NCBI GenBank assembly: GCA_964016885.1
Contig: OZ024763.1
Location: 14,136,001 to 14,200,000, forward strand
DNA length: 64,000 nt
Reading direction: 5' to 3'
Source of the DNA: Eledone cirrhosa
Lineage: Eukaryota
Positions within the stretch are counted from its first letter, which is position 1. The number at the start of each line of letters is the position of its first letter. Made by a program: the position numbers and the translations under genes. The notes under the pieces are model-generated. The model was not told the DNA's origin. It saw nothing but the letters and a program-made list of their open reading frames with translations, and searched no databases. Of this stretch, positions 1-64,000 are shown in pieces.

Positions 1-295
1 AAGATTTATCTCCTCTAAATTTACAAAAGTTCACATTTCTTTCACAAGATAGATCCTTAAATAATTATAGTGTTTTCTGTTTTCTTCTTCTCTTGGTTGC
101 TTCATGAGCCTCACCGTTTTTGCGGATGTCGGTTGACAATTTTCTCAGTGGTATCATACATATTCATCTAGAGTTTTAAATTTTTCAGCAATTAGCTAGG
201 GAACAGAATGTTTTATTATTTCTATTATCCGTCTCCCTCTTTTGCTTCAACATGGTTAACCATATTTCAATTCATATTCATACATATTCACAATT
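1..295 (-). mobile_element. CR1-clade LINE remnant cut by the window edge
   Basis: Paralog of 6848-7160. Confidence 0.7.
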
Positions 296-1254
296 CTTCT
301 GTGAGGGGTATAAGAAGCTCGTTTTTTGCTCCACATTCGATACCAAATCATGCTTCCTTTTTATAACTTCGTTGTACAAATATAATAATTAAAGTATATA
401 TAAGCAATGTATATATATATAGATAGCTTCTTATTAACTCTTTCCCGAAACATTTATTTCTTCAAAATAAGGTAAGACATATCCCGAATAATATTGTAAG
501 GTGTCTCAATAATTATTTCATTTCAATCAATTTTTCATTTCAGTTTTCTTTAGAAATATCTTGGCGTTGAAGATTTGTCCTTCTCATAGTAATTAGCTTG
601 TCTCAAAATTGTTCGCAGTGTTTCCATGTTTAGTGTCACACACTATCGTTAATTCTAATGTAATAAATGTTACTTTTAAAAGAGTGAAGCTCTCAATTTT
701 TTCTTTCTTTTGTATATTGATATCTAATGAATGACAAATGTATGTTATGTGATAGGAGAAAACACACACAGCCTTCTTCCCTCGCTATAGAAGGCTAACT
801 GACAATGTCGTTCGTAGGAGTAACAAGTCACCTCTTACTGCCTTTTATATACCATGTGAACTGGAAAGATTTGCCAAGTATGGATACACTCTCTCCTTAT
901 CAATATTGTCCGAGTCCGAGGACATTTTCTCTCTGGTTAAGGAGTGAGAAGAAATATTAGGGATCAATCTCTAGCAATAATTTAATTAAATTATATTTAA
1001 CCAAAGCTGTTATGTCGTGGTTGTTGTTATATTTTATAGTCGTGGTTTCAATGTTTATCAGGGGTTGTAGAATTAGTTTTATCAAATTATTATCAAACAA
1101 AAATGATGTATATATTGTCGTTGTACGTTGAAATCACATATATAGATTTATATACACACCAAGGATGGAGGGAAGACGGAATTGAAAACCATTATTGCTG
1201 AGCACAACATTGCAGGATCAAATATAACACACACACACATATATATATATAATC

Positions 1255-2047
1255 AGGTATGACCATTGATGAATGTCCCTGCAGATCATCAGGTTGTAGG
1301 ATGAAATCAACCCTAGAGAAATGATAAATTATATGAAGGTATATTTTATGGAAGCTCGAGAAGAATAAAAATGAAAGTGAACCATTTTGAATTGTTAATA
1401 TGATTGGGAAAGACATGGAGGCCACTACATCAATTTTTCTTTTAAATAGAAAGTAGGTTTATAAATTTTAATTTTGATAGTATTTTTGTAGTTGTCTCGG
1501 TAGTCTATTGGTAGGTGTTGGGACAGTGGTGATGCTGGTCTGGGGTTCAATCTCAGTCAGGAATCTCTCGAGAAATTTAATTTTTTTTAATTTTTCATAA
1601 AATGAACGAAAAATAGAGGTTGCAGGAATCTGACTGAGGTCGAACCCCAGACCAGCACCTCCATCACCTCTAATACTTACCACTAGTCTACGGAGGCGGT
1701 TATAAAAACTAACTGAAAATTAATATTTATAAACCTACTTTTTCAATTTTTTATAAAAACAAAATTTCTGTACAAGGTTTTCATGTACACCTGACAGAGA
1801 TCGAACCCCTAATCAATATCACCACTGTCTCTAATGTCTACCACCAGACCACTGAGACGGTTATGAAATCGCAGTGAAAATTAATATTTATAAAACTACA
1901 TTTTGTTCGGTTGAAAACTCGATGTAGTGGCATTCATGGCTTTTAAAGGACGTCCTTGAATTCATAAAGTAAATCTAGACTTTATTTCTCATTGCTCTAG
2001 GCTTGATTTGAACCTACAACAACTCCGTCTGCAATAATGTCATACCT
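1255..2047. repeat. Long imperfect inverted repeat, hairpin A (right inner arm duplicated at ~1625-1745 and ~1790-1905)
   Basis: Termini aggtatgac...gtcatacct. Inner left gatgctggtctggggttcaatctcagtcag pairs with ctgactgaggtcgaaccccagaccagcacc. Confidence 0.88.
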
Positions 2048-3250
2048 CATTCCAGCTTAGTACGTCGTACCCGTAAATTGTTAAACGTGGTTCCTATATA
2101 TACATGCAAGTCAGATTTGAACCTACAATGCTGTGCTTAATTTCTATTAATAAGTGTGTTTTATAAAAGAAAGTAAAGAAACAATTTAATGAAAGTAAAA
2201 AATTTATTTTATTCAGGAATGTTTTTATTTTATTTTATGTATTCACTTCATTAACTGCTGAATAGTTCTCTTGTTTTTGTTTGTTCTTACCATTGTTTAC
2301 TGTAAATGGTGACTGTGATGAGACTGGATTATTACCAAGTTTTACTGGATGATGGCATTTCCTTATTGTATTATTTTGTTGTCAGTGGACATCTCTCTAA
2401 ATACCTGGAATAAACATATGGTGTGTCTTTTACGTAACATTTCATTTAATATCTGATGTTCCAATGGATTACTTTTAAAATAAAACCAATAAACAGCACA
2501 GGTAGACTCCATCAAAAGAGACCACAGAGATGAGGTACGAATAATCTAAAATTAATTTTTAAAAAAAGACAATGTTTAAAGAAAGACAAACATTAAAAAA
2601 ATATTTCCAACAAACACGTAAAGACAAAGACAATCACATCCACAATTTAATATCTGAAGATCAACATTTTTCACGATATAAATAAAACTAAATATGTAAA
2701 GTTAAGTGACCTCTCATTTATTTGCTCTAACTTTATTTTACTAATCTGTATTCTGTAGACATATATTTTCCTTGGTGTACATTACGATTTCGTTGATGAA
2801 AGTTTTCACTCGTCTTTAGATCTTTATTTCTTATAAAAGTTATAATACTCACCTCCTCTCATTAGATCTCTATTTTACTTCTGGAATACTGTATTAACAT
2901 TTATATTTTCATCTCGATATTATTAAGTATTAAGGTTGCCATGTATTACAATACAGTATATAAACAAGGGAATATGAGGAGGGGTAATCATTTAAAAACA
3001 GCTAACCGCACACTCTGTGTATTTAGATTACACCAGGGTGTCCCATGGGCGATTTCATATATACATACACACATATATATACAAGTTATTGATTACAGAG
3101 TCGGGCTAGATCGATACAAAACGAACCTTAAGTTGATGAATAGCGAAACGCGCGCCGCGCCACGAATCAATAAACGTAATGAATGTGTACCCATTCGTCC
3201 TTATTTTATTATATATATATATTTTAATATATATATATATATATATATCT

Positions 3251-3301
<51 letters not shown>

Positions 3302-4229
3302 TAATTTATTTATTTCAACCTGGAGTTTCGACCGATAGATAGTATTAGCAATTGGAAAGACCAGTGGAAACATTGTTTCGTCGGTCCGATCTGACGAAGG
3401 TCGATCGACTGTCTATATATGTATATACATACACATACATTAATATTTACTCACTTCTATGTAAATATATATACATATTAAAAACACATACCATATACCA
3501 GCTTAAAAACGACTGACTAACCATCAGGACACATGCTTGCTCTTGTTAAAATTTCACAGAGATACTTATGAAAACCGAACTTGCAACGCCACGTACACTT
3601 ACATACACACACCTGTACATATACAGACGTATAGAAAAGGTATGACTTATATAGGTACATCAAAGTTAATGTTCCACTATAGCACCATTCGAGGTAGATA
3701 AAACGAAGTACCAGTGTAGTACTGGAGTCGATTCTTCTTCTATATCTCTTTCTTACTTCCTTTCTCCTACTTTCTCTCCTTCTCTGGTAAATATCTCCTG
3801 TGATCAGATCTAGGGTAGAGATGGGATCAGTCAGCTTTTAAAGAATACCCAAGACACCCCGAATATCAACGTGGGATCACCAAGACTCCCTCGCAAGCTA
3901 TACATCCCTACATACATAGCAACATCAGACAGATCCTTTATGTAGATCACTTTTACTCGATGATGGAAGACAAGTTTTCAGTGAGTCAGAAAGGAATATT
4001 TGCGATATGAAGGGAGAACCTCTCTGAATAAATATTAGATAGTTAAGATGCTACGTAAAGCAGGCGGCGACAACATCGAGGACCAGAGATGCCATGTGGA
4101 AATAGACATCCACATATAAATATACAAAGATGGGGGGACCTTATCATCATAGACACTTGGGCTTATGAATACACAAATATATATTTATATACATACATAC
4201 ATACATATATATACATGGGGGAGGGGGGG

Positions 4230-4416
4230 GGCTCCTGCAGGACTAGAACGGTTTCATTCGGAAGAAATCAAGGGCTTTCCTGATGATTTTTTCCGAATGA
4301 AACAGTTCTAGTCCTGTAGAAGCCATTTCTATATTAAATATTATTTATTAAGTATTTATAATCTGCTATGTAATGAGTACCTTACTTACTGTGGTTACCG
4401 CCGATTGAACCCGGGA
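4230..4416. mobile_element. Short repeat with a ~95-bp palindrome containing ctgatga...gaaa (PLE-terminus-like)
   Basis: ctgcaggactagaacggtttcattcgga pairs with tccgaatgaaacagttctagtcctgtag. An independent copy in the opposite orientation lies at 32693-32878, with paralogs at ~19663, ~43554 and ~59013. Confidence 0.6.
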
Positions 4417-4933
4417 TAAACATATATATATATACGGGTGCACAGGTGTACGGTGTCCTCAAGTTAACACCAAGGATTACGCTCGATGTCCCGTCACACA
4501 TCACTACATCTTCGAGTAAATGTTGATTAGTAAATAAACCGTGTATCTCACATGTAAGAGGAAAACTATAGCAAGTGTTGAGGATAAGAGACGTGTGAAA
4601 ATAATAATAATAATAATAATAGTGTTACAATTATTAATGGTAGTAGTTGTAATAATAAAGTGAGGGGGGACAACATTATTATAAATAGTTATGTACACAC
4701 AAGCTTACACAGGTACACATTCGTACACGTATTTACACAAACGTTTATAAATAAAAGACGAAGCTGATAAAAAGAACATATATTACCGTATCGCGTTTGG
4801 AACGATACACTTGACGTTGAGTTCTTGAATCTGATCCCATCACCGGTTGCTGATACCATTATTGCACACACAACACAAGTTTAAAGAGCTGCCTGTTTAG
4901 AAACAATATTTCCAGGCCACCATCTACTCACTA

Positions 4934-5711
4934 AGGTATGACAGCTGAAGGACATCACTGGATATCAGCTGGTCGTTGGATGAAATAAACCTAGTGATAA
5001 GAATAAAAGTCATGATATATTTTCTGAAAACTCGAGAAAAGTAAAAACCATGGCGACTTGTTTGTGGTATTAAAAAGACTGAGAAAGCCATGAACACCAC
5101 CACGTCAATTAAGCTTCGAAAATAGAAAGTAGGTTTATATATATTAATTTTCAGTATATTTTTATATCCGTCTCGTTGGCCTATTGGTAGGTGTTAGAGA
5201 CGGTGAAGATCGAGGTTTGGGGTTCAACCTTAGCCAGGATCTATATAAAATAAGGGGGTTTTACTAATTTTTTTCAGCTTTTTAAAAATGTAAAAAAGTA
5301 GATAAAAATTTTTTTTCATTTTACCATAGATTTTTTTACGTTTGCATTGAAAAAAGCTGAAAAAAATTAGTAAAACCCCCTTATTTTATATAGATCGTGG
5401 CCAAGATCGAAACCCAGACCAGGATCTCCACCGTCTCTCATACCTCCCACTAGGCTACAAAGACAGCTTCAGAATAATATTAAAAATTAATATTTATAAA
5501 CATACTTTTGATTTTGGAAGATTAATTGAAGTGGTGGCGTTCATGCCTTTCTTAGTGTTGCTGTGATTAGAAAGGGTCGACTTTGTCTTTCATAATTCAG
5601 GCTCTTTCATGAAGTAAATATTCATTTTATTTCTTAACGCCCTAGTATTGATTTGAACCTACAATTACTTCGTCTGCAATAATGTTCACTAATTTCAAAT
5701 CTGCCATACCT
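4934..5711. repeat. Long imperfect inverted repeat, hairpin B
   Basis: Termini aggtatgacag...ctgccatacct, with a perfect 46-bp inner inverted repeat at 5238-5283 / 5351-5396. Confidence 0.92.
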
Positions 5712-6460
5712 AAATCCTGTTGCGACTTACAAATAAATTGTTAAATGTCACTTTTATATATTTACCAATGTGAGATTGGAACCTACAGTTATGTGCTTTG
5801 CAGTAATGTCCCGTAACTCAAACTAGATTGCGCTAAGCTTATATATTTCTTTCGTCCGAACAACATAATGGTTTCGATCCCAGTTCGCTACTGGTACAAG
5901 AAATAATTTAAAGAAATTCTATATCCCCAGCTAAATATTGAACTCCTAACGACATTTTATGTTACTTAATACCAATAACCCTGTTACACACTGAACATCT
6001 AAGCCCTGAACACACATTTATATTTATGACTCAATTTCCAATTTTTTTAATGATATTACACCACCTTTGTGTTCTAGGTGAAAATCCTGTCGATATTAAT
6101 TTACAATTTTATAACTTTAGAGAAGAAAAATAGAGTACCAGTCATTTTATGGGTTCAATTTAATCGATCGGCTTCACCCCGTCAATCACTTGACATTTGC
6201 CAAACAAAAACACACAAACAGTATATATATATATATATATATATAATACGACAAATTAAAATAAATTACGTGTTTAATAAAGAAAAAAATTATTGAAAGT
6301 AAGAAATTATAATTATTTAGTAATAATATTTTTATTCTTTGTTTTCACTGCATTAACTGCTGAGTGTGACTTAATTTTCTTACTATTTTCTACTGTAAAT
6401 GGCGGCTGAGTCGTTATTGGAGTATTACTAAGGTTTACTGGATGATGTTTGCTTATTGCT

Positions 6461-6538
6461 TTATTTTACAAAAAGTACCAGTAATGCACTGGGTAATTGC
6501 TGGACTTGTGCCTAAAGTAGAAACAATTATTTTACAAA
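6461..6538 (+). mobile_element. 5'-truncated SINE tail with a 12-bp target-site duplication
   Basis: aagtaccagtaatgcactgggtaattgctggacttgtgcctaaagtagaaacaa is flanked by ttattttacaaa on both sides (6461-6472, 6527-6538). The paralogous site near 10297 is empty. Duplicate at ~45839-45916. Confidence 0.85.
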
Positions 6539-6604
6539 CAGTGGACATCGGAATATCCCTCTATATACCTGGGATAAATGTAAGGAGCATTGTTATGTTA
6601 TACA

Positions 6605-7160
6605 TAGTACAATGGTCATCTCTTCTTATATTTACATTTTCTTCCCCAATTCTGTATTTTGAAGTACTTTCATTATTTTAAATATTTCTATCATGTCACT
6701 CGTTTGATTAATCTCCTCCAAAGTTGTAATTCTATGTGTTTGTCCTTGGTATAGTGAACTAATGTTGATATTTTCAAGTCTTGGTATTTATATGGAATAG
6801 TGTACTAATATTTAAATAGTCTTTATGTTTTTGTCTTGTCTCCCCTAAGATTTATCTCCTCTAAATTTACAAAAGTTTCTTATCTTCCTTCACAAGACAG
6901 ATCCCTAAATAATTCTAGTGTCTTCTGTTTTCTCCTCTCTGGGTTGCTTCAAGAGCCTCACCGTTTCTTCGGAGGTCAGTTGACCATGGCCCAAAACAAT
7001 ATTCTCAGTGGTATCACACATATTCATCTAGAGTTTTAGATATTTCAGTATTTAACTAGGAAAAAGAATGTTTTATTATTTCTATTATCCGTCTCCCTGT
7101 TTTGCTTCAACATGGTTAGTCATCTTTCAATTCATATTCATACATATTCACAATTCTTCT
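6605..7160 (-). mobile_element. CR1-clade LINE remnant with the LEE..LRGD segment tandemly duplicated
   Basis: Minus strand reads ITTLEEINQTSDMIEIFKIMK at ~6670-6735 and NLEEINLRGDK at ~6835-6867. Confidence 0.75.
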
Positions 7161-7514
7161 GTGAGGGGTATAAGAAGCTCGTTTGATGATCGAACCTGAC
7201 TGAAAATCGTAAGGTCCTCAGATACGTCTTGATTCTACGAAGCAGATTTTCCTATTTCCATACATTTATATACACACCAAGGATGGAAGACAGATCTCTG
7301 TATATTTTCATGAAATTAGATTCACCGTTAACATGGAGTGACGACGAAACTGTAGTTATGTCCAAGCCAGTTGATACAATTCTAAGTTAGTTGATATATT
7401 TTGAAGTATTGCGAGATTTACTGAGTTCTTTTCTTATTTCCATAGCATGATCAAATTCACTACAATGCTTTCTGCTCACTTTTACTCAGCATCACAAATA
7501 TTTCGTTCTTCATC

Positions 7515-8045
7515 TGTCATATCTTTTTATCATCATTTACTGTTGTGTCGTCTACTCCATCATTTAAACTATTCAATTCACTAATATCTCTTTGAGAAAT
7601 ATATATTTTCTGATGTCTTTAGAGCATTGTATCTTATAAACAGTATAATGGTGTCCTCTTCTTACATTTTCTTCTGTAATTTCAAGTGCTTTCATTATCT
7701 TAAATATTTCTGTCGTGTCTCCCCTTAGCTTTATCTCCTCCAAAGTCGTAATTCCTGGCTTTTTACATCTTTCTTCTCAAGAATTCTGGTATTTCATGCT
7801 TTTTTCTTCTCTGGATTCCTTCAATAGTTTCTCTCTCCTTTCGGAAGTCGGGTGACCATACCTGCAAATAATATTCTAAGTAGTATCACACATATCATTT
7901 ATCTAGAGTTTTAATATATCTGTATTTAGGTAGGTAAAGTAATATTTCATCATTCCTATAATCCGACTTGGTGTTGTGGTCTTTTCCTGTGAGATGGTTA
8001 GCTACCTTTAAATTCAAATTGATACATATTCCACATTTGTTGGGG
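7515..8045 (-). mobile_element. CR1-clade LINE 3' remnant (module C1)
   Basis: Paralog of 10905-11440. ORF 7895..8125 contains GICINLNLKVANHLT. Confidence 0.8.
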
Positions 8046-8754
8046 GTGGGTGAAACAAAAAAACACAATTTTACATCAGTATTCGATGTTAAAACTTGCT
8101 GGCGTCTTATACGTTCAAGATACAAATATGATAATTAAAGTATATACTAGCCATGTATATGTATCACCCTATTTTTAACTCTTCTTCAAAATGTATTCCG
8201 AAAAATCCTGTATGAGGTCTCTGTAAGTGTTCGATTTTCAATAGATTGTATTGCCGTTGAAGATGCAATCATTTCTCCTTATCAATAAACAATTTGTTAT
8301 ACAATTGTTGCTTCGTCCATTTTAAGTTTAGTTTCACAAACTATCGTTAATTCAAGATTTTGCTCTAATATAATAAATTATACTTTTAAAAGACTGACAT
8401 TCTCACATTCATTCTTTATCTTCTATATTATCTAATGAATAAAACAATGTATGTGAGCTGTAGAAATAACACGACCTTCTTTCACCGCTGCAGATAGCAA
8501 ACTGGCAGTGTGTTTAGCTGACAACGGTGAACGTCACGTGTTTAGTGTTAAATCCCAACAAAGTACCATTTATATACCGTGTTAACTGGAAAGACGGACC
8601 AAATAAGGATACAATCTGCTCTCCTTATCAATATTCTCTGAGATTGAGGACCTTGGTCCCTGAATAAGCAGTGAGATAAAGTGATAGGGTTGAATCTCTA
8701 GCAAGAATTACAGTAGGTTATTTTTAACGAAGGACATCAATAAATTTAATAGTG

Positions 8755-9560
8755 AGGTATGACAGTTGAAGAAGGCCACTGCAGATTATCGGGTTGTAGG
8801 ATGAAATGAACCTTAGAGAAAGTAAGTGAAGATATATTTTCTGAAATTGCCAGAAGAATAAAAATCCAATGTCGACCCTCTCGAAGTATTGATAATGCTG
8901 AGAAGGGCATGAATGCCACAACATCTATTATGCTTGGAAATACAAGGTAGTTTTCTGAAAGCTCCAGATTAATAAAATACAAGGTCGGTCGTTGGTAGTG
9001 CGAATAACATGGAGAAAGACATGAAGGCCACCACATCAAGTTTGCTTGGATATAGAAAAGTAGCTTTATAAATATAAATGTTCATAGTACTTTTGTGGCA
9101 GTCTCTGTGGGTATGGTATGTGATAGAGACGGTGAAGATCCTAGTCTCTGGTTCAATCTCGGCCAGGAACTACACTAACGTTTTTCATTTTACTAGAGAT
9201 AAAATGAAAAATTTTTGAATTTTTTCATTAAGACACCTCTGGTCTTGGCCAAGATTGAACCCGACACCAGGATCTTCACCGTCTCTCATACCTTCCACCA
9301 GGCCACCGAAACTTGCTACAAAAAGTTATGGAAAATTAATATTTATAAATCTACTTTACTATTTTCAAGCAAAATTGATGTGGTGGCGTTCATGCCTTAC
9401 TCAATGTTATAAATACTAAAAAGGGTCGACTTTGTCTTTCATCCTCCTGGGTCTTTGATAAATTAAATCTTCACTTTGTTTCTTATCGCTCTACGGTTGA
9501 TTTGAACCTACAATGTCCCCGTCTACAATAATATTTACTAACTTTAAATCTATCATACCT
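8755..9560. repeat. Long imperfect inverted repeat, hairpin C1
   Basis: gagacggtgaagatcct pairs with aggatcttcaccgtctc, and gccaccacatcaa with ttgatgtggtggc. Termini aggtatga...tcatacct. Confidence 0.92.
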
Positions 9561-10904
9561 GGTTTGTGTGTGTGTGAAATATTCCCACCTCGTACAATAA
9601 GCCCGTAAATTGTTAAACCTGATTTCTATATAGATAATATATGTAGCAGTGTAAGATCTGAACCTACAATGATATGTTTTGCAGTAATTTTACACAATTT
9701 CAACTAAATAGCGATATGTATATGTTTTTCGTTTCTTAAAAATAAAAGAAATTCTATATCCGCAGCTAAATATTGAACTCCTGACAGCACCACAAACTAC
9801 ATTAAATATTTAACTACAAAGTCTCACACGACTTTGTAACTAAATGATAAAATAATAACCTTAATTTTTAATTGATATTACTTCACCTTTTTGTGTTCTC
9901 ATCTCGGTGAAAATCTGGCCCTGATTAATTTAACATTTTTATTTTTGGAGAGATAAAATATAGTACCAGTCACATACTGGAACCAATTTAAATGATCGAA
10001 TTCTCCCCGTAAATTTCTGCCTCAGTTACAAACAAAGAGGGTGTATCTGTATGTGTAAATATATATATATACATATATATTAAAGTATGTGTTAGCAATA
10101 AATAAATGAAACAAATTAAATAATAAAAGTAAGACATTTTTATTCAGTAGTTTTATTTTTATTATGATTTTCAATACATTAACTGCCCAGTGTGCCTTTT
10201 GTTTTTGTTTCTTCTTATTTTCTATTGCAAATGGCGGCTACGGCGAAACTGGATTATTACCAAGGTTTACTGGATGTTGTCTTTTGCTTCTTGGATTACT
10301 TTACAAACTTGAGACATCAGGATATTTACCGCAATACCCGAGATAAACATAAGGTCTGTCTTTTACGCAATATTTCGCTTTAAAGACTTGTGTTGACTTG
10401 ATCAAATTTGACCTGTCTACGAGACAGAGATGCTATTTCAAAACAAACCACACAGACCAACCATGAATAATCTAAAATTAGTTTTACAAAAGATAATCCA
10501 TCTTTAAAGAGACAAATATTTAAAAATTGACGTTCAAAGGAACACTCGATGGCAGAAAGAATCTCAGCCACAATTTAATGTCTGAAGTTAGACATTTTTC
10601 ACGACATAAATATAGTTTAATGCCCCTCCTCTCATATCCGATTCCTTTCCTCAAATCCTCCAATAATACATATTTTATAGAGATATAATGTTGTGTTTTG
10701 TTTATATTTTCACCTTTTCTAGTAATTCGTAGTTTTAGAATTGTCATTCCGATCATGTAGAAAATCTATGACATTATCCTGATTGATATTATACGTTTTC
10801 AATATGAGATTGGAAGGCATAGCAAGTTCAAATTCACGACAATGCTTTCCGCTCACTTTTACTCAGCATCACAAATATTTCAATCTATTCATTCGTTCTT
10901 CATC

Positions 10905-11440
10905 TGTCATATCTTTTTATAATCATTTACTGTTGTGTCGTCTACTCCATCATTTAAACTATTCAATTCACTAATATCTCTTTGAGAAATATATATTTTC
11001 TGATGTCTTTAGAGCATTGTATCTTATAAACAGTATAATGGTGTCCTCTTCTTACATTTTCTTCTGATTTTCAAGTCCTTTCATTATCATAAATATTTCT
11101 GTCGTGTCTCCCCTTAGTTTTATCTCCTCCAAAGTTGTAATTCCTAGATTTTTACACCTTTCTTGTCAAGACAGATTTGTTAATAATTCTGGTATTTCAT
11201 GCTTCTTTCTTCTCTGGATTCCTTCAATAGCTTCTCCCTCCTTTCGGAAGTCGGGTGACCATACCTGCAAATAATATTCTAAGTAGTATCACACATATCA
11301 TTTATCTAGAGTTTCAGTATTTCTGTATGTTGGTAGGTATAGTAATATTTTATCATTCCTATAATCCGACTTGGTGTTGTGGGTTTTTTTATGTGAGATG
11401 GTTAGTTAACCTTAAATTCAAATTGTTACATATTCCGATT
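10905..11440 (-). mobile_element. Degraded CR1-clade LINE ORF2 3' remnant
   Basis: Manual minus-strand translation across stops and frameshifts gives SRIIGMIKYY...LEYYLQVWSPDFRKEGEAIEGIQRR...QERCKNLGITTLEEIKLRGD...CSKDIRKY. This matches the CR1/L3 C-terminal pattern ANRILGMIKR...LEYCVQVWSP...IEKVQRR...LEERRLRGD...DIRKYFFSQRVVNEWNSL. Confidence 0.85.
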
Positions 11441-12193
11441 TTGTTGGGGTGGGTGAAACAAGAGACACATTTTTACATAAAAATTCGATGTTAAAACCTG
11501 CTGGCGTCTTATACATCCAAGATACGAATATGATAATTATATATGTTTGTACTAGCCATGTATAAGTATATCCCTATTTATAACTCTTCCTCAAAACAAT
11601 ATATTCCGAAAAATGCCGTATGATGTCTCCGTGAGTGTTCCATTTCAATCAATATCTCATTTCGATTTTCAATAGATTGTGTGGCCCTTGAAGATGCAAT
11701 CATTTCTCCTTATAATAATTAATTTGTTTTACAATGTTCGTATTGTTGCTTCGTCCATTTTACGTTTAGTGTCACAAACTATCGTTAATTCAAGATTTTG
11801 CTCTAATATAATAAACTATACTTTTAAAAGACTGACATTCTCATATTCATTCTATCTCTTCTATATAGTTATCTAACCGATAAAAGAATGTATGTGGTAT
11901 GTGAGAGGTAGAAATAACACGACCTTCTTTCACCGCTGCAGATAGCAAACTGGCAGTGTGTTTAGCTGACAACGGTGAACATCACGTGTTTAGCGTTAAG
12001 TCCCAACATAGTGCCATTTTTATACCGGGTTAACTGGAAAGTCGGACCAAATAAGGATACAATCTTCTGCCCTTATCAACATTCTCCGATCTTGGTCCCT
12101 GAATAAATAGTGAGATAAAGTGATAGGGTTGAATCTCTATCAAGAATTACAGTAGGTTATTTTTAACGAAGGACATCAATAAATTTAATAGTG

Positions 12194-13001
12194 AGGTATG
12201 ACAGTTGAAGAAGGCCACTGCAGATTATCGGGTTGTAGGATGAAATGAACCTTAGAGAAAGTAAGTGAAGATATATTTTCTGAAATTGCCAGAAGAATAA
12301 AAATCCCATGTCGACCCTTTGGAAGTATTGATAATGCTGAAAAAGGCATGAATGCCACAACATCTATTATGCTTGGAAATACAAAGTGGGTTTCTGAAAG
12401 CTCCAGAGGAATAAAATACAAGGTCGGTCGTTGGTAGTGCGAATAACATAGAAAAAGACATGAAGGCCACCACATCAAGTTTGCTTGGATATAGAAAAGT
12501 AGCTTTATAAATATAAATGTTCATAGTACTTTTGTGGCAGTCTCTGTGGGCTAATGGTATGTGATAGAGACGGTGAAGATCCTGGTCTCTGGTTCAATCT
12601 CGACCAGGAACTACACTAACGTTTTTCATTTTACTAGAGATAAAATAAAAAAACTTTTAATTTTTTCACTAAGACCCATCTAGTCCTGGCCAAGATTGAA
12701 CCCGACACCAGGATCTTCACCGTCTCCCATACCTTCCACAAGGCCACCGAAACTTGCTACAAAAAGTGATTGAAAATTAATATTTATAAACCTACTTTAC
12801 TATTTTCAAGCAAAATTGATGTGGTGGCGTTCATGCCTTACTCAATGTTATAAATACTAAAAGGGGTCGACTCTGTCTTTCATCCTCCTGGGTCTTTGAT
12901 AAATTAAATCTTCACTTTGTTTCTTATCGCTCTACGGTTGATTTGAACCTACAATGTCCCCGTCTACAATAATATTTACTAACTTTAAATCTATCATACC
13001 T
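12194..13001. repeat. Long imperfect inverted repeat, hairpin C2
   Basis: Same arms as C1. The left arm has an internal ~113 bp tandem duplication (~12277-12390 / 12391-12503). Confidence 0.92.
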
Positions 13002-14704
13002 GGTTGGTGTGTGTGTGTGTGTGTGAAATATTCCCACCTCGTACAATACGCCCGTAAATTGTTAAACCTGATTTCTATATAGATAATATATGTAGCAGTG
13101 TAAGATCTGAACCTACAATGATATGTTTTGCAGTAATTTTACACAATTTCAACTAAATAGCGATATGTATATGTTTTTCGTTTCTTAAAAATAAAAGAAA
13201 TTCTATATCCGCAGCTAAATATTGAACTCCTGACAGCACCACAAACTACATTAAATATTTAACTACCAAGTCTCACACGACTTTGTAACTAAATGATAAA
13301 ATAATAACACCTAAATTTTTAATTGATATTACTTCACCTTTTTGTGTTCTCATCTCGGTGAAAATCTGGCCCTGATTAATTTAACATTTTTATTTTTGGA
13401 GAGATAAAATATAGTACCAGTCACATAGTGGGATCAATTTAAACGATCGAATTCTCACCGCAAATGTCTGACTTCTGCCTCAGTTACAAACAAAGAGAGT
13501 TTATCTATGTGTGTATATATATATATATATATTAGTTAAAGTATGTGTTAGCAATAAATAAATGAAAAAAATTAAATAATGACAGTAAGACATTTTTATT
13601 CAGTAGTTTTATTTTTATTGTGATTTTCAATACATTAACTGTCCAGTGTGGCCTTTTGTTTTTGTTTCTGCTTATATTCTATTGCAAATGGCGGCTACGG
13701 CGAAACTGGATTACCAAGGTTTACTGGATGTTGTCTTTTGCTTTGTGGATTACTTTACAAACTGGAGACATCAGGATATCTACCGCAATACCCGAGATAA
13801 ACATAAGGTGTGTCTTTTACGCAATATTTCGTTTTACAGACATGTTCGACTTGATCAAATTTGACCTGTCTATGAGACAGAGATTCTATTTCAAAACAAA
13901 CCACACAGACCAACCACGAATAATCTAACATTAGTTTTTCAAAAGATAATCCATCTTTAAAGAGAGACAAATATTTAAAAATTGACGTTCAAAGGAACAC
14001 TCGATAGCAGAAAGAATCTCAGCCGCAATTTAATGTCTGAAGTGAGACATTTTTCACGACATAAATATAGTTTCATGCCCCTCCTCTCACATCTGACTCG
14101 TTTTCTTAAAACTTACTTCTAATAATACATATTTTATAGACATATACTTTCGAAGGTAAACATTATGTTTTTGTGTTGTGTTTTGTAATTTTTCAATTCG
14201 TAGTTTTAGAAATGACATTCCGATTATGTAGAAAATCTATGACATTATTCTGATTGATATTATACTTTATCAACACGAGATTGGAAGACAGGCATAATTA
14301 ACGAATTTTCAAGTTTATATTTAGCCGACTCCAAACACAGTACGTAAGTTTTTAGTACACGAAATCTTTAACGAACTTAACTACATACAATAATGAAAGT
14401 ATTTGAAGTAAATTAATGAGTTTCACCGACATTATCGTAATCTACATCATGGAAGACGGATCTCTGTATATTTTCATGTAAAATATATTCACCGTGAACA
14501 AATTCATGGAGTGACGACTAAACTGTAGTTATGTCCAAGCCAATTGATACCATTCTAAGTTAGTTGATATATTTTGAAGCGTTGCGAGATTTACTGAGTT
14601 CTTTTCTTATTGCCATAGCATGATCAAATTCACTACAATGCTTTCTGCTCACTTTTACTCAGCATCACAAATATTATTTAATCTATTCATTCGTTCTTCA
14701 TCTG

Positions 14705-15200
14705 TCATATATTTTTATCATCATTTACTGTTGTGTCGTCTACTCCATCATTTAAACTATTCCATTCACTAATATCTCTTTGAGAAATATATATTTTCTG
14801 ATGTCTTTAGAGCATTGTATCTTATAAACAGTATAATGGTATCCTATTCTTAGATTTACATTTTCTTCCGTAATTTCAAGTCCTTCCATCATCTTAAATA
14901 TTTCTATCATGTCTCCCCTTTGTTTTATCTCTTTCTAAGTTTTTACATCTTTATTCTCAAGACAGATTTCTTAATTCTTTTGTTTTATTTTTTGTTCTTC
15001 TCTGGATTCTTTCAATATTTTCTGTCGTGCGTCCATGTCCCTACGGAATACTCTACGTGGTGTCGCTCATATCATTCATCGATAATTTAAAATTTGTTTG
15101 CATTTCGCTAGGTAAATTATTATTCCTATCGTCTCACTTGCTACTTTTTGCCTTTAACATGGTTAGCCACCTTTCAATTACAATATACATATTCGAAATA
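14705..15200 (-). mobile_element. CR1-clade LINE 3' remnant (module D)
   Basis: Minus strand reads RIGYHYTVYKIQCSKDIRKY then, after a frameshift, SQRDISEWNSLNDGV. Confidence 0.8.
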
Positions 15201-15244
15201 TATTTTTTTGTGGGGTGGGGGAATAAGGGGTACTTTTCTACCCG

Positions 15245-15275
<31 letters not shown>

Positions 15276-15315
15276 ACCGTCTGCCCTTTCCTTAAAGGTA
15301 CGAATATATTAAACA

Positions 15316-15349
<34 letters not shown>

Positions 15350-15992
15350 TCCATGAACAAGGATAGCTGCATATTTACACTTCCCCCAATCATTTTGTCT
15401 TGAAAATAAACATGTCTTAAAATCTATGTGTGTTCCATTTCAATTAATTTCTTATTTCGTGTTTCAGTACATTTGTTCTTAAAACTAAGGGGGTCTTACA
15501 TCCCAAAAAATATTGTAAGATGTCTCCATAGATTGACATTCTCAATTTAATTCTTTCTCTTGTGTATTGTTCTCTAATGGATAACATATGTATGTTGTTC
15601 ATTAGAGGTAGAAGTAACACGACCTTCCCTCATCGCTGCACAGATCTAACTGGCAGTGTGTTTAGCATGAGTGCTGGTAAGTATTCGACAACTGTGAACA
15701 TCAGCTGTGAAGTCAGAACAAACTGCCTTTATATAGGGTGTTAATTGGAAAGACTAAACAGTGAGATAAAGTGACGAGGTTCAATCTCTACCAAGAATTA
15801 CACAAGGTTATTTTAAACCAGAAATTATTATGTTGTTGCTGTAAATGTGTAGTCAGGGTTTCAATCCTTAGCAGGGTTTGTAGAGTTACATTTATGTAAT
15901 TATTAACAAATAAAAACAGATTTATATAGCGATGTTGTACGTTCAAATAAAACACACACACATATATATATAAATAAATATTTATATGTTAT

Positions 15993-16184
15993 ATTGTTTC
16001 TAATTTTGGCACAAGGCCAGCAATTATCCCAGTGTATTACTGGTACTTTATTTTATTGACCCTGTAAAGATGAAAGGCAAAGTTAACCTCGGCGGGATTT
16101 GAACTCAGAATGGCAAGGGCCGTAACTCTATGCTGGGAAGCATAGCGTTTGAACCTCTACCGATTCTGCTAATACACCGCCCCT
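15993..16184 (-). mobile_element. tRNA-derived SINE (octopod-type family)
   Basis: Reverse complement of the family at 36672 and 38451. It has a B-box (gagttcaaatcc) and core gaggttaactttgcctttcatc. Confidence 0.88.
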
Positions 16185-16225
16185 GCCAAGACACCGCCCT
16201 ATGTAGTGTTAATAAGACGGAACCA

Positions 16226-16590
16226 GCATGAATGTAACCACATCTATTTAGCTTGCTAATAGAAAGTAGTTTCATATATATTAAATTTCAATTAGTTCTG
16301 TAGCTGTTATTGTTACGGTGGCCTAGTGGGGGTTATTAGAGACGGTGGAGGACCTGGTTTGGTTTTCAATGAAGACATACATTAAGGGGGTCTTACTTTT
16401 CCATTTTATAAGAGAAAAAATGTAAGATTTAGTGAGATTATATCCTGATTCAGATCGAACTCACGACCAGGAACGGATTCACCTCTAATACATACCACTG
16501 GGTCACCAAAACGGATGTAAAACCTCACTGAAAATGAATATATATCAACCTACTTTCAATATGGAACCAATATTGTTGCAGATGTTCGGT
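16226..16590. repeat. Shorter, diverged inverted repeat, hairpin D
   Basis: gaaagtagtttcatatatattaaatttca pairs with tgaaaatgaatatatatcaacctactttc, and ggtggcctagtgg with ccactgggtcacc. Confidence 0.75.
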
Positions 16591-16684
16591 TTTCTCTTAG
16601 CTTTCATAAATTGAATGTTGAATTAGCTTCTCATCGATATAGGGAAGATTGGAACATTCAATAATTCCGTATATATATATACAT

Positions 16685-16721
<37 letters not shown>

Positions 16722-17196
16722 AAACAAAGAAATAAGTCACCAAGTTCAACAGTTTATAAATTATTTATTTCATCAACACTTGTTTCATTGCTATTACATG
16801 TTACACATCTTTAGAAAGACATCGTCAGGAACAATTCTAAACATAACATTGGAAGTCTACAATATAAAATAAATCAATTTTGAGGTTGAATATATATTTC
16901 AATGCCATATTGTTGTTTTATCAACTGATAGAATTTTCAACACGTAATATATATATATATATATATATACGTAAGCATGTATGTTTATATATATATATAT
17001 GTATGTGTTTATATATATGTGTGTATATATATATACATGTGCGTGTATATGGCAATAGGGTGCAAGAGTAACACACTATTGAACTCCCGAACTAGGGTGC
17101 CACAGTATGGCACTTTAGAGCTTCAGTGCTGCACTATGGTATTTAGTAGATTTAACTAAACTTAGTACTGACTTAGTACTGAGTTAGTAGAGTTAA

Positions 17197-17373
17197 AAGC
17201 GAATACAAGCAGCCAAAATGGGGTTCCTCGAAAGGGTCTTTGGAGTAACGTTACTTGATAAAGTGTGTAGCTCAGAGATCAGAGAGTCACTCCAGGTAGA
17301 GCTGCTACTTCTCCCAACTGAGAGATCACAGCTCTGATACTATGGACATGTGGTTAGAATGTCTCAGGAAAGA
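17197..17373 (+). mobile_element. RTE-clade (Expander/Rex3-like) LINE fragment
   Basis: Translates [58 protein letters not shown], matching the RTE post-RT motif IQAAEMSFLRRV...IERSQLRWFGHLVRM. Confidence 0.85.
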
Positions 17374-17374
17374 A

Positions 17375-17671
17375 TATGTATATATTTATGTATGTATGTA
17401 TATATATATCTATGTATATATGTCTACATATACATATATATACATAGATATATATATATATACATATAGATAGACAGATAGATATATATATATAGATATA
17501 TATATATATACATATAGATAGACAGATAGATATATATATATAGATATAGATATATATATATATATAGATATATATATAGATTAGATATAGATATATATAT
17601 AGATATATATATAGATTAGATATATATATATATATATATATAGATTAGATATATATATATATATATATATT

Positions 17672-17738
<67 letters not shown>

Positions 17739-17740
17739 TA

Positions 17741-17826
<86 letters not shown>

Positions 17827-17908
17827 CATACATAGATATATAGATATATACATAGATATATATACATAGATATATATACATATGTATGTATGTATATATA
17901 TATAGACA
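17375..17908. repeat. Compound (TA)n/(TAGA) microsatellite; shorter counterpart at 56818-57128
   Basis: Seen directly. Confidence 0.95.
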
Positions 17909-17934
17909 TATGACCGTGAAATATGTGTGAGGTA

Positions 17935-20554
17935 AAGTAAATCTAGACTTTATTTCTCATTGCTCTAGGCTTGATTTGAACCTACAACAACTCCGTCTGC
18001 AATAATGTCATACCTCATTCCAGCGTAAATTGTTAAACGTGGTTCCTATATATATACATGCAAGTAAGATTTGAACCTACAATGCTGTGCTTAATTCCTA
18101 TTAATAAATGTGTTTTATAAAAGAAAGTAAAGAAACAATTTAATGAAAGTAAAATATTTATTTTATTCAGGAATTTATTTTTTTATTTTATGTATTCACT
18201 TCATTAACTGCTGAATAGTTCTTGTTTTTGTTTTTGTTTGTTCTTACCATTGTTTACTGTAAACGGTGAGTGTTACGAGACTGGATTATTACAAAGTTTT
18301 ACTGGATGATGGCATTTTCTTATTGTATTATTTTGTTGTCAGTGGACATCTCTCTAAATACCTGGAATAAACATATGGTGTGTCTTTTACGTAACATTTC
18401 ATTTAATATCTGATGTTCCAATGGATTACTTTTAAAATAAAACCAATAAACAGGACAGGGAGACTCCATGATGAGGTACGAATAATCTAAAATTAATTTT
18501 AAAAAGAAGACAATGTTTAAAGAAAGACAAACAATCACATCCACAATTTAATATCTGAATATCAACATTTTTCACGATATAAATATGTAAAGTTAAGAGA
18601 CCTCTCATTTATTTGCTCTAACTTTATTTTACTAATCTATTCTGTAGACTTATATTTTCGTTGGTGTACATTACGATTTCGTTGATGAAATTTTCTTTCG
18701 TCTTTAGATCTATATTTTACTTCTGGAATACTGTATTAACAATTATATCACTTGTCTTTAGATCTTTATTTCTTATAAAAGTCACCTCTTCCCATTATAT
18801 TTTCATATATATATATTTGAAAAAAGGAAAAGAATGACTTGACTTGTAGTTCTAAACAATTTTATTTAGAACTACAAATGAAGTCATTCTTTTCCTTTTT
18901 TTAAATATATCTGACTGTACCAAGGATTTCACACACACACACACACACACACACATATTTCTACCTGGAGTTTCGACCGATAGATAGTATTAGCAATTAG
19001 AAAGACCATTTTCATTTATATATACCCATACATTCATATTTACTCACTTCTATGTAAAATATACATATATATATATATATATATATATTAAAAGCACATA
19101 CCATCATAATAACGATTGACTACTCATCAGGACACATGCTTGCTCATGTAAAAATTCTCAGAGACACTTACGAAAACCGAACTTGCAACGCCAGGTACAC
19201 TTACATACACATATATAGGTACATCAAAGTTTAGGTTTCGCTCTTGTACCATTCGAGGAAGTTAGAAACAAGTACCAGTGTAGTACTGGGTCGATTCTTC
19301 TCAATTCCTTTCTCTCACTCTCTGTAAGAGATCTGGGTGTGGAGATGGGATCTGTCAACTTTTACAAAGTACCCTAGACACCCTGAATGTCAATGTCGGG
19401 CCTTTAGGACTCCCTCACAAGTTATAGGTCGCTACATAAGACAGATTCTTTAGATCTCTTTTACTCGATGATGCAAGACAAGTTTTCAGTGAGTCAGAAA
19501 GTGATATGAAGGGATAAATATTAGATAGTTAAGATGCTACGTAAAGCGGGCGGTGACAACATCGAGGAGCAGATGTGCCATGTGGAAATAGACATCGACA
19601 TATAAATATACAAAGATGGGGGGGGACCTTATCATCATAGACAATTGGTCTTATGTGTGTGTGGCTTCTGCAGGACTAGAACGGTTTCATTCGAAAGAAA
19701 TCAAGGGCTTTCCTGATGATATTTTCCGAATGAAACAGTTCTAGTCCCGTAGAAGACATTTCTATATGAAATATTTATACTCTGATATATATTGAGTACC
19801 TTACTTACTGTGGCGTTCATGCCTTTCTTAGTGTTGCTGTTATTAGAAAGGGTCGACTTTGTCTTTCATAATTCAGGCTCTTTCATGAAGTAAATATTCA
19901 TTTTATTTCTTAACGCCCTAGTGTTGATTTGAACCTACAATGACTTCGTCTGCAATAATGTTCACTAATTTCAAATCTGCCATACCTAAATCCTGTGTGC
20001 GACTTACAAATAAATTGCTAAACGTCACTTTTATCAATGTAAGATTGGAACCTACAGTGATGTGCTTTGCAGTAATGTCCCGTAACTCGAACTAGATTGA
20101 GCTAAGCTTGTATATTTCTTTCGTCCGAATAACATAATGGTTTCGATCCCAGTTCGCTACTGGTACAAGAAATAATTTTTAGAAATTCTATATCCCCAGC
20201 TAAATATTGAACTCCTAACGACATTTTATGTTACTTAATACCAAAGCCCTGAACACACATTTATATTTATAACTCAATTTCTAATTTTTAAATGATATTA
20301 CACCACCTTTGTGTTTTCGGTGGATATTAATTTACAATTTTATAGCAGAAAAATAGAGTACCAGTCATTTTATAGGTTCAATTTAATCGATCGGCTTCTC
20401 CCCGTCAATCACTTGACAAACAAAGACACACAAACAGTATATATATATGATACGACAAATTTGAAATAAATTACGTGTTTAAGAAAAAGAATTATTGAAT
20501 GTAAGTAATAATATTTTTATTGTTTGTTTTCACTGCATTAACTGCTGAGTGTGA
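17935..20554. repeat. Deleted, diverged paralog of ~1968-6368 (right hairpin arms only)
   Basis: 17935-18780 matches 1968-2900, 18960-19810 matches 3320-4390, and 19810-20554 matches 5535-6368. Confidence 0.88.
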
Positions 20555-21851
20555 TGGAGAGAGAGGGATGGAGAGAGGGGTGGAGAGAGAGGGATGGAGA
20601 GAGAGAGGGATGGAGAGAGAGAGAAAGAGAAAGAGATAGAGAGAGAGAGGGTGAATGGAGAGAGGGGTGGATAGAGAGAGAGTTGGATGGATAGAGAGAG
20701 GGAGAGAGATGGATGGAGAGAGGGGTGGAGAGAGAGAGTGAGGGATGGAGAGAGAGGGATGGATGGAAGGAGAGAGTGAGGGATGGAAGGAGAGAGTGAG
20801 GGATGGAAGGAGAGAGTGAGGGATGGAGAGATAGTGGAGAGTGAGGAATGGAGAGAGAGTGAGGAATGGAAGGAGAGAGAGTGAGGAATGGAAAGAGAGA
20901 GAGGAATGGAAAGAGAGAGGGGTGGATGGAGAGAGAGAGAGAGAGATGGAAAGAGAGGGGTGGATGGAAAGAGTGAGGGATGGATGGAAGGAGAGAGGAA
21001 TGGATAGAGAGAGAGAGAGGGAGAGAGGGAGAAGGATGGATGGAAGGAGAGAGGGAGAAGGATGGATGGAAGGAGAGAGGGAGAAGGATGGAAAGAGAGA
21101 TGGATGGAGAGGGATGGATGGAAAGAGAGGGGGATGGATGGAGAGAGAGAGGGGTGGATGGAGAGAGAGAGAGAGGGATGGATGGAAGGAGAGAGAGAGA
21201 GGAATGGAGAGTGAGGAATGGGGAGAGAGTTGGATGGATAGAGAGAGAGAGGGATGGATGGAGAGAGAGAGGGAGTTGGATGGATAGAGAGAGGGAGAAA
21301 GATGAATGGAGAGAGAGAGGGGTGGAGAGAGGGATGGATGGAGAGAGAGAGATGGATGGAGAGAGGGATGGAGAGAGAGGGATGGAAGGATAGAGAGAGG
21401 GGTGGATAGAGAGAGAGAGGGATGGAAGGATAGAGAGAGATGGAAGGATAGAGAGAGGGATGGATGGATAGAGAGAGAAAGGGGTGGATAGAAGGAGAGA
21501 GTGAGGAATGGAGAGAGAGAGAGAGTAGGATGGATGGATAGAGAGGGATGGATAGAGATGGAAGGATGGAGAGATGAAAGGATAGAGAGAGATGAAAGGA
21601 TAGAGAGAGATGAAAGGATGGAGCGAGGGATGGAGAGAGAGAGGGATGGAGAGAGAGAGAGAGGGAGAATGATGGATGGAGAGAGGGATGGATAGGAGAG
21701 AGGGAGAATGATGGATGGAGAGAGGGATGGATGGAAGGAGAGAGGGATGGATGGAAGGAGAGAGAGATGGAAGGATAGAGAGAGAGAGGGATGGATCGAG
21801 AGAGGGAGAATGATGAATGGAGAGAGAGAGGGATGGATGTAGAGAGGGATG

Positions 21852-21898
<47 letters not shown>

Positions 21899-24800
21899 AG
21901 AGGGGTCAAGAGAGGGATGGATGGAAGGATAGAGAGGGATGGATGGAGAGAGAGAAGGAAGGATAGAGAGAGAGGGAAGGATAGAGAGAGAGAGGGATAG
22001 AGAGAGAGAGAGGGATGGAAGGAGAGGGATGGGTGGAGAGAGAGAGAGAGAGAGGGATGGACCGATAGAGAGAGAAGGATGGATGGAGAGAGGGATGGAA
22101 TGGACAGAGAGAGGGATGGAAGGAGAGAGAGAGAGAGGGGTATGGAAGGGGAGAGAGAGAGGGGTATGGATGGAGAGAGAGGGATGGAGAGAGATGGATG
22201 GAAGGAGAGAGAGAGGGATGGTTGAGAGGGAGAGATAGATGTAGGGAGAGGGGTGGATGAAGAGAGAGGGAGATGGAAGGAGAGGGAGGGGTGGATAGAG
22301 AGAGAGAGGGGTGGATAGAGAGAGAGAGGGGTGGAGAGAGAGAGAGGGGTGGATAGAGAGAGAGGGGGGGGGTGGATAGAGAGAGAGGGGGGGGTGGATA
22401 GAGAGAGGGGGGGTGGATAGAGAGAGAGGGGGGTGGATAGAGAGAGGGGGGTGGATAGAGAGAGAGGGGGGGTGGATAGAGAGAGAGGGGGGATAGAGAG
22501 AGAGGGGGGGTGGATAGAGAGAGAGGGGGGGTGGATAGAGAGAGAGGGGGGGTGGATAGAGGGAGAGAGAGATGGAGAGAGAGAGAGAGGGATGGAGGGA
22601 GAATGATGAATGGAGAGAGGGATGGATGGAGGGAGAATGATGAATGGAGAGAGGGATGGATGTAGAGAGAATGATGAATGGAGAGAGGGATGGATGTAGA
22701 GAGAGGGATGGAGGGAGAGAGAGAGAGGGAGGGATGGAGAGAGGGGTGGATAGAGGGAGAGGGGTGGATGGAGAGAGAGAGGGATGGAGAGAGAGCGAGA
22801 GAGGGAGAAGGATGGATGGAAGGATAGAGAGAGGGATGGATGGAGAGAGAGGGATGGAGGGAGAGGGATGGAAGGAGAGAGAGGGATGGAAGGAGAGAGA
22901 GGGATGGAAGGAGAGAGAGGGAGTACGATGAATGGAGAGGGATGGATGTAGAGAGAGGGAGTACGATGAATGGAGAGAGGGATGGATGTAGAGAGAGAGA
23001 GGGGTGGATGGAAGGATGGAGAGAGAGGGGTGGATGGAAGGATGAAGAGAGAGAGGGATGGATGAAGAGAGAGAGGAATGGGGAGAGAGAGGGAGATGGA
23101 TAGGAGAGAGATGGATATAGAGAGTGAGGAATGGAGAGAGAGAGATGGAAGGATAGAGAGAGGGATGGATGGAAGGAGAGAGAGAGATGGAAGGATAGAG
23201 AGAGAGAGGGATGGAAGGTGAGAGAGAGAGAGGGATGGAAGGTGAGAGAAAGAGAGGGGGGAAAGGGATGGAAGGAGAGAGAGTAGGGATGGATGGATAG
23301 AGAGGAATGGAAGGAGAGAGGGGGATGGATGGAGAGAGGGAGGGATGGAGAGAGAGAGAGGAATGGATGGAGAGAGAGGGATGGAAGGAGAGAGAGAGAG
23401 AGAGAGAGATGGATAGAGAGAGGAATGGAAGGAGAGAGAGAGAGAGGGGGATGGATGGATAGAGAGAGGAATGGAAGGAGAGAGAGAGGGATGGATGTAA
23501 GGAGAGAGAGAGAGAGGGATGGAGAGAGAGAGGGAGAGGGATGGAGAGAGAGAGAGAGAGAGAGAGGGATGGAAGGAGAGAGAGGGAGAGGGATGGAGAG
23601 AGAGAGGGAGAGGGATGGAGAGAGAGAGAGAGAGGGATGGAAGGAGAGAGAGAGAGGGATGGAAGGAGAGAGAGAGGGAGGGAGGGATGGAAGGAGAGAG
23701 AGAGAGAGAGAGAGGGATGGAGAGAGAGAGGGGGTAGGAGAGAGGGATGGATGTAGAGAGAGAGAGAGAGAGAGATGGAAGGAGAGAAAGAGAGAGGGGT
23801 GGAGAGAGAGGGGTGGAGAGAGAGGGATGGAGAGAGAGAGAAAGAGAGAGGGGTGGAGAGAGAGAAAGAGATAGAGAGAGAGAGGGTGAATGGAGAGAGG
23901 GGTGGATAGAGAGAGAGTTGGATGGATAGAGAGAGTGAGGGATGGAAGGAGAGAGTGAGGGATGGAAGGAGAGAGAGAGGAATGGATAGAGAGAGGGGTG
24001 GATGGAGAGAGTGAGGGATGGATAGAGAGAGAGAGAGGGAGAAGGATGGATGGAAGGAGAGAGGGATGGATGGATGGAAGGAGAGAGGGATGGATGGATG
24101 GAGAGAGAGAGGGATGGATGGATGGAGAGAGAGAGGGATGGATGGATGGAGAGAGGGATGGATGGAGAGAGAGGGGGATGGATGGAAGGAGAGAGAGAGA
24201 GGGATGGATGGAAGGAGAGAGAGAGAGGAATGGAGAGTGAGGAATGGGGAGAGAGAGAGGGATGGATGGAGAGAGAGAGGGATGGATGGAAGGAGAGAGA
24301 GAGAGAGGGATGGATGGAAGGAGAGAGAGAGAGGAATGGAGAGTGAGGAATGGGGAGAGAGTTGGATGGATAGAGAGAGAGAGGGATGGAAGGATAGAGA
24401 GAGAGAGGGATGGAAGGATAGAGAGAGAGGGAAGGATAGAGAGAGAGAGGGGTGGATAGAGAGAGAGAGGGGTGGATAGAGAGAGAGAGAGAGAGATGGA
24501 TGGATGGAGAGAGAGGGATGGATGGAGAGAGGGATGGATGGAGAGAGAGTGAGCAATGGAGAGAGAGGTATGGATGGAGAGAGAGAGGGATGGAAGGATG
24601 GAGAGAGATGGAAGGATAGAGAGAGAGGGATGGAAGGAGAGAGAGAGAGAGGGGAATGGATGTAGAGAGAGAGGGATGGATGTAGAGAGCGGGATGGAAG
24701 GATGGATGAGGAGAGAGGCGTGGATGGAGAGAGAGGGGTGGATGGAGAGAGATGGATGGATAGAGAGAGAGGGATGGAAGGAGAGAGGGAGAACGATGAA

Positions 24801-27800
24801 TGGAGAGAGGGATGGATGGAAGGAGAGAGTGAGCAATGGAGAGAGAGGGATGGATGGATAGAGAGAGAAAGGGGTGGATAGAAGGAGAGAGTGAGGAATG
24901 GAGAGAGAGAGAGAGAGTAGGATGGATGGATAGAGAGGGATGGATAGAGATGGAAGGATGGAGAGAGATGAAAGGATAGAGAGAGAGAGGGATGGAGCGA
25001 GGGATGGAGAGAGAGAGGGATGGAGAGAGAGGGATGGATAGAGAGAGAGAGGGATGGATGGAGAGAGAGAGGGAGAATGATGGATGGAGAGAGGGATGGA
25101 TAGGAGAGAGGGAGAATGATGGATGGAGAGAGGGATGGATGGAAGGAGAGAGGGATGGAAGGATAGAGAGAGGGATGGAAGGATAGAGAGAGGGATGGAT
25201 GTAGAGAGCGATGGATGGAAGGAGAGAGAGAGGGATGGCAGGAGAGAGAGAGGGATGGCAGGAGAGAGAGGGGTCAAGAGAGGAATGGATGGAGAGAGAG
25301 AGAGAGAGAGAGAAGGAAGGATAGAGAGAGAGGGAAGGATAGAGAGAGAGAGGGATAGAGAGAGAGAGAGGGATGGAAGGAGAGGGATGGGTGGAGAGAG
25401 AGAGAGAGAGGGATGGACCGATAGAGAGAGAAGGATGGATGGAGAGAGGGATGGAATGGACAGAGAGAGATGGAAGGAGAGAGAGAGATGGAAGGAGAGA
25501 GATGGATGGAAGGGGAGGGAGAGAGAGAGGGATGGAAGGGGAGGGAGAGAGAGAGGGGTATGGATGGAGAGGGAGAGAGAGAGGGGTATGGATGGAGAGG
25601 GAGAGAGAGGGTATGGATGTAGAGAGAGGGATGGATGGAAGGAGAGAGAGGGGTGGATGGAGAGAGGGAGGGATAGATGTAGGGAGAGGGGTGGATGAAG
25701 AGAGAGGGAGATGGAAGGAGAGGGAGGATAGAGAGAGAGAGGGGTGGATAGAGAGAGGGGGGGTGGATAGAGAGAGAGAGAGAGATGCAGAGAGAGAGGG
25801 ATGGAGGGAGAATGATGAATGGAGAGAGGGATGGATGGAGGGAGAATGATGAATGGAGAGAGAATGATGAATGGAGAGAGGGATGGATGTAGAGAGAGGG
25901 GTGGATGGAGGGAGAGAGAGGGGTGGAGGGATGGAGAGAGGGGGTGGATAGAGGGAGAGGGGTGGATGGAGAGAGAGGGATGGAGAGAGAGGGAGAAGGA
26001 TGGATGGAGAGAGAGAGAGGGAGAAGGATGGATGGAAGGAGAGAGAGAGGGAGGAATGGATGGAGAGAGAGGGATGGAAGGATAGAGAGAGGGATGGAAG
26101 GAGAGAGAGAGGGATGGATGGAGAGAGAGAGGGATGGATGGAGGGAGAGGGATGGAAGGAGAGAGAGAGGGATGGAAGGAGAGAGAGAGGGAGTACGATG
26201 AATGGAGAGGGATGGATGTAGAGAGAGGAAGTACGATGAATGGAGAGAGGGATGGATGTAGAGAGAGGGAGGGATGGATGTAGAGAGAGAGAGGGGTGGA
26301 TGGAAGGATGGAGAGAGAGGGGTGGATGGAAGGATGGAGAGAGAGGGGTGGATGAAGAGAGAGAGGGATGGATGAAGAGAGAGAGGAATGGGGAGAGAGA
26401 GATGGAAGGATAGAGAGAGGGATGGATGGAAGGAGAGAGAGAGAGATGGAAGGATAGAGAGAGAGAGGGATGGAAGGTGAGAGAGAGAGAGAGGGGGGAA
26501 AGGGATGGAAGGAGAGAGAGTAGGGATGGATGGAGAGAGGGAAGGATGGATAGAGAGAGGAAGAGGGATGGAGAGAGGGAGGAATGGAGAGAGAGGGGGT
26601 AGGAGAGAGAGAGAGGGGGTAGGGATGGATGGATAGAGAGGAATGGAAGGAGAGAGAGGGGGATGGATGGAGAGAGAGGAATGGATGGAGAGAGAGGGAT
26701 GGAAGGAGAGAGAGAGAGGGATGCATGGAGAGAGAGAGATTAGGGATGGATGGATAGAGAGAGGAATGGAAGGAGAGAAAGAGAGAGGGGGATGGATGGA
26801 GAGAGGGAGTAGGGATGGATGGATAGAGAGAGGGATGGAAGGATAGAGAGAGAGAGGGAAGGATAGAGAGAGAGAGGGAAGGATGGATAGAGAGAGGAAG
26901 AGGGATGGAGAGAGAGGGAGGGATGGAGAGAGAGGGGGTAGGAGAGAGAGAGGGGGATGGATGGATAGAGAGAGGAATGGAAGGAGAGAGAGAGAGGGTG
27001 ATGGATGGAGAGAGAGGAATGGATGGAGAGAGGGAGAGAGGGGGATGGATGGAGAGAGAGGAATGGATGGAGAGAGGGAGAGAGGGGGATGGATGGAGAG
27101 AGAGGAATGGATGGAGAGAGGGATGGAAGGAGAGAGAGAGAGAGAGAGAGAGAGAGGGATGGATGTATATATATATATATAGAGAGAGAGAGGGATGGAT
27201 GTATAGAGAGAGAGAGAGGGATGGAAGGAGAGAGAGAGAGGGATGGAAGGAGAGAGAGAGAGGGATGGAAGGAGAGAGAGAGAGAGATGGAAGGAGAGAG
27301 AGAGAGGGATGGAAGGAGAGAGAGAGATGGATGTATAGAGAGAGAGAGGGATGGAAGGAGAGAGGGATGGAAGGAGAGAGAGAGAGAGATGGAGAGAGAG
27401 AGAGAGGGATGGAGAGAGAGAGAGAGAGGGATGGAGAGAGAGAGAGGGATGGGGAGAGAGAGAGAGAGAGAGAGAGGGATGGGGAGAGAGAGAGAGAGAG
27501 AGAGAGATGGATGGAGAGAGAGTGAGGAATGGAAGGAGAGAGAGAGATATGGATGGAGAAAGTGAGGGAAGGATAGAGAGGGAAGGATAGTGAGGGAAGG
27601 ATAGAGAGTGAGGGAAGGATAGAGAGAGGGAGAATGATGAACGTGGAGAGGGATGGATAGAGAGAGAGGGATGGATGGAGAGAGAGAGGGATGGATGGAA
27701 GGAGAGAGTGAGGAATGGAGAGAGAGGGATGGATGGAAGGAGAGAGTGAGGAATGGAGAGAGAGGGATGGATGGAAGGAGAGAGTGAGGAATGGATTTCC

Positions 27801-28180
27801 GGAGAGAGAGAGAGAGAGATGGATGTAGAGAGAGAGAGGGTTGGATGGATAGAGAGAGAGGGTTGGATGGATAGAGAGAGAGAGATGGAAGGATAGAGAG
27901 AGAGAGATGGATGAGAGAGAGAGATGGATGAGAGAGAGAGGTGGATGGAAGGAGAGAGTGAGGGATGGAAGGAGGTGGATGGAAGGAGAGAGTGAGGGAT
28001 GGAAGGAGAGGGATGGAAGGAGAGAGAGAGGGATGGATGGAAGGAGAGAGAGTGGTGGATGGAAGGAGAGAGAGAGAGATGGATGGAGAGAGATGGATGG
28101 AAGGAGAGAGAGAGGGGTATGGTTGAGAGGGAGAGAGAGGGTTATGGATGGAGAGAGGGAGAGGGATGGAGAGAGAGAAA
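20553..28180. repeat. 7.6 kb GA/GGAT/GGAA purine-strand low-complexity block
   Basis: The plus strand is almost free of C. Recurrent words include gagagagggatggatggaag, gggagaatgatgaatgg and gagtgaggaatgg. Confidence 0.97.
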
Positions 28181-28309
28181 TAGAAAAACATGTAAGACTT
28201 ACCTATTTGTGATGTCAAATAAAGTTTGACAGTACTTTTAGATTTTACAATTATAGGAATGACTCGACATGATAACTACACAAGATAGAAAATATACAGA
28301 AAGTAATAT

Positions 28310-28462
28310 AATTGTTTCTACTTTTGGCACAAGTCCAGCAATTACCCACTGGTAATTTATTTTATCGACCCCGTAATGATGAAAGACAGTTAACCTCGGC
28401 CGGATTTGAACTCAGAATGGAAAGGGGCGTAATTCTATGCGTCAAAGCATGGCGTCCGACGG
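28310..28462 (-). mobile_element. tRNA-derived SINE, 5'-truncated
   Basis: aattgtttctacttttggcacaag...gatgaaagacagttaacctcggccggatttgaactcagaatgg. Confidence 0.85.
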
Positions 28463-28770
28463 TGTAGTGTGGTGATATGTGTGGTGATGTGTGTGGTGTG
28501 GTGTGTAGAAGGTGATGTGTGTGGTGTGTAGAAGGTGATGTGTGTGGTGTGTAGAAGGTGATGTGTGTGGTGTGGTGTGTAGAAGGTAATGTGCATTGTG
28601 TAGTGTGTAGAGTGTGGTGTGTAGAGTATAATGTGTGGTGTGTAGAACATAATGTGTGGTCAGTGATGTGTATGGCGTGGTGTGTGCACATGGTGTATGA
28701 GTACACGTGTGGAGTATGTGGTGTGTAACGAGGGTGTGGTGTAATTGTGTGTATGTGTGAGTGTTTAATG
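28462..28770. repeat. GT-rich degenerate tandem repeat (gtgtagaaggtgatgtgtgtggt-like)
   Basis: Visible ~23-bp repetition. Confidence 0.85.
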
Positions 28771-29107
28771 TGCTGTGTTAATGAGTGGACTGGAGTAAAA
28801 AGGAGTCACACAATCTTTAAAAGACCCTAAATTAACTTGCCCTAATTACTATATATACTCAAATAAAAAAGGGATTGGCTTATAATTGAGAAATAGGACA
28901 GAATCCAAACCCCATTTATAAGCCATGGTGGCTAATCAACAGACGACAGTTTTGAAATTCTCATGAGTGGAGAATATATTTATGAAGTTTTAAGTGTCAT
29001 TTAGAGTATAGTTTTTATTTCACTTCTTTATGTAATGAGTTACCATTTTCTGATTGATTTCAAGGTCATATTCATTAAAATCATCCAACATAATAGCAAA
29101 TACAAAT

Positions 29108-32036
29108 TTCACCTCCAAATTGAAACTGGTGTAATATATCCACATCCAAAGTGTAAACTGGTGTAATATTCCAAAGTGTAAACTGGTGTAATATTCCAAA
29201 GTGAAACTGGTGAAATATTCACCTCCAAAGTGAAACTGGTGTAATATATCCACCACCAAAGTGAAACTGGTGTAATATATTCACCTGCAAAGTGAAACAG
29301 GTGTAATATATCCACATCCAAAGTGAAACTGGTGCAATATTCACCTACAAAGTGAAACTGGTGTAATATTCCAAAGTGAAATTGTAATATTCCAAAGTGA
29401 AACTGGTGTAATATTCCAAAGTGAAACTGGTGTAATATTCACCTCCAAAGTGCAAACTGGTGTAATATTCACCTCCAAAGTGTAAACTGGTGTAATATTC
29501 ACCTCCAAAGTGTAAACTGGTGTAATATTCACCTCCAAAGTGTAAACTGGTGTAATATTCACATCCAAAGTGAAACTGGTGTAATATTCCAAAGTGAAAC
29601 TGGTGTAATAATCCAAAATGAAACTGGTGTAATATATCCACCACCAAAGTGAAACTGGTGTAATATATTCACCTGCAAAGTGAAACAGGTGTAATATATC
29701 CACATCCAAAGTGAAACTGGTGCAATATTCACCTACAAAGTGAAACTGGTGTAATATTTCAAAGTGAAACTGGTGTAATATTCCAAAGTGAAACTGGTGT
29801 AATATTCCAAAGTGAAACTGGTGTAATATTCCAAAGTGAAACTGGTGTAATATTCCAAAGTGAAACTGGTGTAAAATTCACCTCCAAAGTGTAAACTGGT
29901 GTAATAATCCAAAGTGAAACTGGTGTAATATATTCACCTGCAAAGTGAAACTGGTGTAATATTCCAAAGTGAAACTGGTGTAATATATCCACCACCAAAG
30001 TGAAACTGGTGTAATATATTCACCTGCAAAGTGAAACTGGTGTAATATTCCAAAGTGAAACTGGTGTAATATATTCACCTGCAAAGTGAAACTGGTGTAA
30101 TATTCCAAAGTGAAATTGGTGTAATATTCCAAAGTGAAACTGGTGTAATATTCACCTCCAAAGTGTAAACTGGTGTAATATTCCAAAGTGAAACTGGTAT
30201 AATAATCCAAAATGAAACTGGTGTAATATATCCACCACCAAAGTGAAACTGGTGTAATATATTCACCTGCAAAGAGAAACAGGTGCAATATATCCACATC
30301 CAAAGTGAAACTGGTGTAATATATTCACCTGCAAAGTGAAACTGGTGTAATATATTCACGTGCAAAGTGAAACTGGTGTAATATATCCACGTGCAAAGTG
30401 AAACTGGTGTAATATATTCACCTGCAAAGTGAAACTAGTGTAATATATCCAAAGTGAAACTGGTGTAATATTCTAAAGTGTAAACTGATGTAATATTCCA
30501 AAGTGAAACTGGTGTAATATATCCACCACCAAAGTGAAACTGGTGTAATATATCCACCTGCAAAGTGAAACTGGTGTAATATATTCACCTGCAAAGTGAA
30601 ACTGGTGTAATATATTCACCTGCAAAGTGAAACTGGTGTAATATATCCACCTCCAAAGTGAAACTGGTGTAATATTCCAAAGTGAAACTGGTGTAATATT
30701 CACCACCAAAGTGTAAACTGGTGTAATATTCCAAAGTGAAACTGGTGTAATATTCACCTCCAAAGTGTAAACTGGTGTAATATTCCAAAGTGAAACTGGT
30801 GTAATATATCCACCACTAAATTGCAACTGGTGCAATATTCACCTGCAAAGTGAAACAGGTGTAATATATCCACATCCAAAGTGAAACTGGTGTAATATAT
30901 CCACCTCCAAAGTGAAACTGGTGCAATATTCACCTACAAAGTGAAACTGGTGTAATATTCCAAAGTGAAACTGGTGTAATATTCACCCCCAAACTGTAAA
31001 CTGGTGTAATATTCACCTCCAAAGTGTAAACTGGTGTAATATTCCAAAGTGAAACTGGTGTAATATTCACCTCCAAAGTGTAAACTGGTGTAATATTCCA
31101 AAGTGAAACTGGTGTAATATTCCAAAGTGAAACTGGTGAAATATTCACCTCCAAAGTGAAACTGGTTAATATATCCACCACCAAAGTGAAACTGGTGTAA
31201 TATATCCACCACCAAAGTGAAACAGGTGTAATATATCCACCACCAAAGTGAAACAGGTGTAATATATCCACATCCAAAGTGAAACTGGTGTAATATATCC
31301 ACCTCCAAAGTGAAACTGGTGCAATATTCACCTCCAAAGTGAAATTGTTGTAATATTCCAAAGTGAAACTGGTGTAATATTCCAAAGTGTAAACTGGTGT
31401 AATATTCCAAAGTGAAACTGGTGTAATATTCACCTCCAAAGTGTAAACTGGTGTAATATTCCAAAGTGAAACTGGTGTAATATTCACCTCCAAAGTGTAA
31501 ACTGGTGTAATATTCCAAAGTGAAACTGGTGAAATATTCACCTCCAAAGTGAAACTGGTGTAATATTCCAAAATGAAACTGGTGTAATATTCCAAAATGA
31601 AACTGGTGTAATATTCCAAAGTGAAACTGGTGTAATATTCTAAAGTGAAACTGGAGTAATATTCACCTCCAAAGTGTAAACTGGTGTAATATTCCAAAGT
31701 GAAACTGGTGTAATATTCACCTCCAAAGTGTAAAATGGTGTAATATTCTAAAGTGAAACTGGTGTAATATTCACCTCCAAAGTGTAAACTGGTGTAATAT
31801 TGCAAAGTGAAACTGGTGTAATATATCCACCACCAAAGTGAAACTGGTGCAATATTCACCTACAAAGTGAAACCGGTGTAATATTCCAAAGTGAAACTGG
31901 TGTAATATTCACCCCCAAAGTGTAAACTGGTGTAATATTCCAAAGTGAAACTGGTGTAATATTCACCTCCAAAGTGAAACTGGTGTAATATTCACCTTCA
32001 AAGTGAAACTGGTGCAACATTCATCTCCAAAGAGAA
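29108..32036. repeat. Minisatellite of roughly 100 units, core ccaaagtgaaactggtgtaatatt (24 bp; 25-31 bp variants)
   Basis: Direct tandem repetition with cacct, atccacca or attcacctg inserts. Copy number is estimated from array length. Confidence 0.96.
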
Positions 32037-32389
32037 AATATTATAGCACCTCATTTACATATAATTTTTAAGTTGGTGAAATCAAAATATTGACCTCGAA
32101 GACAAGTCCTCCTCCCTATTTTACCATCAATATTTTGTCTCATTTATCGACATATATACAAGTATATACAATATTTACTTTACATAAATTATCAAAAGAT
32201 TTGCTATTTATGTAAACAGAATTATCCGAAACTAAATCTAATAAAATTTCTTTTAATTAAATTTAAGAAAAAAAAAATAGTTTGAAAGAAAACTAGAGAT
32301 CACTGCTCCGACCAAGGGTAGGAGTCACTGATTTTGACCAAGGTGTAGGGGTCACGACATACAAAATAAACAGTACTCACTGTAAATGA

Positions 32390-32538
32390 GGTTAGCATTT
32401 GGAAAGGCTTCCAGCTGTTAAAGCGAAGCCAAGATCAGTTCTGTATGAGCAAGACATGGTCACCTGACCTGGCTTTGCCCACAATAGGACAACTCGTCTA
32501 ACCCATGCAAGCGTAGAAAAATGGACATTAAATTGTGA
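32390..32538 (+). mobile_element. RTE-type SINE/LINE 3' tail fragment
   Basis: ggaaaggcttccagctgttaaag...cgtctaacccatgcaagcgtagaaaaatggacattaaa resembles the tail at 33305-33340. Confidence 0.6.
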
Positions 32539-32558
32539 TTATATATATATATATATAT

Positions 32559-32692
<134 letters not shown>

Positions 32693-32885
32693 TCTCGGGT
32701 TCAATCGAGGGGGAAACCACAGTAGGTAAAGTACTCAATACATTAGTAGAGTATATACAAAATATAATATAGAAATAGCTTCTACAGGACTAGGAATATT
32801 TCATTCGAAGGAAATCATTAGGAAAGCCCCGATTTCCTTGAAATGAAAGTTCTAGTCCTGTAGAAGTCATTTCTATATCATTCTG

Positions 32886-33345
32886 TTGACAAAGGGTTTC
32901 TCCCTACGAACGAAAATCCAGTTATATGATGCCTGTGTGAGATGGGCAGCAACTGCGGAGGATATGCGACGGCTGGAGAGAAATGAATCAAGCATGCTCC
33001 GTTGGATGTGCAATGTCAATGTGTGTGAACGACCAAGTATAGACGAGTTGAAAAAGAAACTGGGAATAAGAGGGATAAGTTGTGGTGTGCAGGAGAGAAG
33101 ACTGCGATGGTATGGACATGTGATGCGCATGGAGGATGACCGCTGGGTAAAGAAGTGCCAAGAAATCCCAGTAGAAGGAAGATGCAGTAGAGGAAGACCA
33201 CGAAAATCATGGGCAGGAGTGGTGAGAGCTGACCTCAGATCGCTGAAACTCACAGATGACGACGAAGGACAGTGACGATGGAGAGATGCTGTGCTGAATA
33301 GGACCCGTCCCACCCTTGCAAGCAGGAAAACTCAGACGTATGAAA
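32886..33345 (+). mobile_element. RTE-clade LINE 3' end (ORF2 C-terminus plus 3' UTR)
   Basis: ORF 32886..33275 has LYDACVR...MLRWMCNV...RRLRWYGHVMRM...VEGRCSRGRPRKSW, diagnostic of RTE ORF2. It is 5'-truncated and internally deleted. Confidence 0.92.
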
Positions 33346-33655
33346 AGATATATATATATATATATATGTATATATAAGAATCAAATATACTACTTGACCA
33401 ATATACTAATATGTATAGATAATATAGATATAACAAACCTGTTGGTATAAACATCAACACTGGTAGACTCCTTCAGTACAGGAGAGGGGCAGATGATACT
33501 CCTGGCTTGTGTTTGATCAATAGCATCACTCCTTCCCTCTGGCACATAAATTTCTATTTGGTAGTGACCAGTTGTTTCCTCCTACTAAGAAAGAAATACC
33601 ACCAGGGGTCAGAAGGTTAATTTATGAGTTTTATTTATTTAGTTTATGTATCATA

Positions 33656-33738
33656 TACAGGGTGTCCCCCAAAAATGTATACACGCTTCAACAATATTCT
33701 TATAAATATGTGTATGCATTTTGGGGGGTAACCCTTTA
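33656..33738. mobile_element. Tc1/mariner-type MITE
   Basis: ta-cagggtgtcccccaaaaatgtatacac ... gtgtatgcattttggggggtaaccctt-ta: terminal inverted repeats with TA flanks. Confidence 0.7.
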
Positions 33739-34015
33739 TTTGTGGCTGAATTTTTGTGGTGGTGGTGGAAGGTTATTGTAGCTGAGGGAAGGAAGGAAGG
33801 GAGGGAGAATGTAGATTGTGTGTGTAAGTAGAAGAGAGAGAGAACCTGAGATGGGAGAGACACATACATGTATGTGTGTCTCCCATCTCACGTTCTCTCT
33901 CCCTTCTACTTGCACATGTGTATGTGTGTGTGTACCCCAACTCTTGGAGGAGTCGGGGCGCCATAAAGATGTAGAGTGTGCCTTGGGCATTTATAAACCT
34001 GGTGGAGCCCATCTC

Positions 34016-34049
<34 letters not shown>

Positions 34050-34077
34050 GAGAGAAAGAGAGAACACATACGCATGT

Positions 34078-34304
34078 TTAACCCTTTAGCATTTAAACCG
34101 GCCATATCTGGCCAGAATTCTCTCACCTCATTCTGTTCAAACCGACCGTAACTAGCCACCCATACTGATGTTAAGGTATTGTTTTCAACGTAAATAATAT
34201 CATCATCAAAATCTCAGATTCGATGTGAATAATTATGTGAGATCAAGTCTTTACTGTGAAAATACAATAGTAGATATAGAGTAATGTGAATGCTAAAGTG
34301 TTAA
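34078..34304. mobile_element. piggyBac-type MITE
   Basis: ttaa-ccctttagcatt ... aatgctaaagtg-ttaa: TTAA target duplication and CCC-starting terminal inverted repeat. Confidence 0.8.
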
Positions 34305-34669
34305 ATACACACAAACACACACACAAACATACATATACACAGCCTTAATATAAACCAACAATACTTACCATAGATATACAGTGTTGTTTACCATCTCCGG
34401 TCAGTTTAAACTGGAGATGGTAGACAGCCAGACCAATCTCAGAGATAATATTTACGTTTATGTTGACAGAGGGCAAATGGGTGGGTATTGGTGTGGTCAG
34501 CCAGAACAATGACGTCCCCTTCTTCTGTAAGGTTGCCAGGACGGGACTGGGTCACTACAAAATCAAAACAATATTTGTTATATGAACAGTGTGTGTGTGA
34601 GTAGGGGGGTAATTTTTTGTGTGGGGGTTAATTTAGAGAATATAGGGTTAACATCAACAATGTGGAGGT

Positions 34670-34965
34670 AATATGGCTAACATGAAGAGTGTGGTGTGTG
34701 TGTATGTGGGGGGCTAACATGAAGAGTGCGGTGGCGGGGGGGGGGGGGTAAACATGGCGAGAGTGTGGTGGGGGGCAAACATGGCGAAAGTGTGTGATGG
34801 GGGGACAAACATGGCGTGAGTGTGATGGGGGGACAAACATGGCGAGAGTGTGATGGGGGGACAAACATGGCGTGTGTGTGTGGGGGGACAAACATGGCGT
34901 GTGTGTGTGGGGGGACAAACATGGCGAGAGAGTGTGTGTGTGGGGGCTAACATGGAGATAGTGTG
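34670..34965. repeat. ~28-32 bp minisatellite (aacatggcg...gtgtg...ggggggaca)
   Basis: About ten tandem units. Confidence 0.88.
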
Positions 34966-35047
34966 GGGGCTTTTGAACAGAAGGGGATATAGTATGCGTG
35001 TAGTTGTAGAAGGGTAACGTGTGTGTGTGTGTAGAGAGAGAGAGAGA

Positions 35048-35270
35048 GGGGCACGTGGCCCAGTGGTAAGGGTCTTGGACTTACAATCATAACATCGTGG
35101 GTTCGATTCCTGGGTTCTGTGTTGTGTTCTTGAGCAAAACACTTCATTTCACGTTGCTCCAGTAAACTCAGCTGAAAATGAGTACCAACAATAGATGGAG
35201 GTTTAACCCTGCGATGGACTGGCACCCTGTCGAGGGTGGTGTCTTGTACTCTCAGTCGCTTCATGCCATA
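35048..35270 (+). mobile_element. tRNA-derived SINE with a Nin/Deu-like central domain
   Basis: A-box tggcccagtgg (35056) and B-box ggttcgattcc (35100), followed by gtgttcttgagcaaaacactt...aaatgagtacc...aaccctgcgatggactggc...gtcgcttcatgc. Confidence 0.85.
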
Positions 35271-35592
35271 ATGCATTGAAAATCTAAGTCGTTTAACTAC
35301 AGAGGTACAACGTCAAACCATTCTAGCCCATTACTATAAAAAGTTATTTCAAAAATAAATAGATGATAAATAGAAAAAGAGAAATGGGGAATACATATAC
35401 ATACACAAATATATATATATATATATTTATTTATTAAAATAACAGATTAAAGTTTAAGCAAAGAATCGCTGCTTTCACCCTTAACGGGATCTGTTATTTT
35501 AATAAATATTTGCTCTACGGTTCTTATATATTTGATATATATTCATCCTTATCGAGCCCTCTTTGGATTTTAGTCTTCAAATTTATTATTAT

Positions 35593-35637
<45 letters not shown>

Positions 35638-35679
35638 AGTGAGTTTTATTATTTATGGAAATATAATAATATCCCCCAC

Positions 35680-35720
<41 letters not shown>

Positions 35721-35723
<3 letters not shown>

Positions 35724-36465
35724 GTGGGGGATATTATTATATTGCCAGAAATAATAAAACTCACTTTTTGGTTTGGGTTGGATTTCACTTCCATATATTT
35801 TATATCTATCCCTATAGTTAATTTAACTAGCAATCAATGTTTTATTGATTGACCAACAGTTTTATATATATATATATATATATAGTCTCCCAGAGTTCTT
35901 TCGTCACACACCTGTGACATCAGTGATACTATTGTTTCTTCCTGTTGTATTGTAATGATGGTACAACAACCAATCAAAGGCCATAAGAAAGATTAAAGTG
36001 GTAGAAAAGCCAGGATCTACTATAAAATCCCTGAATTAGGGAAGCAACTGAAACAGAACCAAGAAAACCGAAGTAGAACAAAACCTGAATGGAACAACAA
36101 CAACCATACAAATACACACTAGTGACCAAAGATAGAATACAAACACGAACACAAACCAAACAGAAAACGCGCATAGAAACACATTCGGAAATCGAGACAA
36201 ATAAATAAACAATTGAATAAGTAAACATTACAATACAACGGGAGGAAACAATAATATCACTGATGATGTCACAAGTGTGTGATGAAAGAATTCAGACTAT
36301 AAATAAATATATATATATATATAAACAGTTGGTCAATCAATGATAAACATTGATTGCCAGCTAAATTAACTATAGGGATGTAGAATATACGGAAGCCAAA
36401 ACCAACCCAACCCAAACTGTTTTATTATATATTTCTAGCAATACTATAACAATATGACCCTCCCC
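35721..36465 (+). mobile_element. Probable Penelope-like element remnant with inverted ~240-bp termini
   Basis: Arms 35721-35957 and 36226-36465 are reverse complements. The interior at 35977-36039 encodes KAIRKIKVVEKPGSTIKSL, resembling a PLE RT-to-GIY-YIG linker. The arm carries ctgatga-stem-gaaa. Confidence 0.6.
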
Positions 36466-36671
36466 AAATATAATTTGTTTCGACATGCGATTTCATATAA
36501 AAAAACGTTGCAAACAAATTAGTTCGGATCTAGCTGTCGAAACATCTAGCTTCTGTGTTTTTCCTTTCCCTTTCCTTTATATTATATTATATTATATTAT
36601 ATATTTGTTTGTGCTTTCGTTCTGTAAATATTGTATTATATTTCTTTTTATAAGAAATATAATACAATTTT

Positions 36672-36863
36672 AAGGGCAGTAGATTGGCAGTATCAGTAGA
36701 GAGTCGGACACCATGCTTTGCAGCAAAGAGTCACGGCCCTTTACGCTCTCAGTTCAAATCCCGCTGAGGTTAACTTTACCTTTCATCCTTACGGGGTAGA
36801 TAAAATAAAGTACCAGTCATGCACTGGGATAATTGCTGGCCTTGTGCCAAAAGTAGAAACAAT
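36672..36863 (+). mobile_element. Full-length tRNA-derived SINE
   Basis: gggcagtagattggcagtatcagtagag...cagttcaaatcccgctgaggttaactttacctttcatcc...gtagaaacaat. Confidence 0.9.
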
Positions 36864-36959
36864 GATATTTCTTTTTATACAAAATAAAATTTAAATCATC
36901 TATAATACTTAGATACAACAATACAATAAAAATATTGCAAATGAGAGGTGTCATTTACC

Positions 36960-38063
36960 TTTAATCTCACCTCTTCCCATTAGATCTATATTTTTCTTCT
37001 GGAATACTGTATTAACATTTATATTTTCATGTCTATATTATTAAGTATTAAGGTTGTTATATAATATTTAGAGTACAGTCTACAGACAAGGGGAAGTAGG
37101 GAAGGGATAATTATTTAAAAACTGATCTCTCAACTCCATCTTTATTTAGCTTACCCCAGGGTTTCCCAACCTGGGCGATTTCATATATACGGACACACAT
37201 ATATTCATTAAATAATAGCCCTTCTTTAATATTTAACTCTGCACCTTAAGCATTGAGCACACCTCGCTTCGGCTATTGGCGTCTAGTATACTGTACCACA
37301 CTTTTTTGTCTCCTCTTTTCTTATGATACATATCTTCTCTTTAATATATATATATATTTATATATATATACACACATACATGCATAAACACTTCTATGCA
37401 AATACTCATACAGATATATTAAAAGCACATATATACCAGCATAATAACGATTGACAAACCATCAGGACACATGCTTGCTCGTGTGAAAACCGAACTTGCT
37501 ACTCTACGTACACTGACGGAAACAGATATGTACATAAACACACAAATAGAACTGGTATGACTTATATAGGTACATCAAAGATTTTGTTCCAATATTGAAC
37601 CATTCGAGGTAGTTAGAACGAAGTAGCAGTGTAGTACTGGGGTCAATTCTTCTATATCTCTTTCTTAATTCCTTTCTCTCACTCTATATCCGTCTCAGGA
37701 AAACATAACCTATCTGGGGTAGAGATCGGATCTGTCACCTTATACAAAATGCCCCGAACACCCCGAATGTCAATGTGGGACCTCTACAACTCCCTCACAA
37801 GTTATAGGTCCCTACATACGTACATAGAAACATCAGAGATATCTTTTATATCTTTCACTCGATAATGCTAGACAAGTATTCCGTGAGTCAGAAAGGAATG
37901 TTTGCGATATGACGGGAGAACCTCTCTGAATAAATATTAGATAGTTCAGATGCTACGTAAAGCAGGCGGCGACAACATCGAAGACCAGAGATGCCATGTG
38001 GAAATGGACATCGACATAACACACATAGGGTTACCTTATAATCATAGACATTTGGGCTTATGA

Positions 38064-38094
<31 letters not shown>

Positions 38095-39328
38095 TATATA
38101 CGGGTGCACAGGTGTACGGAGTTCTCATGTCGCCACTAAGGATTCCGCCAGATGTCCCGTCACACATCTCTACACCTTCCATTAAATGTTGATTAGTAAA
38201 TATATAGTAAGTATATATCACATGTAAGAGGGAAAGCCATAGCAAGTGTTGAGGATAAGAGACGTGTGGAATTAATAATAAAAATATTGTTAAAATTATT
38301 AATAGTAGTAGTTGTCACAATAAAGTGGGGAGGACAACATTATTATAAATAGTTATAATTGTTTCTACTTTAGGCACAAGGCCAGCAATTAACCAGTACA
38401 TTACTGGTACTTTATTTTATCGACCCCGTCAGGATGAAAGGCGTTGTTTAGAGGGCGGTGGATTGGCAGTATCAGTAGAGGGTCGGACGCCATGCTTTGA
38501 CGTATAGAGTTACGGCCCTTGCCATTCTGAGTTCAAATCCCGCCGAGGTTAACTTTGCCTTTCATCCTTACAGGGTCGATAAAAGAAAGTACCAGTAATG
38601 TACTGGGTAATTGCTGGCCTTGTGCCAAACGTAGAAACAATTATTATAAATACTTATATACACACAAGCTTAAACAGGTATACATACATACGCTTATCTA
38701 GACTCGTACGTACATAAACGTTTATAAATAAAAGCCGAAGCTGATAAAAAGAACATAGCTTACCATATCGAATTTGGAAGGATGCACATAACGTTGCTTC
38801 AACATGGTCCCATCATCATTTGCTGATACGATTATTGCATACGCAACACAAGTTTAAAGTCTATCTGTTTAGAAACCATCAAGCCAGGCCACCATCTAGA
38901 CACTGAGGTATGACAGTTGAAGGACATCAGGTGGTTATAGCTTCAAATCAAACCTAAAGAGATAAAAATAAAATCATGATATATTTTCTGAAAACTACAG
39001 AATAGTAAAAGACATGTCGACACCTTTGCGGTATTAATAAGACTGAGAAAGGTATGAACGCCACCACGTCAATTAAGCTTCGAAAATAGAAAGTAGGTTT
39101 ATATATCTATTAATTTTCATTTTCTTCCCCAATTCTGTATTTTGAAGTGCTTTCATTATTTTAAATATTTCTATCATGTCACTCGTTTGATTAATCTCCT
39201 CCAAAGTTGTAATTCTATGTGTTTGTCCTTGGTATAGTGAACTAATGTTGATATTTTCAAGTCTTGACATTTATATGGAATAGTGTCCTAATATTTAAAT
39301 AGTCTTTATATTTTTATCCTGCTCCCCT
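36960..39328. repeat. Diverged paralog of ~2840-5150 joined to a paralog of ~6635-6850
   Basis: Shared anchors include ttctggaatactgtattaacattt, catcaggacacatgcttgctc, gatgctacgtaaagcaggcggcgacaacatcga and aattaagcttcgaaaatagaaagtaggttt. Confidence 0.88.
38339..38657. mobile_element. Inverted SINE pair (minus 3' half 38357-38442, plus full copy 38451-38640) inside an 18-bp target-site duplication
   Basis: attattataaata(g/c)ttat at 38339-38356 and 38640-38657. The paralogous site near 4675-4692 is empty. Confidence 0.87.
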
Positions 39329-39625
39329 AAGATTTATCTCCTCTAAATTTACAAAAGTTCACATTTCTTTCACAAGATAGATCCTTAAATAATTATAGTG
39401 TTTTCTGTTTTCTTCTTCTCTTGGTTGCTTCATGAGCCTCGCCGTTTTTGCGGATGTCGGTTGACAATTTTCTCAGTGGTATCATACATATTCATCTAGA
39501 GTTTTAAATTTTTCAGCAATTAGCTAGGGAACAGAATGTTTTATTATTTCTATTATCCGTCTCCCTCTTTTGCTTCAACATGGTTAACCATATTTCAATT
39601 CATATTCATACATATTCACAATTCT
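39120..39625 (-). mobile_element. CR1-clade LINE remnant
   Basis: ORF 39073..39270 contains RITTLEEINQTSDMIEIFKIMK; paralog of 6635-7160. Confidence 0.75.
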
Positions 39626-40582
39626 TCTGTGAGGGGTATAAGAAGCTCGTTTTTTGCTCCACATTCGATACCAAATCATGCTTCCTTTTTATAACTTCGT
39701 TGTACAAATATAATAATTAAAGTATATATAAGCAATGTATATATATATAGATAGCTTCTTATTAACTCTTTCCCGAAACATTTATTTCTTCAAAATAAGG
39801 TAGGACATATCCCGAATAATATTGTAAGGTGTCTCAATAATTATTTCATTTCAATCAATTTTTCATTTCAGTTTTCTTTAGAAATATCTTGGCGTTGAAG
39901 ATTTGTCCTTCTCATAGTAATTAGCTTGTCTCAAAATTGTTCGCAGTGTTTCCATGTTTAGTGTCACACACTATCGTTAATTCTAATGTAATAAATGTTA
40001 CTTTTAAAAGAGTGAAGCTCTCAATTTTTTCTTTCTTTTGTATATTGATATCTAATGAATGACAAATGTATGTTATGTGATAGGAGAAAACACACACAGC
40101 CTTCTTCCCTCGCTATAGAAGGCTAACTGACAATGTCGTTCGTAGGAGTAACAAGTCACCTCTTACTGCCTTTTATATACCATGTGAACTGGAAAGATTT
40201 GCCAAGTATGGATACACTCTCTCCTTATCAATATTGTCCGAGTCCGAGGACATTTTCTCTCTGGTTAAGGAGTGAGAAGAAATATTAGGGATCAATCTCT
40301 AGCAATAATTTAATTAAATTATATTTAACCAAAGCTGTTATGTCGTGGTTGTTGTTATATTTTATAGTCGTGGTTTCAATGTTTATCAGGGGTTGTAGAA
40401 TTAGTTTTATCAAATTATTATCAAACAAAAATGATGTATATATTGTCGTTGTACGTTGAAATCACATATATAGATTTATATACACACCAAGGATGGAGGG
40501 AAGACGGAATTGAAAACCATTATTGCTGAGCACAACATTGCAGGATCAAATATAACACACACACACATATATATATATAATC

Positions 40583-41375
40583 AGGTATGACCATTGATGA
40601 ATGTCCCTGCAGATCATCAGGTTGTAGGATGAAATCAACCCTAGAGAAATGATAAATTATATGAAGGTATATTTTATGGAAGCTCGAGAAGAATAAAAAT
40701 GAAAGTGAACCATTTTGAATTGTTAATATGATTGGGAAAGACATGGAGGCCACTACATCAATTTTTCTTTTAAATAGAAAGTAGGTTTATAAATTTTAAT
40801 TTTGATAGTATTTTTGTAGTTGTCTCGGTAGTCTATTGGTAGGTGTTGGGACAGTGGTGATGCTGGTCTGGGGTTCAATCTCAGTCAGGAATCTCTCGAG
40901 AAATTTAATTTTTTTTAATTTTTCATAAAATGAACGAAAAATAGAGGTTGCAGGAATCTGACTGAGGTCGAACCCCAGACCAGCACCTCCATCACCTCTA
41001 ATACTTACCACTAGTCTACGGAGGCGGTTATAAAAACTAACTGAAAATTAATATTTATAAACCTACTTTTTCAATTTTTTATAAAAACAAAATTTCTGTA
41101 CAAGGTTTTCATGTACACCTGACAGAGATCGAACCCCTAATCAATATCACCACTGTCTCTAATGTCTACCACCAGACCACTGAGACGGTTATGAAATCGC
41201 AGTGAAAATTAATATTTATAAAACTACATTTTGTTCGGTTGAAAACTCGATGTAGTGGCATTCATGGCTTTTAAAGGACGTCCTTGAATTCATAAAGTAA
41301 ATCTAGACTTTATTTCTCATTGCTCTAGGCTTGATTTGAACCTACAACAACTCCGTCTGCAATAATGTCATACCT
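40583..41375. repeat. Hairpin A, duplicate copy
   Basis: Copy of 1255-2047. Confidence 0.88.
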
Positions 41376-42578
41376 CATTCCAGCTTAGTACGTCGTACCC
41401 GTAAATTGTTAAACGTGGTTCCTATATATACATGCAAGTCAGATTTGAACCTACAATGCTGTGCTTAATTTCTATTAATAAGTGTGTTTTATAAAAGAAA
41501 GTAAAGAAACAATTTAATGAAAGTAAAAAATTTATTTTATTCAGGAATGTTTTTATTTTATTTTATGTATTCACTTCATTAACTGCTGAATAGTTCTCTT
41601 GTTTTTGTTTGTTCTTACCATTGTTTACTGTAAATGGTGACTGTGATGAGACTGGATTATTACCAAGTTTTACTGGATGATGGCATTTCCTTATTGTATT
41701 ATTTTGTTGTCAGTGGACATCTCTCTAAATACCTGGAATAAACATATGGTGTGTCTTTTACGTAACATTTCATTTAATATCTGATGTTCCAATGGATTAC
41801 TTTTAAAATAAAACCAATAAACAGCACAGGTAGACTCCATCAAAAGAGACCACAGAGATGAGGTACGAATAATCTAAAATTAATTTTTAAAAAAAGACAA
41901 TGTTTAAAGAAAGACAAACATTAAAAAAATATTTCCAACAAACACGTAAAGACAAAGACAATCACATCCACAATTTAATATCTGAAGATCAACATTTTTC
42001 ACGATATAAATAAAACTAAATATGTAAAGTTAAGTGACCTCTCATTTATTTGCTCTAACTTTATTTTACTAATCTGTATTCTGTAGACATATATTTTCCT
42101 TGGTGTACATTACGATTTCGTTGATGAAAGTTTTCACTCGTCTTTAGATCTTTATTTCTTATAAAAGTTATAATACTCACCTCCTCTCATTAGATCTCTA
42201 TTTTACTTCTGGAATACTGTATTAACATTTATATTTTCATCTCGATATTATTAAGTATTAAGGTTGCCATGTATTACAATACAGTATATAAACAAGGGAA
42301 TATGAGGAGGGGTAATCATTTAAAAACAGCTAACCGCACACTCTGTGTATTTAGATTACACCAGGGTGTCCCATGGGCGATTTCATATATACATACACAC
42401 ATATATATACAAGTTATTGATTACAGAGTCGGGCTAGATCGATACAAAACGAACCTTAAGTTGATGAATAGCGAAACGCGCGCCGCGCCACGAATCAATA
42501 AACGTAATGAATGTGTACCCATTCGTCCTTATTTTATTATATATATATATTTTAATATATATATATATATATATATCT

Positions 42579-42623
<45 letters not shown>

Positions 42624-44257
42624 TAATTTATTTATTTCAACCTGGAGTTTCGACCGATAGATAGTATTAGCAATTGGAAAGACCAGTGGAAACATTGTTT
42701 CGTCGGTCCGATCTGACGAAGGTCGATCGACTGTCTATATATGTATATACATACACATACATTAATATTTACTCACTTCTATGTAAATATATATACATAT
42801 TAAAAACACATACCATATACCAGCTTAAAAACGACTGACTAACCATCAGGACACATGCTTGCTCTTGTTAAAATTTCACAGAGATACTTATGAAAACCGA
42901 ACTTGCAACGCCACGTACACTTACATACACACACCTGTACATATACAGACGTATAGAAAAGGTATGACTTATATAGGTACATCAAAGTTAATGTTCCACT
43001 ATAGCACCATTCGAGGTAGATAAAACGAAGTACCAGTGTAGTACTGGAGTCGATTCTTCTTCTATATCTCTTTCTTACTTCCTTTCTCCTACTTTCTCTC
43101 CTTCTCTGGTAAATATCTCCTGTGATCAGATCTAGGGTAGAGATGGGATCAGTCAGCTTTTAAAGAATACCCAAGACACCCCGAATATCAACGTGGGATC
43201 ACCAAGACTCCCTCGCAAGCTATACATCCCTACATACATAGCAACATCAGACAGATCCTTTATGTAGATTACTTTTACTCGATGATGGAAGACAAGTTTT
43301 CAGTGAGTCAGAAAGGAATATTTGCGATATGAAGGGAGAACCTCTCTGAATAAATATTAGATAGTTAAGATGCTACGTAAAGCAGGCGGCGACAACATCG
43401 AGGACCAGAGATGCCATGTGGAAATAGACATCCACATATAAATATACAAAGATGGGGGGACCTTATCATCATAGACACTTGGGCTTATGAATACACAAAT
43501 ATATATTTATATACATACATACATACATATATATACATGGGGGAGGGGGGGGGGGCTCCTGCAGGACTAGAACGGTTTCATTCGGAAGAAATCAAGGGCT
43601 TTCCTGATGATTTTTTCCGAATGAAACAGTTCTAGTCCTGTAGAAGCCATTTCTATATTAAATATTATTTATTAAGTATTTATAATCTGCTATGTAATGA
43701 GTACCTTACTTACTGTGGTTACCGCCGATTGAACCCGGGATAAACATATATATATATACGGGTGCACAGGTGTACGGTGTCCTCAAGTTAACACCAAGGA
43801 TTACGCTCGATGTCCCGTCACACATCACTACATCTTCGAGTAAATGTTGATTAGTAAATAAACCGTGTATCTCACATGTAAGAGGAAAACTATAGCAAGT
43901 GTTGAGGATAAGAGACGTGTGAAAATAATAATAATAATAATAATAGTGTTACAATTATTAATGGTAGTAGTTGTAATAATAAAGTGAGGGGGGACAACAT
44001 TATTATAAATAGTTATGTACACACAAGCTTACACAGGTACACATTCGTACACGTATTTACACAAACGTTTATAAATAAAAGACGAAGCTGATAAAAAGAA
44101 CATATATTACCGTATCGCGTTTGGAACGATACACTTGACGTTGAGTTCTTGAATCTGATCCCATCACCGGTTGCTGATACCATTATTGCACACACAACAC
44201 AAGTTTAAAGAGCTGCCTGTTTAGAAACAATATTTCCAGGCCACCATCTACTCACTA

Positions 44258-45035
44258 AGGTATGACAGCTGAAGGACATCACTGGATATCAGCTGGTCGT
44301 TGGATGAAATAAACCTAGTGATAAGAATAAAAGTCATGATATATTTTCTGAAAACTCGAGAAAAGTAAAAACCATGGCGACTTGTTTGTGGTATTAAAAA
44401 GACTGAGAAAGCCATGAACACCACCACGTCAATTAAGCTTCGAAAATAGAAAGTAGGTTTATATATATTAATTTTCAGTATATTTTTATATCCGTCTCGT
44501 TGGCCTATTGGTAGGTGTTAGAGACGGTGAAGATCGAGGTTTGGGGTTCAACCTTAGCCAGGATCTATATAAAATAAGGGGGTTTTACTAATTTTTTTCA
44601 GCTTTTTAAAAATGTAAAAAAGTAGATAAAAATTTTTTTTCATTTTACCATAGATTTTTTTACGTTTGCATTGAAAAAAGCTGAAAAAAATTAGTAAAAC
44701 CCCCTTATTTTATATAGATCGTGGCCAAGATCGAAACCCAGACCAGGATCTCCACCGTCTCTCATACCTCCCACTAGGCTACAAAGACAGCTTCAGAATA
44801 ATATTAAAAATTAATATTTATAAACATACTTTTGATTTTGGAAGATTAATTGAAGTGGTGGCGTTCATGCCTTTCTTAGTGTTGCTGTGATTAGAAAGGG
44901 TCGACTTTGTCTTTCATAATTCAGGCTCTTTCATGAAGTAAATATTCATTTTATTTCTTAACGCCCTAGTATTGATTTGAACCTACAATTACTTCGTCTG
45001 CAATAATGTTCACTAATTTCAAATCTGCCATACCT
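44258..45035. repeat. Hairpin B, duplicate copy
   Basis: Copy of 4934-5711. Confidence 0.92.
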
Positions 45036-45544
45036 AAATCCTGTTGCGACTTACAAATAAATTGTTAAATGTCACTTTTATATATTTACCAATGTGAGAT
45101 TGGAACCTACAGTTATGTGCTTTGCAGTAATGTCCCGTAACTCAAACTAGATTGCGCTAAGCTTATATATTTCTTTCGTCCGAACAACATAATGGTTTCG
45201 ATCCCAGTTCGCTACTGGTACAAGAAATAATTTAAAGAAATTCTATATCCCCAGCTAAATATTGAACTCCTAACGACATTTTATGTTACTTAATACCAAT
45301 AACCCTGTTACACACTGAACATCTAAGCCCTGAACACACATTTATATTTATGACTCAATTTCCAATTTTTTTAATGATATTACACCACCTTTGTGTTCTA
45401 GGTGAAAATCCTGTCGATATTAATTTACAATTTTATAACTTTAGAGAAGAAAAATAGAGTACCAGTCATTTTATGGGTTCAATTTAATCGATCGGCTTCA
45501 CCCCGTCAATCACTTGACATTTGCCAAACAAAAACACACAAACA

Positions 45545-45626
<82 letters not shown>

Positions 45627-45982
45627 CGACAAATTAAAATAAATTACGTGTTTAATAAAGAAAAAAATTATTGAAAGTAAGAAATTATAATTATTTAGTA
45701 ATAATATTTTTATTCTTTGTTTTCACTGCATTAACTGCTGAGTGTGACTTAATTTTCTTACTATTTTCTACTGTAAATGGCGGCTGAGTCGTTATTGGAG
45801 TATTACTAAGGTTTACTGGATGATGTTTGCTTATTGCTTTATTTTACAAAAAGTACCAGTAATGCACTGGGTAATTGCTGGACTTGTGCCTAAAGTAGAA
45901 ACAATTATTTTACAAACAGTGGACATCGGAATATCCCTCTATATACCTGGGATAAATGTAAGGAGCATTGTTATGTTATACA

Positions 45983-46538
45983 TAGTACAATGGTCATCTC
46001 TTCTTATATTTACATTTTCTTCCCCAATTCTGTATTTTGAAGTACTTTCATTATTTTAAATATTTCTATCATGTCACTCGTTTGATTAATCTCCTCCAAA
46101 GTTGTAATTCTATGTGTTTGTCCTTGGTATAGTGAACTAATGTTGATATTTTCAAGTCTTGGTATTTATATGGAATAGTGTACTAATATTTAAATAGTCT
46201 TTATGTTTTTGTCTTGTCTCCCCTAAGATTTATCTCCTCTAAATTTACAAAAGTTTCTTATCTTCCTTCACAAGACAGATCCCTAAATAATTCTAGTGTC
46301 TTCTGTTTTCTCCTCTCTGGGTTGCTTCAAGAGCCTCACCGTTTCTTCGGAGGTCAGTTGACCATGGCCCAAAACAATATTCTCAGTGGTATCACACATA
46401 TTCATCTAGAGTTTTAGATATTTCAGTATTTAACTAGGAAAAAGAATGTTTTATTATTTCTATTATCCGTCTCCCTGTTTTGCTTCAACATGGTTAGTCA
46501 TCTTTCAATTCATATTCATACATATTCACAATTCTTCT
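45983..46538 (-). mobile_element. CR1 remnant, duplicate of 6605-7160
   Basis: Segmental duplicate. Confidence 0.75.
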
Positions 46539-46892
46539 GTGAGGGGTATAAGAAGCTCGTTTGATGATCGAACCTGACTGAAAATCGTAAGGTCCTCAGA
46601 TACGTCTTGATTCTACGAAGCAGATTTTCCTATTTCCATACATTTATATACACACCAAGGATGGAAGACAGATCTCTGTATATTTTCATGAAATTAGATT
46701 CACCGTTAACATGGAGTGACGACTAAACTGTAGTTATGTCCAAGCCAGTTGATACAATTCTAAGTTAGTTGATATATTTTGAAGTATTGCGAGATTTACT
46801 GAATTCTTTTCTTATTTCCATAGCATGATCAAATTCACTACAATGCTTTCTGCTCACTTTTACTCAGCATCACAAATATTTCGTTCTTCATC

Positions 46893-47423
46893 TGTCATAT
46901 CTTTTTATCATCATTTACTGTTGTGTCGTCTACTCCATCATTTAAACTATTCAATTCACTAATATCTCTTTGAGAAATATATATTTTCTGATGTCTTTAG
47001 AGCATTGTATCTTATAAACAGTATAATGGTGTCCTCTTCTTACATTTTCTTCTGTAATTTCAAGTGCTTTCATTATCTTAAATATTTCTGTCGTGTCTCC
47101 CCTTAGCTTTATCTCCTCCAAAGTCGTAATTCCTGGCTTTTTACATCTTTCTTCTCAAGAATTCTGGTATTTCATGCTTTTTTCTTCTCTGGATTCCTTC
47201 AATAGTTTCTCTCTCCTTTCGGAAGTCGGGTGACCATACCTGCAAATAATATTCTAAGTAGTATCACACATATCATTTATCTAGAGTTTTAATATATCTG
47301 TATTTAGGTAGGTAAAGTAATATTTCATCATTCCTATAATCCGACTTGGTGTTGTGGTCTTTTCCTGTGAGATGGTTAGCTACCTTTAAATTCAAATTGA
47401 TACATATTCCACATTTGTTGGGG
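46893..47423 (-). mobile_element. CR1 remnant, duplicate of 7515-8045
   Basis: Segmental duplicate. Confidence 0.8.
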
Positions 47424-48135
47424 GTGGGTGAAACAAAAAAACACAATTTTACATCAGTATTCGATGTTAAAACTTGCTGGCGTCTTATACGTTCAAGATA
47501 CAAATATGATAATTAAAGTATATACTAGCCATGTATATGTATCACCCTATTTTTAACTCTTCTTCAAAATGTATTCCGAAAAATCCTGTATGAGGTCTCT
47601 GTAAGTGTTCGATTTTCAATAGATTGTATTGCCGTTGAAGATGCAATCATTTCTCCTTCTTATCAATAAACAATTTGTTATACAATTGTTGCTTCGTCCA
47701 TTTTAAGTTTAGTTTCACAAACTATCGTTAATTCAAGATTTTGCTCTAATATAATAAATTATACTTTTAAAAGACTGACATTCTCACATTCATTCTTTAT
47801 CTTCTATATTATCTAATGAATAAAACAATGTATGTGAGCTGTAGAAATAACACGACCTTCTTTCACCGCTGCAGATAGCAAACTGGCAGTGTGTTTAGCT
47901 GACAACGGTGAACGTCACGTGTTTAGTGTTAAATCCCAACAAAGTACCATTTATATACCGTGTTAACTGGAAAGACGGACCAAATAAGGATACAATCTGC
48001 TCTCCTTATCAATATTCTCTGAGATTGAGGACCTTGGTCCCTGAATAAGCAGTGAGATAAAGTGATAGGGTTGAATCTCTAGCAAGAATTACAGTAGGTT
48101 ATTTTTAACGAAGGACATCAATAAATTTAATAGTG

Positions 48136-48943
48136 AGGTATGACAGTTGAAGAAGGCCACTGCAGATTATCGGGTTGTAGGATGAAATGAACCTTAGAGA
48201 AAGTAAGTGAAGATATATTTTCTCAAATTGCCAGAAGAATAAAAATCCAATGTCGACCCTCTCGAAGTATTGATAATGCTGAGAAGGGCATGAATGCCAC
48301 AACATCTATTATGCTTGGAAATACAAGGTAGGTTTCTGAAAGCTCCAGATTAATAAAATACAAGGTCGGTCGTTGGTAGTGCGAATAACATGGAGAAAGA
48401 CATGAAGGCCACCACATCAAGTTTGCTTGGATATAGAAAAGTAGCTTTATAAATATAAATGTTCATAGTACTTTTGTGGCAGTCTCTGTGGGCTAATGGT
48501 ATGTGATAGAGACGGTGAAGATCCTAGTCTCTGGTTCAATCTCGGCCAGGAACTACACTAACGTTTTTCATTTTACTAGAGATAAAATGAAAAATTTTTG
48601 AATTTTTTCATTAAGACACCTCTGGTCTTGGCCAAGATTGAACCCGAGACCAGTATCTTCACCGTCTCTCATACCTTCCACAAGGCCACCGAAACTTGCT
48701 ACAAAAAGTTATGGAAAATTAATATTTATAAATCTACTTTACTATTTTCAAGCAAAATTGATGTGGTGGCGTTCATGCCTTACTCAATGTTATAAATACT
48801 AAAAAGGGTCGACTTTGTCTTTCATCCTCCTGGGTCTTTGATAAATTAAATCTTCACTTTGTTTCTTATCGCTCTACGGTTGATTTGAACCTACAATGTC
48901 CCCGTCTACAATAATATTTACTAACTTTAAATCTATCATACCT
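48136..48943. repeat. Hairpin C1, duplicate copy
   Basis: Copy of 8755-9560. Confidence 0.92.
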
Positions 48944-50287
48944 GGTTTGTGTGTGTGTGAAATATTCCCACCTCGTACAATAAGCCCGTAAATTGTTAAA
49001 CCTGATTTCTATATAGATAATATATGTAGCAGTGTAAGATCTGAACCTACAATGATATGTTTTGCAGTAATTTTACACAATTTCAACTAAATAGCGATAT
49101 GTATATGTTTTTCGTTTCTTAAAAATAAAAGAAATTCTATATCCGCAGCTAAATATTGAACTCCTGACAGCACCACAAACTACATTAAATATTTAACTAC
49201 AAAGTCTCACACGACTTTGTAACTAAATGATAAAATAATAACCTTAATTTTTAATTGATATTACTTCACCTTTTTGTGTTCTCATCTCGGTGAAAATCTG
49301 GCCCTGATTAATTTAACATTTTTATTTTTGGAGAGATAAAATATAGTACCAGTCACATACTGGAACCAATTTAAATGATCGAATTCTCCCCGGAAATTTC
49401 TGCCTCAGTTACAAACAAAGAGGGTGTATCTGTATGTGTAAATATATATATATACATATATATTAAAGTATGTGTTAGCAATAAATAAATGAAACAAATT
49501 AAATAATAAAAGTAAGACATTTTTATTCAGTAGTTTTATTTTTATTATGATTTTCAATACATTAACTGCCCAGTGTGCCTTTTGTTTTTGTTTCTTCTTA
49601 TTTTCTATTGCAAATGGCGGCTACGGCGAAACTGGATTATTACCAAGGTTTACTGGATGTTGTCTTTTGCTTCTTGGATTACTTTACAAACTTGAGACAT
49701 CAGGATATTTACCGCAATACCCGAGATAAACATAAGGTCTGTCTTTTACGCAATATTTCGCTTTAAAGACTTGTGTTGACTTGATCAAATTTGACCTGTC
49801 TACGAGACAGAGATGCTATTTCAAAACAAACCACACAGACCAACCATGAATAATCTAAAATTAGTTTTACAAAAGATAATCCATCTTTAAAGAGACAAAT
49901 ATTTAAAAATTGACGTTCAAAGGAACACTCGATGGCAGAAAGAATCTCAGCCACAATTTAATGTCTGAAGTTAGACATTTTTCACGACATAAATATAGTT
50001 TAATGCCCCTCCTCTCATATCCGATTCCTTTCCTCAAATCCTCCAATAATACATATTTTATAGAGATATAATGTTGTGTTTTGTTTATATTTTCACCTTT
50101 TCTAGTAATTCGTAGTTTTAGAATTGTCATTCCGATCATGTAGAAAATCTATGACATTATCCTGATTGATATTATACGTTTTCAATATGAGATTGGAAGG
50201 CATAGCAAGTTCAAATTCACGACAATGCTTTCCGCTCACTTTTACTCAGCATCACAAATATTTCAATCTATTCATTCGTTCTTCATC

Positions 50288-50823
50288 TGTCATATCTTTT
50301 TATAATCATTTACTGTTGTGTCGTCTACTCCATCATTTAAACTATTCAATTCACTAATATCTCTTTGAGAAATATATATTTTCTGATGTCTTTAGAGCAT
50401 TGTATCTTATAAACAGTATAATGGTGTCCTCTTCTTACATTTTCTTCTGATTTTCAAGTCCTTTCATTATCATAAATATTTCTGTCGTGTCTCCCCTTAG
50501 TTTTATCTCCTCCAAAGTTGTAATTCCTAGATTTTTACACCTTTCTTGTCAAGACAGATTTGTTAATAATTCTGGTATTTCATGCTTCTTTCTTCTCTGG
50601 ATTCCTTCAATAGCTTCTCCCTCCTTTCGGAAGTCGGGTGACCATACCTGCAAATAATATTCTAAGTAGTATCACACATATCATTTATCTAGAGTTTCAG
50701 TATTTCTGTATGTTGGTAGGTATAGTAATATTTTATCATTCCTATAATCCGACTTGGTGTTGTGGGTTTTTTTATGTGAGATGGTTAGTTAACCTTAAAT
50801 TCAAATTGTTACATATTCCGATT
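50288..50823 (-). mobile_element. CR1 remnant, duplicate of 10905-11440
   Basis: Segmental duplicate. Confidence 0.83.
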
Positions 50824-51576
50824 TTGTTGGGGTGGGTGAAACAAGAGACACATTTTTACATAAAAATTCGATGTTAAAACCTGCTGGCGTCTTATACATC
50901 CAAGATACGAATATGATAATTATATATGTTTGTACTAGCCATGTATAAGTATATCCCTATTTATAACTCTTCCTCAAAACAATATATTCCGAAAAATGCC
51001 GTATGATGTCTCCGTGAGTGTTCCATTTCAATCAATATCTCATTTCGATTTTCAATAGATTGTGTGGCCCTTGAAGATGCAATCATTTCTCCTTATAATA
51101 ATTAATTTGTTTTACAATGTTCGTATTGTTGCTTCGTCCATTTTACGTTTAGTGTCACAAACTATCGTTAATTCAAGATTTTGCTCTAATATAATAAACT
51201 ATACTTTTAAAAGACTGACATTCTCATATTCATTCTATCTCTTCTATATAGTTATCTAACCGATAAAAGAATGTATGTGGTATGTGAGAGGTAGAAATAA
51301 CACGACCTTCTTTCACCGCTGCAGATAGCAAACTGGCAGTGTGTTTAGCTGACAACGGTGAACATCACGTGTTTAGCGTTAAGTCCCAACATAGTGCCAT
51401 TTTTATACCGGGTTAACTGGAAAGTCGGACCAAATAAGGATACAATCTTCTGCCCTTATCAACATTCTCCGATCTTGGTCCCTGAATAAATAGTGAGATA
51501 AAGTGATAGGGTTGAATCTCTATCAAGAATTACAGTAGGTTATTTTTAACGAAGGACATCAATAAATTTAATAGTG

Positions 51577-52384
51577 AGGTATGACAGTTGAAGAAGGCCA
51601 CTGCAGATTATCGGGTTGTAGGATGAAATGAACCTTAGAGAAAGTAAGTGAAGATATATTTTCTGAAATTGCCAGAAGAATAAAAATCCCATGTCGACCC
51701 TTTGGAAGTATTGATAATGCTGAAAAAGGCATGAATGCCACAACATCTATTATGCTTGGAAATACAAGGTGGGTTTCTGAAAGCTCCAGAGGAATAAAAT
51801 GCAAGGTCGGTCGTTGGTAGTGCGAATAACATAGAAAAAGACATGAAGGCCACCACATCAAGTTTGCTTGGATATAGAAAAGTAGCTTTATAAATATAAA
51901 TGTTCATAGTACTTTTGTGGCAGTCTCTGTGGGCTAATGGTATGTGATAGAGACGGTGAAGGTCCTGGTCTCTGGTTCAATCTCGACCAGGAACTACACT
52001 AACGTTTTTCATTTTACTAGAGATAAAATAAAAAAACTTTTAATTTTTTCACTAAGACCCATCTAGTCCTGGCCAAGATTGAACCCGACACCAGGATCTT
52101 CACCGTCTCCCATACCTTCCACAAGGCCACCGAAACTTGCTACAAAAAGTGATTGAAAATTAATATTTATAAACCTACTTTACTATTTTCAAGCAAAATT
52201 GATGTGGTGGCGTTCATGCCTTACTCAATGTTATAAATACTAAAAGGGGTCGACTCTGTCTTTCATCCTCCTGGGTCTTTGATAAATTAAATCTTCACTT
52301 TGTTTCTTATCGCTCTACGGTTGATTTGAACCTACAATGTCCCCGTCTACAATAATATTTACTAACTTTAAATCTATCATACCT
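51577..52384. repeat. Hairpin C2, duplicate copy
   Basis: Copy of 12194-13001. Confidence 0.92.
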
Positions 52385-52388
52385 GGTT

Positions 52389-52423
<35 letters not shown>

Positions 52424-54103
52424 TATTCCCACCTCGTACAATAAGCCCGTAAATTGTTAAACCTGATTTCTATATAGATAATATATGTAGCAGTGTAAGA
52501 TCTGAACCTACAATGATATGTTTTGCAGTAATTTTACACAATTTCAACTAAATAGCGATATGTATATGTTTTTCGTTTCTTAAAAATAAAAGAAATTCTA
52601 TATCCGCAGCTAAATATTGAACTCCTGACAGCACCGCAAACTACATTAAATATTTAACTACCAAGTCTCACACGACTTTGTAACTAAATGATAAAATAAT
52701 AACACCTAAATTTTTAATTGATATTACTTCACCGTTTTGTGTTCTCATCTCGGTGAAAATCTGGCCCTGATTAATTTAACATTTTTATTTTTGGAGAGAT
52801 AAAATATAGTACCAGTCACATAGTGGGATCAATTTAACCGATCGAATTCTCACCGCAAATGTCTGACTTCTGCCTCAGTTACAAACAAAGAGAGTTTATC
52901 TATGTGTGTATATATATATATATATATTAGTTAAAGTATGTGTTAGCAATAAATAAATGAAAAAAATTAAATAATGACAGTAAGACATTTTTATTCAGTA
53001 GTTTTATTTTTATTGTGATTTTCAATACATTAACTGTCCAGTGTGGCCTTTTGTTTTTGTTTCTGCTTATATTCTATTGCAAATGGCGGCTACGGCGAAA
53101 CTGGATTACCAAGGTTTACTGGATGTTGTCTTTTGCTTTGTGGATTACTTTACAAACTGGAGACATCAGGATATCTACCGCAATACCCGAGATAAACATA
53201 AGGTGTGTCTTTTACGCAATATTTCGTTTTACAGACATGTTCGACTTGATCAAATTTGACCTGTCTATGAGACAGAGATTCTATTTCAAAACAAACCACA
53301 CAGACCAACCACGAATAATCTAACATTAGTTTTTCAAAAGATAATCCATCTTTAAAGAGAGACAAATATTTAAAAATTGACGTTCAAAGGAACACTCGAT
53401 AGCAGAAAGAATCTCAGCCGCAATTTAATGTCTGAAGTGAGACATTTTTCACGACATAAATATAGTTTAATGCCCCGCCTCTCACATCTGACTCGTTTTC
53501 TTAAAACTTACTTCTAATAATACATATTTTATAGACATATACTTTCGAAGGTAAACATTATGTTTTTGTGTTGTGTTTTGTAATTTTTCAAGTAATTCGT
53601 AGTTTTAGAAATGACATTCCGATTATGTAGAAAATCTATGACATTATTCTGATTGATATTATACTTTATCAACACGAGATTGGAAGACAGGCATAATTAA
53701 CGAATTTTCAAGTTTATATTTAGCCGACTCCAAACACAGTACGTAAGTTTTTAGTACACGAAATCTTTAACGAACTTAACTACATACAATAATGAAAGTA
53801 TTTGAAGTAAATTAATGAGTTTCACCGACATTATCGTAATCTACATCATGGAAGACGGATCTCTGTATATTTTCATGTAAAATATATTCACCGTGAACAA
53901 ATTCATGGAGTGACGACTAAACTGTAGTTATGTCCAAGCCAATTGATACCATTCTAAGTTAGTTGATATATTTTGAAGCGTTGCGAGATTTACTGAGTTC
54001 TTTTCTTATTGCCATAGCATGATCAAATTCACTACAATGCTTTCTGCTCACTTTTACTCAGCATCACAAATATTATTTAATCTATTCATTCGTTCTTCAT
54101 CTG

Positions 54104-54599
54104 TCATATATTTTTATCATCATTTACTGTTGTGTCGTCTACTCCATCATTTAAACTATTCCATTCACTAATATCTCTTTGAGAAATATATATTTTCTGA
54201 TGTCTTTAGAGCATTGTATCTTATAAACAGTATAATGGTATCCTCTTCTTAGATTTACATTTTCTTCCGTAATTTCAAGTCCTTCCATCATCTTAAATAT
54301 TTCTATCATGTCTCCCCTTTGTTTTATCTCTTTCTAAGTTTTTACATCTTTATTCTCAAGACAGATTTCTTAATTCTTTTGTTTTATTTTTTGTTCTTCT
54401 CTGGATTCTTTCAATATTTTCTGTCGTGCGTCCATGTCCCTACGGAATACTCTACGTGGTGTCGCTCATATCATTCATCGATAATTTAAAATTTGTTTGC
54501 ATTTAGCTAGGTAAATTATTATTCCTATCGTCTCACTTGCTACTTTTTGCCTTTAACATGGTTAGCCACCTTTCAATTACAATATACATATTCGAAATA
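54104..54599 (-). mobile_element. CR1 remnant, duplicate of 14705-15200
   Basis: Segmental duplicate. Confidence 0.8.
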
Positions 54600-54744
54600 T
54601 ATTTTTTTGTGGGGTGGGGGAATAAGGGGTACTTTTCTACCCGAAAAAAAAAAAAAACCGATGTAAAAAAAAAAAAACAAAAAAACAAAAACAAAAAAAA
54701 AAATAACCGTCTGCCCTTTCCTTAAAGGTACGAATATATTAAAC

Positions 54745-54785
<41 letters not shown>

Positions 54786-55428
54786 TCCATGAACAAGGAT
54801 AGCTGCATATTTACACTTCCCCCAATCATTTTGTCTTGAAAATAAACATGTCTTAAAATCTATGTGTGTTCCATTTCAATTAATTTCTTATTTCGTGTTT
54901 CAGTACATTTGTTCTTAAAACTAAGGGGGTCTTACATCCCAAAAAATATTGTAAGATGTCTCCATAGATTGACATTCTCAATTTAATTCTTTCTCTTGTG
55001 TATTGTTCTCTAATGGATAACATATGTATGTTGTTCATTAGAGGTAGAAGTAACACGACCTTCCCTCATCGCTGCACAGATCTAACTGGCAGTGTGTTTA
55101 GCATGAGTGCTGGTAAGTATTCGACAACTGTGAACATCAGCTGTGAAGTCAGAACAAACTGCCTTTATATAGGGTGTTAATTGGAAAGACTAAACAGTGA
55201 GATAAAGTGACGAGGTTCAATCTCTACCAAGAATTACACAAGGTTATTTTAAACCAGAAATTATTATGTTGTTGCTGTAAATGTGTAGTCAGGGTTTCAA
55301 TCCTTAGCAGGGTTTGTAGAGTTACATTTATGTAATTATTAACAAATAAAAACAGATTTATATAGCGATGTTGTACGTTCAAATAAAACACACACACATA
55401 TATATATAAATAAATATTTATATGTTAT

Positions 55429-55620
55429 ATTGTTTCTAATTTTGGCACAAGGCCAGCAATTATCCCAGTGTATTACTGGTACTTTATTTTATTGACCCTG
55501 TAAAGATGAAAGGCAAAGTTAACCTCGGCGGGATTTGAACTCAGAATGGCAAGGGCCGTAACTCTATGCTGGGAAGCATAGCGTTTGAACCTCTACCGAT
55601 TCTGCTAATACACCGCCCCT
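55429..55620 (-). mobile_element. tRNA-derived SINE, duplicate of 15993-16184
   Basis: Segmental duplicate. Confidence 0.88.
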
Positions 55621-55661
55621 GCCAAGACACCGCCCTATGTAGTGTTAATAAGACGGAACCA

Positions 55662-56026
55662 GCATGAATGTAACCACATCTATTTAGCTTGCTAATAGAA
55701 AGTAGTTTCATATATATTAAATTTCAATTAGTTCTGTAGCTGTTATTGTTACGGTGGCCTAGTGGGGGTTATTAGAGACGGTGGAGGACCTGGTTTGGTT
55801 TTCAATGAAGACATACATTAAGGGGGTCTTACTTTTCCATTTTATAAGAGAAAAAATGTAAGATTTAGTGAGATTATATCCTGATTCAGATCGAACTCAC
55901 GACCAGGAACGGATTCACCTCTAATACATACCACTGGGTCACCAAAACGGATGTAAAACCTCACTGAAAATGAATATATATCAACCTACTTTCAATATGG
56001 AACCAATATTGTTGCAGATGTTCGGT
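55662..56026. repeat. Hairpin D, duplicate copy
   Basis: Copy of 16226-16590. Confidence 0.75.
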
Positions 56027-56120
56027 TTTCTCTTAGCTTTCATAAATTGAATGTTGAATTAGCTTCTCATCGATATAGGGAAGATTGGAACATTCAATAA
56101 TTCCGTATATATATATACAT

Positions 56121-56170
<50 letters not shown>

Positions 56171-56640
56171 AAGAAATAAGTCACCAAGTTCAACAGTTTA
56201 TAAATTATTTATTTCATCAACACTTGTTTCATTGCTATTACATGTTACACATCTTTAGAAAGACATCGTCAGGAACAATTCTAAACATAACATTGGAAGT
56301 CTACAATATAAAATAAATCAATTTTGAGGTTGAATATATATTTCAATGCCATATTGTTGTTTTATCAACTGATAGAATTTTCAACACGTAATATATATAT
56401 ATATATATATATACGTAAGCATGTATGTTTATATATATATATATGTATGTGTTTATATATATGTGTGTATATATATATACATGTGCGTGTATATGGCAAT
56501 AGGGTGCAAGAGTAACACACTATTGAACTCCCGAACTAGGGTGCCACAGTATGGCACTTTAGAGCTTCAGTGCTGCACTATGGTATTTAATAGATTTAAC
56601 TAAACTTAGTACTGACTTAGTACTGAGTTAGTAGAGTTAA

Positions 56641-56817
56641 AAGCGAATACAAGCAGCCAAAATGGGGTTCCTCGAAAGGGTCTTTGGAGTAACGTTACTT
56701 GATAAAGTGTGTAGCTCAGAGGTCAGAGAGTCACTCCAGGTAGAGCTGCTACTTCTCCCAACTGAGAGATCACAGCTCTGATACTATGGACATGTGGTTA
56801 GAATGTCTCAGGAAAGA
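56641..56817 (+). mobile_element. RTE-clade LINE fragment, duplicate
   Basis: Copy of 17197-17373. Confidence 0.85.
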
Positions 56818-59800
56818 ATATGTATATATATATATATATGTATATATTTATGTATGTATGTATATATATATCTATGTATATATGTCTACATATACATATA
56901 TATACATAGATATATATATATATACATATAGATATATATATAGATTAGATATAGATATATATATATATATTAGATATATATATATATATATATATTAGAT
57001 ATAGATATATATATATATATTAGATATATATATATATATATATACATACATACATAGATATATAGATATATACATAGATATATATACATAGATATATATA
57101 CATATGTATGTATGTATATATATATAGACATATGACCGTGAAATATGTGTGAGGTAAAGTAAATCTAGACTTTATTTCTCATTGCTCTAGGCTTGATTTG
57201 AACCTACAACAACTCCGTCTGCAATAATGTCATACCTCATTCCAGCGTAAATTGTTAAACGTGGTTCCTATATATATACATGCAAGTAAGATTTGAACCT
57301 ACAATGCTGTGCTTAATTCCTATTAATAAATGTGTTTTATAAAAGAAAGTAAAGAAACAATTTAATGAAAGTAAAATATTTATTTTATTCAGGAATTTAT
57401 TTTTTTATTTTATGTATTCACTTCATTAACTGCTGAATAGTTCTTGTTTTTGTTTTTGTTTGTTCTTACCATTGTTTACTGTAAACGGTGAGTGTTACGA
57501 GACTGGATTATTACAAAGTTTTACTGGATGATGGCATTTTCTTATTGTATTATTTTGTTGTCAGTGGACATCTCTCTAAATACCTGGAATAAACATATGG
57601 TGTGTCTTTTACGTAACATTTCATTTAATATCTGATGTTCCAATGGATTACTTTTAAAATAAAACCAATAAACAGGACAGGTAGACTCCAACAAAAGAGA
57701 CCAGAGATGAGGTACGAATAATCTAAAATTAATTTTAAAAAGAAGACTGTGTTTAAAGAAAGACAAACAATCACATCCATAATTTAATATCTGAAGATCA
57801 ACATTTTTCACGATATAAATATGTAAAGTTAAGTGACCTCTCATTTAGTTGCTCCAACTTTATTTTACTAATCTATTCTGTAGACTTATATTTTCGTTGA
57901 TGTACATTACGATTTCGTTGATGAAATTTTCTTTCGTCTTTAGATCTATATTTTACTTCTGGAATACTGTATTAACAATTATATCACTCGTCTTTAGATC
58001 TTTATTTCTTATAAAAGTTATAATACTCACCTCTTCCCATTATATTTTCATATATATATTTGAAAAAAGGAAAAGAATGACTTGACTTGTAGTTCTAAAC
58101 AATTTGATTTAGAACTACAAATGAAGTCATTCTTTTCCTTTTTTCAAATATACCTGACTGTACCAAGGATTTCACACACACACACACACACACATATACT
58201 TCTACCTGGAGTTTCGACCGATAGATAGTATTAGCAATTAGAAAGACCATTTTCATTTATATATACCCATATATTCATATTTACTCACTTCTATGTAAAT
58301 ATACATACATATATATTAAAAGCACATACCATATACCATCATAATAACGATTGACTAATCATCAGGACACATGCTTGCTCATGTAAAAATTCTCAGAGAC
58401 ACTTACGAAAACCGAATTTGCAACGCCAGGTACACTTACATACATACATATATGTACGTACATCACATATAGAACAGGTATGACTTATATAGGTACATCA
58501 AAGTTTAGGTTTCGCTATTGTACCATTCGAGGTAGTTAGAAACAAGTACCAGTGTATTACTAGGGTCGATTCTTCTATATCTTTCTCTCACTCTCTGTAA
58601 GAGATCTGGGGGTGGAGATGGGATCTGTCAACTTTTACAAAGTACCCTAGACACCCTGAATGTCAATGTGGGCCCTCTAGAACTCCCTCACAAGTTATAG
58701 GTCGCTACATACATATATAGCAACATCAGACAGATTCTTTAGATCTCTTTTACTCGATGATGCAAGACAAGTTTTCAGTGGGTCAGAAAGGAATATTTGT
58801 GATATGAAGGGAGAACCTCTCTGAATAAATATTAGATAGTTAAGATGCTACGTAAAGCAGGCGGTGACAACATCGAGGACCAGATATGCCATGTGGAAAT
58901 AGACATCGACATATAAATATACAAAGATGGGGGGGGGGGGACCTTATTATCATAGACAATTGGGCTTATGAACACACACACACACATATTTATATACATA
59001 CATATGTGTGTGTGGCTTCTGCAGGACTAGAACGGTTTCATTCGAAAGAAATCAAGGGCTTTCCTGATGGGTTTTTTCCCCGAATGAAACAGTTCTAGTC
59101 CCGTATAAGACATTTCTATATGAAATATTTATACTCTGATATATATATTGAGTACCTTACTTACTGTGGCGTTCATGCCTTTCTTAGTGTTGCTGTTATT
59201 AGAAAGGGTCGACTTTGTCTTTCATAATTCAGGCTCTTTCATGAAGTAAATATTCATTTTATTTCTTAACGCCCTAGTGTTGATTTGAACCTACAATTAC
59301 TTCGTCTGCAATAATGTTCACTAATTTCAAATCTACCATACCTAAATCCTGTGTGCGACTTACAAATAAATTGCTAAACGTCACTTTTATCAATATAAGA
59401 TTGGAACCTACAGTGATGTGCTTTGCAGTAATGTCCCGTAACTCCAACTAGATTGAGCTAAGCTTGTATATTTCTTTCGTCCGAATAACATAATGGTTTC
59501 GATCCCAGTTCGCTACTGGTACAAGAAATAATTTTTAGAAATTCTATATCCCCAGCTAAATATTGAACTCCTAACGACATTTTATGTTACTTAATACCAA
59601 AGCCCTGAACACACATTTATATTTATAACTCAATTTCTAATTTTTAAATGATATTACACCACCTTTGTGTTTTCGGTGGATATTAATTTACAATTTTATA
59701 GCAGAAAAATAGAGTACCAGTCATTTTATAGGTTCAATTTAATCGATCGGCTTCTCCGTCAATCACTTGACAAACAAAGACACACAAACAGTATATATAT

Positions 59801-59910
59801 ATATATGATACGACAAATTTGAAATAAATTACGTGTTTAAAAAAAAGAATTATTGAATGTAAGTAATAATATTTTTATTGTTTGTTTTCACTGCATTAAC
59901 TGCTGAGTGT

Positions 59911-62900
59911 GAGAGAGAGGGGTGGATGGAGAGAGATGGAGGGGTGGATAGAGAGAGAGGGATGGATGGAAGGAGTGAGGGATTGATGGAGAGGGATGGA
60001 TGGAGAGAGGGAGAGGGATGGAGAGGGATGGAGAGAGGGATGGAGAGAGGGATGGAGAGAGGGAGAGAGAGGGAGAGAGAGGGATGGAGAGAGGGATGGA
60101 TGGAAGGAGAGAGGGATGGATGGAAGGAGAGATGGATGGATGGAAGGAGAGGGGTGAATAGAGAGAGGGATGGATGGAAGGAGAGAGAGGGAGAATGATG
60201 AATGGAGAGAGAGATGGATGGAAGGAGAGAGGGATGGATGGAAGGAGAGAGAGATGGATGGAAGGAGAGAGAGAGTTGGATGGATGTAGAGGGAGGGAGG
60301 GATGGATGGATGGAGAGATGGATGGAGAGAGTGAGGGATGGATGGATAGAGAGAGTGAGGGATGGATGGATAGAGAGAGTGAGGAATGGAGAGAGAGAGA
60401 GATGGAAGTATAGAGAGAGAGGGGGATGGATGGAGGTAGGGAGGTATGAATGGAGGTAGGGAGGTATGAATGGAGGTAGGGAGGTATGAATGGAGAGAGA
60501 GAGTGAGGAATGGAGAGAGGGATGGATGGAGGTAGGGAGGTATGAATGGAGGTAGGGAGGTATGAATGGAGAGAGAGAGTGAGGAATGGAGAGAGGGATG
60601 GATGGATAGAGAAAGAGAGTTGGATGGATAGAGAGAGGGATGGATGGAAGGAGAGAGTGAGGGATGGAGAGAGAGAGATGGATGTGGAGAGAGAGATGGA
60701 TGTGGAGAGAGAGTTGGATGGAAGGATAGAGAGGGATGGAGAGAGAGGGATGGATGGACTGAGGGATGGATGGAGAGAGGGAAGGATAGAGAGAGAGAGA
60801 GGGAAGGATAGAGAGAGAGAGAGGGAAGGATAGAGAGAGTTGGATGGAGAGAGAGAGAGAGCGAGGGGTGGAAGGAGAGAGAGCGAGGGGTGGAAGGAGA
60901 GAGAGAGCGAGCGGTGGAAGGAGAGCGAGGGGTGGAAGGAGAGAGAGAGAGGGATGGATGGAGAGAGAAAGAGGGATGGAAGGAGAGAGATGGATGGAAG
61001 GAGAGAGAGAGGGGGGATTGGATGCAGAGAGGGATGGATGGAAGGAGAGAGAGGGGGATGGATGGAAGGAGAGAGGGATGGATGGATGGAGAGAGAGCGA
61101 GGAATGGAAGGAGAGAGAGAGAGATGGATGGAAGGAGAGAGTGAGAGGGGGATGGATGGAGAGAGGGAGGGATGGAGAGAGAGAGGGATGGATGGAAGGA
61201 GAGGAATGGAGAGAGTGAGAGATGGATAGAGAGAGAGAGGGATGGATGGATGGATGGAGAGCTAAGGGAGAGAGAGGGATGAATGGAGAGGGATGGATGG
61301 AGTGGGAGAGAGGGCTGGATAGAAAGAGAGTGAGTAATGGAGAGAGAGAGATGGAAGGATAGAGAGAGAGATGGAAGGATAGAGAGAGAGATGGAAGGAT
61401 AGAGAGAGAGATGGAAGGATGGAGAGAGGGAGAATGATGAATGTAGAGAGAGGGGGTCGATAGAAGGAGAGAGTGAGGGATGGAGAGAGAGAGTTGGATA
61501 TAGAGAGAGAGAGTTGGATATAGAGAGGGAGAATGATGAATGGACAGAGGGATGGATGGATGGAGAGAGAGGGGTGGATGGAGAGAGAGGGGTGGATAGA
61601 GAGAGAATGGAGAGAGGGGTGGATAGAGAGAGAATGATGAATGGAGAGAGGGATGGATAGAGAGAGAGAGAGAAATGGAGAGTGAGAGAGGGATGGATTG
61701 AAGGAGAGAGGGATGGATGGAAGGAGAGAGGGGTGAATAGAGAGAGAGAGAGAGAGAGGGATGGATGGAGAGGGATGGATGGAAGGAGAGAGAGGGATGG
61801 AAGGAGAGAGAGGGATGGAAGGAGAGAGAGGGATGGAAGGAGAGAGAGGGATGGAAGGAGAGAGAGGGATGGAAGGAGAGAGAGGGATGGAAGGAGAGAG
61901 AGGGATGGAAGGAGAGGGATGGATGGAAGGAGAGAGGGAGGTATGAATGGAAGGAGAGAGTGAGGGATGGATGGAAGGAGAGGGATGGAGAGAGAGAGGG
62001 ATGGAGAGAGAGATGGATGTGGAGAGAGGGATGGATGGATGGAGAGGGATGGATGGATGTAGAGAGAGGGATGGATAGAGAGAGAGAGAGAGGGATGGAT
62101 AGAGAGAGAGAGATGGATGGATGGAGAGAGAGAGAGAGAGAGGGATGGAAGGATAGAGAGAGTTGGATGGAGAGAGAGAGGGATGGAAGGAGAGAGTGGA
62201 TAGAGAGGGAGGGAGGGGTGGATAGAGAGGGAGGGATGGATGGAGAGAGAGAGTTGGATGGATGGAGAGAGAGGGATGGATGGAGAGAGAGAGTGAGGAA
62301 TGGAGAGGGAGGGATGGAAGGAGAGAGAGGTGGATAGAGGGGGAGGGATGGATGGAGAGAGGGAGAATGATGAATGGAGAGAGAGGGATGGATGGAGAGA
62401 GAGAGAGGGATGGATGGAGAGAGAGAGAGGGATGGATGGAGAGAGAGAGAGAGGGATGGAGAGAGAGAGAGAGAGGGATGGAGAGAGAGAGAGGGGTGAA
62501 TAGAGAGAGAGAGAGGGGTGAATAGAGAGAGAGAGAGGGGTGAATAGAGAGAGAGAGAGGGGTGAACAGAGAGAGAGAGGGATGGATGGAAGGCGAGAGA
62601 GAGTTGGATGGATAGAGAGAGGGATGGATGGAAGGAGAGAGAGAGTTGGATGGATAGAGAGAGGGATGGATGGATAGAGAGAGGGATGGATGGAGAGAGG
62701 GAGAGGGATGGATGGAGAGAGGGAGAGGGATGGATGGATAGAGAGAGGGAGAGGGATGGATGGATAGAGAGAGAATGATGAAGGGAGAGAGGGAGAATGA
62801 TGAATGGAGAGAGGGATGGATGGAGACAGGGAGAATGTTGAATGGAGAGAGGGATGGATGGAAGAAGAGAGAGGGATGGATGGAAGGAGAGAGAGATGGA

Positions 62901-64000
62901 TGGAGAGAGGGAGGAATGGAGAGAGAGATGGATGGAGAGAGGGAGGAATGGAGAGAGAGAGGGATGGAGAGAGAGAGAGAGAGGGATGGATGTAGAGAGG
63001 GATGGAGAGTGAGAGGGATGGATGAAGAGAGAGGGATGGAAGGAGAGAGGGAGAATGATGAATGGAGAGAGGGATGGATGAAGAGAGGGAGAATGATGAA
63101 TGGAGAGAGGGATGGATGGAATGAGTGATGGATGGAGAGAGAGAGATAGAGAGAGGGGGGTGGAGAGAGAGGGGGGTGGAGAGAGAGGGGGGTGGAGAGA
63201 GAGGGGGTGGAGAGAGAGAGAGAGGGGGGTGGAAGGAGAGAGAGGGATGGATGTAGAGAGAGGGAGGGAGGGATGGATGGATGGAAGGAGAGAGAGAGAA
63301 TGATGAATGGAGAGAGATAGAGAGAGAGAGAGATGGATGGAGAGAGTGAGGAATGGAGAGAGAGAGATGGATGGAGAGAGAGGGAGAATGTTGAATGGAG
63401 AGAGAGAGAGAGAGAGAGTGGGATGGATGGAAGGAGAGAGGGATGGATGGAGAGAGAGGGATGGATGGAGAGAGAGAGTTGGATGGATAGAGAGTTGGAT
63501 GGATAGAGAGTTGGATGGAGAGAGAGAGAATGATGGATGGAGAGAGAGATGGATGGATAGAGAGAGAATGATGAATGGAGAGAGAGATGGATGGATAGAG
63601 AGAGAATGATGAATGGAGAGAGGGATGGATGTAGAGAGAGAGAGAGAGTGAGGGGTGGAGAGAGTGAGGGATGGAGAGAGAGAGGGATTGATGGAGAGAG
63701 AGGGATGGATGGATGGTGAGAGAGAGGGATGGAGAGAGGGAGAATGATGAATGGAGAGAGGGATGGATGGAGAGAGAGAGGGATGGATAGAGAGAGAATG
63801 ATGAATGGAGAGAGAGATGGATGGAGAGATGTAGAGAGAGAGAGAGTGAGAGGTGGAGAGAGAGAGAGAGATGGATGGAAGGAGAGAGTGAGTGATGGAG
63901 AGAGAGGGGGATGGAGAGAGTGAGGGATGGATAGAGAAAGAGAGTTGGATGGATAGAGGGAGAGAGAGAGAGATGGATGGAAGGAGAGAGAGAGAGAGAG
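59911..64000. repeat. Second GA/GGAT purine-strand block, running off the window
   Basis: Starts after the same cattaactgctgagtgt junction and uses the same vocabulary. Confidence 0.97.

Follow-up and report, generated by a model that had tools for sequence, protein, structure and literature searches.

The long inverted repeats in the 64-kb window (the whole stretch of DNA analysed, 64,000 nucleotides) are, in our reading of the sequence, candidate convergent pairs of tRNA-derived Pol III small-RNA genes, and not sources of long dsRNA; we give this interpretation a probability of roughly 0.55. The inward-pointing end of each arm is a 72-nt tRNA-sized unit, overlooked in the first-pass annotation, and each hairpin is a facing pair of such units, with three copies in hairpin A. 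The facing units likely represent an undescribed, putative family of small RNA genes.

Organization of the array

The inverted repeats, their second copy and three truncated derivatives are as follows.

1255..2047, no strand, inverted repeat A (whole arms and far-upstream flanks)
4934..5711, no strand, inverted repeat B
8755..9560, no strand, inverted repeat C; upstream flank duplicated internally in the left arm
12194..13001, no strand, inverted repeat D, a young sister of C
16226..16590, no strand, inverted repeat E
40583..55992, the five inverted repeats with their 11 cassettes, repeated in the next 39.3-kb unit
17933..18018, minus strand, shortened copy of the outer right arm of A, lacking the tRNA-like body
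19810..19987, minus strand, shortened copy of the right arm of B, lacking TATA and body; junction present in contigs
38906..39112, plus strand, truncated copy of B's left arm, stopping at the TATA; junction present in contigs

All five inverted repeats reported in the first-pass annotation are real, with arm identities of 69% (A), 67% (B), 75% (C), 74% (D) and 59% (E), and their starts lie 3679, 3821, 3439 and 4032 nt apart, in agreement with the spacing of ~3.4–4 kb given there. Its count of ten in the window also holds, but these are the five hairpins of a 39.3-kb unit that is present twice, its two copies being 98.8% alike. Hairpins C and D are 96–97% alike, and there are therefore about four independent hairpins. 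C and D differ by 3.85% with 1 gap, compared with 6.7% and 25 gaps in their flanks (p = 0.003); conversion between C and D could be an alternative cause of this low divergence. In the long foldbacks A–D, 81–84% of aligned positions are pairable on the plus strand when G·U is included, and hairpin B folds with z = −17.8 (plus) and −26.6 (minus) relative to 20 shuffles. The earlier proposal of tandem amplification was right, the order being an old inversion, tandem duplication of the module and then the 39-kb duplication.

Sequence contigs from three runs of one sample cover 30/30 bins of positions 3300–15200. Single contigs on the modules have a word depth of ~120–510, whereas most repeat-junction contigs have ~10–60; this difference hints that the unit exists in tens of copies but gives no copy number. 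The summed contig depth of the arms is ~100–1400, compared with 3e5–8e5 in repeat-holding bins, values that apply to the 92% threshold only.

Promoter layout of the cassettes

The units with their flanking signals, here called cassettes, lie at the following positions.

1409..1584, plus strand, A-left: upstream block, TATA at 1460, body from 1494 (box A at +8, box B at +51), oligo-T at 1581
1610..1743, minus strand, A-right inner, +1 = 1697: tandem duplicate with TATA, body and T-run, without the upstream block
1761..1943, minus strand, A-right outer, +1 = 1858
5085..5262, plus strand, B-left, +1 = 5170; local fold z = −4.5
5372..5549, minus strand, B-right, +1 = 5464
9016..9184, plus strand, C-left, +1 = 9101; 2-nt deletion in box A
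9208..9397, minus strand, C-right, +1 = 9312
12455..12625, plus strand, D-left, +1 = 12540
12650..12838, minus strand, D-right, +1 = 12753
16222..16400, plus strand, E-left, +1 = 16312, decayed: box B with 5 mismatches, internal T4
16417..16590, minus strand, E-right, +1 = 16512, decayed: box B with 3 mismatches, internal T4

Pol III-type signals are present on both strands, each set strand-specific and pointing inward. Box A starts at +8 and box B at +51/52, and identical offsets are found in the young tRNA-derived SINE head at 35049, which scores 22.5 bits against Rfam tRNA, under the gathering score. The two boxes together have at most 2 mismatches to the published consensus (PMC7279448) in 8/11 copies, and the spacer between them is 32–33 nt in all 11. 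A TATA lies at −32 to −37 in 11/11 copies; it takes the form TATAWAW at −34/−35 in 9/9 A–D copies and at −37/−32 in E (background 2.7% per 8 positions). Farther upstream is a conserved block at −85..−62, and a run of at least 5 T starts at +81..+102 in 10/11 copies (background 12% per 40 nt). Eight of the 13 invariant columns fall within box positions (p = 0.002), and the complete layout was found at 8 loci of the unit and in 0/100 shuffles. Since the 11 copies share a single ancestor, their layout amounts to one observation. Patterns and bins were chosen partly post hoc, with the data already seen.

Same-side identity, calculated with E excluded and with D-left in place of C-left, is 85% at −85..−62, 57% in the next block, 85% at the TATA, 62% at −23..−1, 80% in box A, 88% in box B, 71% in the rest of the body and 40% in the trailer. 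The bases adjoining the TATA thus drop to ~60% while its offset stays fixed; in active tRNA genes, the immediate flanks are reported to be fast-changing (PMC6130373). The 2-nt deletion in box A of C-left is absent from the second unit and from contigs of runs X2 and X3, where the box is intact. The E copies look dead. A covariance-model search of the 64-kb window for further cassettes recovered only 22 copies of the training type, the next match scoring 10.7 bits, and the body pattern had 0 matches in metagenome contigs.

Predicted fold of the unit

The unit has no anticodon stem, and its predicted fold consists of two local stem-loops. This consensus fold has z = −3.8 with 9 arms and −5.6 with 7 (E arms excluded from the 7-arm tests), and none appears in the two upstream windows adjoining the body. 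Left arms alone give a non-significant z of −0.7, the outward strand reaches −3.1 to −3.8, and some outer-arm windows have z ~ −3. Individually, 4/11 copies fold at z ≤ −2, and default RNAalifold returns −3.6 kcal/mol. Covariation proper is weak, the observed values being reached by 29–162 of 500 shuffles. Changed cells in which pairing is kept number 44 versus 28 in neutral simulations, with 2/250 as extreme, and under the strictest null the data were matched by 16/250 simulations for 9 arms and 31/250 for 7; of the three nulls, two leave structure retention higher than expected under neutrality. Pairing is kept in 43/85 changed cells on the inward strand versus 17/85 on the other.

Grouping of the arms

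The two arms of each hairpin had been described as co-varying, which holds for a modest hairpin-specific excess in the inner ~160 nt but not for the outer 110 columns, which group by side. D arms, as sisters of C, were excluded from quartet, tree and simulation counts. In the outer columns there are 9–12 side-grouping versus 0–2 hairpin-grouping sites per quartet, left arms group with left and right with right, and the tree expected if arms grouped by hairpin is rejected (p-AU = 2e-5). For the inner ~160 nt, six quartets that are not independent of one another give 45/17/18 hairpin, side and cross sites. The true left–right matching ranks 1/24, and this region does not reject the side tree (p-AU = 0.17). 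Within-hairpin core identity is 71.5% in A, 78.3% in B, 77.8% in C and 55.9% in E, barely above some cross-hairpin values (76.9% for B-left/C-right). As to the words cited for co-variation, tgctggtctgggg and ctcagtcag do occur in both arms of A, at 1533/1552 (plus) and 1657/1638 (minus), A-left sharing them with the inner right-arm duplicate but not with the outer right-arm copy; tcct(g/a)gt, taken as specific to C, is found too in B-right, both D arms and E-right. Hairpin B contains one perfect tract.

5238..5396, perfect 46-nt inverted tract in B (5238–5283 / 5351–5396), taking in the T-run and 3′ trailer of each B copy

This is likely a conversion tract. Arm-to-arm gene conversion, which the first-pass annotation had offered as an alternative, fits both the tract and the modest inner excess.

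Identity of the units

A tRNA gene with a cloverleaf and constant anticodon was rejected: there is no anticodon stem or common anticodon, the best anticodon stems having 3–5 pairs at shifting positions with differing triplets. Neither ARAGORN at default settings nor Rfam tRNA matched the units; with the ARAGORN threshold lowered to 70, 9/11 copies were found versus 79/330 shuffles, and at 85, 0/11. Partial acceptor-like pairing is present (4–7 of 7). No Rfam family (miRNA, vault, tRNA-Sec, SRP or others) reached its gathering score anywhere in the 64 kb, and six short words had no match in the octopus miRNA tables seen in PMC9699675. The arms do not derive from the adjacent LINE RT in inverted orientation (joint score 15.5 versus 16.0 for shuffles; positive control 145 versus 18), and their resemblance to the window's two young SINEs is not significant (29 and 196/500 shuffles). 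A SINE with head, body, tail and high copy number was also rejected, since the T-run follows directly after the head and arm depth is low at the 92% threshold; the bodies end without a poly-A or microsatellite tail, and at ≥92% identity the arms show no high copy number. The right flanks contain a small ATG-initiated frame (10231, 13688, 2306) that matches nothing in Pfam and, in module B, contains a stop. No usable match was obtained for the exon-like frames on the minus strand at 33.4 and 34.4 kb, and no host gene was identified. A literature search of limited range found no description of such a locus.

Neutral divergence and alternative explanations

A LINE remnant co-duplicated in the modules served as a neutral yardstick; further copies lie at 6838–7103, 10913–11383 and 14711–15068, and before A.

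7523..8032, minus strand, dead LINE ORF2 3′ remnant (residues 726–909 of P0078)

The yardstick copies are 69–77% identical. Measured against them, the selection signals on the cassettes are moderate, and it is possible, if rather unlikely, that the array is a silent relic, in which an old tRNA pseudogene or monomeric SINE head underwent inverted duplication and then tandem duplications, with boxes and stems inherited and variants shared by conversion. Mean same-side identity, here too with D-left standing in for C-left, is indeed the same for cassette and dead LINE (0.687 in both), blockiness is also seen in the LINE (p = 0.007) and in spacers (p = 0.0006), and between the 39-kb units the bodies are more substituted than the rest (5/792 versus 21/16502, p = 0.006). 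Weak covariation, the decay of the E copies and the three body-less fragments agree with such a relic, and tRNA pseudogene clusters, tail-to-tail pairs included, are described as common (PMC2888827). Against it stand the TATA offset, fixed in 11/11 copies amid bases of ~60% identity, the concentration of invariant columns in the boxes, structure retention above neutral in two of three nulls, the lack of a poly-A or microsatellite tail with arms that are not high-copy at ≥92% identity, and the divergence of hairpins C and D below that of their flanks (3.85% versus 6.7%), though C–D conversion could cause the last of these.

Two further explanations invoke the long duplex. Read-through RNA crossing a whole inverted repeat could form a 300-bp imperfect duplex that is hyper-edited by ADAR, incidentally or with secondary use; this is improbable as the main account, and compatible with convergent small-RNA genes. 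The strong folds on both strands, the putative exon-like minus-strand stretches and the targeting of repeats and non-coding hairpins by coleoid editing (PMC9068888, PMC9699675) speak for it, whereas G·U pairs in the long duplex lack strand bias (80 versus 66, p = 0.28), the outer arms do not co-vary and no host gene was found. Very improbable is the first-pass interpretation itself, a tandemly amplified hpRNA locus selected for phased 21–22-nt endo-siRNAs. The 81–84% pairable foldbacks (A–D, plus strand) and the hairpin-specific excess in the inner region would suit it, but pairing within a hairpin is hardly above pairing across hairpins and, if the host is molluscan, DICER2 and siAGO are reported lost in molluscs (PMC11114477), which are likewise reported without an endo-siRNA signature, Dicer-pair signatures being low (PMC12479628). 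A dsRNA-producing locus is thus unsupported, given outer arms that do not co-vary, the absence of a G·U strand preference and Pol III signals that are inward and strand-specific.

Comparison with known systems

The predicted small-RNA genes would resemble primate snaR genes, described in PMC3045588 as encoding small structured Pol III RNAs with an intragenic promoter and an oligo-U end, and as lineage-specific and spread by segmental duplication into tandem arrays; snaR is derived from an Alu/7SL monomer and is ~117 nt long with an oligo-A tract, whereas the present unit is tRNA-sized, with an upstream TATA and convergent pairs. Type 2 Pol III genes for non-tRNA products (4.5SI, 4.5SH, 7SL, vault, EBER) share boxes A and B 30–40 bp apart, an AT-rich box ~30 nt upstream and further conserved upstream sites, but the account in PMC7279448 has TATA-like elements where a canonical TATAWAW is found here, with no Rfam family match. 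Tail-to-tail tRNA gene and pseudogene clusters (PMC2888827) resemble the array in the 72-nt body, boxes at 8 and 52, partial acceptor-like pairing and a downstream T-run; the present units differ in having no anticodon stem, common anticodon, Rfam tRNA or default ARAGORN match, and in their predicted two-stem-loop fold. Mollusc tRNA-derived SINEs such as octopus OR2, compared by their description in PMC4758252, likewise have a tRNA-derived head with boxes A and B, but here no SINE body or tail follows the head and there is no high-copy dispersal at ≥92% identity. The units resemble the window's young SINE head only weakly (29/500 shuffles). Drosophila hpRNA endo-siRNA loci are long imperfect foldbacks with internal duplications, as are the present hairpins. 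They differ from the array, in which there is no strand-specific G·U bias, the outer arms do not co-vary and Pol III signals lie on both strands.

Proposed model and implications

We propose that TFIIIC would bind the boxes and TFIIIB would sit on the TATA, with Pol III starting a few bases before +1 and stopping at the T-runs in the shared loop. Inward transcription would yield separate RNAs of ~90–110 nt with two predicted stem-loops; left and right products would be sense paralogues that do not pair with each other. A single old inversion would have been amplified by tandem duplication, leaving the long hairpin as a by-product modified now and then by conversion between the arms. The product may, purely by analogy with snaR and the 4.5S RNAs, be a lineage-specific small RNA that takes no part in decoding and is bound to protein or ribosomes. 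More tentatively still, at somewhat less than even odds, the array may represent a tRNA-derived Pol III family that lost the anticodon arm and adopted a fold of two stem-loops in which D-loop and T-loop residues are retained. Its members would have a canonical TATA and upstream element, lie in convergent pairs with a common terminator loop, and number 11 in each 39-kb unit and probably hundreds across the genome, which would make them an invertebrate equivalent of snaR and 4.5S RNAs.

If this is true, terminator read-through could also give self-antisense RNA, and the array would record the remodelling of a tRNA into an RNA with no decoding role, its copies standing at several stages between intact and dead. 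Such an amplified invertebrate family, with its exact predicted start and stop sites, would be cheap to test. The array also carries a caution, in that genomic long hairpins with apparently co-varying arms can be convergent gene pairs and not dsRNA loci.

The array and the 39.3-kb unit that contains it

The first-pass annotation had proposed an array of five co-varying hairpins as a candidate hpRNA/endo-siRNA or ADAR-substrate cluster. The five inverted repeats are indeed present, spaced 3.4–4.0 kb apart, with an arm identity of 59–75% within hairpins:

1255-2047, left arm + strand, right arm - strand: hairpin A
4934-5711, left arm + strand, right arm - strand: hairpin B
8755-9560, left arm + strand, right arm - strand: hairpin C
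12194-13001, left arm + strand, right arm - strand: hairpin D
16226-16590, left arm + strand, right arm - strand: hairpin E

C and D are young sisters. The longest perfect inverted tract is 46 nt in B versus 9–20 nt in the others.

The window is AT-rich and contains microsatellites and SINE-like and LINE remnants. A copy 98.8% identical to bases 1-17679 lies at 39329-57133, so the window spans some 1.6 repeats of a 39.3-kb unit. Contigs from three runs of one sample covered all 30 bins of 3300-15200, and the junctions at two truncated copies were found in them as well; the sequence is therefore no assembly artefact. This support applies to stretches shorter than a whole hairpin, which is more than such contigs can span or confirm.

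Inverted repeats are abundant across the unit, with further palindromes (80–97% alike) at 18811-18910, 33821-33916, 35635-35768 and 35713-36472. Two young SINE copies lie head-to-head at 38344-38658 and form another, and are missing from the paralogous flank at 4675-4692. A palindromic element of ~95 nt (4230-4324, 19662-19758, 32778-32878) is probably a high-copy MITE-like repeat, since the summed contig depth of the 4230-4324 bin is ~3e5. The unit also holds a 7.6-kb GA-rich (purine-rich) satellite at 20557-28178 and a 2.9-kb minisatellite of 18–24-nt repeats at 29104-32037. Minus-strand exon-like stretches with ends judged by eye to be splice-donor-like (28190-28230, 32380-32450, 33430-33575, 34360-34545) had no match in a protein search. 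An open frame at 32856-33275 looks like the last part of a second LINE reverse transcriptase, presumably RTE-like, and had no Pfam match.

Arm relationships differ between outer and inner regions

The claimed co-variation of arms proved region-dependent. In the outer 110 columns it fails: 9–12 sites per quartet group arms by side versus 0–2 by hairpin, and the hairpin tree is rejected (p-AU 2e-5). Left thus groups with left and right with right, and the inversion is therefore older than the duplication of the modules. Across the inner 160 nt the claim holds modestly, with 45 hairpin, 17 side and 18 cross sites and the true left-right matching ranked 1 of 24; the side tree is not rejected there. 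The words cited as specific to hairpins did not bear this out. Those of A are common only to its left arm and the inner right duplicate, and those of C also occur in B, D and E.

Over 400 nt (9441-9840), a stretch that takes in the outer right arm plus the adjoining flank, C and D are near-identical (0.5% differences versus 6.7% in flanks), possibly a conversion tract. A second box-B-like word lies on the minus strand in and beyond outer right arms (2014, 2123, 5659, 5783, 9508, 9664) and repeats ~110–160 nt apart; it may represent a distal promoter element or else tRNA-like remnants of older date. A short, locally conserved ATG-initiated frame in right flanks (10231-10383, 13688-13864, 2306-2413, about 6397) has an in-frame 3-nt deletion in D, a stop in B and no Pfam match; we presume a resemblance to a YY1 site. 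At 12769, a run X1 contig has a 50-nt loose end resembling a further diverged arm, which hints at another paralogous cassette beyond the window.

Each arm carries Pol III signals

At the inner end of each arm lies a 72-nt unit, read from the outside inwards, with box A starting at +8 and box B at +51/52, offsets identical to those of a young tRNA-derived SINE head at 35049. Total box mismatches are at most 2 in 8 of 11 copies, against the published consensus (PMC7279448). C-left has a 2-nt deletion that the second unit and the contigs of two runs lack; in E, box B is damaged and a T4 run interrupts the unit in each of the two copies. TATAWAW stands at -34/-35 in 9/9 A–D copies and at -37/-32 in E; a run of at least 5 T starts at +81 to +102 in 10 of the 11. 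The predicted transcripts measure 87–108 nt. A tandem duplication in the right arm of A spans TATA, body and terminator, and so adds one gene-like copy. The complete layout occurs at 8 loci versus 0 of 100 shuffles; these loci amount to a single ancestral event, and the search patterns were partly tuned on these data. Identity as a tRNA was rejected because a stable anticodon stem is absent and ARAGORN at default settings and Rfam made no calls; no Rfam family matched in the 64-kb window.

For the inward strand of the unit, folding predictions give two stem-loops, with box A in the first and box B in the second. The two cited words of A are the paired strands of the second stem inside a single arm. 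With ribosum scoring, consensus-fold z is -3.8 for 9 arms and -5.6 for 7, and two upstream windows adjoining the body gave no signal. The outward strand also reaches -3.1 to -3.8 and some outer-arm windows about -3; left arms alone are not significant, and RNAalifold at default settings gives just -3.6 kcal/mol. True covariation is weak, the signal coming mainly from one-sided changes to G.U. Changed pairs were kept in 44 cases versus 28 in neutral simulations from a structured ancestor; 2 of 250 simulations were as extreme as the data, a count that rose to 16 of 250 with the most stringent null. These results suggest possible selection on the predicted structure.

A duplicated LINE remnant as neutral yardstick

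A minus-strand frame adjoining hairpin D, translated through stops, returned 1376 protein matches; the four longest proteins bear endonuclease and RVT_1 domains, and one has many relatives from birds and turtles. We take this LINE remnant, the last ~180 residues only, to be CR1-like. The arms are unrelated to it, and a LINE origin for them was rejected.

Same-side cassettes alternate between blocks of high and low identity, compared with 69–77% between modules for the LINE: upstream block 85%, next stretch 57%, TATA 85%, just upstream of +1 62%, box A 80%, box B 88%, rest of the body 71%, trailer 40%. In these blocks cross-hairpin identity is about equal to within-hairpin identity, and most inner-arm similarity is therefore explained by the conservation of elements rather than by upkeep of the duplex. 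Rapid change in the sequence directly beside the gene has been reported as characteristic of active tRNA genes (PMC6130373).

Origin and interpretation of the array

We infer that an inverted duplication of a ~330-nt cassette would have produced a convergent pair sharing a T-rich loop. This pair, its flanks and the LINE remnant would then have been tandemly duplicated into modules A–E and later again within the 39-kb unit, with inner tracts occasionally homogenised by arm-to-arm conversion. Three body-less fragments have their breakpoint within an arm, which would fit palindrome fragility.

We put at roughly 55% the probability, judged from sequence, that the cassettes act, or acted until recently, as Pol III genes for separate two-stem-loop RNAs of ~90–110 nt. 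The main rival, in which the cassettes are silent relics left from a tRNA pseudogene or a SINE head, is a possible but weaker candidate. Counter to constraint, cassette and LINE mean identities are equal, the LINE is blocky too, if less so, and between units the bodies show 5/792 differences versus 21/16502 for the rest; two of the five match hairpin D or the opposite-arm state, as conversion would produce. ADAR editing of a read-through transcript, as a by-product (PMC9068888 and PMC9699675), is possible but unlikely. In its favour, the fold of hairpin B is much stronger than that of shuffled sequences, whichever strand is taken; against it, G.U pairs in the long duplex have no strand preference (80 versus 66). 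A dedicated endo-siRNA locus is very improbable, and less likely still if the host is a mollusc (PMC11114477 and PMC12479628).

A search of open papers found no description of such a locus. If the cassettes are Pol III genes, the function of their RNAs would be conceived by analogy to snaR (PMC3045588) and 4.5S RNAs. The array belongs to none of the derived Pol III small-RNA families tested, but its way of working would be like that of known families of this kind amplified by segmental duplication.
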